A program made the position numbers and the translations under genes. Positions 1 through 64,000 of a stretch of DNA of 64,000 nt are shown piece by piece (positions within the stretch are counted from its first letter, which is position 1; the number at the start of each line of letters is the position of its first letter). Under the pieces are notes generated by a model. That model was not told where the DNA came from, did not search any database, and saw nothing but the letters and a program-made list of their open reading frames with translations. This DNA is from Rebecca billardiae RCC1528 (lineage: Eukaryota; Protista; Haptophyta), in the NCBI GenBank assembly GCA_965240325.2, contig OZ251226.1, forward strand, positions 2,170,001-2,234,000. The letters run 5' to 3'.

Positions 1-315
1 GAGGCGCCAGACCGCCGGCGCAGTGTCGACCCGCAAGTCCAGCGCCGCGGCAGCGGAGCTCGGGGTGCTGGGGAGATCGGCTCATCCATCGTGCACATCT
101 CGCTGGACACCGCGACCGGGGTGCTCACGGCGCGCGCGGCCAGTCCGGCAAACGGCGCTGGCTCGATGGCCGGCGCTGGTGGCACGGCAATCGTCCAGCT
201 CGCGATCAACAACCACACAGGTGCACGCGCTGCTCCTGTGGCTGTGCAGCGCCGCGGCAGCTCCACCAACGTGGCACGGCCAGACGGCGTGGGCCGACGC
301 CGTGGGAGCACGTGA
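1..315 (+). CDS. Possible 3' end of a gene truncated by the window edge
   Basis: Frame 1 is open from base 1 to TGA at 313-315, followed by lower-GC spacer-like DNA. No recognisable domain. Confidence 0.3.
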   Translation, partial: EAPDRRRSVDPQVQRRGSGARGAGEIGSSIVHISLDTATGVLTARAASPANGAGSMAGAGGTAIVQLAINNHTGARAAPVAVQRRGSSTNVARPDGVGRRRGST

Positions 316-2129
316 ATCGTGACCTACACGCGCGTACAAGTTTTGCATATGCATGTCTACGGAGCAACCAAAGCTCGTCCAACCGATACGACGACGCCTC
401 GCGAACCTGTGGCTTTTCATTCGCGGATGATCGATGAGGCATCGTCATCGATCCGATCATCATCCTCTCGTCATCACAGTGCCTGACATCGCGTCGTCAT
501 CATTATCATGTGGTCCCTCGTCAGTGATGACTGCTAACAGTTAGTCATCAGCATTGTTTAATTAAGCAGCTACTCGGACGTACTCGCAGCGCATGTATCT
601 GAGTCGTCTATCTGATGAGCAGTCGTCGTCGTATCTGAGTCGCATGTATCGTCTGAGTCGTCTATATTAGATATAGAGAGCTAGAGAGAGAGAGACGAGT
701 CGGGCGGACGAGTGTCAGACGAGATAAATAAGTGAGAGAGCGCAGAGCTAGAGAGACGAGCTAGTCACGTCAACAGTAGCTTAGCTACTACTATGTACTA
801 GCTAGCCTCGGGGTAACGCATCAGTCAGCACGACGACGCGCGTGCAATATCGTCGCGAGGCATATCATGCAATATACGTACATGTATTTCAATAATAAAA
901 CAGGGCGGCGGCGACGAATCATCACTCTGCTGACTCGTGAAAGTGCATGACAGCTACAGCGTTTGCCGTAATTGCCGTTTCCGGAGCGTGCTATAGCGCT
1001 GAATATGGTATACGTACGTGTACGATATACATATATATGTGTGGGGTTATTGGTACAATAACTGCTTGTCTAAGAGGACGACAAGAACGCCGGGCGCCAG
1101 CGCCGCTCATCAGCCACATCGCCCTGTAACAGACCATCGCCTCAAAGGGCTGCTCCCGGACAAACAGTCTGTCCGGGTTTTTCTGCCGCCCAGGAGATCG
1201 GTTTCCGGCGCCGGCCTCTGCCGCCTGCTTCGCCAGGCGCGGCGTGCGAGGTGGCTCCAGCCAAGCTCGTCCTGCGTCGCAGGCGGCGGCGGCTCGCACG
1301 CGGGTGGCGCGTCGCGTGCACCGACCAACATATATATATTTAACGACGTGGTATGCAACGGGCAAGCGTCAGGCTCAGAGTGCAGCAGACACATAGAATG
1401 CGTCCGCGCCTTCCAACCAGGCCAGGCAGTGCGCCACCCGCATCCCTGCCCCCCTGAGGGAGCAGGGCCGGGATGGAGCACCGCCTCGGCCTGGGGCACG
1501 CGGCGGCGACGGCAGATGCCGCCGCGGCCGAGCGCCTTCCGGAGCACTTGGATGAGGGTGAGGTCGTAGTCAATGTCGTCGCCCGCCGACCTAGCGGCGA
1601 GCAGCTGCGGCAGACGGCAGCCGCGGCTGTCGCCCCCGTACGCCCGCGTGGGCGCCTGGCTGACGACGAGGTCGTTATCGGTCGTAGTGCGCGTCGCCGC
1701 GCGCCGGCCAAGCGGCGCGCATGTTGCAGAAGAGCCAAGAGGGGCTGGGAGAGTGAGCGCGCCGCCTAGTGCGCTCTGGGCGATGAAGCCCAGAGCGCAC
1801 TAGGCGGCCCGCTCACTATATATATATGCTGATTATTAGATGACAAATCGTCATATCATCAAATGTCGTCAGACAATATGCGCGCTACTGAGTATACTGT
1901 CATCTGCTCGGATGTCACTAGACACTAACGGATGGATGCCGCGCGACCATTGCTCCGCGCTGATGACGCCCGCATGACGATCGATGACGATGATTATTCA
2001 TCAGCACCAGCAGATGATCATTTGTATTGATGTCAACATCGCCATCAGCGCGCGCAGATGTAATATGCTGTTTGATGCTGATGACGATATATGCGCGGAT
2101 ATCTGCGTATAGCGCAGCATGATGTGCTA

Positions 2130-3677
2130 CTACGACACGCGCTGAGCGACACAATGAGCCATGGGCCGCCCGTCCTCAGCTTGCACGTTCTCATCCAGGT
2201 GAAGAAGGCTGAATCGGCACGCCGGCCGTGACAACTCCCCTGGCGGCTCTCCGGGCTGCTCCGATGCCGTCATCAACCCGGTGCCAAACGTGCGCTCCAG
2301 CTCGCCCCGCTCGAGGAGGTGCTTGTCCAAGCGCGGCTGGCGGCGGCCGACGAGCTCGGCGCCGCGGAGGAAGTGCGCGATAGCGACACTCCCGCCCTTC
2401 TCGACGTGCCCCGAGGCCCACGCGAGCAAGGGCCGGTGCAGGTACCGACCGAACAAGACGAGCCCGGCGCGGGGCAGCTGCTCCAGTGCGCACTCGCCTT
2501 CACTCGTCTCACAATCGAGGTGCATGCACACAACGCTCCCCGAGCGGGGGCCTGGGCTCAGTGCAGGCGAGAGCTGCTCGGCGGGGGCGGCCGCAGCGGC
2601 CGCTTCCCAGGCGCGATGCGCCGATGCAACGTCGGCGGCGCTGGTCGCCTCACACACGGGGACGTCCTCCGAGGCGGCGAGTGCGCGCACCCGCGCCAGC
2701 GCCGGCGCCTGCTCATCGAGCGCGATCACGTGCCAGCCGCGGATGGCGAGCGCGACGGCGTCGCGGCCCGAGCCGCAGCCAACGTCGATCGCGACGGCAG
2801 GCGGTGGAGGAAGCGGCGGCGCAAAGAGCTCAGGGCGCGCTTCCAGTAGCGGGGACGGCCGCCACGCCGGGGTCGAGCGGGAGCCGGATGCTGCGCTCGC
2901 CAGCAGGCGCGGCTGGTCGCAGTCATCGGCACCGTCGATGTCAGCGCGCGCGGAGAGCGAGGCTGCGGTGGTCCACAGGCTTTCGTCGTCGCAAGCAGCG
3001 GCGAGGACCACGCGCCCACGGCTTTGCATCCACAGCAACGCCGCCTCGAGCACGCTCGATCCCCCACGGCGTGCGCCCTCCTCCTCGGGCTCGCGAGCCT
3101 CTCCTGGCGCCAGCAGCAGGATTGGCTCAGCAGCCACTGGCAGCTGCGCGACGCGCCACTCGAAGTGCGCCCACGGCACGTTGCTCGCACCGCGCAGATG
3201 CTGCGCATCGAACGCCGCTCGATCGCGCAGGTCGACCAGCACGCGCGCTTCGCGCCTCTGCCACGCCTCTGCGAGCACCGGGCCGCTCACGATGCACCGG
3301 CTCACGAGCCCCGACAGCTCGAGCGCACACGCGGTGCCGAACGCGGCGAGCCGCCACGCGCGCTCCTCGGCCCGGCCAGAGCGAATGAAGCGCGGCGGCT
3401 GCCCCTCGGGCGATCGCTCCAGGTGGTGGCCCGCGACAAGCTCTCGGTCTCGTGACGCGCATGGCGCACACGTCAACTTGCCATCAGCACCCTCACAGAT
3501 GGCCGCGGCCGCCCCGGCGGTTGTGTCCGACCGCGCGAGCAGCACCCAAGCGGCACGCGTCTCGTCTCTCGCTCTGGGCAGCACGATGCCCGTCTGCGAC
3601 GCATCCAGCTCGCACAGGGTCGTCGAGCAGGAGGCGCATCGAACGGCCACTGCCGAGTCGAACACGGGCGGCGCCAT
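2130..3677 (-). CDS. Rhodanese-domain + class I SAM-dependent methyltransferase (TehB-like) protein with N-terminal CxxC...CxxC
   Basis: Rhodanese signature LVDLRDRAAFDAQHLRGASNVP and SAM-binding motif IDVGCGSGRDAVALAIRGWHVIALD. Start placed at the ATG of MAPPVF (3677), because the longer ORF-track start overlaps the divergent gene. Confidence 0.8.
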   Translation of the reverse strand: MAPPVFDSAVAVRCASCSTTLCELDASQTGIVLPRARDETRAAWVLLARSDTTAGAAAAICEGADGKLTCAPCASRDRELVAGHHLERSPEGQPPRFIRSGRAEERAWRLAAFGTACALELSGLVSRCIVSGPVLAEAWQRREARVLVDLRDRAAFDAQHLRGASNVPWAHFEWRVAQLPVAAEPILLLAPGEAREPEEEGARRGGSSVLEAALLWMQSRGRVVLAAACDDESLWTTAASLSARADIDGADDCDQPRLLASAASGSRSTPAWRPSPLLEARPELFAPPLPPPPAVAIDVGCGSGRDAVALAIRGWHVIALDEQAPALARVRALAASEDVPVCEATSAADVASAHRAWEAAAAAAPAEQLSPALSPGPRSGSVVCMHLDCETSEGECALEQLPRAGLVLFGRYLHRPLLAWASGHVEKGGSVAIAHFLRGAELVGRRQPRLDKHLLERGELERTFGTGLMTASEQPGEPPGELSRPACRFSLLHLDENVQAEDGRPMAHCVAQRVS

Positions 3678-3728
3678 GCTGATTGTGCTGCGGAGTTGGG
3701 CGACAGCTTTGCCTTCCGATCGTTCACG

Positions 3729-5096
3729 ATGGCGGCCGAGTACTCGCTCTTCGACGAGCTTGGCCTCTTCGAAGCAGGCTGTGCTGGTCCCAAGGCAACT
3801 TGCGCGGGGTTTGCGGCGCGCGTTGTCGCGTACGCTGCGTCGCATAATCGCACGAGGCGCGCTCTCGAGCACGCGTGCCCGCCCGTGCTGTCCTCACGCG
3901 CGCCGCGACGACGCGGGCCTTTGAGTGCTGAGCTCCAGCCCGTGCGCATCCTGCTGCTGAAGCCGGAAATACGCACCCGCGGGCTGGGCCATGTGTCGCG
4001 ACTGCTCCCATCCATGCTTCTCCTCGCGATGGCCACCGACCGGGCTCTCTTCTGGGACCTCGAGTACGCCATCGATCATACCCGCTTCATGGTCGGCTAC
4101 GGCGGCTTTGACGCGCACTTTGGCGGCCGAGCTGTGCGCACCGCGTGGCGCGCGTGCGGGCTGCGCGAGCACACGATCCAGGTGGAGAACGATGCAGAGA
4201 AGCTGCTTCGCAGACTCGACCAGGCCGGGCCCGCGCCCTGGATCACCCTGTCCGGGCTGCTGATGGACGTTCCCGGCGGGCCTGGGCTCAGCCCGGCCAA
4301 GGCGCCGCCGCTGTGGCCCAGTAGTGCACTCGCGGCTCAGAACATGACGCGGACGTCCTGGGCCAGATACTGGAAGCGGCTCGGGCAGGGCGTGTGCAGA
4401 AACTGCGCCCTGTTCGCCTCGCTCCGGCCCAAGCCCGAGCACCCTCTCTGGCACTGGCTCGCCCAGCCAGAACAGCTCGGCCAGCGGCGCGCACTGATCT
4501 GCTTCAAGTTCCGCACGCAGTACGTCGACGACCCCACCTGCTTCCCGCAGGACACGGCGCAGACGTGGGAGGCGATGGACGCGCTCTACAAGCATCAGCC
4601 ATGCACGCACATCGCGCAACGCCAGTCTCTGAAGCTGCCGGGCCAGCACCATGCCACCTCCCGCGAGGAGGTCCCACTCAGCGCACACTTTGCGCACCTG
4701 CGTGAGCTTGTTGAGCGCGCTCGAGCCGCCGCGCAGGTCGCGAGCCGCGCGTCGCAGCGGTCGCCGCCGCCTGAGCCGAAGGCGCTCATCCTGACGGACT
4801 CGCCGGCGCTGCACACGTTTCTTAGCGCCGAGCTCGCCCGCGCCGGCGTCTCGCAGCTCGACATGCCGGGGAAGGCCGTGCACCCGACCTCGCCCAAGAA
4901 GTTGGGCGGCGTGAAGCTGCTCGGCAAGGGGACCGACGTTGACCACGCGCGCGTCTTTGCCGACTTCTACGTGCAGCCCCTGTGCAACGCATCAGTTGTG
5001 CTCACCGCCTCTGCCTTCTACAGGGCCTCAGAAGACAGGCTGTCCCTGTGCCATGGGCCCGCACGCGCCCTCTGCTCGGTCCCAGCCACTGGCTGA
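3729..5096 (+). CDS. Putative fucosyltransferase-like glycosyltransferase (GT-B fold)
   Basis: RGLGHVSR...LLAMATDRALFWD resembles the GLGN...LLTxR motif of fucosyltransferases, with downstream LILTDSP and ADFY...ASAF. ATG at 3729. Confidence 0.55.
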   Translation: MAAEYSLFDELGLFEAGCAGPKATCAGFAARVVAYAASHNRTRRALEHACPPVLSSRAPRRRGPLSAELQPVRILLLKPEIRTRGLGHVSRLLPSMLLLAMATDRALFWDLEYAIDHTRFMVGYGGFDAHFGGRAVRTAWRACGLREHTIQVENDAEKLLRRLDQAGPAPWITLSGLLMDVPGGPGLSPAKAPPLWPSSALAAQNMTRTSWARYWKRLGQGVCRNCALFASLRPKPEHPLWHWLAQPEQLGQRRALICFKFRTQYVDDPTCFPQDTAQTWEAMDALYKHQPCTHIAQRQSLKLPGQHHATSREEVPLSAHFAHLRELVERARAAAQVASRASQRSPPPEPKALILTDSPALHTFLSAELARAGVSQLDMPGKAVHPTSPKKLGGVKLLGKGTDVDHARVFADFYVQPLCNASVVLTASAFYRASEDRLSLCHGPARALCSVPATG

Positions 5097-5876
5097 TCAT
5101 CAGCCAGCTGACGACTAACTCTGTCGACGACTACCGTCGGAGGCGTCGGATCATCATCCAATTTTTTTCCACATGTGACATATATGACCGCGTTCCGCGG
5201 TCCTTTTCTGCATAGAATCAACGCAGTTGGGGGCCCGCGGTGGCCGTGCAATCGCGCCTCTCCGCCGTAGTGGCAGTTCGCCAGTTGAAGTCGGTTCTGA
5301 GATGACTGAAGCTATTAGTCCGACCGTCGCCCTGCCTGCCTGCGCGACCGCGAGACTCATTCACACTTCACACAATCACAGCAGCGGACCTGAGACCGCA
5401 CCCGGCACCGGTCGTCAAATCGGACGTCCGTCTGACAACTAGCTGCCAAATGTCCAACTGGCTGATCAGCTCGGATCCGACCCGTCCGCGATCGTGCCAT
5501 CGGCATCGGAATTACTACTAGTAGCTGCCAAACTGTGTCCAACTCTGGCTGATCAGCTCGGATCCGACCCGTCCGCGATCGTGCCGAGTGAGTCGTGCCG
5601 CGGAGCTCGGAGTACTGAAGGAGTCGGGTGTGACAGCAGGGTGCTTTAGCGCTGCGGCCCGTGCCAGCCAACGACCAGACGTACTCTGGCCACTTGACCC
5701 GTTGCACGGGTGAGTGACCGTACGCCCTGCCCTAGTGCCTACCGCGCGCGACGCCGCGCGACTCGGGGTGATGGAGAACGGATGGCGACAGCAGCAGCAG
5801 TCCTCATGAAGACGATGAAACTGGCGGCACGGGTGCACGAGGTGGCAGGCGAAAGCGCGCCGACGAGACCGCATTT

Positions 5877-6568
5877 TGTTGAGCTGACGCAGCCTGGGGC
5901 GCGCATCTCAGCAGATGGCGTCGCCGCTGGGACGTCAGGGCCGGCGCCGCACCAGGCGGGCCGGCGGCATCAGCTACAGAGCAGTGGCTGGCTCTGGCGG
6001 CGCGCGCGCGCGGCGCGCGCGGTGGCAGGAGCGCGAGCGCAGCAGCGCTGGCGCGGATCGACGTGGACGCGGAGCGCGGACGCGGCAGCGCGGACGCGGA
6101 GCGACACGGACGCGGCGCGTGCGCGGGCGGTACGGCCCGGCGCAGCGCGGCACGGTGACGTCGCACGGGCATGGCCCGGCCGCCATCGTGGAAGCGTGTT
6201 GGAGTTCTCGAGAACGCAAACACGACCGTTTCATCCAGAAATTCATCACGGACGAGGACGTCCGGATTCAACCTGCACACGGATCCAGAAACCGTGTGCG
6301 ACCAGCAGTTACGGCGGTGCGTCGGGAACACCTGTGATTGGTTGACGCACGGGGCGTGCGGCTCGGAATCATTGAGATTCCCCGAGCCGGGCCAGCAAAC
6401 GCCGGGTCACCCCGCCGGAGCCGAAAAGAGCTCGGCGGGAGGTTACTTTTGCTCGTCCGAGGAGCGAGGGTCAGATTGCCTCGTGGGCGTCATCGTCGAC
6501 GCGCCCGGCTACGCGCCGGTGAGCTTTTAGCAGGGCTCGACACGCTCGGAGCTCGCGTTTACCCAATA
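5877..6568 (+). repeat. 5' LTR (TGTTG...CAATA)
   Basis: Direct repeat of 12203-12894. ORFs translated within the two copies are identical. Confidence 0.95.
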
Positions 6569-6854
6569 TGCATGCAGCGATCGGGAGGGATCGTACGCGC
6601 GGCGCTTTCTCATCGATCGCGCCGACGAGCACGAGCGCCGCGAGCACGCCGAGCGCCGGGCCGCGGCGGAACGCGCGGCGGCGGCGGCGGGGGCGAGGCA
6701 GGCGCCAAGCTACGCGCAGGCTGCCTCGGCGGGCGCGGGGAGTGGTTTAGCCACTCCGGGCGGCCCGACGGCGACCGGACCGGGTTCAGGTCCGGCGGCG
6801 GGCGGCGGATCCGGAATTTTTCCGGGTCCGGCGGCCGGTACACCCGGTCCGGGT

Positions 6855-8864
6855 GTGGGCACAGGCGGCGCAGCAGGTGCGCCGGCTGGGACTGACGGGG
6901 CGACGCCTGCGGGCGGCGCCGGCGTCGGCGCGGCGCCTACGGGCGGCGCCGGCGGGATCGGTGGCGCGGCGCCCGCGGGCGGCGCTGCCGTGACGCTCGA
7001 TCCGCGCGCGCGCGAGCTCTACCGCCGCGAGCGCGAGACCGAGGATCAGATGCATGAGCGGCAGGCGAGCGAGCACGCCATGCTGGACATTAAGCTCCGA
7101 CAGAGCGTGTTGGAGGCAGCGCCGGACGGCGACGAGGCGGACCCAGCCAAGTACGCCGGGGCGCAGTACGAGAAAGGGACGGCTTTCTTACGCACCGAGC
7201 TGCGGTCGTGGGTGACGGAGGCTGCGTGGCAGCACATCAACCGCCTCATGGAGACGCAGCCGGAGGTGCAGGAGGAGCGCGCGCGCCGGGGCGCACTTAC
7301 GCCGGGGCGCGAGTTTCTGTACCTGTGGAAGACGATCCTGCGCATGCGCAAGCCCGACGACATGCGGAAGTACATGTCGGTGCGGGCACGCTGGCACCGG
7401 ACGGTCCTGCCGGATTGCGGCAAGGACGGCGTCGGCGCCCTCGAGCTCTTCCAGGTGCTACAGCACAACCACGTGCTGCTGCAGGAGCTGAGTGACGCAG
7501 CGCCAGCGGCGGAGATGCTTGCGCGGCTCATCGAGTTCATTCCGTCGGTGGGCGCGGGCATCGAGATGCGGACTCGGTACGAGTCGAAGGACTACAGGAC
7601 CGTGACGAACTTCGACGTGCAGGAGCTCGTGCACGAGCTCAACGGCAAGTTCGAGGACTGGGACTTCTCCAAGGGCAAGCGGGTTGACCGCGGCGGCCCT
7701 GGGCGCCCAGGGGCGGGTGGCCGCACGCCAGGAGGCGGCGGCGCTACCCGCGCGCACCCAATCGACGGGCTCCGCCTGGCGCAGGCGGCGGCGGCGTCGG
7801 CGGGTGGCGGCGGCGGCGACACGACGTCGCCGGCTGGCCGTGGTGGCGGCGGCGGAGGTCGTGGCGGTGGCGGCGGCGGCACTGGCCGCGGCGCCGGCCG
7901 CGGAGGCCAGGACGACTCCGACGACGCGCACGGGCCGCGCTGCTACAAGTGCGGCGCCGTGGGGCATATCAAGCGTTACTGCCCGCAGGTGACGCAGGCT
8001 GATCGCGACTCGAACGCTGGCGATGACGCGGCGTCGACGCGGTCGGATCGCAGCCGTGGCTCACATCGGAGCGGCGGTGGCGGTGGCGGCGGCGGTGCGG
8101 GGGGCAGCACCCGCGCCGTGGTCGGGAATGGCAACGGCGGCGGCACGGTCCGCACGCAGGTCGCGTTCGCACCCGAGCAGGGTGACGAGCCCGACGGCGC
8201 CGTTGGTGGCGACGGTGACGCTGACGCCGGAGACGGCGGCGGCGCCGGCGCCGGACTCGGCTTGGCGCCTATTGGCGCGGCTATCGGCGGCAGGGCGCAG
8301 CGCGACGAGGACATCGAGATCGTCGCGGCGCGGGCGGCCGAGGCACGCGTGGCGCCGCCGGAGGACAACACGCGGGCGTTGGTGTTTGACACTGGCGCAC
8401 GGAAGAACATCGCCATGGCCGAGGATTTGACGAATCTTACCCCGGTGGACGGCGCATGTCAGATCGAGTGGGGGAACGGTGCGCGGGAGCGGGTCACTCA
8501 CCGCGGGACCCTGGTGGTCAAGCTTGCGGCGGACGACGACAGCGACAAGGTCCTCACGCTCGAGATCGAGGCGTGGGCGTCGCGGCGCGTCACGGCGCCG
8601 CTGCTGTCGGTCGAGCACTGCGCGGACGCAGGCATCGAGTTCCACTACTCGCAGCGCGGCAACACTGCGGACTTTACGGCGCTGGGAGGCGGCGTCGTGC
8701 AGCTGCCGCGCGATTCCACGCTGCGCGCCGAGATCGTACGGCGCCAGGTGGGGCCGGACGTCGGCGATGCGCCGACGGAGCCGCGCGCACGGCGCAGGGC
8801 GCCAGTGCGGCGCGTGGGCGCGGGGCGGGGGCGCGTTGGCGCTGCGCCGCCCCCAAACGCCTAA
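6855..8864 (+). CDS. gag: Copia gag-protease ORF
   Basis: Zinc knuckle CYKCGAVGHIKRYC and aspartic protease motif LVFDTGA. True start is uncertain: the frame is open back to 6531 and the first in-frame ATG is near 7050. Confidence 0.9.
   Translation: MGTGGAAGAPAGTDGATPAGGAGVGAAPTGGAGGIGGAAPAGGAAVTLDPRARELYRRERETEDQMHERQASEHAMLDIKLRQSVLEAAPDGDEADPAKYAGAQYEKGTAFLRTELRSWVTEAAWQHINRLMETQPEVQEERARRGALTPGREFLYLWKTILRMRKPDDMRKYMSVRARWHRTVLPDCGKDGVGALELFQVLQHNHVLLQELSDAAPAAEMLARLIEFIPSVGAGIEMRTRYESKDYRTVTNFDVQELVHELNGKFEDWDFSKGKRVDRGGPGRPGAGGRTPGGGGATRAHPIDGLRLAQAAAASAGGGGGDTTSPAGRGGGGGGRGGGGGGTGRGAGRGGQDDSDDAHGPRCYKCGAVGHIKRYCPQVTQADRDSNAGDDAASTRSDRSRGSHRSGGGGGGGGAGGSTRAVVGNGNGGGTVRTQVAFAPEQGDEPDGAVGGDGDADAGDGGGAGAGLGLAPIGAAIGGRAQRDEDIEIVAARAAEARVAPPEDNTRALVFDTGARKNIAMAEDLTNLTPVDGACQIEWGNGARERVTHRGTLVVKLAADDDSDKVLTLEIEAWASRRVTAPLLSVEHCADAGIEFHYSQRGNTADFTALGGGVVQLPRDSTLRAEIVRRQVGPDVGDAPTEPRARRRAPVRRVGAGRGRVGAAPPPNA
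8852..8858 (+). promoter_or_regulatory. Putative -1 ribosomal frameshift heptamer C CCA AAC
   Basis: Fits X XXY YYZ in the gag-pro frame, one codon before its TAA. The pol ORF is in the -1 frame. Confidence 0.65.
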
Positions 8865-11800
8865 GCCCGGAACCCGCGCAGGTGCGAGCCACAAACACAA
8901 CCACTACGGTATCTGATACCACTACTACTACGGAGGCGGCGCGAGGCGCTGATCCGGCGTGGTTACGCACTTGGTCGGTTCGAACGGGCACCAATGACCA
9001 ACGTCTACTCGAGCGCACGCGACGCGTGGCCGAGGGGATGGAGGGGGCGAACGCGCGGCGTGAGCCGCTTGACGAGCAGTCGGCGGCGGGCATGACGCGG
9101 CGGTCGTTCGCGGACGCGATGCCGACGGCGCACTACCCTGGGCAGGTGACGCACGTCGACATCTTCTCTATGGCGCGCATCGACTTACCAGTTGGGGCCG
9201 ATGGCGCACGTGGAGGGTATCCTCATGGGATCATATTCATCGATGGGCATTCACGTCGATGGCAAGTGTACGCGCTACGCAGCTTGGATGACGCCGAGGT
9301 TGGTCGGGCATTCCGCTGGTACGCGCAGTTGCTTGGAACAGGGGCCATGCACATGTCGCATTGGGTCCTGGCGTCGGGGTGTACTATGGCGCGACGCCAT
9401 ATTCACACCGACGGTGGCTCGACGTTGCTGAGTACGTACGTCGAGGGTGAGCTGGCGAAGCTTGGGTTCTCGTCGACGGTCACGTCGGCGCCCGACTCGC
9501 CGAGCTCGAATGGCGTGGCGGAACGCGCTATCCGCACGCTGAAGTCGAGACTGCGCGCCACGGTCGTTGCGCGTGGAGTCTCGCGGGTCGATTGGCACTA
9601 CGCGGCGTGGCACGCATGCGCGTCGCGCAATCGACTGGCGTCACGTGGTATCATTCGTGACGATGGAGACATCGAGTGGCTCACGCCGGATGAGCTGTTC
9701 TTTGGCAAACGCCCGACGTGGAAGCATCACGTGGCGTTTGGCGCGCGCTGCCGCGTGCTGATGCTGGGCGCACGGCGCAATGCATTGGGGCAGCTGAAGC
9801 AGCGCGCACTACCCGGACGTGTCTATCTCTGGGGTGGGCACGGCGTGCAGTGGCGCGGTACATGGCGCTACGTGCTTGGGTACGTATGTCGTTTAGACGA
9901 CGGACGTCTCGTTCACTCACGTGACGTACGCATCGACGAGACCGACCTGGTCGAGGGGGGGCACTCGTCGCTGGGCGCACCTGACGGTGGCGCGTACGTG
10001 GGTGATGGTGACGGCGCCGCAGTAAGCGGCGGACATCGTCCAGTCGGCGGTGATGCCGACGGTGAGGACGAGGACGGCGACGGCGGCGAGACGCCAGCCG
10101 ACGCCGGGAATGACGACGCGACAGAGTTCGACGTCGGGTACGACGACGACGTAGATGCGTCAACGTCGGGGCGCGGGCGCAGCAGCGTGGACGCGGGACA
10201 ACGCGGGTGCAGCAGCGCGAGCGCACAGCCGTCGACGCCGACGCCGCAGGGCGGGCGTGGCGGGGCAGGCGCGTCGATGACGCAGCCGGGTCGGCAGGAT
10301 CAGATACCGCCGACGGAATCACGGCGCGGGGCCGCAGCAGATGCTGGCGGGCCGCCGCGCGGCGCAGACGGTGACGACGGCGTGATCGAGGACGCGCCGC
10401 CGCCCGGTCTGGATATGGGACACGATCCGCTTCGCAGGGATCGGACGTCGCGCCGGCGGCCGCAGCTGCTTACTGCCGTCGTCAGCGCCGCGTCGGTGTT
10501 CCAGAAGATCAACGTGAAGGTGCCGACGAACTATCGCGAGGCGATGCGGTCGGCGGAGGCGCCCCAGTGGCAGGGCGCCATGCTCGAGCACTTGGAAGGT
10601 CACAAGTTGCTCGGCACCTCGGAGGAGGTGGTGGTTCCGGAGGGCACGCGAGTGTTGCCGAGCCAGTGGGTCTTTGACGTGAAGTCGAACCCGGAGGGCG
10701 AGGTGACGCGCTTCAAGGCGCGGTCGGTGCTACTGGGGAACCTACAGCGGCCGGGGATCGACTTTCAGGAGGTCTTTGCTCCGACGATCCGGCCGGAACA
10801 AGTGCGACTACTCGTGGCGATCGCCGCTCAGCAGGCTGGCGCGAGAGTCGACTTGGATGCAGCGTCGGTTGCGGCGCTGGGCATACTGTCGAAGGGCGAC
10901 GTCAAGGACGCGTACCTCAACTCGGAGTTGAAGCCGGATGAGCGGCCTCTCTTCTCATTCCCGCCGGGCTACGTGCCGAGCACGCAGGCGCCGCCGGGGC
11001 ACAAAGTCGTGGGCCGGAGCCTGAAGGCGTATCCGGGCCTACGCCAGTCTGGGCGCGCGTGGCATCGCACGCACCGCACCCAGCTGCTCGCGCGCGGCTT
11101 CTCGGAGTGTCCGAGTGCGCCGTGCATCTACGTCAAGGAGTCGGCGCCGGGCGAGTTCATCATCGCGGGCGGCTTTGTCGACGACTTGCTGTTTCTCAAC
11201 CTGACGCGCGACGCGCGCGCGGTGGAGAAGCTGGCGGCTGACCTGAAGGAGCACTACGAGATCAAGCTGAGTGAGCGGCTCGATAAGTTCCTGGGCGCCG
11301 TGTTTGAAGTTCATGACGACGGCATCCTGATGCACCTGGGGCCGTACGTCGAGAGCGTGCTTCAGCGGTTCGGTTTGAACGCGAGCACGCCGGCGCGCAC
11401 GCCGGAGCCGGCGGCGCGGACGCAGCTGAGCGACGACGATGAGGCGTTGCTGCAGCGCGCGGAGATTGAGAACTACCAGGCGATGGTGGGATGTCTTATG
11501 TTTGCGATGGTCACGGCGCGGCCGGACATCGCGCACGCGGTGAACATGCTGACGCGACGCATGTCATGTCCGCGGGCGGTGGATCTGGTAAGTGCGAAGC
11601 GCGTGCTGCGCTACTTACGTGGATGCCCGCGATTGGGAATCTTGTTCAAGTTTGCGACAGATTCCGAGCACCCCGACCTACTTGCTTTCGCTGACTCCGA
11701 TTGGGCAAGCAATCCGGTGGAGACCAAGGGCAGGTCGACGGGTGGATACATTGTGTTCTACAATGGGGCGCCGGTGTCGTGGCACAGCGGGCTGCAAGGT

Positions 11801-12166
11801 ACAGTCTCGCTGAGCTCGACGGAGGCGGAGTACGTCGCGCTGAGCGATTGCTGCCGCGAGGTGAGCTACTTGCGGAGCATACTCGAGTCCATGCGGCAGC
11901 CGCCGCGGGACGCGACGGAGGTGCGAGAGGACAACAAGGGGGCTATCGACCTCGTGGAGAATCCTGTGCACCACAAGCGCTCGAAGCACATCGAGATCAA
12001 GCATCACTATGTGCGTGACGCGCAGGAGGGTGGCAAGGTGAAGGTGGTCAAGGTACACACCTCGCTCAACCACTCTGACATCATGACGAAGGCGACGGAC
12101 GGTGCGACGTTCAAGCGGCACGTCGATGCCATCATGGTGGACCGACACCCGACGCGCGCGCGGTAA
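8852..12166 (+). CDS. pol: Copia pol: integrase, reverse transcriptase, RNase H
   Basis: Integrase HVDIF / HTDGG / SNGVAERAI. RT WVFDVK...RFKAR, DVKDAYLN, GLRQSGRAW and FVDDLL. RNase H ADSDWA, SSTEAEY, EDNKGAI and KHIEIKHH. Confidence 0.95.
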   Translation, partial: PKRLSPEPAQVRATNTTTTVSDTTTTTEAARGADPAWLRTWSVRTGTNDQRLLERTRRVAEGMEGANARREPLDEQSAAGMTRRSFADAMPTAHYPGQVTHVDIFSMARIDLPVGADGARGGYPHGIIFIDGHSRRWQVYALRSLDDAEVGRAFRWYAQLLGTGAMHMSHWVLASGCTMARRHIHTDGGSTLLSTYVEGELAKLGFSSTVTSAPDSPSSNGVAERAIRTLKSRLRATVVARGVSRVDWHYAAWHACASRNRLASRGIIRDDGDIEWLTPDELFFGKRPTWKHHVAFGARCRVLMLGARRNALGQLKQRALPGRVYLWGGHGVQWRGTWRYVLGYVCRLDDGRLVHSRDVRIDETDLVEGGHSSLGAPDGGAYVGDGDGAAVSGGHRPVGGDADGEDEDGDGGETPADAGNDDATEFDVGYDDDVDASTSGRGRSSVDAGQRGCSSASAQPSTPTPQGGRGGAGASMTQPGRQDQIPPTESRRGAAADAGGPPRGADGDDGVIEDAPPPGLDMGHDPLRRDRTSRRRPQLLTAVVSAASVFQKINVKVPTNYREAMRSAEAPQWQGAMLEHLEGHKLLGTSEEVVVPEGTRVLPSQWVFDVKSNPEGEVTRFKARSVLLGNLQRPGIDFQEVFAPTIRPEQVRLLVAIAAQQAGARVDLDAASVAALGILSKGDVKDAYLNSELKPDERPLFSFPPGYVPSTQAPPGHKVVGRSLKAYPGLRQSGRAWHRTHRTQLLARGFSECPSAPCIYVKESAPGEFIIAGGFVDDLLFLNLTRDARAVEKLAADLKEHYEIKLSERLDKFLGAVFEVHDDGILMHLGPYVESVLQRFGLNASTPARTPEPAARTQLSDDDEALLQRAEIENYQAMVGCLMFAMVTARPDIAHAVNMLTRRMSCPRAVDLVSAKRVLRYLRGCPRLGILFKFATDSEHPDLLAFADSDWASNPVETKGRSTGGYIVFYNGAPVSWHSGLQGTVSLSSTEAEYVALSDCCREVSYLRSILESMRQPPRDATEVREDNKGAIDLVENPVHHKRSKHIEIKHHYVRDAQEGGKVKVVKVHTSLNHSDIMTKATDGATFKRHVDAIMVDRHPTRAR

Positions 12167-12193
12167 GCGGCGCAGCTCGCGGCTATGGCTGTC

Positions 12194-12202
12194 GAGGGGG
12201 GG
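12194..12202 (+). other. Polypurine tract
   Basis: GAGGGGGGG directly abutting the 3' LTR. Confidence 0.9.
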
Positions 12203-12894
12203 TGTTGAGCTGACGCAGCCTGGGGCGCGCATCTCAGCAGATGGCGTCGCCGCTGGGACGTCAGGGCCGGCGCCGCACCAGGCGGGCCGGCGGCATCAGC
12301 TACAGAGCAGTGGCTGGCTCTGGCGGCGCGCGCGCGCGGCGCGCGCGGTGGCAGGAGCGCGAGCGCAGCAGCGCTGGCGCGGATCGACGTGGACGCGGAG
12401 CGCGGACGCGGCAGCGCGGACGCGGAGCGACACGGACGCGGCGCGTGCGCGGGCGGTACGGCCCGGCGCAGCGCGGCACGGTGACGTCGCACGGGCATGG
12501 CCCGGCCGCCATCGTGGAAGCGTGTTGGAGTTCTCGAGAACGCAAACACGACCGTTTCATCCAGAAATTCATCACGGACGAGGACGTCCGGATTCAACCT
12601 GCACACGGATCCAGAAACCGTGTGCGACCAGCAGTTACGGCGGTGCGTCGGGAACACCTGTGATTGGTTGACGCACGGGGCGTGCGGCTCGGAATCATTG
12701 AGATTCCCCGAGCCGGGCCAGCAAACGCCGGGTCACCCCGCCGGAGCCGAAAAGAGCTCGGCGGGAGGTTACTTTTGCTCGTCCGAGGAGCGAGGGTCAG
12801 ATTGCCTCGTGGGCGTCATCGTCGACGCGCCCGGCTACGCGCCGGTGAGCTTTTAGCAGGGCTCGACACGCTCGGAGCTCGCGTTTACCCAATA
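12203..12894 (+). repeat. 3' LTR
   Basis: Same length and sequence as the 5' LTR, followed by TSD CATTT. Confidence 0.95.
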
Positions 12895-13814
12895 CATTTG
12901 ACACACCTGAGCCGCACGCGCGTGCCGTCGCCGAGCGGCGAGCGCTGCAAACGCGCAACCGTACCGCGCGCGCCACGACGGCGCGGCACTAGCTGATGCA
13001 GGCCGTACTGCCGGCACTGCTTCTGCGATCATGCGCCACGGTCGCAGCTGACTGCGTGAGCAGCAAGCGGGAGGCGGGTCCGGAGGCACGTGCAGGCGCC
13101 GTCCCGCATATCCGCCATCGCCCATCGTGCCGGGGCACGTCACCTCCGACGATCCGGATGTGGCCCAGTCCGGACGTCACGCGATCCGGGAAGACGAGTA
13201 CGATTCGCTCGTAACGAACCGTTACACTAATGTCACGTCCAGCTGACGTCCAGATCGCACTTTACTTAAGGGAATCAGCTGGGCGCGGTTTTTTTTGGCC
13301 TGATAGACCTCTCAATGCGATCTCAAAAACTCGAAACTCGGTCTCCGCCAGCCCTACTAAAAATCGCCCCCCGTCCCTTTTTTTCCGCCGCCCCCCGTCC
13401 CTTTTTTCTTGATCAAAGATCTTTTTGAAACGTGGTTCGGGCCCGCTGGTGCGGGCTCCACGCTGCGCGCTCCGCCCTGCACCGCGGGCCATGATGATGA
13501 CGACTACATCGTCACATCATATATATCATCATCATCGTCTGAAACTTAGACGATGACATCACATCATCAGCATCTGAAACTTAATCCGCTAAGTAACTTA
13601 ATGTTCCAAAGGCGGTCCAAAGGCGGCTCCTACTGAGTTAGTAAGTAACGACTAACGTGAGATCGACTCCAGCAGACACAGTACTCTAGATACGCCCTGC
13701 TGGCCACGCGCATGGTAGCTTAGTGCTTCGAAATGCGCAATAATGGCTAATATGCTGATCGCGGCGTCGTCGAAGTAGATGATGCCGATGATTGGGGCGG
13801 CTGCTGAAGGATGC

Positions 13815-16103
13815 TCACACGGTGGAAGATATTCCAAACGTCGGCGATGCAGGTGATCTCGATCTGGAGGGTGGCGAGAAGTCAGGCGGGGCGGGCGGGA
13901 GCGAAGTGGGCGTCGCTGGCGGCGGCGAATCGGGCGAGTGCGGCAAGTAGCCGGGCGTGCGAGGCGAGGAGGGATGCGCGTCTGCGAGCGTGCGCATTCG
14001 GGCGGTCGTCCGTGGCGAGGCCGGGCGGCTCGCCGAGCAGCCATGCTCGACGGCGGCCTTGATGCTCACGAACAGCCGGTGCGGCGGGATCACGTCCGGC
14101 AGCGTGCCGTGCGCCTCCAGCGCCTCGCGCAGGGGCGCGTGCGAGGCGGCGAGCAGCGTGCGCACGCCGGCCTCGCGCAGCTCGAGCAGCACGGTGCGCA
14201 GCACCTTCTCGGCGCTCGAGTCGATGGAGTGGACGGAGGAGCAGTCGAGCACGACGGTGTGCAGCTTGCTCGCGCCGCACTCCGCCGCGACGCCGCTGCT
14301 GCTGAGCGTGCCGCTCCCTCGCCTCGCCCCAACCCTGCGCACGCGCGCGCGCAGCGCCGAGGCGAAGAAGTGCGCGTTTGCGAAATTGAGCGGCGCGTCG
14401 AAGGCGAAAATGAGCGTGCCTGGGGGCGAGTCGGCGAGCGGGTAGCGCGTGACGTCGCGGAAGAGGTCGGTCCCCGGCAGCCGGCCGAGCACCGCCCAGC
14501 GCGGCCGGCTCGCCGTCCACACGAGCGCGCCCAGGCTCGAGCCGATCGCCACCACCAGCCCCGGCTGCACGCCCAGCAGGATGGTGGAGCAGAACGCGGC
14601 CAGCCAGAGGTACGCGTCCGGCCGGGAGGTGCGCCAGAGCCGCGCGGGGACGGTGAAGTCGACGAGCGAGGTGAGCGCCATGAAGATCACCGCGGCGAGC
14701 ACCGCGTACGGCAGCGGCTCGAACAGCCCGGTCAGCGCCACCAGCACGACGGCGATCACGGCCGCCTGCACGACGCCGTGCAGAGGCGTGCGCCCTCCGA
14801 CCGAGAAGACAAGCGCCGAGCGCGAGAGCGAGCTCGCGGCGGGGTACGCGCCGAAGAAGCCACCGAGCACGTTCGCGAGCCCCAGTGCGATCAGCTCCGC
14901 GTCGCCGTCCGCCTCGACGCCCCCCCTCGCCGCCATCGTGCGCACGATCGACATGGTGAGCAGGAAGCCCGTGAAGGCACACGTGGCCGCGGCCTGCACG
15001 AGCGCGGAGGCGTGCGCGGCCGAGGGCGGGAGGCGGGGCACGCGGAAGGCGGGCAGGCCGGGCGGCAGGGGGTCGCCGTCGCCAACGCGCGGCAGCTCGG
15101 CGTCCACCGCCCAGCACACCACCGAGAAGACGACGAGCGCGACGAGCTGCTCGAACAACGGCACGCGCGCGCACAGCCGGCGCCCAAGCACTTTCATCCC
15201 GTGCATCAGGCAGATCGCGGCCGCGGTGACGCCGGCGGCCCACGGGTTCGCGCGGCCGGCGAGGACGATGCGCAGCGTGGCGACCCACGTCTGCACCACC
15301 GAGCCCCCCGACACCGGCACGCCGAGCACGTGCTTGAGCTGCGAGGTCGCGATCACGATCGCGCCGGCACACGTGAACCCGGCCGTTGATGGGTCGCTCA
15401 TGAACGTCGCAAGCACGCCCAGCCCGAGGCAGCCCATGGCGACCTGCATGGCGCCCGAGAGGACGGAGAGCAGCAGCACGGCGTGGATGTACGCCTCCAT
15501 CCCGTACACGTCCGGCGGCACCACCTCCTTCACCAGCGCGCCCACGATGAGCGACATGAGTGCGAACGGCCCCACGCAGCAGTGCGCAGACCGCGTGAAG
15601 CACGCAAACACAACGAGCGGCACGAGCGAGCAGTACAGGCCGTAGACGGGCGGTAGGTCGGCGAGCATTGCATACGCCACCGCCTGCGGCACGAGCACGG
15701 CCGAGGTCGTCAGCCCGGCCACGCAGTCCGCGACGAGGCTCGAGAGCGAGTAGCCGCGCAGCCACGAGAGCAGGGGCCAGGCGAGCAAGCGCGCCTCGAG
15801 GATCTGGGGCGCGCACGGGTTGGGCTTCTGGCTCGTGGTGGAAGAGAGGCGGCGGAAAGGCACGCCCCGCCCGTGGAGCTTCACCAGCCCCTCCTCCGTC
15901 GCGAGCAGGAAGGCCGTATCGGTGAGCGACGGAGCACCTGCCGGGATGAGATTGTGCTGTGCCGCGGCCGGCTGATCGCCCGGGAACGGCGCACTGCTGG
16001 CCCCGTGCCCCTTTTCAGCGTCGATGAGCGCGAGGTTGAGCCGCAGTGCAGATTTGTTCAGCTCGTCGGCTTCGCCCGGGACGGCGAGCCCATCCTCCTT
16101 CAT
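13815..16103 (-). CDS. SulP/SLC26 anion transporter with STAS domain
   Basis: DCVAGLTT...VPQAVAYAMLADLPPVYGLY, SLSRSAL, and STAS motifs FDAPLNFANA and VVLDCSSVHSIDSSA. Confidence 0.95.
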   Translation of the reverse strand: MKEDGLAVPGEADELNKSALRLNLALIDAEKGHGASSAPFPGDQPAAAQHNLIPAGAPSLTDTAFLLATEEGLVKLHGRGVPFRRLSSTTSQKPNPCAPQILEARLLAWPLLSWLRGYSLSSLVADCVAGLTTSAVLVPQAVAYAMLADLPPVYGLYCSLVPLVVFACFTRSAHCCVGPFALMSLIVGALVKEVVPPDVYGMEAYIHAVLLLSVLSGAMQVAMGCLGLGVLATFMSDPSTAGFTCAGAIVIATSQLKHVLGVPVSGGSVVQTWVATLRIVLAGRANPWAAGVTAAAICLMHGMKVLGRRLCARVPLFEQLVALVVFSVVCWAVDAELPRVGDGDPLPPGLPAFRVPRLPPSAAHASALVQAAATCAFTGFLLTMSIVRTMAARGGVEADGDAELIALGLANVLGGFFGAYPAASSLSRSALVFSVGGRTPLHGVVQAAVIAVVLVALTGLFEPLPYAVLAAVIFMALTSLVDFTVPARLWRTSRPDAYLWLAAFCSTILLGVQPGLVVAIGSSLGALVWTASRPRWAVLGRLPGTDLFRDVTRYPLADSPPGTLIFAFDAPLNFANAHFFASALRARVRRVGARRGSGTLSSSGVAAECGASKLHTVVLDCSSVHSIDSSAEKVLRTVLLELREAGVRTLLAASHAPLREALEAHGTLPDVIPPHRLFVSIKAAVEHGCSASRPASPRTTARMRTLADAHPSSPRTPGYLPHSPDSPPPATPTSLPPAPPDFSPPSRSRSPASPTFGISSTV

Positions 16104-16367
16104 GCAGCAGCGCGCGCGCGGCGGTCTGGATGGAGGCGGCCTCCCTCACCGGCCGGCTTGAGCGGAATCACGAATCACAACGCGAACTCTCAGAGGCGGT
16201 CCCAAAAAATCACGGCAGGGAAAATGTGCCGGACGCACGCACGCGTGCGACGAAATCGTGCCCCGGACATCGAGTCCGTGCGCGCGGAGGCAGGACGATT
16301 TTCGCGCGCGCGCGCGCCTTGCGCGCAAGCTTCAGGTGGCACCGGCGTGGACGCACGCTGCAAGGCC

Positions 16368-16841
16368 ATGCTGGGTGGGCCTGCATACGCGACGCTCGGG
16401 GACGGCTTGGCTCCGCCCCACCTCGAGGGTGGTGCCGAGCACCTCGCGGGCTTGCAGGCGCACGGCGACCTCCCGATTGACGGCTCCGAGCTCGGCGCCG
16501 GGCTGTCCGCTGACGGCCTGCCACCCGACGACGACGACGAGCTCGAGGATGAGATGGAGGATGAGGAGGACGAGGAGCCCATGCCGGGTGGGAAGCGGAA
16601 GGTGAGCGCGCGCGCCTGGATAGCCATGGCTGCAATGACTTGCCGCGCGCGCTGTATGCCCGCGCACAACGCTCGCGCATGCCCACCGCACGCGTGCGCG
16701 CGCTGCGCCCTTCCCTGACATCGCACCCCCACCCGCCCCTGCGCCCCCACCCACCCCTGGGTGCTCGTCGCGTCGGCGTCCGTGCAGAGCGGCGGCGATG
16801 GCGAGGGCGGTTCGAAGAAGAAGAAGTCCTCACGTGGCGGC

Positions 16842-16888
<47 letters not shown>

Positions 16889-17978
16889 GGGCGACAAGGG
16901 CAACAAGGGCCTGCGCCATTTCTCGATGATGGTGTGCAACAAGGTGGAGGAGAAGGCGCGCACCACCTACAACGAGGTCGCGGACGAGCTCGTCGCCGAG
17001 TTCGTGCACGGCGAGGGGCCGACGGCGCTCGACCACGGGTACGACGAGAAGAACATCCGGCGGCGCGTGTACGACGCGCTGAACGTGCTGCTTGCGATGG
17101 ATATCATCGCCAAGGAGAAGAAGAACATCACGTGGCGCGGGCTGCCGACCAACGCGCGGCAGGAGGTGACCAAGCTGCAGATGGAGGCGGACGTGCGGCG
17201 GCAGCGCATCGAGCAGAAGCGGGTGCAGCTGCAGGAGCTGCTCACGCAGCAGATCTCGTTCAAGCACCTCATCACCCGCAACCGCGCCGCGGGCACCCCG
17301 CAGTCCACCGAGACGTCGCGCGTGTACCTGCCCTTTATCATCGTGAGCACGTCCAAGCAGACCGTGATCGACTGCGAGATGGCGGAGGACAAGCACGACA
17401 TCTTCTTCAACTTCTCCATGCCCTTCGAGTGCGCGCGCGCGCGCGCGCGCAGCTGGCGGGGCGGCGGGGCCAGCGGCTGCGAGCGGCATGGGCTCGCATC
17501 GAAACGCACCGGCCCGTGGCCGCGCCGGTCTCCCGCGCCGCCCGCGCACGCCTGGGCCTCACATGCAGTCGCGCTCCCCATGCCCCTCCTCGCACGTCCG
17601 CCGCGCAGGATCCACGACGACAACGAGATCCTCAAGCGCATGGGGATGCACAACTGCCAGCTGTCCGATCTGCCGCACCTCGTGCCTGCAGCGCTCATTC
17701 CCTTCACACCGCAGTACCAGGCGGCGCAGCAGAGCGCGGCAGCGGCGGAGCAGTCCTCCTCGCGCGCCGATGGGATCGGTGTCCTGGCCGGAGCTGCTGC
17801 ACACGCGCCCGAAGTCGAGGCGCTGGGCGCGGGCACGAGTGGGCACGAGGGTGATCACGCGGCTCCCGTCGATGGTGCTCTGCCCCCCGATGCTGACTAC
17901 GATGGCCGAGCGGCGCAGCCCATTGTGACAGCTGCTGCGGAACAACCCGCGGCGCCGGACGCGATCGCGGCGCCATGA
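16368..17978 (+). CDS. DP: DP (E2F dimerization partner) transcription factor; exons 16368-16601, 16788-17428, 17609-17978
   Basis: KGLRHFSMMVC, TTYNEVADELV and DEF box KNIRRRVYDALNVLLAMDII. Splicing the two GT-AG introns restores the conserved PFEIHDD motif. Confidence 0.93.
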
Positions 17979-18415
17979 GGCGATGAGCCCAGGTCATTTA
18001 CTGCGATCACCGACGACTGCTACTCTGGCCTCATTACACACTCATAGAATGGTACCGACTACACTACACTATGGTCATGGAATTCCGACTCGCGCGGGGC
18101 CCGCGCCGAGCCGCAGTCTAAAGTCTGCGGCTCCGCGACGGGGAGTTCAGTCATCACACGCAGTGAATGACTCAGTACTCAGTGACTCACGACTCAGTGA
18201 CGATGGTGAGCTAAGACTTACAGTATACCTAGCAACTATGCTGGGCTTGCACGTCTTATTGCTTGCTGCGCGAGTATGAATCATGCTGCTGGCGTCGAGT
18301 TGCCAGGAGGGTGCCTGACTGCCTCTCCCGAGTCTCCCGTCTCCGTCGCGGTCCGCCCTCTCCGCGTGTCCGCTAGATGCGCGAGGCGTGCATACGGCCG
18401 CAAACGTCGGCTAGT

Positions 18416-18928
18416 TCACGCAGACCCTTCCCCGTCTGACCTGCCAGCAGCGTACAGACCGTAGGCAACGGATGCAGCTGATGCCGCTACTTCAGAGACT
18501 GCAGGGGGCTCATGGCCGAAGACGGTGCTCGTCGCAGCTGCAACGACCACTGCGGCAGCTGCGACAGCTGCCGGCACGCGAGGATCATTTGGAATCGCGC
18601 GGGTGGAAGTCGCCACGTACGCACCCAGAGAGAGGAGGACAAAAATACCGGTGAATACAACATCCTTAGCGACGAGCGCAGCCGTGCAGCTCACCAGTCC
18701 AAAGCAATCGTCACCGTACTCGCCAAGGCCGTCACCGCTGTTGCGACCATCAGCCGCCATCACTGCTTGGTGCGCACCGTGACGGGAGTGACGGGCGTGC
18801 AACGGCAGCATAGAGCGCGAGACACATGGTGCAGCTGCTGGGGCGAACACCGGCGGCAATGGTGCGCTGACGGAGAATGCCGTGGCTTCGAGGGCGGCAG
18901 CGACGAGCAGCCCCAAGATGGCGGACAT
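18416..18928 (-). CDS. Small membrane protein with probable bipartite plastid-targeting presequence
   Basis: Hydrophobic signal MSAILGLLVAAALEATA-F followed by a Ser/Pro/Arg-rich stretch, then several hydrophobic helices. Confidence 0.6.
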   Translation of the reverse strand: MSAILGLLVAAALEATAFSVSAPLPPVFAPAAAPCVSRSMLPLHARHSRHGAHQAVMAADGRNSGDGLGEYGDDCFGLVSCTAALVAKDVVFTGIFVLLSLGAYVATSTRAIPNDPRVPAAVAAAAVVVAAATSTVFGHEPPAVSEVAASAASVAYGLYAAGRSDGEGSA

Positions 18929-19015
18929 CGCCAGCGCCGACGTGAAGCCGAGAAGTCCGCCTCGTGAGAGTCGCGTGGGGATTCCGGATTTCATCATCGT
19001 CATCGATCATCAATC

Positions 19016-20749
19016 ATGGCGCCGGCGGCGAGGTCCCGATGGACGGCGCTTTGCGTGCTCCTCGCATGTGCAGTGGCTGGCGGCGCCCATGGCCGCCCGT
19101 CGACATCGAGGCGATTGGCCAACCGCGCAGTGCAGCCTGTGCCACGCGACGGCGGGAGGCGCAGCCGCGTCGCACGGCGCTGGAGCGCCGACGGCGAGGA
19201 CGTGCAGCGCGAGCTGCGCCAATTCATCGCTGCGCACGGCCATGAGGGCGTGATGCCCTCGCGCTTGCTGCTCGAGACGCACGGGCGCGCCGACCTAGTA
19301 AACGCCATCTATCGGCGCTTCGGCGGGCTGCGCCCACTCGCCCGCCGCATGCGCCTCTCGATGCGCGGGCGCAACGTCGAGCGGCGGTGGAGCTCGTTCA
19401 GCGTCGTGCGCGATGAGCTCCGGCACTACATCGCGGTGAACGGCACCGCCGGGCGGATGCCCACGGGGCTGGAGCTCCGACGGCACGGCCGCTTCGACCT
19501 GATCGCCGCGATCAGCCGGCACGGCGGCCTGCGCGCCGTGGGCGAGCGCTGCCACCTGGTGCCAGCCGCGGGCGCTGCACAGGAGCCGCAGGGCCCCAAC
19601 TGGGAGGACTTCGAGGTTCTCAGGGCCGAGCTGCTGGCGTACATCCGCGCGAACGGCACGGCGGGCATGATGCCAACGGCGAGCGCGCTCATCGCTGACG
19701 GCCGCCGCGCGCTGCTCGCCGCGATGCACGCTCACCACGGCGGGCAGCGCGCGGTCGCCTCTCGGCTCGGCCTGCACAGCCCGGCGCGCGGCCGCGCGGC
19801 TGCGGGTTCGGCCAAGCCGCGAGGCTACTGGACGTCCGTGGCGAACCTGCGCTCGGAGCTGCTCGCCTTTGCCATAGCCGCCGCGTCCGCGCACGGCGAC
19901 GGCGCCGAGCCGCGGATGCCGACGCAGGCCGAGCTCCTCGCCGCCGGGCGCGCCGACCTGCACCGCGCCATCACAGTGCACCACGGTGGCTACTTTTCAG
20001 CGGGCGCGCTCGTCCGCCTGCCGCGTGCCGACGGCCGGGTGCGGCGGGACTGGGCGAGCCTGGGCACCGTCGCGTCGGAGCTCGAGGCGTTCTGCCGCGA
20101 GAACGGCACGGTGGGCGAGATGCCCTCGCACTTGCAGCTCCAGGCGTGCGGCCGCTCTGACCTGCTCAACGCGATGCACCGTCACCACGGCTCGATGCAC
20201 CTCGTCGCGGAGCAGCTGGGCCTGCGCGTGCGCCCGGGGTACGCCTTCCGCGACTGGCTCGAGTTCGAGAACCTCGCGCGGGAGATCCGCGCGTTCCTCG
20301 CGACGGCGGAGGGCGCGGACCCGGCGGTGATGCCCACGAGCTTCGAGCTGCGCCGCGCAGGCCGGTACGACCTGCACTGCGCCGTGCAGCTGCACGCGGG
20401 CTTCTTCAACGTCGCGCGGCGCATGGGGCTCTACTGCGACGGCGGGTACGACCCGAAGCCAGGCGGCGCGGCATCAAGCGCGACGGGGGCGTGGAGGCGG
20501 CCTGAGCCGGGTGCGGGGCGGCGCGAGAGCGAACAGGCGGACGATGACGAGGGTGCGGCGGGTGAGCAGGCCGCGCAACGAGCCGAGCGCGAGCTGATGA
20601 CCGTGCTGCTGCGCCAGCAGCGGCGCGAAGAGCATGAGCTGTCAGGCAGCAGGGGGTGCGCACCCTCGGAGTCGGACCCAACGATACCATCGTCAGCTGA
20701 CGATGGGGCGGGCGACACGCATCGGCTGGGCACGCGACAGCACGACTAG
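19016..20749 (+). CDS. Signal-peptide protein with six ~70-aa MPxxxELxxxGRxDLxxAIxxxGG repeats
   Basis: Six recognisable repeats: MPSRLLL, MPTGLEL, MPTASAL, MPTQAEL, MPSHLQL, MPTSFEL. N-terminal hydrophobic segment. Confidence 0.85.
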   Translation: MAPAARSRWTALCVLLACAVAGGAHGRPSTSRRLANRAVQPVPRDGGRRSRVARRWSADGEDVQRELRQFIAAHGHEGVMPSRLLLETHGRADLVNAIYRRFGGLRPLARRMRLSMRGRNVERRWSSFSVVRDELRHYIAVNGTAGRMPTGLELRRHGRFDLIAAISRHGGLRAVGERCHLVPAAGAAQEPQGPNWEDFEVLRAELLAYIRANGTAGMMPTASALIADGRRALLAAMHAHHGGQRAVASRLGLHSPARGRAAAGSAKPRGYWTSVANLRSELLAFAIAAASAHGDGAEPRMPTQAELLAAGRADLHRAITVHHGGYFSAGALVRLPRADGRVRRDWASLGTVASELEAFCRENGTVGEMPSHLQLQACGRSDLLNAMHRHHGSMHLVAEQLGLRVRPGYAFRDWLEFENLAREIRAFLATAEGADPAVMPTSFELRRAGRYDLHCAVQLHAGFFNVARRMGLYCDGGYDPKPGGAASSATGAWRRPEPGAGRRESEQADDDEGAAGEQAAQRAERELMTVLLRQQRREEHELSGSRGCAPSESDPTIPSSADDGAGDTHRLGTRQHD

Positions 20750-21157
20750 TAGCGAGCCACACAGGCCTGCAGACCGCGTCTGCAGGCCGCGGACGACCGG
20801 CGCCTATCGAGTATCGACGAACGACACTTGGTATTGGACTTGGGCCCGAGGCCGATGCAGGGGCATAGGACCAGCGACTGCGAGCGGGCAAGCGGCCACC
20901 CGTCCCGACTCCGCGGCCACATTTATCGGCATATCATGCATCATCACGGATATGGGTTGACTATACTGAATGACTCGCGCGGCGCGGGCGAGATCATCAT
21001 CGTCACAGTCATGACGTCGTCATCAATAATAATACATCCGCGTGAGTCCTGGACCTGCCACTGCCAGTTACACAGACCTCATAATACCACTACAGTACTG
21101 ACGACTCAGACGAGTGAGGCATGAGCGGGCGAGTGGCTGACGCCGACGGCACTTGAT

Positions 21158-23092
21158 GGCGCACGGCCCCCCCGAAAGGTCTGAGCGTGAGCGAAAGCCG
21201 GGGGGGGCGGCGCACGTCACTCACAGCGGCGCACGTGCTCCGCAAAATCAAAAAAGAGGATGCGCGCAGGATTTGGGGGATTTTTGTAGGTGGATTTAGG
21301 TGTGAAACCGGAGCACTTGAGTCCATATCGCTGCTCATGATTGCTCGATCTGCTGCTACAGCTTGCTGACTCTGACGCCTGCCCGTTGCATACCACGTCG
21401 TTAATTTATGATTGCGTTTGTACTGCTCCTTAATCCTTGGATAGTAAGTAATAGACGAAGAAATCGGAATCAAATAGGACGAAGTCATCTAGCTACCATT
21501 CTGATAGTCAAGATTCGTGTGTTGAACTGACCATAAAAAAGGGGAGATATCGAACTAATTCTCTGGATAGCTGTTCACTCCTCAGATTCATCAAAGCGAC
21601 GCGATATGGTATTGCGCGGGTAGCTTGAATCGACGTTCCCGCGCGCCCTGGCCTTCTTGGGGGTGGCATTCGACGTACCTCTATCTGCGAGGATTAACAG
21701 CTCTCTGAAAACGAGTGTGTCCTGGACAGCTTGAGAGGGGAAATCCAAATTTTGCGGTTTTAACCCAAGATTCTCATGCCCATATTCAGCATGAGTAGTC
21801 ATAGGACAATTCATCGGTGAACAGAATCAAGAAGCCTGGCTTCTTGATATCGAGATCCGATTCACAAAGCCAATCAGCGTGGTCTCCAACTGGCTTGTTA
21901 ATCACCTGTAAATTGTAAAGGTGATTAGTTCACGATCACCCGCGTGATGTGATTATTGTGAGCAGCCTGAAACCATAATAATAAGCGCGAGTTGCGAGTC
22001 GTGAACCGTCACTTTTAAAATCGGACCCCCGTGCGAGGCAGTCACGTGCCGAGTACGAGGTGGCGCAGCTGCTGCTCGAGGTGATTGCGCACTGCGCGCT
22101 CGACCCCGCCGAGCCCGCCGCGTGCGCCACCGCACCGCGCCCTCGTGGCGGACGGCGGCGCCCGGCGTGAGTGACGGCGTCCGCCGGGCCGCCGTGGGCG
22201 ATGGCGCGCGGCGCGTGACCCGACGTACGCGGCGGCGCTCGGCCGTGCGGGCGCGCTCGCGCGGCTATGGACTCGCTCGAGGGAGCGCCGTGCGCGCTCG
22301 CCGAGCCGCCGCTGCCCGCCGCCGCCGCAAGCCGCAGGCCGCTCGCGCGCCGCGGCCGCGGCGAGGCGCGCCGGCGGCGGCGGCGTGGCGCGCTGCGGAG
22401 GCGCCGCTGCTGCCGCCGCGCGCGGCGCAGCGGCTTCTCGCGCAGTGGTCGGGCGCGGCGCTGTGGCTCGCACCACTGCACCGCGCCCTCGTGGCGGACG
22501 GCGGCGCACGCGGCCGCGGCCGTGTGGGCGATGGCGCGCGGCGCGCGACCCGCGGCGCTCGGCCGTGCGGGCACGCTCGCGCGGCTATGGACTCGCTCGA
22601 GGGAGCGCTGTGCGCGCTCGCCGAGCCGCCGCTGCCCGCCGCCGCCGCAAGCCGCAAGCCGCTCGCGCGCCGTGGTCCTGGCTGAGGCGGGCGGCGGCGG
22701 CGCGGCGCGCGCCGCGGAGGCGCCGCTGCTCGGCCGCCGCGCGCGGCGCCGAGCGGCTTCTGCCTTCTCGCGAAGTGGTCGGGCGCGGCGCTGTCTGTGG
22801 CTGCTCTGCGCGCAGCGCGGCTGCGCACACAACGCGCGTGCGAGCTCGCGTGCACCCCCGGCGCCGCCGCCCGGCTGTCGGATCTTATTGCGCGCCGCTC
22901 TGCCTCAGCTGCGTCGCCGTTCACACTGAGCCGAGCACTTGGCAGTCGGCTGACTCGCCAGTGTGACTCGGCTGCACGGCGCATGCACCGTCCGACCGTC
23001 CGACCGTGACCGTGTCGTCACAAGCCGGCTGCTAGGGCCGTGCGCCCTCAACTTCGTTGTTCACTACCCGAAGATCGTCGGCGTAGCCGATC
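21158..23092 (+). mobile_element. Non-autonomous Helentron-like element, family 2 copy A
   Basis: Inverted, diverged copy at 31421-33081. 5' GGCGCACGGCCC (21158-21169), inverted subterminal GGGCCGTGCGCC (23035-23046), terminal hairpin TCGGC-GTA-GCCGA, AT flanks. Internal GC-rich tandem duplication at about 22125-22790. Confidence 0.7.
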
Positions 23093-23149
23093 ATAATCAT
23101 ATATGCTATGCATATATCTGCCGTATCAGCGATTATATCTAAGCCGCCG

Positions 23150-25198
23150 TCAAGAAGTGGCCCGGCGAGACTCTGGAACAGAGCGCTGCCACTCATTATC
23201 AGCCGGCTCTGTCATCTCGATCTGCTGCTGTTCGACGCCGCCAAGGCCAGGTCCAGCGCGGTCGCCATACTCGCCATTGCGCGCTCGCACTGCAGCGGGC
23301 CTTGGCCCCAGATCGTGATCATCACCGCCGGGAGCAGCCTCCTCCAAACCCTTCTGCCCACGCCGGCGCGTGCTCGCGGGACTGGCGCACGTGCTCGGAT
23401 TGGTGGGCAGCCGGGAGAGCTGCCTGAAGGAGCCCTCCTCTGGGATGGGCGACAGGCTCAGCCCGCTCCGAGTCGATGCCTCCCGCTGTGGCGCTGCGTG
23501 GCGCGTGCGACACAGCGCGCGCGCGCCCAGAGCGGCGCGTATCAATTCAGGCGACGAGCCGCGCGTCTCGGGCAGCAGCCAGCAGAAGAGCACGAGGGCG
23601 AGCACGCTCAAGCTGCCGTACACAGCGAACGCGACCGTGCCCCCAGCCGAGGCCTCGAGCGGCTCGAACATCATCATGTTTCCGAAGATGCACGCGTTGA
23701 GGAGGACTGCAGACGCGCCGATCAGCTGGCCGCGCAGCTCCGTGGGGAAGAGCTCGGCGAATAGCACCCACGCCAGCGGGCCGTAGCTCAACGAGTACCC
23801 ACCTATGACCAGCCCGCACCCGACGATGGGCACGAGCAGATCGACCCCCGGGCTCTGCGCTGGGGCGGAGGAGCGGGCAGGATCGGCGAGCGCGCCTTCG
23901 CCCTCGCCGCTCGTCATGCCCGCGTCTGCCATGGAGGCGAAGTGCACGACGAGTACACCCACGCCCGCGGCGCCGAGCGCCGCGCCGGTGAGCAGCAGCG
24001 GTCGTCGGCCAATGACATCCACGAGGCTGATGGTGAGTGCGGTCAGCCCGATCTTGACTGCACCCAGCCAGACGAGCGCAGTCGCCGCCTCCTCGGTGGA
24101 CGCGCCCGCATCAACGAGCACCTGCTCTGCGTAGTTTCGGATCACATTGCCCGCCGAGAAGCCGGCGAAGAAGCTCACGAGGCTGGCGAGCGCCAGTGGG
24201 CCGAGCCACTGGCGCACGCGGGCAAGGGTGTCCGCGCACGCATGCAGGCACGTGCCGCCGCCGATGCGCAGCTTGCCACTCGGAGCATTCTCAGGTTGCG
24301 CAGCTGCCGGGGCGGCATCCGTCGCACCCAGCGCCGCGGCCAGCCCCATGCGCCGCGCGGACGAAAGCTCTGCGCCGGCCAGCACCACGCCCGCCTCGGC
24401 CGCCTCGGCCGCAATGCGCGTGAGCTCGCGCTCAGCGGCTGCGTCTGAGGTGTACGCAGCGCGCAGGGCGCGCAGGCTCTCGGCCGTGCGGCCTTGGACG
24501 AACAGCCAGCGCGGGCTCTCGGGAAGCCCGCACATACCTAGTGTCTGCACGACCACAGGCAGAAGCACGGCCGTGAACATGGCGCGCCAGCCGCCGCGGA
24601 CGGACGAGAAGCCCAGGTCGACGCTCCAAGCCGCCTCGATGCCCGTCACTATCAGCATCTCGTATGCAGAGGTCACAATGCCGCGCACGTGCGGCGGCGA
24701 GACCTCGGCGAGGTAGGCGAGGCTCGCGACGGCGGAGAAGGCGGCACCAAGCCCGACGACGAATCGCCCCGCGTACACGGCCGCCACGCGCTGTGCCGTG
24801 CAGATGAGCAGCGTGCCTGCGGTGAAGAGCAGGTTCTGCACGTGTACTGTGCGCCGCCGCCCGACGCGGTCGCACACGGCGCCGCCGACGAGCCCACCAC
24901 ACGTCGCACCCAAAGATAGTAGCGACACCACCAGCCCCTCCTCGAGGTCGTCGAGCCCGAACTCCTCGCGCATCTGCGCAAGCGCGCCAGTGATCACCCC
25001 CAGGCTGTAGCCAAAAATCAAACCGCTCAGGCCGAGCGTGACGCTCGCTCGCACCAGGAAGGCGTAGTTCACATCCCCGCTCGACAAGCTGACGCTCGTC
25101 GGCAAAGAATCCGCCGCCATCTGCACGTAGCGGCCGGCCGGTGGCCTTGCAGATCCTTCCCCTTCTGCCAGCTCGCCCGGCTCACACGACGACGCCAT
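23150..25198 (-). CDS. MFS sugar porter
   Basis: GLIFGYSLG, DRVGRR, GRFVVGLG, YLAEVSPPHVRG, PESPRWL, DVIGRRPLL, ELFPTELRG and PETRG. Confidence 0.95.
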   Translation of the reverse strand: MASSCEPGELAEGEGSARPPAGRYVQMAADSLPTSVSLSSGDVNYAFLVRASVTLGLSGLIFGYSLGVITGALAQMREEFGLDDLEEGLVVSLLSLGATCGGLVGGAVCDRVGRRRTVHVQNLLFTAGTLLICTAQRVAAVYAGRFVVGLGAAFSAVASLAYLAEVSPPHVRGIVTSAYEMLIVTGIEAAWSVDLGFSSVRGGWRAMFTAVLLPVVVQTLGMCGLPESPRWLFVQGRTAESLRALRAAYTSDAAAERELTRIAAEAAEAGVVLAGAELSSARRMGLAAALGATDAAPAAAQPENAPSGKLRIGGGTCLHACADTLARVRQWLGPLALASLVSFFAGFSAGNVIRNYAEQVLVDAGASTEEAATALVWLGAVKIGLTALTISLVDVIGRRPLLLTGAALGAAGVGVLVVHFASMADAGMTSGEGEGALADPARSSAPAQSPGVDLLVPIVGCGLVIGGYSLSYGPLAWVLFAELFPTELRGQLIGASAVLLNACIFGNMMMFEPLEASAGGTVAFAVYGSLSVLALVLFCWLLPETRGSSPELIRAALGARALCRTRHAAPQREASTRSGLSLSPIPEEGSFRQLSRLPTNPSTCASPASTRRRGQKGLEEAAPGGDDHDLGPRPAAVRARNGEYGDRAGPGLGGVEQQQIEMTEPADNEWQRSVPESRRATS

Positions 25199-25321
25199 GG
25201 ATTGATTCGTCACGCCTTGTTCTTGCGCAGGGCTTCGCGCCCACCGCGTGCGTCGGCAGTTGGGGCTTGGATTAAAAATCGATTGCTTTTATTCGCGCAT
25301 CAAAAATCGCCACGTTACAAG

Positions 25322-25753
25322 ATGGAGGACGATCAGGACGACTGGCTCGACGGCGTTGCAGACGCGGACCCTGAGAGCAGGGCGGTCGATCGCGAGAGGA
25401 CGGCGCCTTTCCTTCTCCGCGTCTTTGTCCAGCAGGGCAAGCACCGCCGTCCGATCGACTATGAACGGCTGCTCACAAGCAGAGCATTCTCGCCAGATGA
25501 GATCCACGTGTTTACGTGGCTTGACGCTACGCTCGGCGAGGTTGCGCGGATCATCTCAGAGGTGAACGTCAATGCCCGTGCACCGAGCGCGCGGTTTTCC
25601 TTTGCGCGCGCGCATTCAGACTCGCGGGGGAAATATACGGTGCAGCACATTGGTGACGTGCATGCAGACCGGTCGGGCAGTGACGATGAGAAGTCACTCC
25701 TCGACGAGGAGTTTGATGCGGACAATGACCTCCTCGATGTGGCGATCATCTAG
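25322..25753 (+). CDS. SAP18: Sin3-associated polypeptide 18
   Basis: VDRERTAPFLLRVF...IHVFTWLDATLGE...DLLDVAI match the SAP18 pattern. Confidence 0.85.
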   Translation: MEDDQDDWLDGVADADPESRAVDRERTAPFLLRVFVQQGKHRRPIDYERLLTSRAFSPDEIHVFTWLDATLGEVARIISEVNVNARAPSARFSFARAHSDSRGKYTVQHIGDVHADRSGSDDEKSLLDEEFDADNDLLDVAII

Positions 25754-26952
25754 TGACGACTACTGTCAGCCGGTGTGCGCCTGGAGCAAGTGCAGTCTTG
25801 CCCTCGCCCTTTACGTATTTGCCTCAGCCCGGCGCTGATTTAGCAGCCCGAAAGCCGGTGGGGTCCAGGCAACGCCACGGACCACGCCGCGGTGGCCACT
25901 CACTGGGCCACCCGCGCGGCGCGGTGCCTCACTCACTGACTGCGGTAATCATGCGGGCTCGCCGGGCCGTCCGCCACGTGCCGGCTCTGGTTGTCGGTTC
26001 AGCAGGCATAGCCTCACGCAGGCGCGCATGTAGTTGATCGGGCGGTCGTGAATATATACGGCGCGGAAACGTAGTAACGGACCGCCAGCCCGTGAGGTCC
26101 CTCGTGCCATTCAATACGGATGTCGGATTACGCGGTCCGCGGAGTGACGTCTGACGATAAATGAACAGTCGTCAGCGGAGCGCCGCGGCGGAATTCCTGA
26201 GAATCCGCCGAATCGCAAGCAGGTAACACTTATTCAAGACCAGGATGGGGAGTGCAGGACAGCGTGAGTGACGGTCCTTCCGACCTTCGTTCGTTAGTGC
26301 GTGAGCGTCACTGCCGGGCTGCCGCCGCTGCCGCCATCGGATGAAAAGCCTGCTGGCCGCTGCGTCCCGCCAAGTGCTAGCTACTGACAAAGAACTTCAT
26401 CCGTGTCGTATTCGTGAAGATTCGATGACGACGTACTGTAGCGTACGACATCGTAGTCTGCTGACGGTAGAGTCTACTAGTTCTTTAAAACACTAGTACT
26501 GGTCCCGACTCCGTTAGTAACCGTTTATTGACTCAAAACACCGCGTCGCGGCCGAGCAGCTTTCGACTCGGCCGCTGCTGCCCGGACTCACGGCCTGCTT
26601 ATAATAGCGCCGTAGCTTATCGTCTGACCTGCGTTTAATATCGTCTGAAACCGTTGGCATACGGTATATCGCGGCCATCGGCACTCTGGCGGACCCTACA
26701 AGTGCAGGCCATACTGGTATAAAGGCCGGCCGTACGCAAGTACAGAACGGTCCGCGTCGGAACGCGGACGATGTCCTGTCGTAATTGAGCGCATCATATA
26801 TCGTCACATCATCAGGCTTCAGCCATCGTCATCAATATCAGCAGCAGCATCGTCATCACCGTTAAGTCATGGGCGACCCAATCAGTAGCGCCTGCTCAGT
26901 TGTTACTACTGTACGGTACTGCCGCCGCTGCTTATAATAATACTATAACTGC

Positions 26953-28302
26953 TTATTTGGCAGCAGCCTCGCCGCCGTGCAGGGTCTTGTACGCGGTTTC
27001 GAGCTTGAGCACGTTACGAACCATCCAGTTGCTGGACATGTGATTGGCGATGAACGCAGGGAAGCCGAAGTCCATGTGCGCAAACATTGTGAGCCGTGAC
27101 TTGGTGGGGTCGGACTTGAGAGGCCTGACGACAACGTTGCCAACTGCGGGTCGACGGGGTCGCCGCGCCGGGGGGCGCGCGGTGCATGTGTACATCAACA
27201 TCATCGCGAGGCGGCGAGCTGTTGCGCAGAAGGCCAACGCCCACCCGCCAGGCGCGCGCGGCGGGAGCAGCGCGCCGATTCCGTACTCTTGGCAGTTGCG
27301 CGGAAGGTGTTGGGCGGAGGTGGCGCATCCCACGGTTCGCTGTGGACGATGCCGGTGTGGCTCCCCGGCTCAGGGTGGTCCTTCACCCAGATCCAGCGCC
27401 AGATCATCTCCCGCGCGTTCATGAGCGGCATCTTCGCCATCTGCCGCACGATGTACCCGTCGTGCTCCCAGCCCTCCCCGCCGAGCACCTCGCACTGCGT
27501 CACGTCCTCGTCCCACTTGGTCTTGATGTGCGGGTCCATGAAGAGCTCCATCAGCGTACCCGCCGGCACGTTCGCCGTGGCAAAGCAGCGCGTGAGGTTG
27601 ATCGGCGAGTTGGGGTCGCGCTTCTTGAAGGTCTGTGCAGTGCGTACGGAAGCGGGCCAACCGAGCACGCAGAATCGCACCGTGTGGGGTCACAGGCCGG
27701 ACGCGAGGCACACGGCGGCAGCACGGGCGCGGCGCTGTGGGCGCACTGCACCCCACCTGGATCCAGCCCTTGTCGGCGATGAGTGTCCATCCCTCGGCCT
27801 CACCTCCCTCCTCGAGGATGCGGGTGAGCTCCAGCTTGTCCTTGATGAGCGCAAGGGCGCCCATGTCATCCCCGAGCGATTTCGTGTGGTCGTCGTCACC
27901 AACGCCGCCGGCCGCCTCGAGTTCGCGAGCCTTCTTCTGCTGCAGCATCATGTCCTTGAACGCGTGGAAGTCGTCGAAGGACGAGAGCAGCTCGAGGACA
28001 GCGCCCGTGCGGGGGTGCGCATCGGGCGAGTCCATGTGGTCGGGCAGCACTTTCATGAACCACTGCAGGTCGACGCCCTTCTCCACGAGGCGCTGGTCGA
28101 CGTACTCGTCGACGAGCTTGGCATAGCTCTCAAAGATGGGCGTGTACTCGAGCTTGTTCTCTTCTGTTGGCTCGAACACGTCGCAGTGTTTGGCGGTGAA
28201 GGCCTTGAGCGTCTCGACAAAGCTTGGCTCCGTGATCACCTCATCCACCGAGTTGACCGCGCTGTTGAAGCGCTCCTTCGAGATTCCGTCGAGCTCCGCC
28301 AT
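26953..28302 (-). CDS. BART/ARL2-binding-like domain + START lipid-binding domain protein; exons 28302-27757, 27632-27287, 27143-26953
   Basis: N-terminal FTAKHCDVF..EENKLEYTPIFESY...FHAFKDMM is BART-like. Spliced C-terminus KWD...MPLMNAREM...TMFAHMDFG is START-like. Both GT-AG introns keep the frame. Confidence 0.75.
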
Positions 28303-28385
28303 CGTGCTCGGGCCTGGGGACGTGAATCAAGCCCTTGCGTGAATCGCCGACCGCGCGATGAAAATCGGGAAGGCCTAAGGCCTAA

Positions 28386-29282
28386 TTGACACTGCGCCAC
28401 AAGGGGGGGGTCCAAAATTGTCCCCGCCGACGGCTCGATGGCTGCCGCACGTGCGTGCCCCGCGTGCCTTGCGCGTGTACGTGCACGGTAGGGCGTCCCG
28501 ACAGCGAGGGCGGGGTGGCGTAGATGGTCTCATGGGAGGTGTGCCCGTGTGCCGGAGACGCTTCGACACCTTGGTGGCGTGCGCACACTTCTCCTTGCCG
28601 CCGCTTGCCTGCTGCAGTGCTCGGCCAGCCGTGTTGAGAGCACGCCTGCGCGTGCATGGCCAATGTCGGGCGGATCGAGCCGTAGTGAGTGCGCGTGCGG
28701 GTACTCCTACCCGATGCGTCTCCCTACCACTGTCGCAAGCCCTCGTGCGCGTCGTGAAGCCTGTCGAATCCAGTCGGGCACATGCCCAACATGCTCGCGA
28801 ACAATGGCCGAGGAATGGCGTCAAATGCGCTATTTGAAAATAAAACTGGCCAGCATGTCGCATACCACCATGATAACGTTGACACGTCGTGGGTTCGAGT
28901 GCACGGCTTAGGGTTGACGTACAAGAGCTACTGCGACAGTGGTAGAGAGACGCATCGGGTAGGAGTACCCGCACGCGCACTCACTACGGCTCGATCCGCC
29001 CGACATTGGCCATGCACGCGCAGGCGTGCTCTCAACACGGCTGGCCGAGCACGCAGCAGGCAAGCGGCGGCAACGAGAGGTGTGGGCACGCCACCAAGGT
29101 GTCGAAGCGTCTCCGACACACGGGCACACCTCCCACGAGACCATCTACGCCACCCCGCCCTCGCTGTCGGGACGCCCTACCGTGCACGTACACGCGCAAG
29201 GCACGCGGGGCACGCACGTGCGGCAGCCATCGAGCCGTCGGCGGGGACAATTTTGGACCCCCCCCTTGTGGCGCAGTGTCAA
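28386..29282. mobile_element. Foldback/MITE-like element with ~350-bp TIRs and TAA duplication
   Basis: Arms 28386-28737 and 28932-29282 are near-perfect inverted repeats. TAA at 28383-28385 and 29283-29285. No convincing coding frame. Confidence 0.85.
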
Positions 29283-29462
29283 TAAGTTGTTGAGATGCGA
29301 TCTCGCAGCCCGACCTGCCATGATGGCTCGTAACCGCCCGGGCGCGAGCTGAGCGCTTGAGCAAGCCCCCACAAACAAAAGGGAGGTTGAGAGCGGCTGC
29401 GCTGAGCAAGCGCCAGTTGCTGGAGACGCGGCCGGCGTCGGGCGGGTCGCGTGGTCGCGCGG

Positions 29463-31338
29463 ATGTGGTGGTCCTCTGTGACCACCAACATCCTCCTCTT
29501 CCTGCTCATATTTGGCATCTCCGGCACCGTGGATGTGACCTCGTTCCGCTCGCGACTGCAGGACTACAAGTCGCTGGTCGTCGGTGTCGGATGTCAGTTT
29601 GTCATCTTGCCACTGGTGGGATTCGCAGTCGTGCGCACGCTCCAACTCCCGCCGATGTACGGGCTCGTGCTCCTTGTCGTAGTCAGCTCGCCCGGCGGCT
29701 CGTACTCGAATTGGTGGTGCTCGCTCTGCAACGCCGACCTCGCGCTCAGCGTCGCGATGACCACGATCTCCACGATCGCGAGCGTCGGGCTGCTCCCGCT
29801 CAACATCCTCGTGTACGTGAACGCGAGCTATGACGAGGAGGTGCGAATCTCCTGGGCGGCGCTGCTCATCCCGATCCTCGTCGTCGTCTGCGCGATCTTC
29901 CTCGGGCTGTACGCTGGCCTCAAGATGCCGCACAGGCGCAACCAGCTCAACGCGCTCGGCAACGTGTGCGGCATCGCGCTGATCGCGATCGGCGCCGTGT
30001 TCAACGGGAACTCGGACGTGCCGCTCTGGTCCCACTCGCGCATTTTCTACATCGCCGTGGGCATGCCGTGCATCCTCGGCGCCATCCTCTCGTTTGCGCT
30101 CTCCGCTTCGCTCCGCATCAACAAGCCGGCCGCAGTGGCGATCACGATCGAGGTCTGCTATCAGAATACGGGCATCGCGCTCACTGTGCGTGCACGCGCA
30201 CAAGCGCGCCAGGCGCTGAGCGGCGGACTCACGCGGCGCCTCACCGGCGTGCCTCCTCCCCACCCCATCTCGACGCCCGCGGTGCTCCCTCCAGGTTGCT
30301 CTCTCCACATTCGACGAGCAGACGGCCGCGATCGCTGCCGGCGTGCCTCTCTTCTACGCGCTCGTGCAGGTCGTGCTGATCGCCTCGTTCGCCCTGCTCT
30401 CCTGGCGGATGGGCTGGACGTACTGCGAGCCGAAGGTGGGCTTGGTGCGATGCGTGACCACGGACTACCAGCCGCACGCACCCGTCGCGGACGAGGCTGA
30501 CGCCGGCAACGAGGAGGCCGCACGCCCAGCATCGCCGGCGCACGGCACGGCGCGCGTCGCGCCCCTGGAGGAGCCAGGTGCCGCGCCCGTGCCAGCGGAG
30601 ATGGAGCGGCCCGTGGCTGCGGATGCGGATGCGGGGCGCGAGGGGAGCGATCGACAGCGCGTGACGTACGTCCAAGTCGAGCGCCGCGAGGTGACGACCT
30701 ACGCCACCACAGAGCTCGGCGGAGACGAGGGGGCGCCCGATGCGGCATCAAGCTGGTCGATGCCGTCGACTGTCGCACGACGCATGATGGCGCAGCTGCG
30801 ATTGCCCGCACTGCCGGTGCGGCCGATGCCGCCCGCCGACCCGACGGTGCCCGTGGGTGGCACGCAGCTGCCGCCGCCGCGAGCGCCGCCTGCGCATCCT
30901 CTCTCCCCGCGCGGCGAGGCCGTCGGCTCGCCAAAGCTGCCGCCGATCTCGCCTGGCGCAGCGGCGCGCCACGCAGGAGCAGCGCATCATCGGCAGCCCG
31001 AGGCGGATCGCGTCTGGGGTTGCGAGCCCGCGGTATCCGCGGCGGCTCCGCGTCACCAAGGGCCTGCGGCCTGCTCGCGATCGACGCACCCACGTTCGGC
31101 GATGCCCTTGCACGCATCAGACGGCGCGTCAGCGCTGCCGGGCTCCGTCGCCAATACTGGCTCGTCCTTTGAGCTGCAGCACGCCCAGTCTTTGCGAGAA
31201 ATGCCGATCTACCAGCGAGCAGGGCATCCGCAGTCAGACGACACCCTCGACGTGGATGCGGTGCCGGTGCGCCGCGGGCCCAAGAGGCACGCGTCGGTGG
31301 GCAGCTTGAACCTCGACCACGGGCACGGTTCATCGTGA
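29463..31338 (+). CDS. Bile acid:sodium symporter (SLC10/BASS) family; intron 30186-30294
   Basis: QFVILPLVGF and SPGGSYSNWW...ADLALSVAMT. The spliced junction gives IEVCYQNTGIALTVALSTF...GVPLFY. Low-complexity C-terminal tail. Confidence 0.9.
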
Positions 31339-31420
31339 TACCGTACTTCCGACTTCGCAGTCCGCTTTGGCTTCTAGCTGTCAGGCTGGCACTGTACTTG
31401 TAGACTCATATCTATTATAT

Positions 31421-33081
31421 GATCGGCTACGCCGATCTTCGGGTAGTGAACAACGAAGTTGACGGCGCACGGCCCTATAGTGGCTAGTTGTCGCGTTCTG
31501 TCTTATTCGTCACGAATCACGCAGCTTGTGAATGTGAGCAGCAGCCGGCTTGTGACGACACGGTCGGACGGTCGGACGGTGCCATGCGCCGAATGCAGCC
31601 GAGTCACTGGCGAGTCCGACAGCCGGGCGGCGGCGCCGGGGGTGCACGCGAGCTCGCACGCGCGTTGTGTGCGCAGCCGCGCTGCGCGCAGAGCAGCCAC
31701 TCAGCGCCGCGCCCGACCACTACGCGAGAAGCCGCTGCGCCGCGCGCAGCGGCAGCAGCGGCGCCTCCGCAGCGCGCGCCGAGCCGCCACCTCCCGCCCG
31801 CCTCACGGCCGCGGCCGCGGCGCGCGAGCGACTTGCGGCTTGCGGCGGCGGCGGGCAGCGGCGGCGCGGCGAGCGCGCACAGCGGCCCCTCGAGCGTGCG
31901 GCCGAGCGCCGCCGCGTACGTCGGGTCGCGCGCCGCGCGCCGTCGCCCACACGGCAGCAGCCCCGCGTGCGCCGCCGTCTGCCACGAGGGCGCGGAGCAC
32001 GGTGGTGCACACATTTTGGAGGCGCGCGCCGTCGAGGCGCGGGACGGGCGGGAGGGCGGACGGGGGCGGGAGGAGCGGCGGCGGCGGCGGCGGCGCGTTG
32101 CGCGAGCCGCAGCGTACGCCCGCGCCGATCTTGAATCTCGACGGCGGCGGTGCGGCGGCCGTGGCAGCGCGTGCGCGCGCGTTGACCAACGGCGGCGCGG
32201 CCTCTGCCGTCTGCGACGGCGGCACGGTGCGGCAAGGGCAGCGGCGGCGCGACGGCGTCGGCGGTGGCGCGCTCGCACAGCGTCTGCCGCCCGCGTGCGC
32301 CGCCGTCGTCGCCGTCGTCGCCGCGACGGCGGCACTGTGCGCCGACCGGTTAGCGCCCTCCGGCTCCGCCCCTGCGCTGACTGACTGACGGGACGCCGAG
32401 GAGTTGACGGAGGGCGTGCGCGCGAGGTCGGCGGCGGTGTGCGCGGCGGCGCTGGGCGAGTGCGCCAGCTTCTCGGGCAGCGCATGCCCCGCCGCGCGCC
32501 TGCCGCCGCCCAGGCTCCCCGGCGCTCGGCCGCGCGCCACGCCGCCGCGCGCGCGCACGGGGCGGCACGTGCGCACGGCGGCACCCGCGACGGAACATGA
32601 CGCCTCGCGATCTGAATCGTCACGCGACTTATGCTGGTAGTCTTATTTTCGATCACACCCGCATTGGCTTCGGAATCAGTTTGCAATAAGGGGTGAGGAA
32701 TCTTGAATGACAATCGCAATAATTGCCCTTCCGCTCAGGCTGTCTAGGACACACTCACTACACTTCTTTCATCAGAGAGCTCTTAATCCTCGCAGATAAA
32801 GATTTCGAATCCCACCCGCATTGGGCCAAGAAGCCAATAACAGATGACTTCGTCCTATTTGCTTCCGATTTCTTCTATTACTTACTATCCAAGGATTAAG
32901 GAGCAGTACAAACGCAATCATGAGCAGCGAAATGGACTCAAATGCTCGGTTTCACACCTAAATCCACCTACAAAAATCCCCCCAAATCCTGCGCGCATCC
33001 TCTTTTTTGATTTTGCGGAGCACGTGCGCCGCCCCCCCCGGCTTTCGCTCACGCTCAGACCTTTCGGGGGGGCCGTGCGCC
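31421..33081 (-). mobile_element. Non-autonomous Helentron-like element, family 2 copy B
   Basis: Hairpin GATCGGC-TAC-GCCGATC (31421-31437). GGCGCACGGCCC (31464-31475) is inverted to GGGCCGTGCGCC (33070-33081). Blocks of homology to 21158-23092. Confidence 0.7.
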
Positions 33082-33577
33082 ATGATAAGTATAGTGACCG
33101 CTCACTATTTAGACGACTGATATAACGGTGGTATTATCACTCTCCCTCTGTCTCTCCGAATCTCTCTCTCTCTCTCTATCGTCATCACAGTCAAGCTGAA
33201 TAATTAGTGCCACTGGCATGTGCCATTGACATTAATCATTTGTGGCATCACTATATATCAGCCGCACTGCGCATGGGCCATGGCCCGATGCGCAGACTGT
33301 TAAAAGTAAAATACGGCCGACGACTGATCAGCTTACGTCCGGCAGAGCCAACGGTCGAGAGAGCCCGCTGCTACCGTACTAATACTACTAGCCTGTCCGG
33401 CTGCACTGACAATGACCTGTAGCCGGACACTGTATGTGATGATGCATGACGATGATATATGCGAATGTTTGACTGCCACTGGCACTTGTCTGTGATTATT
33501 GTGTGAAGACTCTATACTCTCTAGTAGACTTGCAGTGACACTGCCCGGAGACAGTCTGAGAGTACGGTGCCGGCGTC

Positions 33578-34965
<1,388 letters not shown>

Positions 34966-35153
34966 ATAATTAACAAATTATAATGCTTCGTCAATGTCTT
35001 ATTAGGTTTGAACTGACTACTGAGTAACGTATACTCGCCATGTGACAGTGCGCGCATGACCGCGGATGAGAGTCATGAGATACCATCAGCGTTAATCATG
35101 ATGCCGAGAGCTGATTCAGCCGGCGCTGGCGCCTGGCTCCTGGACCTGGTCAG

Positions 35154-36386
35154 TCACCAGGGGAGGTACTTGAGTGGGTACGTAACCGTGTATGACGCGG
35201 CGAGGGTTGCATGCTTGGCGAGGTACTGTTCAACGTGATCGCGTTGCCGCGCAGCCTCGCCATGTGAGTTGCCGGACGCGCTCTTGATACCACCAAACGC
35301 CTCCCCCAGGGCACACTGGTGTGTGCGGTTCGTCGTGGCCACGCAGCGCTGCCGCACGACCTCGGGCATGACTGCTTCGTCACGGCATTCGGCGAAGACG
35401 TCGCCTGCCGTGCTCGTGTACGCCAGCACCTTGCCGAGCTGGCGCAGCCGTTTGGTGTCGGCCCTCCTCGTGAATTGGCCAGGTCTGCACTCGGCCCCGA
35501 CCAAGTACCACGGCTTGACGAACATGTGTACAAGCGGGTATCGCACGGGCGGCGGCTGCGACGAGCCAGATAGGTTGCGCCACACACTGGAACTCGACTC
35601 CTCTGGCAACCAGCCCAGGTCGACCCCCTTCTCGCGCACCACCCTGAACTCGTGGAAGAACATGCCCTGGTCAATGTTGTTGCCCACAAAAAGCCACTTG
35701 TCCTCGTTGAGCATGTGCAGCCGTTGCCTGGGCTTGGAGCGCCAGACTGAGTCGTTGCGCGGGATGGCCACGCTCGGCGCGCCGACCTGGTCCCATCCCA
35801 CGCTCACGTTGAAGCGCAGCGGGCTGTTCCTCGAGAGCAGAGCGACGCCCTCCTCGTACAACTCGGAAGAGGGGCGGACGATCATCAGGCCCGCATTGAC
35901 AGGCGACGAGTGGTCGCGCCTGGAAGCCAGCAGCATGCCGCGGGCGCGCATGCGCTCGAAGGTGTCCAGCCAGTCGGCAGCGATTGCTAGCGGCTGGTTC
36001 CACACTCTTGGGATCAGCAAGTCCATGTCCATGTCCGTCATGATCACAAACTCAACATCGACAATGCTGACAGCCATCCACTTGAGCAGCGTGACGATCT
36101 TCATCGATGGTTGGGACCTCTTGGGGAGGGTGCGCCGCAGGCGCAAGGGGGCCAATCGGTAGGTGCGGATGAGCACGCCACGCTCGCTGAGGCTCGCATT
36201 GGAGATCTCGTGTCGGCACTGCGTCACGACGTCAATCGCCATCGGCCGGCTGCTCGCGTTCTGCAAGACCCCTGCAAGCCGATCCGCACGCGACATCCAG
36301 AAGGCCAGCGGACACGTGGTCAACTGGAGCTCGCATGTGAAAGAAGCCAGCAGGAACACGCTGGCGAGGAAACGCGGCTCGCTCAT
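35154..36386 (-). CDS. GT8-like glycosyltransferase
   Basis: DxD motif (TDMDMD), PVNAGLMIVRPSSELY, DQGMF and HMFVKPW. N-terminal hydrophobic segment. Confidence 0.75.
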   Translation of the reverse strand: MSEPRFLASVFLLASFTCELQLTTCPLAFWMSRADRLAGVLQNASSRPMAIDVVTQCRHEISNASLSERGVLIRTYRLAPLRLRRTLPKRSQPSMKIVTLLKWMAVSIVDVEFVIMTDMDMDLLIPRVWNQPLAIAADWLDTFERMRARGMLLASRRDHSSPVNAGLMIVRPSSELYEEGVALLSRNSPLRFNVSVGWDQVGAPSVAIPRNDSVWRSKPRQRLHMLNEDKWLFVGNNIDQGMFFHEFRVVREKGVDLGWLPEESSSSVWRNLSGSSQPPPVRYPLVHMFVKPWYLVGAECRPGQFTRRADTKRLRQLGKVLAYTSTAGDVFAECRDEAVMPEVVRQRCVATTNRTHQCALGEAFGGIKSASGNSHGEAARQRDHVEQYLAKHATLAASYTVTYPLKYLPW

Positions 36387-36522
36387 CGTTCGAGGCGGGC
36401 GGCGGGCGAGTGGCGTGTCGATGGCAGCGCGGCCTCAGTGCATAGGGCACATCGACTTGCGCGCGCACTCGCGCGGCGAGGGCGGTGGGGGCTTTGGCGA
36501 TTTACTTTTGAAACAATTCATT

Positions 36523-36913
36523 TCAATCTCGCCTGCCTGAGCTGTGTGCCTCTCTTATTCTTAGTAAACTGTACGATGCCCACCGACCGACTCACTGCTC
36601 AGTGTGCTCACCAGCACCGTGACACCAAACTCCAAAGCCCCTTGCATTCCTTTGCTCCGACTCACAGTACAGTACATGCCGCTTGATACACACCTTCCCC
36701 AACCGACAGTGGGGCTCCACATTCCTTACTACTGGTACATCCTCATCCTGTCGGCGCGCTGTCGCATCGGCGCCCAGTCGGCGAGTTCGGACGACGACGT
36801 TTTGTGGACGACGGTGGGGCGAGGACGGGACGGCTTCATGGGCGGTGACAGTTGGCGGGCGTCAATCTCGCCTGCCTGAGCTGTGTGCGTCTCTTATTCT
36901 TAGAGAACTGTAC
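36523..36913 (+). repeat. Pair of ~52-bp direct repeats (36523-36574, 36862-36913)
   Basis: TCAATCTCGCCTGCCTGAGCTGTGTGC(C/G)TCTCTTATTCTTAG..AACTGTAC occurs twice, followed by a short (AT)n run. Confidence 0.85.
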
Positions 36914-36918
36914 TTACC

Positions 36919-36952
<34 letters not shown>

Positions 36953-37284
36953 TAAGTAGTAGTACTAGTTGTCTCTTTAGTCGCTGACTTAGTGACTACA
37001 CTCGACCTCACGAGTACTGCTGTATAGTGTATATGAAGTACGACGGCGGTACAGTACCGGGATTGAGACTGGTAGTGGTGAGTACTGTTGACACTAAGAC
37101 TGAGTCAGAGTCAGATCTCATCTGGAGACTCTTGTCCATGACCACGCTGCACAAGGTCACGCATGAGACATGAGTCGCATGACTTCCGAACGGCCTCGGC
37201 GATCACCGCGATGGTGACAATAGCGAACATCAGGCAAGCACTGAATGGTACGCCGAGCTCAGAGCGAGCGGCGCGCGCAACACC

Positions 37285-38094
37285 TCATGACAGCGTCCTC
37301 GCCAGCGCCTCGATCTCTGGGTACCGTGCCACGCCCTCGATGGAGTCATCGAGCAGCCCTGCAACGATCGACTTGCCAAGGGCCTCGACACGCACGGTTT
37401 TATCGACGAAGGGGACGCCGAGGGCTGACAGCACGTTGAAGACCGGAATCACCGGCAGAACATCGAGCTTCTTCCAGTTCCAGATGAGAGACGGCCGGTA
37501 GATCACCGGCCGCAGCTGCTTGGTGTTCGCGGCCAGGCGTGCTTCCACCGCGCGCTTTGCGCTCAGGTACTTCACGAGCCATTCAGGGGCGACCTTCTCG
37601 ACGTCAGGGCCAAGCGCAACCTCAGGCCAGCCGGCTTCAGCGGCAGAGACGAAGCACAACGGCGGGCGGCCGCGCCGCTTCGCCATGGCGCCAATCAGGT
37701 TGAAGGCAGTCTCACGCGTGATGCGGTCGTAGGTGGACTCACTGCCGGGCACAGAGCCAGAGCCCGACACGATGATGTTGAGGTTCGCGAGGCCAGACTC
37801 CGCGTCAAACAAGAGACCGATCGCATGCACGGCCGAGTCCGCTTGGCGAGCGAGCTCGTCCACCGTGCGTGCGTCCGCCGCATCGCCTGACACCCAGTTG
37901 ACCTGCGAGAGCTCTGAGCTCTGGGGCTCGGGGTTCTCGCCGCGCCGAGAGAGCGAGGTGACGCTGAAGCCCTGCTGCACCGCGTTTCGACACACCTCGC
38001 GACCCACAAAGCCCGAGCCGCCCAGCACCAGCACCGAACGCCCACCGGATACAGCTGCGAGAGCACCAAGCGCGAGCGGAATGAAGGACGACAT
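37285..38094 (-). CDS. NAD(P)-binding Rossmann-fold protein (atypical SDR/epimerase-like)
   Basis: VLGGSGFVGREVC, SLSRRG, FVSAA, YLSAKRAVE and IYRPSLI. Confidence 0.9.
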   Translation of the reverse strand: MSSFIPLALGALAAVSGGRSVLVLGGSGFVGREVCRNAVQQGFSVTSLSRRGENPEPQSSELSQVNWVSGDAADARTVDELARQADSAVHAIGLLFDAESGLANLNIIVSGSGSVPGSESTYDRITRETAFNLIGAMAKRRGRPPLCFVSAAEAGWPEVALGPDVEKVAPEWLVKYLSAKRAVEARLAANTKQLRPVIYRPSLIWNWKKLDVLPVIPVFNVLSALGVPFVDKTVRVEALGKSIVAGLLDDSIEGVARYPEIEALARTLS

Positions 38095-38227
38095 CGCGCG
38101 TCGTCGTCGATGGGATGCGTCGAAGGTTCAGGAGAGCTTTGCGGGCGCGCGGGCGACAAACCGTCGTCGCGCAAGCACTTTAGTCCGGGGCGCGCGGCCG
38201 CCATCGTGATTGGGCACAACCGTGCCA

Positions 38228-38793
38228 TGGAGGACCTGTCGCCGCGAGGGGAGCAGGGTCCCCTGGTGCCACGCGGCGGCGGTGGGGGGGGCTCCGGCGG
38301 GCGGCGTGGCGAGCGTGGATCGAGAGCACGCACGCCCGACGGCAGGCGACGCGAGCGCAAGCCCTCTCGTGAACGTGCTCGGGGCGATCGCCAGAACACG
38401 CCCACGCGCGCGAGGCCGACGGCCGGCGATTCGCTCGCGCATCCACATGCGTCCGAGACCGCGCCACCTGCCGGCGTATCCACCTCGTCTGCACACGAGC
38501 ATCTTGCCGCTGAGCTTGCATCTGGCTGCAATATCGCCCCGGCGGCAGCCGATACCGCTCCAGTGCAAAGGAGAGCCGCTCCCCTGCGTGGGCCGACAGC
38601 AGACCTCAGCGCAACAGGTGAAGCCCGCACCGGGCCGCCCGTGCCACCGGGGCCATCGGTTCGGGCACTTCCGAGCAAAGAGGGCAAGAGATCGCCAGCC
38701 AAGGCCCGACCTCGCAGCCGAGGGCGCACGCCCGAGAGGAAAGGGCGCGATCGGCAGGCTACGCCAGTGCGCCAACGGCCAGGCGAGGACTAG
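38228..38793 (+). CDS. Hypothetical low-complexity protein
   Basis: ATG in GCCATGG context, divergent from the SDR gene. No domain recognised. Confidence 0.3.
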
Positions 38794-39441
38794 CAGTGAT
38801 GGATCCCATCAGCGAGGCTCACCCGGGCAATAATGATCGTACCAGCATGGCAGCATCGCCTCTGGGCAAGAGAAGCGCACTTTGTGAGGGCGATGGCATT
38901 GTGCACGTGCGGCTGCTCGGATCGTGAGCCGCTCGGGCATTGCCCGTGGCACTCGTCCAAAGCGCCGCGCCGGGTAACTGCCGACGTGGCCCCGCGGCAT
39001 CATCACAGATCACTGCGACCGATCGAGCACGCTGCTGCTCTGCCAATTAGTAGTCGTAGACAGTAGTCTGGCTACTAGTGAAGCGCAGGGATAGATGTAC
39101 GTACGTAGTAGGAGTTGGCAGCACAGCACCGCATCAGCACAGCTGCGCGGACCGGGCTGACGGTGCGTAGGATACCGTTCGATCAGATTGTCCATTGATG
39201 ATGACTAATTGAGTCATCATCAATGACGACGACTGCTACTGCTTACTAACTTTACTAATAAGTCATCACAAGCGTTATTATAATTCGTCATGATTATGAA
39301 TCAGTGATGAGTCTGTCAGAACTAGCGCGATCCAGCGTGCGATGGGCCGCCGATGGCTCGCGCACGTCCGGCAGACTCCGTCGTGATCGATGACGATGAC
39401 GATGATGATGATGACCGCCGTGATGCTGCTGCCGCTCGTCA

Positions 39442-40126
39442 TCATGTCGTGGGTTGCGCCCCAGCAAGGGCGGCCGCGTGCGCGGCCAGCTGGCCGGAGG
39501 GATCGGCACCCGACGCCGACGGCGCGCGAGTCCGCGAGCCGCGCCGCTGCTTGGCACCCAACCCGACAGCGGCCGCGCGGCCCGAGGGCGGCTCCGAGCT
39601 CGAGCGTGGCGGGCGCGTGTGTGGCACGAAGAGCGCGTTCGGCGAGGGGTCGCCGCGTGTGGGCGAGCCCGCCGTCGCCATGCGCGGCCCCACCGTCGGC
39701 GCGCCGTCCGCCGTCGGAGGCGGCGCGTGCAGGGCCAGACCGCGGAAGGCGCGGCGCGCCTTTGTCAGCAGCTGCGGCGCCGGGACCGTGGTCGATGGCG
39801 ATGAGCGCCTGACGGTGGGGTCGCGGCCGCCTGCGGAGCCCGCGCCGTCGCTGACGGGGCTGGCTGAGTCCGCCGCGCTGACCACCGGGCCACCCGTGTA
39901 CAGCTTGAGCTTCTCCTCCACCATCGTGAACGCGTCGAGCAGTGCGCTCGTGTAGGGGTCGGCGCCTGCGCCGCCGCCCGCGCCCGGCGCGCCGTCCGCA
40001 GCCGCGCCCGCCGCTGCGTCCGCACCGGACAGGTTGTCCTTGAGCTGACGGAGCCAGAGCCAGAACATCTCGTGCGCGTCGGTGGCGGCGAGGAGCTCGG
40101 CCCTCAGCGCCGTCGCCTGGTGGGAC
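39442..40126 (-). pseudogene. Detached 3' part of the kinesin gene
   Basis: Joins in frame with 56152-59564 when the PLV is removed, giving ...EADEL-SHQATALRAELL... with continuous coiled-coil character. Confidence 0.85.
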
Positions 40127-40408
40127 GTGTGTGGGGGTATACGGTGCCGCCACCCCACCCCGCCTCCCCAGCCCTCCCCCGAGCCTACGACTCATCATCC
40201 CCGGTTCTCAGTCGAGCCACATCGAGCCACATCGAGCCACCCCGCCGCCACCCCACCCCGCCTCCCCAGCCCTCCCCAGCCCTCCCCAGCCCTCCCCAGC
40301 CCTCCCCAGCCCTCCTCCGAGCCTTCGTCATCCCCGATTCTCAGTCGACCCCCGCCGAGCCTTCGGTGCCACCACCCCGCCGAGCCTTCGGTGCCACCAC
40401 CCCGCCGC
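40127..40408 (+). repeat. Left TIR (282 bp, starts GTGTGTGGGGG)
   Basis: Reverse complement of 55870-56151. Contains five CCTCCCCAGC units (40261-40310). Confidence 0.95.
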
Positions 40409-40580
40409 ATCCACGTCCCACGAGCCACCATCCCACCACGAGCCCCGAGCCGCCCCACGAAGCCCCACGAAGCCCCACGAAGCCCCACCGTACTGAACTC
40501 ATTTTTGAGCATTCCCTCGGCCCCTCGTGGCTGACGACGAAACACTTGCGCCCTGGCCGCGTCACTAAGGTTTCGTCGGA

Positions 40581-40846
40581 CGCCCTCACAGAGCCCCACG
40601 AAGCCCCACGAAGCCCCCACGAAGGCGGTTCGTAGTTAAAGACAAGCGGTCTAGGTGAAAAAGCGCCCTCACAGAGCCCCACGAAGCCCCCACGAAGCCC
40701 GTGGCGGTTCGTAGTTAAAGACAAGCGGTCTAGGTGAAAAAGCGCCCTCACAGAGCCCCACGAAGCCCCACGAAGCCCGTGGCGGTTCGTAGTTAAAGAC
40801 AAGCGGCCTAGGTGAAAAGCGCGCTCACGGAGCCCCACGAAGCCAC
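40581..40846 (+). repeat. Subterminal tandem repeat, about 3 x ~79 bp, with nested GAAGCCCCAC units
   Basis: GGCGGTTCGTAGTTAAAGACAAGCGG(T/C)CTAGGTGAAAA occurs three times. Confidence 0.9.
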
Positions 40847-41278
40847 GCACCGCGCGATGGTTACCCCAACGGTCTCGCTCCCGCTCGACCGTGACTCGAC
40901 GTGGCTCGACGAGGGCCGGCGCACGGAGGTGCGCAAGCCATCGGGTAAGTACCTGAGCGACCATCACGCTTCGCGACGGCTACCTGAGCAAGCGCCTCCA
41001 GCGCACTCGCACCTTTGATCTCATCGACATCGAGCTGCTCGATGCTGAGGCCTACATCAAACTGTACGATACGCCTGTGTTCGAGGTAGCCGATGCGGTG
41101 CGCGGCATGGCCATCAAGGGCAAGGTAATCGTGTACCACTTCCGCTAAGAAGGCTTCTTTAGCGGTGTCGCCTTAGGAGCAGGCATCAAGAACGCAATCC
41201 AAATGAACTGGCCAATGCTGGTTCCGGCTACAAGCGCAAACAGCAGAGCACACCACATAGGAGCGGCTAAGATTTCAA

Positions 41279-42067
41279 TTAAGACCCACGAAGTGCTGCC
41301 AGCGCCTCGGCAGCATCCCTCTCTCGCATGATTTCTCGAACGAGATTTATTCTTATCTTTAGATTTGCCGCAATTGTCTGCTCTAGAATTTCGGGAGTCC
41401 AGCCCAGCTGATTAGATCTCGCTAAGAAGTTATCGAGGTATGATATGATTCTGCCTTCGGCAATCTTCTTGTTAGTAGTTCGAGTGGAGCTTCTGACCAC
41501 AGGTAGTTCATTATCAACGGACGAACCCCCAGACGAGTCCGGCACTGGCGGGACTCTGACAGAACTCGAGCGGCTTGGTCCGGCGGGGGAAGGCGTCGCG
41601 GGTACGAGGATCTTCGCGGGCGTTGCGGGCGCGGGTCTCCCCGCAGGACGATTGGCGGAGTCAGAGCTCGTCATAGTAGGCGCCGGCTGAGAGCGCACCA
41701 CCAGCCGCGAGATTGGCTGACCGCTGGCATCGCGTTGCGGGAATTTTAGGTGCTTCGCATCGTAGTGGCCCTCATCCGTCGTGAACTGGCCGAGGTCGTA
41801 CACGCCGGGGGCGACGCGCCCAAAGCTGGTCTTGGTCTTGGTAGGCGGGCCTCGCCTGGCGATCGTGACCAGCGCAGGCAATATCATGGGTTTCTTATGA
41901 TGCACGAGCTTGCGCGAGCTTGGACCTGGATGCAAGCCTGACCACCAGCCGTCTTTCTTGCCACGGTGGTGCATGGCACCGGCATACGGCGTGCCGTTCA
42001 GCGTGAAGTGAGTCACTCGCGCTGGCACCGTGTCGCGGAAGGTATGATGATGGACTGCAGTCGCCAT
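41279..42067 (-). CDS. PLV hypothetical protein
   Basis: 262-aa ORF with CAATAACATG start context, 17 bp downstream of the ATPase gene. Confidence 0.7.
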   Translation of the reverse strand: MATAVHHHTFRDTVPARVTHFTLNGTPYAGAMHHRGKKDGWWSGLHPGPSSRKLVHHKKPMILPALVTIARRGPPTKTKTSFGRVAPGVYDLGQFTTDEGHYDAKHLKFPQRDASGQPISRLVVRSQPAPTMTSSDSANRPAGRPAPATPAKILVPATPSPAGPSRSSSVRVPPVPDSSGGSSVDNELPVVRSSTRTTNKKIAEGRIISYLDNFLARSNQLGWTPEILEQTIAANLKIRINLVREIMRERDAAEALAALRGS

Positions 42068-42084
42068 GTTATTGCTACCGCGGA

Positions 42085-42789
42085 TTAATTTTTAATGCGC
42101 AGTCGATTCCACTCTCGGTACAAAATACCACCATCAACGTCCATGAACATGAACGTGTGCGGACGCTCATTTCCGAATATGTAGTGATAGACGCCCATAA
42201 AGTCCACCTTTGACATGGGGATAAGCTCGGAGTGCAGCGCGGTGAGCTCGCGGGAATTGTTCGGACGAAACATGGTAATATTTGAAAAAAGCTTGCGCAC
42301 ATTCAGCGGCACGCTCATATAGCCTTGCGCGATCACGATGATCGAAAGCCGGATATGCCGTCGATTCTGCACCATCTTGGCGTAAGCCTTTTGCAGGTTT
42401 GCGTCGCGCAGGCTGGCCGCGAAATCGTCAATCACCAGCAGCGTTGGACGACCGCCGGCGGCATTCTCCTCGGCGATGTCGATGATTTCGTCCAGGACCG
42501 CGCCATGAAATTCGTTGTACACAAATTCCAGGTCGCGCAGCGGCGATTTGGCGAACGAGTCCATCGAGGTCTGCGGCGCGCACCAGATAACATTCCCAAA
42601 GACGCCTCGGTAGGGGCCAGTGATCAAACCAGCCACCTGACTCGACTTGCCACTGCGTGGCGGACCAAACACGCCCCAGTGGAAGGTCAGGTTGGGCAGT
42701 GGCTCGGGTAGGCCCACCTTTAACGGCTTGTCCGCCGTGATGCGCGGCAGTCTCAGATCGACTTGATTTGCCTCTTCGGCAATCTGCAT
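42085..42789 (-). CDS. A32-like (FtsK-HerA) genome-packaging ATPase
   Basis: Walker A GPPRSGKS, Walker B LLVIDDF, and the RRH...IIVIAQ motif. Confidence 0.93.
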   Translation of the reverse strand: MQIAEEANQVDLRLPRITADKPLKVGLPEPLPNLTFHWGVFGPPRSGKSSQVAGLITGPYRGVFGNVIWCAPQTSMDSFAKSPLRDLEFVYNEFHGAVLDEIIDIAEENAAGGRPTLLVIDDFAASLRDANLQKAYAKMVQNRRHIRLSIIVIAQGYMSVPLNVRKLFSNITMFRPNNSRELTALHSELIPMSKVDFMGVYHYIFGNERPHTFMFMDVDGGILYREWNRLRIKN

Positions 42790-42804
42790 TTTAGATAGAG
42801 CTTT

Positions 42805-43203
42805 CTAGATGTACCTCAGTTTTCTTTGTGGGGGTGCCGCACTCGGCGCTGCCCTCGGCGGCGCCCGCGACGGCGCCCGCGGTGGTGGTGGCGCTCGCGT
42901 AGACTCGATTGGCTGGTCGTCTTCGAGCACCAGCGTGTCCTCGTCGGGCTCCTTCGGCGGCGGCGGCGGGGTCATGCGCTTGATTGGCGGAGGCTCTGGC
43001 ACTGGCACAGTAGCGTTCAACTCGTCGATTTTGACTTGCTCTTGGGCCGCGAGATTGGCGTACCGCTGGGCGTACTCGGTGTACGTGTTTCGCAGCTTGG
43101 CCAAGCGCATCACCTCGGTGGTTTTGATCTGCGCTGCCGTGCGTGCTTTGGGCTGCTTGATCGGCACGGCGAGCGCTGGCGGCGGCGGCGGTGCCTCGTC
43201 CAT
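42805..43203 (-). CDS. PLV proline-rich/coiled-coil hypothetical protein
   Basis: ATAAAATG start, packed 15 bp upstream of the ATPase. Confidence 0.7.
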   Translation of the reverse strand: MDEAPPPPPALAVPIKQPKARTAAQIKTTEVMRLAKLRNTYTEYAQRYANLAAQEQVKIDELNATVPVPEPPPIKRMTPPPPPKEPDEDTLVLEDDQPIESTRAPPPPRAPSRAPPRAAPSAAPPQRKLRYI

Positions 43204-43249
43204 TTTATATCTGTTCTAGAGATAATAGACACTCCATTTTGATCGAAAA

Positions 43250-43483
43250 ATGGATCCCGCCATGTTTGATTTTTCGTGGGAGGCGGCCGCCAGATTCATC
43301 GCGCGCAAGCGGATGGGTCCTGGCTTGGACGATGAGATCATCGACGCAATCATCGACCCAATCGTCGCCCCAAATATCGACGTAAATATCTCCGCCACTG
43401 TCAATGACGACTCACCGGCTTCACCTGCACACGGCTCAGGCGGACCGCTTCCCGCTGGGGCGGACGATGACGAGCGCTGCTGA
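43250..43483 (+). CDS. Small PLV hypothetical protein
   Basis: AAAAATG start. Overlaps the start of the minor capsid gene. Confidence 0.4.
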   Translation: MDPAMFDFSWEAAARFIARKRMGPGLDDEIIDAIIDPIVAPNIDVNISATVNDDSPASPAHGSGGPLPAGADDDERC

Positions 43484-44165
43484 CTTTACGCTGAGCCATC
43501 CCATCATGGCCACCCACGATGAGAGCATCCTCGTCGCCGTCGAGTCGGTAAGCTTCCCGTCGTGCCGTTATGCGGTCGACGGCTCCAACGGCTCGATTGG
43601 TCTCGCCGGGAATTGGGGCGACACCACTATGACGATCCCACCCAAGAATTACACAGCCACTTCGCTCGCCACCGCGCTGGACACGCTCTTTGCAGGCTCG
43701 CCGGTCAACGCCACGCTCACGGTGACCTTCGACGCATCGCGCGGTAAATTCACGTTTGCCAATTCGAGCGCCAACCCAATCACGGTCAAGGGCTCGTCCA
43801 CCGCGACGCGCGTCTTGGGCCTAGCGCAGTCGGATCTCATCGTGCCAGCGACTGGGAGCATCGAGGCGCCTGCCGTGGTCGATCTGATTCCGCGCGGCTA
43901 CCACCTCGTGTGCGAAGGCCTCGACGTAAAGTCGCGCGACTCGACCTTGAACTCAGGCTCGACGAGCAATATTCTCGTCACCATCCAAAATACGGTCGCG
44001 TTCGGCCAAGTCCTCGCGTACCAGAGTCAAACAGACGACCTCCTCGAGACGAACCGCCGCTCAGTACAAAATCTCGATCTGCGCCTCCTCGATTCTGAGA
44101 CGATGACTGAAGTGAATCTCAACGGCGCCGAAATCTCGGTCGTGCTCAAATTTGTCGTTGTGTAA
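43404..44165 (+). CDS. Minor capsid protein (penton)
   Basis: IPPKNYT, GKFTF and C-terminal LDLRLLD...VNLNGAEISVVLKF are typical of polinton/PLV pentons. Lies immediately upstream of the MCP. Confidence 0.8.
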   Translation: MTTHRLHLHTAQADRFPLGRTMTSAADFTLSHPIMATHDESILVAVESVSFPSCRYAVDGSNGSIGLAGNWGDTTMTIPPKNYTATSLATALDTLFAGSPVNATLTVTFDASRGKFTFANSSANPITVKGSSTATRVLGLAQSDLIVPATGSIEAPAVVDLIPRGYHLVCEGLDVKSRDSTLNSGSTSNILVTIQNTVAFGQVLAYQSQTDDLLETNRRSVQNLDLRLLDSETMTEVNLNGAEISVVLKFVVV

Positions 44166-44204
44166 TTTTAAAAAAAATGTCGGAGTCAAACACACACACA
44201 TAAA

Positions 44205-45518
44205 ATGGCGTACGCCGGGCGTTACATGAAGAACGACATTCGCGCGGACGAGGCGATGGTGCTTGAGCAGGAGGAGACAGCACCGATGTATTATGACTTT
44301 GCCAACCCCAAGCCCGTGGCCGTCGGTGCTACGTACAAGCGCACGACCGTCTATGCCGGACCGGCGTCGACATTCTCTCCGGGGCAGGTGGTGCAGTTCG
44401 ATCTGCCTACGGGCACACCAGGCGCTATGATGGATCCAAGTCAGAGCGTCGTTCAATTCACGATTAACAACACCTCTGGCACCTCTCTGACTCTCTCGCA
44501 GAGCGCTTACAGCCTCATCGAGCGCATCGACGCCTATCACGGCTCTCAGATGATCGCCTCGGCGGGCAAGGCGGGCCTGCTGCACAATCTCCTGCTGGAT
44601 TTCCAGTCGGGGCCTTCGTCGTGCTTCTCCACTGCCTCGATGCTCGGCAGCGCCGATTATGATGTAACCGCCGCGACTCTGTCGCAGGCGACGATCAACA
44701 ATGCTCTCAACGTGCCTAAGGGTGCGGTCATCGCGAATGGCGCTTTGCTCACTGTGTGCCTCCCGCTTGTGTACGTGTTCGGTGCGCTCTGCGGCAAGGC
44801 CATCCCCATCTCCGAGCTGCACCAAGGCCTCCGCGTGGACATTCACCTCGCGCAGACGAAGGACTGGGGCGTCTACACGATTGATCCCGGGGCTATGCCA
44901 TCGATCCAGGACGTCAAGATGCAGCTGGGCACGGTGCTGCTCTCGGATTCGGCCTACACCAAGATTGCGCGCAGCCTCGACCACCTCTACGTTCCGTCGA
45001 TGAGCTACCTCCACGCGCAGCACTCAGTATCGCCCAACACCGCGACGAGCTGGCAGCTGCCCTTCCGCCTCGCGAGCGTCAACACGATTATCATCGCCGC
45101 CTATCCGGATGCGAACAGCAATGCTTACGCGGGCGATGTCACGCTGCGCACTCGCGCGGCCATCTCCAAGTGGCAGCTGCGCATTGGCTCGACGCTCGTG
45201 CCAGACCAGCCGGTCAGCGCGACGAATGGCGCTGCCGAGACGCGCGCGGAGCTCGTGCGGGCGTTCAACGCACTTGGCGTCGCCGACTACGCTTCCAAGG
45301 TGAATGGCGCGCGCTTCGCGAACTCAGCTTTTGCCATCGCATTCAACACGTCGGCATTCTCGCAGTCCGACATTCTCTTCGACGGTCGCCGTCTGGACAC
45401 GGAGCACGCCATTTTCGAGGCCGATAGCAACCACGGTGCGCCGTTCACGTGGCATGCCTGGGCGCTGCACGACGTCATGATGGAGGTCGCGCAGAACCAG
45501 CTCCAGTTCGCCGTGTAA
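44205..45518 (+). CDS. Major capsid protein (double jelly-roll, inferred)
   Basis: 437 aa, beta-rich. Motifs FSPGQVVQFDLP...MDPSQSVVQF, SLIERI, LPL, LRVDIHL and WQLRIG...VP. Located beside the penton and ATPase. Confidence 0.85.
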   Translation: MAYAGRYMKNDIRADEAMVLEQEETAPMYYDFANPKPVAVGATYKRTTVYAGPASTFSPGQVVQFDLPTGTPGAMMDPSQSVVQFTINNTSGTSLTLSQSAYSLIERIDAYHGSQMIASAGKAGLLHNLLLDFQSGPSSCFSTASMLGSADYDVTAATLSQATINNALNVPKGAVIANGALLTVCLPLVYVFGALCGKAIPISELHQGLRVDIHLAQTKDWGVYTIDPGAMPSIQDVKMQLGTVLLSDSAYTKIARSLDHLYVPSMSYLHAQHSVSPNTATSWQLPFRLASVNTIIIAAYPDANSNAYAGDVTLRTRAAISKWQLRIGSTLVPDQPVSATNGAAETRAELVRAFNALGVADYASKVNGARFANSAFAIAFNTSAFSQSDILFDGRRLDTEHAIFEADSNHGAPFTWHAWALHDVMMEVAQNQLQFAV

Positions 45519-45550
45519 AAAATAAAAAAATATGATAATTATACACCGAT

Positions 45551-45844
45551 ATGTCATTTCTTGGCAGGCTCACGCGAGGCATTCGCGGTCGGCTCGGCGG
45601 GCTGGCAAACACAGCGCGTCGACTCGGCCGCCCCATCAGCTCAGCGGCGCACCACCTGAAGCCGTGCGTCGACAAAATCGGCGGCGACGTAAACCAATTT
45701 TTGAATGAAATAGACCGCACGGAGGGCCTCGGCGACGTCGCCAGCCCCTACACTGGAGCCGCGCGGCGAGCGGTGAATCGCGGGCGCCAGATCGCCGGAC
45801 GCGCGGACGCGGCCGCCAGCCGGGCGGATCGTTACTTGCGCTAA
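45551..45844 (+). CDS. Small basic protein with N-terminal amphipathic helix
   Basis: MSFLGRLTRGIRGRLGGLANTARRL, directly after the MCP. Confidence 0.7.
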   Translation: MSFLGRLTRGIRGRLGGLANTARRLGRPISSAAHHLKPCVDKIGGDVNQFLNEIDRTEGLGDVASPYTGAARRAVNRGRQIAGRADAAASRADRYLR

Positions 45845-45926
45845 GAATTACCGAGCGCTCAGAATTACCGAGCGCTCAGAATTACCGAGCGCTCAGAATT
45901 ACCGAGCGCTCAGAATTACCGAGCGC
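45844..45926. repeat. 17-bp tandem repeat AGAATTACCGAGCGCTC (about 5 copies) between convergent genes
   Basis: Four full units and one partial unit. Each full unit contains the palindrome GAGCGCTC. Confidence 0.95.
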
Positions 45927-45929
45927 GGA

Positions 45930-46574
45930 TTATCGAGCGCGGTGCTGATTCAAAGCGAACAAAGCTGGGCTCTGTAGAGCGTCCACAAAGCTGGCACGCC
46001 CGAGGGTCTGCCGGCGCCCACCACGCTGCGTAACCGACAGCGCACTCACTATATCACCCGGCGAGCGGGTATCGAATTGGCTTTTCGGCAAAGCCTTTCC
46101 GATATCTTTTAGACCGGCCGCTTTTTGTGACGTGTGAATCTGCGAGGCGCCGCTTTCTTCCGCGAGGTGCCCACCCAGAGAGTGCCCCACCGCAGCGGCG
46201 GGCTGGCCGTATTTGCGCTTGACGATCTCCACCAGCTTGCGCGCGCGCGCGTGGCGTGGGTCCTTGGCGCTCAATCCCAGCGCGATCAGGACGTCCGACA
46301 CGGCCCAGTCGGCGAATGACGCCGAGCCTCGGAAAAGTACGACGGGCCGACCGCTCGCGATGTGCACGGCTACTTTGTCCGCTTCATCCGACAGGCGCTC
46401 ATCAAGTCGGTACCCGCGCTTGGCTAGGTGCGGTCGGGCTGCCGCCTTGCTCATATAGCTTGCCTCGATGAGGAACTTGCGATCTCGGGCGAGCGTAGCG
46501 CCGGCGTCCCAGGCCGCTTTCGCGACGCGCGCTTCGCCTTCGGCGGTTGATACAGTGGGTACGGCTCGCATCAT
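45930..46574 (-). CDS. Lipase-like alpha/beta hydrolase (class 3-like)
   Basis: VLFRGS...DWAVSD, GHSLGG nucleophile elbow, DIVS and a terminal His. Confidence 0.88.
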   Translation of the reverse strand: MMRAVPTVSTAEGEARVAKAAWDAGATLARDRKFLIEASYMSKAAARPHLAKRGYRLDERLSDEADKVAVHIASGRPVVLFRGSASFADWAVSDVLIALGLSAKDPRHARARKLVEIVKRKYGQPAAAVGHSLGGHLAEESGASQIHTSQKAAGLKDIGKALPKSQFDTRSPGDIVSALSVTQRGGRRQTLGRASFVDALQSPALFALNQHRAR

Positions 46575-46615
46575 TATGGTACCGGTACCACTGATTTTTG
46601 GCTCTATGGGACTGT

Positions 46616-48769
46616 CTATGGCGGCGGCGTGAAGAGGTCATAGTCGCTATCTACGTCGGTCTGGGTGAGCGCACCGTCAGTATAGAAGCGCACGGCCGCG
46701 CACTTGAACGGCCCGCCACTTGGGGGCGTGCTCACGTAAATTTCGTTGACGTCGCCCACGGCGGTGGCGCTCATGGCCTCCGCGCCGAGCGACACCTTAT
46801 TCAACCAAGCCTCCATATTCCCTCCGACTGTGTACGACCAGGCAATATGGTACCAGGTGTTCAGCGGCAGCACATCCACGCGATCATACAAGTTGCCTGA
46901 CTGCCCTGTAATATCGAATCCAAACGCGGTGTTGCCCACACCATTCCTGTACAAGTAGAAATGCACGACCTTCGAGCCTGCATTACGCCATTCGAGCTTG
47001 AAGCTGCCCGACACATCATCCACGAAGACCCACGCTGAGAAGCCAAAGGTCGTCATCGTCTGCGTCGGCACCGGTGCAGTCATCACCAGACCGCTACTGA
47101 GATCTGCATAGCCATTGGTGTGCGTTGCGGTCCCAGTCGACACCGTAAAGGCATAGCTACCCACATCGTCGGTCAAATTCGCCGTCATCGGCCAGCTGGC
47201 AAATGGAGCTAGAGCTTGCTCAGGCGTGTACGAATTCATCACCGTCGGCACGTGGATGATACCGCGCGCGATCGACATCGCGTAGAGGCGCACACCTGCG
47301 GGCATGGTGGCAAAGCGGTGCCCAATGATGCTGAGCAGCGGGGTAAAAGTGGCCGGCAGCGCAGCAGTACTCACGAGCACGCCATCGATATATATTTTGG
47401 AGACTGTGCCATCCACCGTTTGCGCAACGTGGTGCCATCCGCCGTGTGCCGGCCCTGCCAAGTCCTGGAACGCTGTCGCGCCGAGCTCCGAGCGCAGCTG
47501 GCCAGCGATGATTTCGAACGTGAAATCGGTGACGCCATCCTCGAGGAGCCACATGCGCACGCTATCTTGATCGTTCGGGCGGTACACCCATGCCGCCAGC
47601 GAGAACCGGTCGCCGCCGAGCATGTCGGGCATCTCGTTGAGGCCCAGGTGCAGCGTGCTAGTACTTTGCATTTCGAGATACCCGCTCGTCATCAAATAAT
47701 CGCCGGCCGTGGGCTGCAGCGCGGCGGCGGCCCCGTCGACCTCGAGCAAATCCCCATCGAGCAGCCACGTGCGTCGAACCACCACACCCCGCCACGACTC
47801 GGCGTGGGTCAGCCGCTCCGACGCGTCCAGCGCGCGCGGCCAGACTCCGAGGTGCGCAGCGGCACCGTATTGGGCGAGACCGATTTTAGTGGGATAAAAC
47901 AGAGAGAGCCGCTTCTCGCCTGCCAAGCTGCGGGTGTGCACTAATGTGTGATCGACGAATATTTGGGTGTTTGCCTCATCTTGTACGAGCGCCACGTGTT
48001 TCCACTGGTCACGGTTGTCCTCGTCGAGCTGGTTGGACGCCGACGTAAATTCGAGCGAGGTCTCGCACATGGTATTTGCGGTCGGGGCTTCGAGGCGGCA
48101 CTCGGCGAAGGCAATCGCGCTACCCTGGCGCACGTAGGAAGTGCCCAGCGCCGGTGGGCCCCTCAAGTAGCAGCACACGGTCAAATTCCCGTCGTGGTGG
48201 CCCGGGTGGTCCACGGTGAGCGTCACCCCATCTGCGGCGGCCTCGATGGCCTCATTACCGAACGCGGTGGTCCCGACCAGAGCCAAGGAGAGCCCCCGGT
48301 CGGCCGTGTCGAGCAAATCAGCATTTAGCGGGAAATTCACGAGCGGATTTTGAAAATAGCTTTGCGTTACGACGCCATTGACGACGGCCCCGTCGAGCGA
48401 GTACACGCCCCGCCCGCTAATCGGAAAGCTCGTGATTGCTTGGCCGTCGAGGAGCACATCAAAGTACGGGTGGATTTCTTCGTCGAACACGCGGTTGACT
48501 CCATCGTGATATTGACGGGTCCACGTGACGCTCAGGGTCGTCGGCGTCAGGGTTGCGCTGGTCACTTTGAAAGCATCACGGTCGCCCGCCAAGCGCAGCG
48601 TCAATTCGCCATCAGGCAAAGCCGGGTCAAAGGTCGCCGACAAGCTGCCTTCACCGGTCATGGTGGTGCGCACGACGCCGGACCACGCCACGGCGCCCGT
48701 CCCGAGCGCCTGGACGGATCCATCAATGGCTGCGGAGGTGCTCGATGAGTCGCCAAAAATCGACGACAT
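46616..48769 (-). CDS. Multi-LamG/concanavalin-A-like domain protein (putative fibre/adhesin)
   Basis: Three repeats: WKHVALV...IFVD, WHHVAQT...IYIDGVL and WYHIAWS...WLN, two preceded by SLAAWV or FSAWV. Confidence 0.8.
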   Translation of the reverse strand: MSSIFGDSSSTSAAIDGSVQALGTGAVAWSGVVRTTMTGEGSLSATFDPALPDGELTLRLAGDRDAFKVTSATLTPTTLSVTWTRQYHDGVNRVFDEEIHPYFDVLLDGQAITSFPISGRGVYSLDGAVVNGVVTQSYFQNPLVNFPLNADLLDTADRGLSLALVGTTAFGNEAIEAAADGVTLTVDHPGHHDGNLTVCCYLRGPPALGTSYVRQGSAIAFAECRLEAPTANTMCETSLEFTSASNQLDEDNRDQWKHVALVQDEANTQIFVDHTLVHTRSLAGEKRLSLFYPTKIGLAQYGAAAHLGVWPRALDASERLTHAESWRGVVVRRTWLLDGDLLEVDGAAAALQPTAGDYLMTSGYLEMQSTSTLHLGLNEMPDMLGGDRFSLAAWVYRPNDQDSVRMWLLEDGVTDFTFEIIAGQLRSELGATAFQDLAGPAHGGWHHVAQTVDGTVSKIYIDGVLVSTAALPATFTPLLSIIGHRFATMPAGVRLYAMSIARGIIHVPTVMNSYTPEQALAPFASWPMTANLTDDVGSYAFTVSTGTATHTNGYADLSSGLVMTAPVPTQTMTTFGFSAWVFVDDVSGSFKLEWRNAGSKVVHFYLYRNGVGNTAFGFDITGQSGNLYDRVDVLPLNTWYHIAWSYTVGGNMEAWLNKVSLGAEAMSATAVGDVNEIYVSTPPSGGPFKCAAVRFYTDGALTQTDVDSDYDLFTPPP

Positions 48770-48801
48770 TAATAAAGGGCCTCTTTAATAAGGCATGAGA
48801 T

Positions 48802-49074
48802 ATGAATCGCCGCCTAAAACGGTCTACGCGCAAAGACAAGCGATTCATGCTGACTTCGCCGGGTGGTCGGACGCTCCACTTTGGCGCGCGTGGCGGGTCG
48901 ACGTACATCGATCATGGCGATCCTGCGAAGAAATCGGCGTGGATCGCTCGCCATCGCCACGATAAGGGCTGGGACGACCCCGAGTCTGGCATCTATTACA
49001 GCCGCCACTTGCTGTGGGGCGACTCCAAGTCGCTCGCTACGAATGAGAGTAAAATCGGAGTAATAATTAGCTAA
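48802..49074 (+). CDS. DUF5754-like small viral protein
   Basis: KRF...LHFG.RG.STYIDH.D..KK..WIARH...YYSRHLLW pattern. Confidence 0.75.
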   Translation: MNRRLKRSTRKDKRFMLTSPGGRTLHFGARGGSTYIDHGDPAKKSAWIARHRHDKGWDDPESGIYYSRHLLWGDSKSLATNESKIGVIIS

Positions 49075-49083
49075 AAAGCCAAG

Positions 49084-49734
49084 ATGAAATCATCGCAATT
49101 CCAAATGGCTATGAAAAACGCCAATTTGCTCAAGCGCACTCCGGAGGGAAAGCCGGCGGCAGGCTTGTACGTGATTGCTCCGGGGTGGGACACTTCTAAC
49201 CGTTTGTTCAAAATGGGGCTCACCGCTAATATTGTGAGTCGAACCTTTAAAGGCTATCGCCATATGATGCCCTACGCCAAGCCCGGGAATTCGTTCAGGT
49301 TAGTCGGGTTTTTGGTCGTGTCTCCGAATTTGGTCTTCCCCGCCGAGAAGCGCCTGCTCGCGCTCACAAACCCCGGCTTTGGCTTCGTCAAGCCGCCGCT
49401 CGATAAGGAGTGGCGCAAAATTTCCGATCCGGCAAAGCTCGAAGAGAACGTCGCCCGGCTACTGACGCGCGCGCGCCGCCCCGTCGATGGAAAATGGTAC
49501 GTGTTCGACAAGGCAGGGAAGGTCGTGCGCCAAGGCGGGCGCGACCCGGACGTCGAGCAAAACAACATCATCCCCGCCGGCGCGAACGTGACCACGCGTT
49601 CGAACGCCAATCGCCGTGCGCAGGTCATCACCGCGCGATTCACGGGCCCTATCACCGGCATTCGCAGCGAGGGTATCCGGTTACTGCGTCCGTCCGCGCG
49701 GCCGTCCGCTCGCAAAAAGAACCCCTCAAAATAG
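49084..49734 (+). CDS. GIY-YIG superfamily (T5orf172-like) nuclease-domain protein
   Basis: GLYVI...FKMGLT.NI..R...Y, with downstream E and KEW. Confidence 0.6.
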   Translation: MKSSQFQMAMKNANLLKRTPEGKPAAGLYVIAPGWDTSNRLFKMGLTANIVSRTFKGYRHMMPYAKPGNSFRLVGFLVVSPNLVFPAEKRLLALTNPGFGFVKPPLDKEWRKISDPAKLEENVARLLTRARRPVDGKWYVFDKAGKVVRQGGRDPDVEQNNIIPAGANVTTRSNANRRAQVITARFTGPITGIRSEGIRLLRPSARPSARKKNPSK

Positions 49735-49840
49735 TATCGAAATAGTATCATGCCGCCAAAGTCTCGGAAGCGCTCCGAGCGAGCACCTTCGAGTGTTTTT
49801 GACCCATCTAAATTGTGTGATGGCGTGGCGCTCAGACCAG

Positions 49841-50353
49841 TCAGTCCTCACCATCAGAATCTGCGAACATCGGTTGATCCGCGGGAGGCGCGCTTGGCGC
49901 GCTTGGCGAAGCTCCGCCTCGCTGACGTGACCACGAGCGCGGCCACAACACGTCCCGAAGGCTTGCGGGCGTAGCCGATTGAGAGATCGGCGCCCGACCC
50001 GGCTCGCCGTACGCCTCGCTGATAGCGACAATTTTGCGGGTAATTTTGAACGATTGTGCCATGCCCGCAGTGGGGCCCTCCACGAAGGGCTCGCTGAGTC
50101 TACCCACGATGCAGTGCTCGTTGAAGAACTTGGCGTCGACCACTTCGATGCCGCCAAAGTGACTCTCAATGGCGGTTATTGATGTCACCGTGAGCGACCC
50201 GGGGCGCGCGCTCGGCTTGGGCGGCTTGGCGACGACGACACGCTCGAGAGCCACCACGCGCTCCTTGAGGCTCTCGAACTCAGTGCGCATCTCGCGGCAA
50301 TCGCGGCAGCGACAATCGTGGCGAGCGGAAACGTCAAAATCGCAGGGGGGCAT
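49841..50353 (-). CDS. PLV hypothetical protein (CxCxxC + coiled coil)
   Basis: AAAACAAATG start; CRCRDC followed by a heptad pattern. Confidence 0.6.
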   Translation of the reverse strand: MPPCDFDVSARHDCRCRDCREMRTEFESLKERVVALERVVVAKPPKPSARPGSLTVTSITAIESHFGGIEVVDAKFFNEHCIVGRLSEPFVEGPTAGMAQSFKITRKIVAISEAYGEPGRAPISQSATPASLRDVLWPRSWSRQRGGASPSAPSAPPADQPMFADSDGED

Positions 50354-50411
50354 TTGTTTTTACTACTACTAGTGCGTGAGAAAATTATTTGAGCTGAGAA
50401 AAACGCGCTAA

Positions 50412-53400
50412 CTAGTCCATCGCCGCTGCGAGGGCGCCGGCCCTGATGCGCCAGTGATTGAGGGCGATTGTGCGCTCGGCCGAGAGATGGTAGCCCTTAT
50501 CGTCGACCCAATCGAGCACCTTCTTCACGCGCCGACTGAAAACAATGTTGTGATTTTTATATTGCAGATCGTGGTACTGCGCGCTGACGCTCGAACTCTC
50601 CAAAATCGTCGTCTCGTAGTCGTCGTGCGTGAGGCTATTTTGCACGCAGCGGGAGGGGGCACCCTTGGCTCGGTGGACGTCCTCAAGCTCGTCCTCGAGG
50701 CTCTTGAGCGTCTTGATCGAGTAGGTCTTCGCCCGCACAAAGGCCACTGCTATAGCCAAATTGTCGCCGAGCTCATCCTTGAAGAAGCCCGGTGTCTTGC
50801 GGTTTGCGTCCGTGAAGAGCGGGTGTCCCTCCGGAAACTTGCTCATGTCCAGCCATTCGTCGCGGATGCTGAGCATTTTCTCCAAATAGGCCTCGTGCGA
50901 GGGCGCCCGGAAATTCATGATGAGCGAGTCGGTGTCAGTCCCGAGCAGGCGGGCGTTCTTCGGTCCGAAGGTGGGGTAGACCACATTATACAAAAACGTG
51001 TACATCCACAGCTTCGAAAAGTCAAGGATCGAGGCGCCCACGAAGATGGGCTTGTCACGCACGTACTCGCGCTTGCTCATCGTCACGAGCGCAAACTCGG
51101 GTGCGATCGGCTTGTAGGTGAGAGCCCGGTGACTCGTCATGGCTCGAGTGAATGCCGCTCGGTTATCAATGAATCGCGCTTGCGTGTGGTGGTAGATCCG
51201 CTCCATCGTCTTGCCGAAGCACGCGTTCACCATGAGCTTGAAATACCCCTCCTCGAAAGGATTCTTGCCCTGCTTGCGCAGCCGCGTGTTGAGGTCCACC
51301 CACGGGCGCAGCCACGGGCTTTGCTCGAACTCGACGACCCGATGCACCTTGGTGAGCTCGAGCCCCTGCGCCAGCGCAAACTTGAGCATCGTGACGTTGA
51401 GCGTGTAGTGTTTGCGGGAGCCAAGGTGCGCAATCAGCTTGGTGGTCTTTACGGCGCGCTTGCCCCGCTGCATAGGCGAGAGCATCTCGTCGGGCACTTC
51501 CATTACCTCGGGGAGTAACGGGTAGTCGCTGTGCAGGTCGTGCAAGCGGTCAGGGTAGTCGATGTCCACCGTCACGAGCGCCCCCACATCGCCTTGCCAC
51601 TCCTCGCACGGCTGATTCGGTCGCGTCGGGAGCCCGCCGTAGCGCGGATCGTTAACATCGAAGCGCTCCGGATCGACATCCGTATACCCACCCGTTGGCA
51701 GCTTCCACGACATCACTGAGGCATAAAGTGCGTTGGCGTCAAAGTCGTGGATTGCTGAGAATTCTTTGGCGGGATCATATTCAGGAAGATCCGGGTGGTT
51801 CGCGCGTGCGATGCGGTTGCGCGCCATCGACATGCCTCCGCGGAGCCCGGACTCGGCGTGCTCGTACAGGTCGCTCGTGGGGATGCTCTCGAGGCTCACG
51901 CCTGTGAGCTTGAGCATGGCCTTCCACGCGAACTGCGAGTTGGAGATGCAGTACGCCGGATCGAGGCCGTACGTGTTCATCGAGGTCTTGCGGAAGGCAC
52001 GCATGCAATCTTGGAGCCCGCAGACGTCAATGCTGAGGTACAGATCGTGGAGATCACGCCACGTGATGATGCCGGTCGCCTCCTGCAGGCGGCTCATGCG
52101 CTCGGGCAGGCTCTCCTCGAGCTCCTTTTGCTCGGCCTCCAGGCGCTCCTCCAGCTCCTCGTCGGTTTTGCCGTAGCCTTCGCTCAGCTTGGAGCCGAAG
52201 AACTGAGGATCTGCGCTGATGGGCTCGTCGAGGTGCTGGTGCCAATCGAACTCGTACGGGAAGACTTGCTTGTGCTTGAAGGCCTCGAAGACCGCATCCG
52301 GGTCCTTGCCGAAGCGCTCGGCGTGCTCGTTGGCCGCCCGGCGCAGCGAGTGCTTGTCCTCTGAGGGCAGATTCTTCAGAGATTCCGCCAAGCTTCCACC
52401 CAGAAAAGTCATCGAGTCGAGGATGCGGAAGGCCCCGATCTCGAGCGTCTTGAAGCGCTCGGAATTGATCACCATGGCGTTCATGCGGACCTTGTGCTCC
52501 TTGATGCGCGCCTGAACGCTCACGTCGGAGAGCGCCTGCATGATGAGCTGCGAGTCGTAGGACATGTTATGAAAGTACACCGGTATGCTGCTGATGAGGC
52601 TCGGCGTGCCGTGCTTGAGGTTGCACCGCGAGTGTGCCGCGCCGCGGTAGAGGCCCGTGCAGTGGCAGTGGTCGAGCACCTTGCGCTTGGCTCGGACCTC
52701 CTCGAGCGCGCGCTTCAACTCGTCCTTTTCCTCCGGCGCGAGTTTCGACTTGAGCTCGTACTCCGCTTCGGCGCGAGCAATCTCCGCGCTCGAGGCGAAG
52801 GCAGCCTCGCCGCAAAAGTGGCACGTCTCGCTCGCCTCAAAGTGCTCGCGGTCGGCCGCGGTGACCTTTGAAAAGTCGTCCTTGTAGCGCGAGCACGCGT
52901 CGCGGATCTTGGGGGTGGCGTCGAGCAGCGCGTGCAAAAATCGCACACCCGCATCCGGACCCATGAAGCTGCAATCCATGTCAGGGGCGTCCATGCCGTC
53001 CTGGAAGTCAAACTTGAGGCTCACCGATTGCGCCTTCTGATGCGTCTCCCCGTTGACTTGCGTGTTGACCGCCTCAAAGTCGGCCACCGCTACTACCGGC
53101 TTCCACACGACTGAGGTGTCCTGCGAGTAGGTGATGTCCGTCTCGGTGCGCTTGAGTTCCTGAGGCGTCCTCGCCTGGCTCTTAATCTCGTCGAGCGTCC
53201 ACGGCTGAAACAGGTGGCGCCAGTTGGCGTTGCACTGCGCGGTGTGCTGATCGCGGATTGCCTTGGTCCTGAAGCGGCGCGTGCAGATGGGGCAGTGCGC
53301 GCAGTTGTGTGCACGCTCGCTGAGTAGCTTGTCCAGGTCCTTGACGAAGACGTAGTGGTCCTCGTACGCGAGGATGTTGATGAGCGTGCGCTCGCGGTAC

Positions 53401-54992
53401 TTCTCCGGCGTGGTCGTGTGAATCGGCACGATGGGGTACTTGAACTCGTCCGTGTCCTCGGGGTGCTCGTGATGGTCCTCCGAGGAGCGCTTGACTTGCT
53501 CGAGCGAGAAGACGTTCCAGGTGAGGGTGGGGTTGACCTCCTCGAGGCGCGGGATGTCGGTGCAGTCGAACGGAAACTTGACCTCCTCCGGCCATGTGAT
53601 CATCGACTCGTAGCGCTTGAGCGTGCTGGTGCGCTCCTGCTTCTTGGCGCCATCTGCGTTCGCAAAGTGCATGAGCGACGCCCACAGGAAGCATTTGTTG
53701 TCGGTCTTGTTCTCGGGATTGATTAGGCCCTTGCTTCCGCCGCCAAACTTCTGCGGGAGCTTGACGTAAGACGAGCCCTGCTGGCGGACGGCATTGATCG
53801 GATAGGTGTCCACGTCAAAGCTAAGGAGACCCACAAATCGCCGCGCGCTGTACTGCGGATTGCTCGTGGAGGTGACGAGCGCGAGTATCTCCGCGACCTT
53901 GGTCTTGACTTGCTGCACGTCCTCGGGGTTGCCCTTGTCGATGACCAGGCGCGCCGTCGAGTTGTCGAGCTCCTTCGCGCCCGCGGTGACCACGCCAAAC
54001 TCGTAGAAGCCCTTGTTCAAGGCGGTCGGATTGTACTGGTCGTTCTGGTTTTTGAATGCGCGCGCGTGGAGCCTAATCTCCTCGCGGGTCTTGAGCTGAG
54101 CGACCTCGTGCATGGTTGCTGCAAAGGGATCCGCCTCCCAGGTGAAATCGGACGTCTCGACGGCCTTTCCGTTCTTGGTGGATTTGCTAATCGTCACCTT
54201 GGCGTGCGCGAATATTGATTCGAGTCGAATGTGCATCGAGAGCCGGCTGTACGGTATCTCCTGCAGGCGGGCGTCAATAGTCGCATTAATCGTCTGGAGA
54301 ATCGCTCCGAGGTGGTGCTGGCTCGGCGTGTAGTTCAGCTGCTGCTCCAGGAGCAGCCCAAGATTCTCGTGCAGAATCCACTTGAGCGGCATGATAAAGC
54401 GCTTGCGGTCGATAAATTCGAAGTATCGATCCTGCATGCTCGTGGAGAGCATGGCGAGGTTCCGATCGACTTCCAGCTGCGTGCGCTGGGCGTCCGTCAG
54501 GCGGTTTGCGAGCTGGGAGCGAGTGAAGCGCTGGAGGAGGCTCGCGGCGCGGTCGCGGTCGGGCGCGCGGCGGGCGGGCGTGCGGCGGGGCGCGGGGCCG
54601 GAAATCTTGCTGGCGACGCGCTCGGCGAGGGCGTCGAGCTGTCTGCCGTTGGAGGGGATCTTGCGCCGCTTACCGCTCCACGGATCTTGGTAGAGCATGC
54701 CGGCGAGGACTTGCGGGGCACTCATGCCGAAGCCCTCGAATGCGTCTTGGAACTGGCGGATGCGCGTGAGCTGCTCCTGCGTGTATTGGCTGAGCGAGCG
54801 GCTGGTGGAGCGGAGGCCGGTGGCTGGCGTCGAGTTGGGGGTGCCCGGCGGAGACTGGAATGCTCTCGCGATGGAGTTCGTGCGTGCTGCTGCGGTAGCG
54901 CCTAGGCGGCTCGTGATCGGAATTTCGATGCGAGGGGTGCGCTCGTTGAGGCGCGCGCGGGCATTTCGGATGAGCTCATCAACGTTCATCAT
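50412..54992 (-). CDS. pPolB: Protein-primed family B DNA polymerase polyprotein
   Basis: ExoI ADFE, ExoII FHNMSYD, ExoIII YLSIDV; polymerase motifs DANALY, KLMVNACFGK and TDTDS. N-terminal DNKCFLW...HY, a C2H2-like finger and an endonuclease VII-like insert. Confidence 0.97.
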   Translation of the reverse strand: MMNVDELIRNARARLNERTPRIEIPITSRLGATAAARTNSIARAFQSPPGTPNSTPATGLRSTSRSLSQYTQEQLTRIRQFQDAFEGFGMSAPQVLAGMLYQDPWSGKRRKIPSNGRQLDALAERVASKISGPAPRRTPARRAPDRDRAASLLQRFTRSQLANRLTDAQRTQLEVDRNLAMLSTSMQDRYFEFIDRKRFIMPLKWILHENLGLLLEQQLNYTPSQHHLGAILQTINATIDARLQEIPYSRLSMHIRLESIFAHAKVTISKSTKNGKAVETSDFTWEADPFAATMHEVAQLKTREEIRLHARAFKNQNDQYNPTALNKGFYEFGVVTAGAKELDNSTARLVIDKGNPEDVQQVKTKVAEILALVTSTSNPQYSARRFVGLLSFDVDTYPINAVRQQGSSYVKLPQKFGGGSKGLINPENKTDNKCFLWASLMHFANADGAKKQERTSTLKRYESMITWPEEVKFPFDCTDIPRLEEVNPTLTWNVFSLEQVKRSSEDHHEHPEDTDEFKYPIVPIHTTTPEKYRERTLINILAYEDHYVFVKDLDKLLSERAHNCAHCPICTRRFRTKAIRDQHTAQCNANWRHLFQPWTLDEIKSQARTPQELKRTETDITYSQDTSVVWKPVVAVADFEAVNTQVNGETHQKAQSVSLKFDFQDGMDAPDMDCSFMGPDAGVRFLHALLDATPKIRDACSRYKDDFSKVTAADREHFEASETCHFCGEAAFASSAEIARAEAEYELKSKLAPEEKDELKRALEEVRAKRKVLDHCHCTGLYRGAAHSRCNLKHGTPSLISSIPVYFHNMSYDSQLIMQALSDVSVQARIKEHKVRMNAMVINSERFKTLEIGAFRILDSMTFLGGSLAESLKNLPSEDKHSLRRAANEHAERFGKDPDAVFEAFKHKQVFPYEFDWHQHLDEPISADPQFFGSKLSEGYGKTDEELEERLEAEQKELEESLPERMSRLQEATGIITWRDLHDLYLSIDVCGLQDCMRAFRKTSMNTYGLDPAYCISNSQFAWKAMLKLTGVSLESIPTSDLYEHAESGLRGGMSMARNRIARANHPDLPEYDPAKEFSAIHDFDANALYASVMSWKLPTGGYTDVDPERFDVNDPRYGGLPTRPNQPCEEWQGDVGALVTVDIDYPDRLHDLHSDYPLLPEVMEVPDEMLSPMQRGKRAVKTTKLIAHLGSRKHYTLNVTMLKFALAQGLELTKVHRVVEFEQSPWLRPWVDLNTRLRKQGKNPFEEGYFKLMVNACFGKTMERIYHHTQARFIDNRAAFTRAMTSHRALTYKPIAPEFALVTMSKREYVRDKPIFVGASILDFSKLWMYTFLYNVVYPTFGPKNARLLGTDTDSLIMNFRAPSHEAYLEKMLSIRDEWLDMSKFPEGHPLFTDANRKTPGFFKDELGDNLAIAVAFVRAKTYSIKTLKSLEDELEDVHRAKGAPSRCVQNSLTHDDYETTILESSSVSAQYHDLQYKNHNIVFSRRVKKVLDWVDDKGYHLSAERTIALNHWRIRAGALAAAMD

Positions 54993-55105
54993 ACTACAAG
55001 CGAGGATTTTGTGTTATGATGGTGGTTGACATTTTTATTTGGCGCCAGAATAACGCGCGTACGTTTCTCCCTACGCCGACTCGGCGCGGATCGCCGATTT
55101 TTCCC

Positions 55106-55759
55106 CTAGGCGGCGGCGCGCGCCGCCGACTTTATTTGCGCGTCGCGCTCCGCCGAGGATGCGCCCTTGCTCACGAAGCGCGCCCGGCGGATGCGCACCT
55201 GCTCGAGGTGGCACTCGTAGCAGTTCATAGTGCGCGTCACGCTGCCGCCTCGGCGGCGGCGGAAGGCGAAGAGCTCGAATGGCACCTCGCGGTTGCATTC
55301 GGAGCACTCGATGTTCTCCTCTCTGTGCGCCTCCAATTCTTCCTCCGGAGGAAGCAAGCGCCTTGACTTTTGCTTGATGGTCTCTTGCGTGAGGCGATGA
55401 CGGCCGGAGGAAGCGTTCGTGTCGATTGGTACGAACACGTTGTTCTTCCGCTCCAGCGTGACCGGCTTGATGCCGAGCGCCTGCTCGAACGCGTCGTCAA
55501 AGGTGCGCTCGCTCACGCCGAGGTCCCTGAGGCTGTTGCCGTAGAAAATGAGTCCGTCACTATATTTGCATGCCCGACCGCCTGAGTACTCGAAGCGCAC
55601 CGTGGCGTGGCGGACGCAGTGCCAGCGCTCAGAAGGGTGGAAGTGGATCAAGTGGCGGAGTGCGTCCGTGAGGTCCACGAACCAGCGTGACTCGTATTCC
55701 TCGTCATCGGCGAAGCCGGGTGCTCCGGTGCGTGCTTCGCAAGTCACACGCCAGGGCAT
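55106..55759 (-). CDS. PLV hypothetical protein with C-terminal CxxC...CxxC
   Basis: CSECNREVPFELF...MNCYEC; AT-rich segment upstream. Confidence 0.7.
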   Translation of the reverse strand: MPWRVTCEARTGAPGFADDEEYESRWFVDLTDALRHLIHFHPSERWHCVRHATVRFEYSGGRACKYSDGLIFYGNSLRDLGVSERTFDDAFEQALGIKPVTLERKNNVFVPIDTNASSGRHRLTQETIKQKSRRLLPPEEELEAHREENIECSECNREVPFELFAFRRRRGGSVTRTMNCYECHLEQVRIRRARFVSKGASSAERDAQIKSAARAAA

Positions 55760-55869
55760 GATAGGTCAGTATTATACACGTGCGTAAGATTTTATATTGC
55801 ACCGAAATAAACGCGGTGGCGGCGTGGCGGGCGGTGGCAGGGGGTTGGGGTGGCGGCGGCGTGGCGGCG

Positions 55870-56151
55870 GCGGCGGGGTGGTGGCACCGAAGGCTCGGCG
55901 GGGTGGTGGCACCGAAGGCTCGGCGGGGGTCGACTGAGAATCGGGGATGACGAAGGCTCGGAGGAGGGCTGGGGAGGGCTGGGGAGGGCTGGGGAGGGCT
56001 GGGGAGGGCTGGGGAGGCGGGGTGGGGTGGCGGCGGGGTGGCTCGATGTGGCTCGATGTGGCTCGACTGAGAACCGGGGATGATGAGTCGTAGGCTCGGG
56101 GGAGGGCTGGGGAGGCGGGGTGGGGTGGCGGCACCGTATACCCCCACACAC
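55870..56151 (-). repeat. Right TIR (282 bp, ends CCCCCACACAC)
   Basis: Reverse complement of 40127-40408. Confidence 0.95.
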
Positions 56152-57496
56152 AGCTCGTCCGCCTCGGCGGCCGTCGCCGTGATCTGCGCCGAGAGCGCTG
56201 CGCGCGCCGCCTCGGCGTCAGCAAGCTGCGCGGCCATTTGGCGCCGCTCGGCCGTCGACCGTTCCAGCGCCTCTTCGCTCAGCCTCAGCCGCTCGGTGGC
56301 CTGGAAGAGGCGCTCCTCGAGGACGGCGGGCTCGGCGCCAGCCGGGCCGGTCTCACCGCCGCCGGTCTCGCCGCCGCCGCCGCCGCCACAGCCGCGCTCA
56401 GCTGGCGAGGAGGGGTCACTGCCGCCGCCGTCCCGCGCGCCGGACGCTCCGGCCTCGCCCGCGGCCTCAGCAGTTCGGCGCTCGCGCCGAGCGGCGCGCC
56501 GCTCCTGCGCCGTGCCCTCCGGCGTGAGCGAGGACGCGGGGCCTGCCGCGCCGCCCAGCGGCGGCGCCTGCGGCGCGGGCGCGAACGGCACGCGTAGCCC
56601 CGGCGGCGAGGCCGCGACGCCTCGCTCCGTCGCCATCTCCGGCCGAGCCGCGTCCGCGCCGATCGGGCGACCAGCGGCGCGCGCGCGCGCGAGCGCGGCC
56701 GTGCGAGCGGCGGGCGCACCGGCGGCGCGCAGCGCTTCGTGCACGATGCCCTCGAGGGTGCGGATGAGCAGCAGCGCAGGCTGGTGCACGCTCCTCGAGA
56801 GGAAGCCGTACGCCTCCGCCGGTAGCGCCGGCTGCTGTCCGGGAGATGCCCCGGACTCCGCCCGTCGCGCCGGTGGCGTGAGCCGAGCGGCGCCGGCCGT
56901 GGCCGCTGTTGCGTCGCCGGCCCCTGAGAAGCTGGACAGCGCCGAGGCGGCGGCGGCCGTGCCGGCGTCGGGCTCGGGCGAGGCGCGGCCTGACGCGCTG
57001 GGCTGCATGGCGAGAAGCCGCGGCTCGCGCGGCGGCGTGTCGCGCCGGCTGCCGCCCGCGCCATGCGCCCGTGCGACCGAGTCGGCCGCGGGCTGCGCCC
57101 AGCGCGCGGCGCGCGACGGCCGCTCCGCTCGCCGCGCGTCGGCGTCGGCGCCGATCCTGCCGAGCTGCGCGTGCAGGGCGCGCGCGACGCGCGAGGCCTC
57201 CTCAAGCTCGGCGGCGCGGGGCTCGCCGCGCGCCGCGCGCGCGCCGCGCTCCGCCTCCACGCCGCCGCTGCAAACGGTCAGCAGCTCTGCCAGCGCCCCG
57301 AGCAGCGTCGCCGCCTGCTCGGAAGATTCCAGAAGTTTCGCCTCCCAGCGCGCGAGGTGCTCGCGCGCGCAGGCGAGGTCGAGGTGGGCATCGGCGAGCG
57401 CGTCGGCCTCCGCCTCGGCCTCCGCGTCGATCGCACCCTCGCTATCGCCCGCCTCCTCCCTGTCCGCCACGGCGCGCGGCGTGCCCGCGCGGCGGC

Positions 57497-57527
<31 letters not shown>

Positions 57528-59564
57528 GCCGAGCGCGCCGCCGCGCGCCGCGTGCCCTAACCGCTCAGCCGCCTGGGAGAGGAGTGCAAAGGCGTCGGTG
57601 TAAGCGCTCTCGACGGCGACGCGGAGCTGCGCGCCGCGCGCCGACTCGGTGTGCAGCGCGTGCAGCTTGAGCGAGACCTGCTTCAGCACCTGCAGCTCCG
57701 CGTGGCCCGCGCCCACCGCGTGCCACGCGCCGCCTGCACCATCCTGGCCTCCCGCCAGCGCCCAGTCTGCCGCCACGGCGCCGGCGGCGGCGCCGGTGGC
57801 AGCGGCTGCGGCGGCGGTGCCGGCGGCGGCGGCGCCGAGCTCTGCCTGGCGCTGTGCCTCGAGCCCGCGCAGCTCGCGCGCCTGCTCGGCGAGCGAGAGC
57901 CCGAGCACCGACGCGAACGAGCGCTGCTGGCAGAACCGCAGCTCTGCCTCGGAGAGCGAGTGCTGCGCGTCGGCCGCGCGCCGCAGCAGCGCGGGCGACA
58001 CGCGCCGCCACGCGCCTTCGGAGAGCTGCAGCGCTCGCTCCCACTGGCCGTGGACGTCCTCGGCGCGCAGGCGCGCGCGCGCCGCCTCGCGCTCGGCGCG
58101 CCGCGCGCCGCGCGCGCGCGCCGCCTCGCGCGCCGCCGCCTCGCGCGCCGCGCGCAGCTGCACCCCGAGTCGCTCCTTCTCCTCAAACGTTTGCTGCAAT
58201 TCGTAATTTGCGTCGTCCAAACGAGTGGCGAGCTCGCGCGCGCGAGGGTCGTCCGCGCCGCCCGCGCGCGCGGAGACGCGTGCGAGCTCGGCCTGCAGAG
58301 CGGAGACCTGCGCGCGCAGCGCGCGCGACTCCTCCTCCGCCGCGCCGCCGCCCGCGCCCGCGCCGGCCCCGCCCGCGCCGCCGCCACCACCGCCGCCGCC
58401 GGCTGCCGCGCCGCCGCGCACCTCGTTTGCAGACGCGTGCACCGCTATCAGCTTGGCGCGCTCGGCAAACTGCAGCGTGGAGAGGGCCTCCTCCGCGCAG
58501 AGCGGGTCGAGGGCGAGCGTGCCGATCATCGCGGTGAGCGAGTTCCCGCCGAGCGAGCCCTGCAGCACGCGCGTCAGCTTCGAGTTGCGGTAGGGCACGA
58601 AGGCGACACCAGCAGAGGCCACACCGGCAGGCGCGGGGCCGCCGCTCGGCGCGCCGCCCGAAGCGCCGGGCGCCGCGCCGCCGCCGCCGGTGGCGGTGGC
58701 GAGCGCGTTGATCACGGCGCCGAGCGCGGAGAGCGACTTGTTGATGGCCACGCCCTCCCTGAACTGCGCCCCCGTCGCGCCCGCCTGCCCCGTGCGCTCC
58801 GAGCCCGCCAGGTCCGCAAGGCTCACGCGCGCGCGCAGCTCACGACCGCTCGGCTCGCGCCGTGCGATCGCGAGGCTGAACACGGCGTGCGAGCGCGAGG
58901 AGCGCTGGTTCATCGCGGTGGAGCCGGTGGCGCGGCGGCGGTGGCCGGCGCTGATCAGCCGGAGCACGTCGCGCGCGCTCGACACCGGCGCCTCCGTCAG
59001 CCCCGCCACGCGCACGCCGTGCGCCGCCGACTCACGAATCTCAAGCGGCGGCCGAGCTCCGCCGCCGCCGCCGCCGCGCCGGCCGCCGCCGACGGCCTGC
59101 GGCTCGAGCAGGTCGTAGAGCACCTCGTTGTACACCTCGAGGAACGAGCAGCTCACCAGCACGCGTCCGCCGCCCGAGCGCACCTCCGAGTCGAGCACAT
59201 CGAAGAGCTCAGCGCACAGCCGCGGCACGATCCCGCACGACGGCGGCAGCGGGCTGCGGTGCATCGCGTCCTCGCCGCCGAGCATGGTGTACGTCTTGCC
59301 CGAGCCGGTCTGGCCATACGCAAGGATCGTCCCGTTGAAGCCGCGCAGGCTGTGCCGCACGATCGGCGAGCCCAGGTCGGCGTACACGTCCTCTTGCCTC
59401 GCCTCCGGCGGGTACACAAAATCGAACGCAAACGATCGGTCGCGCACGAGCACGCCATTAGCGCGGTCTAGGCGCAGGACGGGCGGGCCGTCGCCCGCGT
59501 ACGGCCGGCAGCGCACGGCCACGACCACGCGCTCCGGCGGGTTGCCGCGCGGCGGTGAGCCCAT
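56152..59564 (-). CDS. Kinesin motor protein, 5' part (interrupted by the PLV; reads into the TIR to a stop at 55704)
   Basis: VAVRCRP, P-loop GQTGSGKT, NQRSSRSH, DLAGSER and VPYRNSKLT, followed by a coiled-coil stalk. ATG of MGSPP at 59564. Confidence 0.95.
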
Positions 59565-60040
59565 GGCTGCCGTGCGGCTCGTCAGAGCGCCGCCATGCTG
59601 CAGTGGGGGATGAAAAAAAAGGGCCGGAGAATATATATTATTCGTCGTCGATGACGACGAGCAGATCGAAATTCTCAGCTCAGACGAGATTGACGCCAAC
59701 CAACAGTCGCCGCCACCCGCCGATGAAGCCGTCGCCGATGGTAGCGCCGTACGTCCGAGGAAGTGTGTGATCAGCGCGCACTGAGACTGCTGCTGGCATA
59801 CCGTGCCCGCGTACTACTAGATGTCCAATTGTCTATTGCCCGAACTCAGCAGACGGCGCCGACGCACCGAGTCGCGTGGGGCCCTCAAGGCTTGACGCGG
59901 CCACACTCGACGTTATGCCAGCTGGTCGACGACGCGTCCGATGCGCACAGTCGTAGATGGCCGTAGTCGTCTGTTCGACGAATGAATGAAGACGGCGACC
60001 CCATCTCACATCTCGCTCGCCGCCTCAGCCATCGCTGCAC

Positions 60041-60997
60041 TCATAAGCTGCGACCGAGCAGCGCCTGCGTGAGCTGCTCCATGATGAGATAGTTGAGCAG
60101 GTTGAAGGGCGCCTGCCGGCAGTACACGGGAAGCAGGCCCTTCCACAGCGCGAGCGGGCCCTCGACGCGCACGATGCTCCACGCGCAGTCGCCCAGCCCC
60201 TTGTACATCGGCTTGTCCTGCGGCTGATTCATCATGCGCGTCTTGAGCACGTCGAAGGGACAGCCGACGAGAGCGGTCGCGACGCCGCCGACCAGCGCGG
60301 CGCAGAAGCGCGCGAGCAGCGAGTCGGTCTCACCGAGCAGCGCGACGACGGTCTGCTTCGACTGGTCGTACGACGCGATGCCGATGCCGTTCACCACCGT
60401 CGCCCGCTGCACGTTTGGTGCCACGCCCTTGAAGAAGGCGCGCGCGCCCTCCTCGCGCGCGATGCGCCGAAAAGCGTCAACGGTCCCCCGGTACCGCGGC
60501 TCTCCTCCACGGGCGACGAGTCGGCCGTCGGCCTGCAGTCGCACCTTGACGACATCCGTCGGATTTGCTATGGCACTCGCCACCGCGCCCGCGCTTGCGC
60601 CCGCCCCGATCCGCGCCCACACTGTCGTCTGCTCGGCGCCGCCGTTGATTGTGTCGCGAATCATCGGATAGGCTCCGAAGCACAGGCCGCCGTACGAGGC
60701 CTGCCGGAGCATCGCCGCGGGGAGGCCAGCGTAAAAGGCGGTCACGCCCTCGTTGCGCAGGATTTCCGCGCCCATCCCGACCACGCCCAGCCGCGGCGCG
60801 CTGGACGGCAGCATCTCGTTCTGCAGCTGCATCCGCGTCTTAATGAAATCGAGCGGCAGGCACGCGGCGTCCGCGATGCAGCACGAGGTGGCCGTGCACG
60901 CGAAGCGGCCGATCAGCTCGTACGTCGCGTGGCTAAGCGCAAGGCCGCGCTCGGGCAGCCATGTTTCGCGACGGCGCGTCGACCCAGGCGCGGCCAT
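60041..60997 (-). CDS. Mitochondrial carrier (SLC25; UCP/dicarboxylate-like)
   Basis: Three signature motifs: PLDFIKTR, PTDVVKVR and PFDVLKTR. Confidence 0.95.
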   Translation of the reverse strand: MAAPGSTRRRETWLPERGLALSHATYELIGRFACTATSCCIADAACLPLDFIKTRMQLQNEMLPSSAPRLGVVGMGAEILRNEGVTAFYAGLPAAMLRQASYGGLCFGAYPMIRDTINGGAEQTTVWARIGAGASAGAVASAIANPTDVVKVRLQADGRLVARGGEPRYRGTVDAFRRIAREEGARAFFKGVAPNVQRATVVNGIGIASYDQSKQTVVALLGETDSLLARFCAALVGGVATALVGCPFDVLKTRMMNQPQDKPMYKGLGDCAWSIVRVEGPLALWKGLLPVYCRQAPFNLLNYLIMEQLTQALLGRSL

Positions 60998-61254
60998 GAG
61001 GAGAGGGCGCGTCGACGGACGTGCTTCACGATGCTTGATTCCCGGCCGGCGGCAGGTGGCGCCTTTTCTGAGTTTGGGGTGCACTTGCACCGCCCGACAA
61101 AGGTTACCGTCGCAGGACTCGCAGCAGCAGGATTTCCGATCACGAATCGCGATCACTTATCCGAGTTCTGACTATCATACACCTCGGCGCGGGACCCTAT
61201 GAGGCTGCTGTGCGGACTGTCGTCACTGTCGCGCGCGCGTTGTGCACGGGACCC

Positions 61255-62487
61255 TCACGTCGCACTGGGACCGCTCAGCAGGCTGAGGAGCCCTTGCGCG
61301 CCTCCGTCGATGCCCGAGCACTCGAGCACCTCCCACACAGCACCGTCGAGCACGACGTAGGCGCTCGCGCCGGCAGCGGCGGCCGTCGCGGCGGCGTTGG
61401 GCGGCACGTCGCCGGCGAGCTGCCCGTCGATCGCCGCGCCGCTGGCCGCACTCGGCTCGTGCAGCGCCGCGCCCTCGCGCCACGGCTGCGTGGAGGAATC
61501 AATCCGCCAGCCGGCCGAGCGCAGGCCGTGCCCGCCGTCGAGGTCGAGCCAGTGCTCCGCCTCCGCGCGGTCCCCGCGCGCCACCGCGTCGTCCACGAGC
61601 GCGAAGAGCGTGCCAGACTTCGCGGCCGACGCGGCCGACGCCGCGCCCGCGCTGTCACGCCGCGCGCGCGCGCGCACGTACGAGAAGTGGTCGCCCACAA
61701 GCAACAGGAACGCGTCGCGCTCGGCGCCGAGCCGCCGCAGCGCGAGCACGCGGCCGACGCCGCCCTCGTCGCCGGCGATGCGCGCCCAGCGCTCCCAGTA
61801 GTAGCTCTGCCCGTGCTCGTCCGTAGCGTACGACCACTCCTTCCACTGCTGCGGCCGATCGTCCTCGCCGGCCGCGCCCGCGCCTGTCGCACCGGCGCTG
61901 GCCGCGCCGGCAGCAGGCATCAACTCCACACGCCACTTGTTTGGCCGCGGCCGCGGCGCGCCGATGTAGTTCCAGTCGATGGCGTGGTGCCGCGTGCACA
62001 CGAGCGGCGCACCGCCACCAGTGCTCCCGCCGGGCGCGGCCGCCGATGACGGCAGCGTGTAGCCGCAGAAGACGTGTTGACGCGCGAGTGCGCGCAGCTC
62101 ATCGTCCGAGCACTCGCCCAGGCTGCCGCGGTGCGCGAGGTCCGGGCGCGCGAGCGGGATGCGCAGGTCGATGAAGATGGAGGGCGTCTGCATGTTGTGC
62201 ACGCGCTCGTCCGCGTCCGTCGTGTGCTCCCACCCACCAACGAAGAGAGGGCGGCTCCACACGCCCACCAGCGACGAGCACACGCGTGCCTGGGCGCGCC
62301 ACGCTCGGAACTGCTCGCGTGTGGTGCCGTTGCGCAGGTGGTAGTGCGGCAGCTCGGTCTCGTCGAAAGGGAAGCCACGCTCAGGTGTGTACAGCGCTTC
62401 CGCCCGCCCGCCACCCGTGAGGATGCGCCCCTGCTGCGCGGACCAGCCCAGCACGCGCGTGGACATCAGCCGGCGTGACGCCATCAT
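61255..62487 (-). CDS. Hypothetical protein, possibly HRI1-like
   Basis: FIDLRIP, HHAIDWN and YWERWAR resemble HRI1-family motifs (from recall). Transit-peptide-like N-terminus. Confidence 0.55.
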   Translation of the reverse strand: MMASRRLMSTRVLGWSAQQGRILTGGGRAEALYTPERGFPFDETELPHYHLRNGTTREQFRAWRAQARVCSSLVGVWSRPLFVGGWEHTTDADERVHNMQTPSIFIDLRIPLARPDLAHRGSLGECSDDELRALARQHVFCGYTLPSSAAAPGGSTGGGAPLVCTRHHAIDWNYIGAPRPRPNKWRVELMPAAGAASAGATGAGAAGEDDRPQQWKEWSYATDEHGQSYYWERWARIAGDEGGVGRVLALRRLGAERDAFLLLVGDHFSYVRARARRDSAGAASAASAAKSGTLFALVDDAVARGDRAEAEHWLDLDGGHGLRSAGWRIDSSTQPWREGAALHEPSAASGAAIDGQLAGDVPPNAAATAAAAGASAYVVLDGAVWEVLECSGIDGGAQGLLSLLSGPSAT

Positions 62488-62854
62488 CGGTGATCGGGCA
62501 TTTACAGCGAGCGCCATCAGATCGCCGTCCGGCAGCGCATCTGCAGTTCTTCGTCCGGAGAACCCGCGAGCCCGCTCGCGGCCGCGTGCAGTCTGTAGCT
62601 AGTGCACAGCATCAGGCCTCAGAATAGCTTACTGTACGTACTGTCACTCAGATTCACAATCACATGGGAACGTTATGATCAAGTGACAACGTGTCTGAAC
62701 GCCCGCGCCAGTGACAGCCTGGCTGTCTGCTGATGACGTCTGCGCCCGCTGCCCGAGCAAGGGCTTCAGCACTGATGCTTAATGAGTAGCGTAGTCGCGC
62801 TTGGCAGCAGGACGTCTGGGCTCTGGCCCGTGGAGTGCCGCGTCAGCCGCCGAG

Positions 62855-64000
62855 TCAGCGTGATGCGCCGGCGAGCGCCGCCCACGGCGGCGGCGGCTCG
62901 TCGGGCGGCGGCACCTTCTTGGGGAAGTCGGCCCAGTACACGCGCGCCGCCTCGCCGACGACCTTGCGCACCGTGCCCGGCTCGACACCCGCGATGGCGG
63001 GCAGGCCGCCCGCGCCGCCCTCGCCTGGCGCGCCGTCGAGCGTGAGGACGACGATCGGCGGCCTCCGGCCCGGCGCCACGGCCTCGATCGCGGCGGTGAG
63101 CCGGGCCAGGTCGATCTGCGGGCCTGTGGGCGCGCGCGCGCCGCCCGCCGGCGTGGCGTCGGCGAGGACGGCGCGCACGGGCACGCGCGCGATCTGCTCA
63201 TCCTCCGCGCCGCTCGCGAGCGCGCGCGCGGTGCGCTCGCCCAGCTCCGTGGCGGTCGCCTCCAGCACCTGGTGGTGCACCATCGGCACGCGATTGTTGA
63301 ACCAGTTCTCGCGCACTTTCGGGCCGAAGATGGGGTGGCAGCACAGGCCGGGCGGGTGCCCCTCGGGCTGCGCGGCGCGGCACGGGCCCATCAGCGCGCC
63401 GACGCCGTTGTCGAACGGCCACGGCCAGCCGGGCGTCTGCCGGATGTTGTGGAAGCTTCCGGGAAACCGCGGGATCCACTGCGCGCGGCAGTCGACCAGG
63501 GGCTCGACGGCCGCGCGCCCGAGCTGCGCGCCGAGGACGGCCAGCCGGGTGCGGAGCAGGCCGTTCCACTCGATGAAGGCGCGCTTGCTGTGGATCGGCG
63601 TGTGCAGCGGCGGGCCCGAGATCGCGAGCAGCCTCGGCGCCGGGCCGCGCACCAGCGGCAGCAGCGAGGGGAGGATGGCCCCCATCGGGCGCGTGCCGCG
63701 CACGCGCTGCGCGACCTCTGCCGAGACATCGTCAGACTCATAGTGCCACCACGCGAGCGACTGCATCGCCTCGGCCTTGGAGAGGCAGCCGACGAAGTGC
63801 GTGATCATCGGCGGCGTGTTGATCCAGTGCCCGCTCCACCCGGCGATCTCGCCCGTCGCAGTGCCGTGCCACGTCGAGAGCGCAGGCGCCGTGAGCAGCG
63901 CGATCGTCTCGGCCGCGGGCGCGGGCGCACCCGGCAGCGAGGCGCCATCCCGGTCTGGCAGGATCGAGCCGCGGCCGGCGCGCGAGAGAGGCAGGTTGAG
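62855..64000 (-). CDS. 3' part of an unknown protein running off the window
   Basis: Frame is open from 64000 to the stop at 62855, with globular composition. Confidence 0.6.
   Translation of the reverse strand, partial: LNLPLSRAGRGSILPDRDGASLPGAPAPAAETIALLTAPALSTWHGTATGEIAGWSGHWINTPPMITHFVGCLSKAEAMQSLAWWHYESDDVSAEVAQRVRGTRPMGAILPSLLPLVRGPAPRLLAISGPPLHTPIHSKRAFIEWNGLLRTRLAVLGAQLGRAAVEPLVDCRAQWIPRFPGSFHNIRQTPGWPWPFDNGVGALMGPCRAAQPEGHPPGLCCHPIFGPKVRENWFNNRVPMVHHQVLEATATELGERTARALASGAEDEQIARVPVRAVLADATPAGGARAPTGPQIDLARLTAAIEAVAPGRRPPIVVLTLDGAPGEGGAGGLPAIAGVEPGTVRKVVGEAARVYWADFPKKVPPPDEPPPPWAALAGASR

What the first reader, a model, noticed from the sequence alone, without database searches (positions are those of the whole stretch)
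40127..56151. Intact Polinton-like virus with no recognisable integrase, inserted seamlessly into a kinesin gene
Seen: 282-bp TIRs bound a full replication and virion module with uninterrupted ORFs. None of the ORFs shows an rve DDE, tyrosine-recombinase or serine-recombinase pattern. Deleting 40127-56151 joins GAC GAG CT|G TCC CAC CAG on the minus strand and restores a 4098-bp (1365-aa) kinesin frame. The only junction ambiguity is a 2-bp AC/GT shift. Known: Polintons use an rve integrase and leave 5-6 bp TSDs, and many PLVs use a tyrosine recombinase. Inference: this is a recent, possibly precisely excisable provirus. It may have integrated by an undescribed route: a recombinase in trans, an unrecognised one among the hypothetical ORFs, or blunt capture at a break made by its own nucleases.
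Basis: partly seen in the sequence, partly recalled or inferred. Interest (0 to 1): 0.92.

Follow-up and report, generated by a model that had tools for sequence, protein, structure and literature searches.

The report
Integrase-less virus seamlessly splits algal kinesin
A 16-kb Polinton-like virus sits inside a kinesin gene of what is likely a Pavlovales alga, with both ends whole, no duplication longer than 2 bases, no host codon gained or lost and no insertion enzyme detected, so it was likely pasted in by host DNA repair or a borrowed enzyme, a route that is still unexplained for these viruses.

Summary
Perfect 282-bp terminal inverted repeats bound 40127-56151, and skipping the element gives a 1365-codon kinesin frame. 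A Pavlovales orthologue puts both kinesin halves on one diagonal in 8 of 8 segments, so no codon was gained or lost. The element encodes a double jelly-roll capsid protein, an A32 ATPase, a pPolB with all motifs, Tlr6F, a lipase and a LamG protein. No rve, tyrosine or serine recombinase was found, but seven small ORFs stay unassigned and one small gene is frame-broken. The 2-bp AC ambiguity is at chance level (20-24%). Integrated PLVs with no detected integrase are already published, with the mechanism called unknown (PMC9356565). I found no base-resolved, orthologue-checked site like this in my searches. Best reading: the linear virus genome was captured at a host break by end joining (0.42); a borrowed tyrosine recombinase is the main rival (0.28). 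No sister copies, reads or empty allele could be examined, so excision is untested. The scan's index holds no look-alike, only integrase-less Polinton derivatives from animals.

The parts
40127..56151 (.). Whole endogenous Polinton-like virus, 16,025 bp, GC 0.61 against 0.78 in the kinesin 5' part
40127..40408 (+). Left terminal inverted repeat, 282 bp, starts 5'-GTGTGTG; holds 10-, 13- and 25-bp tandem units; no unusual hairpin (z 0.71)
55870..56151 (-). Right terminal inverted repeat, perfect mirror of the left one
40436..40844 (+). Left sub-terminal repeat region (10-bp units and 3.2 copies of a 79-bp unit), no gene called
40857..41148 (+). Small gene of about 96 codons with a +1 frame change near 40955, between two copies of a 9-bp repeat (40950-40958, 40981-40989); no family assigned
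41279..42067 (-). Unassigned ORF, 262 aa (N-terminal domain, Ser/Pro-rich linker, helical tail); no integrase signal; model unusable (pLDDT 44)
42085..42789 (-). A32-like packaging ATPase, 234 aa, Walker A and B and NRRH motif present
   Evidence: (PF04665 E 2.7e-4, below gathering score)
42805..43203 (-). Unassigned Pro-rich ORF, 132 aa
43250..43483 (+). Possible small ORF, 77 aa, after an AT-rich gap; unassigned
43404..44165 (+). Likely minor capsid (penton) protein, 253 aa; assigned from position and recall only, no tool hit
   Evidence: no family
44205..45518 (+). [quoted passage not shown]
   Evidence: pLDDT 90.8; PBCV-1 capsid E 1.7e-18
45551..45844 (+). Unassigned basic ORF, 97 aa, followed by a 17-bp tandem array (45838-45926)
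45930..46574 (-). Alpha/beta hydrolase, likely lipase, GHSLGG motif
46616..48769 (-). LamG-repeat protein, 717 aa, likely attachment protein
   Evidence: PF13385 E 4e-23
48802..49074 (+). Tlr6F (DUF5754), 90 aa
   Evidence: PF19058 E 2.7e-16; DUF5754 named as Tlr6f in PMC12220804
49084..49734 (+). ORF of 216 aa with a GIY-YIG-like pattern (regex and eye only; no profile hit)
49750..49974 (+). Unassigned ORF, 74 aa (overlaps the next one; may not be a gene)
49841..50353 (-). Unassigned ORF, 170 aa
50412..54992 (-). [quoted passage not shown]
   Evidence: (PF03175 E 2e-7)
55106..55759 (-). ORF of 217 aa with a C-terminal zinc finger like the N-terminal part of phage EndoVII proteins; catalytic part not matched
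   Evidence: (phrog_1035, profile 43-106 of 271)
56152..59564 (-). Host kinesin, 5' part (1137 codons plus 2 nt): motor domain and most of the stalk
39442..40126 (-). Host kinesin, 3' part (1 nt plus 227 codons and stop)
40125..40126 (+). AC dinucleotide shared with the element's last two bases (56150-56151): blunt join or 2-bp overlap; cannot be told apart from one site

Best explanation
This is a near-intact Polinton-like virus with no detected integrase, inserted whole into a kinesin gene of a likely Pavlovales alga, and its linear genome was likely captured at a host double-strand break by end joining. Shown: the ends, the empty site, the lack of a TSD and the gene set. Inferred steps: (1) the virus replicates as a linear molecule by protein priming from the GTGTGTG termini; (2) a full-length genome enters the nucleus and loses its terminal proteins; (3) host repair ligates it into a break, bluntly or with one end pairing through the 2-nt AC overlap; (4) the allele persists because the occupied gene still reads 1137 kinesin residues, or because a second allele or ploidy covers it; (5) the virus would be copied out again by its own pPolB, probably on giant-virus infection, which would not require clean excision.
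For: Termini are intact and mirror-perfect, with no TSD. No codon gain or loss against orthologue P0055: the same diagonal is best in 8 of 8 segments; 44.6 bits upstream against -8.9 to 6.2 for shifts of 1-3 codons. The empty site does not resemble the TIR-TIR junction (10 of 50 identical) and is not palindromic, so there is no att-like site. No integrase in three profile libraries, and only three unassigned ORFs exceed 200 aa. A Copia element in the same window shows what an rve integrase leaves in this genome: a 5-bp TSD. Precedent: integrase-less pPolB plasmids pAL2-1 integrate complete and without homology in half the cases, and the authors propose break repair (PMC1864894, passages). Tsv-S3b, a pPolB PLV with no recombinase named, is endogenous and encapsidated after giant-virus infection (10.1101/2025.10.09.676808, section 6).
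Against: Zero loss at both viral ends and at the host site is cleaner than end joining usually gives (recalled; the pAL2-1 paper reports truncated ends and rearranged flanks). No-TSD insertion is the published signature of tyrosine-recombinase PLVs, and Yrec is the most widespread such gene in PgVV-like PLVs. Only one insertion site was seen. Profile sensitivity is limited: the real Copia rve scored only E 0.017. Chase 2022 found no integration gene in Tetraselmis PLVs, yet a later study found a tyrosine recombinase in the S2x subgroup. My first, cruder scoring ranked the expected upstream register only 5th of 436; the scoring was designed afterwards.
Confidence: 0.42

Rival explanations
1. 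A tyrosine recombinase supplied in trans by a co-resident or co-infecting PgVV-like PLV inserted an end-joined circle of this genome.
For: Conservative, TSD-free insertion is what tyrosine-recombinase PLVs leave (PMC12220804 section 10; PMC12721341 passages). Related capsid genes lie on long contigs of Diacronema lutheri (4 accessions) and Pavlovales CCMP2436 (2), so helpers are plausible. The three D. lutheri MCPs of PMC10120064 Table S4 fall in its PgVV block, a group rich in Yrec.
Against: No helper could be looked for (no genome held). pPolB correlates with DDE enzymes, not tyrosine recombinases (10.64898/2026.10.13.758929, passages). No similarity between the empty site and the TIR-TIR junction beyond 2 bp.
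Confidence: 0.28
2. The element carries its own unrecognised integration enzyme among the unassigned ORFs (262, 217, 216 or 170 aa) or in the first 400 residues of pPolB, possibly a nuclease that opens the target with a 2-nt stagger and directs joining.
For: The site is very clean. Seven ORFs have no firm assignment. The 217-aa ORF lies next to pPolB at the genome end, where replication and integration genes often sit. A GIY-YIG-like pattern and an EndoVII-like motif are present. GIY-YIG homing enzymes leaving 2-nt 3' overhangs is recalled, not from a call.
Against: No hit in Pfam, PHROGs, NCBIfam, PDB sequences or phage genomes. The Atlas gave nothing usable for the 262-aa ORF and only zinc-finger-type clusters under 0.9 for the 217-aa ORF. 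Globular-like runs reach only 99, 130, 177 and 129 residues (a crude measure). The 2-bp overlap is at chance level.
Confidence: 0.15
3. The element is a deletion derivative: it had a recombinase gene when it, or its parent, inserted and has since lost it, for example near the left end.
For: The left end has 730 bp without a called gene and a frame-broken small gene.
Against: The break lies between two 9-bp repeats 31 nt apart, which fits a small local event. TIRs are 100% identical and the 14 main ORFs are open, leaving little time.
Confidence: 0.1
4. The junctions are an assembly artefact that joined a free or episomal virus to the host contig.
For: No reads or contigs spanning a junction could be examined.
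Against: Both exact termini meet one host position with no repeat shared with the host (no blastn hit at E < 1e-3), and the flanks rejoin in register with an orthologue. A misjoin has no reason to do this.
Confidence: 0.05

Closest known systems
Tetraselmis endogenous PLVs, especially Tsv-S3b (PMC9356565, passages; 10.1101/2025.10.09.676808, passages and section 6)
   Same: Integrated, TIR-bound PLV of 16-19 kb with MCP, mCP and ATPase; S3b has pPolB and no recombinase named; mechanism of integration stated as unknown in 2022.
   Different: Green algal host and TVS group. I saw no junction or empty-site analysis in the passages read ('target site', 'TSD', 'insertion site' had 0 occurrences in the 2022 paper; 'target site', 'insertion site' 0 in the 2025 preprint). 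S3b is shown to be encapsidated; this element is not.
PgVV (Gezel-14T)-like PLVs of haptophytes (10.1101/2022.07.28.501842, sections 10-12; PMC10120064 Table S4 row)
   Same: Haptophyte host; MCP, A32, Tlr6F, alpha/beta hydrolase, probable mCP and GIY-YIG; capsid relatives in Diacronema lutheri and Pavlovales CCMP2436.
   Different: pPolB in place of TVpol, no Yrec, a LamG protein in place of the T4-like fibre; no exact AAAATTGA early promoter in the element. Placement in the group is indirect.
Polintons/Mavericks (Polintoviricetes)
   Same: pPolB, A32 ATPase, DJR capsid, TIRs of a few hundred bp, 15-20 kb.
   Different: No rve integrase, no cysteine protease detected, no 5-6 bp TSD.
Fungal mitochondrial linear plasmids pAL2-1 and kalilo (PMC1864894, passages)
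   Same: Linear TIR elements with no integrase that integrate whole, without homology, probably through break repair.
   Different: Mitochondrial, no capsid; flanks are usually rearranged into inverted repeats, whereas this site is unaltered.
Cryptophyte PLV clusters (PMC12220804, section 10)
   Same: Many complete copies have neither enzyme: by my subtraction about 64 of 298 in C1 and 83 of 183 in C4.
   Different: Population counts only; that section does not analyse the enzyme-less copies or their empty sites.

Membership tests
Polinton-like viruses (broad sense) | [quoted passage not shown] | tested here: met
   AlphaFold model pLDDT 90.8; Foldseek PBCV-1 capsid E 1.7e-18, TM 0.65
Polinton-like viruses (broad sense) | A32-like packaging ATPase | tested here: met
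   PF04665 E 2.7e-4 (below gathering score); Walker A, Walker B and NRRH present
Polinton-like viruses (broad sense) | [quoted passage not shown] | tested here: inconclusive
   ORF 43404-44165 has the expected position and size but no profile hit; not folded
Polinton-like viruses (broad sense) | 14-40 kb genome with terminal inverted repeats | tested here: met
   16,025 bp, 282-bp TIRs
Polinton-like viruses (broad sense) | No capsid maturation protease | tested here: met
   No protease family hit on any element ORF scanned
PgVV (Gezel)-like group | MCP in the PgVV clade | tested here: inconclusive
   About 29% identity to a D. lutheri MCP; D. lutheri's three MCPs fall in the PgVV block of PMC10120064 Table S4, but I did not show they are the same proteins and no Gezel MCP was in my tree
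PgVV (Gezel)-like group | Tlr6F | tested here: met
   PF19058 E 2.7e-16
PgVV (Gezel)-like group | PGVV05 core gene | not testable with these tools
   No profile or reference sequence on hand
PgVV (Gezel)-like group | Tyrosine recombinase (widespread, not core) | tested here: not met
   limited by profile sensitivity
Polinton/Maverick | Protein-primed PolB | tested here: met
Polinton/Maverick | rve integrase | tested here: not met
   No hit at E up to 0.1, a threshold that the window's Copia rve passes at 0.017
Polinton/Maverick | 5-6 bp target site duplication | tested here: not met
Polinton/Maverick | Ulp1/adenain-type cysteine protease | tested here: not met

The most novel reading that the evidence does not exclude
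A lineage of pPolB-encoding haptophyte PLVs integrates routinely and conservatively with no DDE, tyrosine or serine recombinase, by a new end-joining route that uses the protein-primed termini and one of its small unassigned proteins, leaves the target unchanged to the base and can be reversed. A bolder add-on: because the terminus offers GT donors in all three frames, and one of them pairs with a host CAG 10 nt downstream for zero net change (chance 5.8%), the whole virus could be spliced out of the kinesin transcript like a giant intron.
Probability: 0.15. Interest if true: 0.9.

Novelty: new variant of a known kind. Interest (0 to 1): 0.6.

Why it matters
How PLVs without an integrase enter protist genomes is stated as unknown in print (PMC9356565). 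Most insertions cannot answer this, because the original target is not known. Here the target is a coding exon whose pre-insertion state is fixed by frame and by an orthologue. That rules out a 4-6 bp duplication, so Polinton-type or retrotransposon rve integration is unlikely, and it leaves three separable routes: host repair, a borrowed tyrosine recombinase, or a new enzyme. One PCR and a survey of sister junctions in this alga would decide between them. If a new conservative, reversible route exists, it would change how endogenous virophage-like defence elements are thought to spread.

Tried and rejected
No whole genome is held, so sister copies and helpers could not be sought. Sequencing runs: one run with share 0.09 and no RNA holder listed. 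Laid on 36960-40160 it gave one 151-bp contig away from the junction: no evidence either way. The right junction was not examined with reads. IMG/VR scans with the MCP, pPolB, ATPase, three related MCPs and the terminal 18-mer found no relative. The metagenome MCP scan found none. The terminal 18-mer matched 4 metagenome contigs with no further similarity, taken as chance. The single-sequence model of the 262-aa ORF was unusable (pLDDT 43.9) and was not searched. Phage tblastn was empty for four proteins; PDB sequence searches gave nothing meaningful. An ASCH-like look of the small broken gene (by eye, recalled) got no support, also when read through the break with X. Rejected: the AC overlap as a meaningful recombination core (chance 20-24%); an att-like target; a terminal hairpin (z 0.71); TG..CA ends one base inside the TIRs as an rve substrate (no TSD at those boundaries); CpG decay as an age signal (o/e 1.24 in the element, 1.26 in the host, uninformative). 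One search, identity scoring in the shifted frame, ranked the downstream register 1st of 331 but the matching upstream register 5th of 436; I replaced it with a true-frame log-odds score. Literature searches aimed at a prior base-resolved, TSD-free, integrase-less PLV site found none; the library lacks most subscription journals, and supplements of the bioRxiv preprints could not be seen.
Full report
Observation. The element spans 40127-56151 (16,025 bp). Its inverted repeats are perfect for exactly 282 nt and do not extend into the flanks; they run on to 303 nt at 97%. GC is 0.61 against 0.78 in the adjoining kinesin sequence. Skipping the element gives a 1365-aa ORF from 59564 to 39442 on the minus strand, with a kinesin motor whose P-loop and switch motifs are present. 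The boundary can slide only 0, 1 or 2 nt to the left, and no duplication of 4 bp or more exists for any boundary within 6 nt. The occupied allele reads 1286 aa: 1137 kinesin residues and then element sequence, so it loses 227 C-terminal residues but keeps the motor.

Host. A flanking mitochondrial carrier is 77% identical to a protein of Pavlovales sp. CCMP2436, its closest named hit among 52. The only homologue of the kinesin stalk, P0055, comes from the same organism. The host is therefore likely a Pavlovales haptophyte (inference). No genome is held for the window.

Is the site seamless? An open frame only shows a net change divisible by three, so I tested against the orthologue. P0055 aligns to the stalk at 44%, but its tail does not align in frame. 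The tail appears to be translated in a shifted frame by the gene model (my inference). A first scoring by identity in that frame ranked the downstream register 1st of 331 and the matching upstream register only 5th of 436. I then scored, after seeing this, the true-frame residues compatible with each pair of P0055 residues. Five upstream and three downstream segments, scanned independently over 89-134 registers each, all chose the same diagonal (8 of 8; z 3.3-6.1). Shifting the upstream 57 residues by 1-3 codons dropped the score from 44.6 bits to between -8.9 and 6.2. The segments overlap, and the margin for the 20 residues next to the junction is small (15.1 against 13.2 bits). So no codon was gained or lost, on the evidence of one orthologue. 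This also makes misassembly unlikely. The 2-bp AC ambiguity occurs by chance at 20-24% of host positions, and the empty site is unlike the TIR-TIR junction (10 of 50 identical).

Gene content. The 437-aa ORF at 44205-45518 has 437 relatives among 1.84 billion representatives. It folds at pLDDT 90.8 and matches double jelly-roll capsids (PBCV-1, E 1.7e-18). Its nearest relative is 74% identical on a short unnamed contig. Relatives at about 29% identity lie on long contigs of Diacronema lutheri and Pavlovales CCMP2436. Also present are an A32 ATPase, a pPolB with all exonuclease and polymerase motifs and an EndoVII-like motif, Tlr6F (DUF5754), an alpha/beta hydrolase and a LamG protein. The minor capsid is assigned by position only. 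The 217-aa ORF matches only the N-terminal zinc-finger part of EndoVII profiles. The 216-aa ORF looks GIY-YIG-like by pattern only. One small gene, 40857-41148, changes frame between two 9-bp repeats and has no family even when read through with X.

Integrase search. Pfam (E up to 0.1), PHROGs and NCBIfam gave no rve, tyrosine or serine recombinase on the element ORFs scanned. Further searches of the unassigned ORFs were empty. As a control, the Copia element at 5877-12894 has identical 692-bp LTRs and a 5-bp TSD, and its rve scores E 0.017. So the threshold would catch such an enzyme, but barely, and an rve in this genome leaves a TSD that the virus lacks. The one fold attempted on an unassigned ORF failed. 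A very divergent enzyme is therefore not excluded.

Mechanism. I favour capture of the full-length linear genome at a host break by end joining (0.42). It needs no missing gene and fits the lack of TSD and att site. It has precedent in integrase-less pPolB plasmids (PMC1864894, passages). Against it is the cleanness of both junctions. The main rival is a tyrosine recombinase in trans (0.28): TSD-free insertion is its signature (PMC12220804 section 10; PMC12721341 passages), and the element is probably allied to the Yrec-rich PgVV group (10.1101/2022.07.28.501842 sections 10-12; PMC10120064 supplement row). However, pPolB correlates with DDE enzymes and not with tyrosine recombinases (10.64898/2026.10.13.758929, passages). 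An own unrecognised enzyme (0.15), loss of the gene (0.10) and misassembly (0.05) follow. Excision was not testable: the single run found gave one 151-bp contig away from the junction.

Comparison with the literature. PLVs without a detected integration gene are known. Chase 2022 found none in Chlorodendraceae elements and called the mechanism unknown (PMC9356565, passages; cited so in 10.64898/2026.07.28.741278, passages). A 2025 preprint found a tyrosine recombinase in the S2x subgroup but names only pPolB for S3b, which is endogenous and encapsidated after giant-virus infection (section 6 and passages). Cryptophyte clusters hold many copies with neither enzyme (my subtraction). I also read passages of PMC11071308, PMC7805220 and PMC12480563, and passages and sections 7 and 9 of 10.64898/2026.06.19.733378, for definitions. 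Seven searches found no report of a base-resolved, orthologue-checked, TSD-free site for such an element. Subscription papers and preprint supplements were out of reach and may hold one.

A side observation. The terminus offers GT at offsets 0, 2, 4, 10 and 17, covering all three frames. The GT at +10 with a host CAG at +10 would remove the element from the kinesin transcript with no net length change. Chance is 5.8% for a YAG acceptor and 18.5% for any AG; this was noticed post hoc, and a 16-kb intron holding same-strand genes is unlikely. It is cheap to test.

Verdict. A real, well-preserved PLV insertion with an unusually well-defined target. It is a new variant of a known kind: it fails the Polinton test (no rve, no TSD, no protease) and differs from typical PgVV-like viruses (pPolB, no Yrec). 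It makes a stated open question testable but, from one site and no reads, does not show a new mechanism. Interest 0.6.

Noticed in passing
window 5877-12894: Recent Copia-type LTR retrotransposon: 692-bp LTRs 100% identical, 5-bp TSD CATTT, ends TG...TA instead of TG...CA; gag and pol in overlapping frames (6531-8864, 8390-12166).
   Followed up: partly
window 5180-5876 plus 12895-13492, and 33671-34967: A 1.3-kb repeat present twice at about 98% identity; one copy is split by the Copia element, the other is whole and follows an (AT)n run at 33581-33676.
   Followed up: partly
window 21156-22882 and 31615-33083: Long, diverged inverted arms (85-100% in pieces) around about 9 kb of host genes, including a sugar transporter and SAP18; possibly two copies of a repeat in opposite orientation.
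   Followed up: no
window 28382-29286: A 900-bp near-perfect foldback (arms about 370 bp, 94-98%), MITE-like.
   Followed up: no
window 40602-40844: Three 79-bp tandem units with an AT-rich core, only at the left end, directly upstream of the broken small gene, which lacks the AT-rich leader of the other 14 viral ORFs (0.23 against 0.53-0.83).
   Followed up: partly
window 56142 and 40117 (minus strand): A GT 10 nt inside the right TIR and a host CAG 10 nt past the left end would splice the element out with zero net change; chance 5.8%.
   Followed up: partly
protein P0055: The public gene model of the Pavlovales CCMP2436 kinesin orthologue appears to be read in the wrong frame over about its last 100 residues.
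   Followed up: yes
window 18968-20749: Host ORF of 593 codons with four repeated units of about 70 aa and a weak HTH hit.
   Followed up: no
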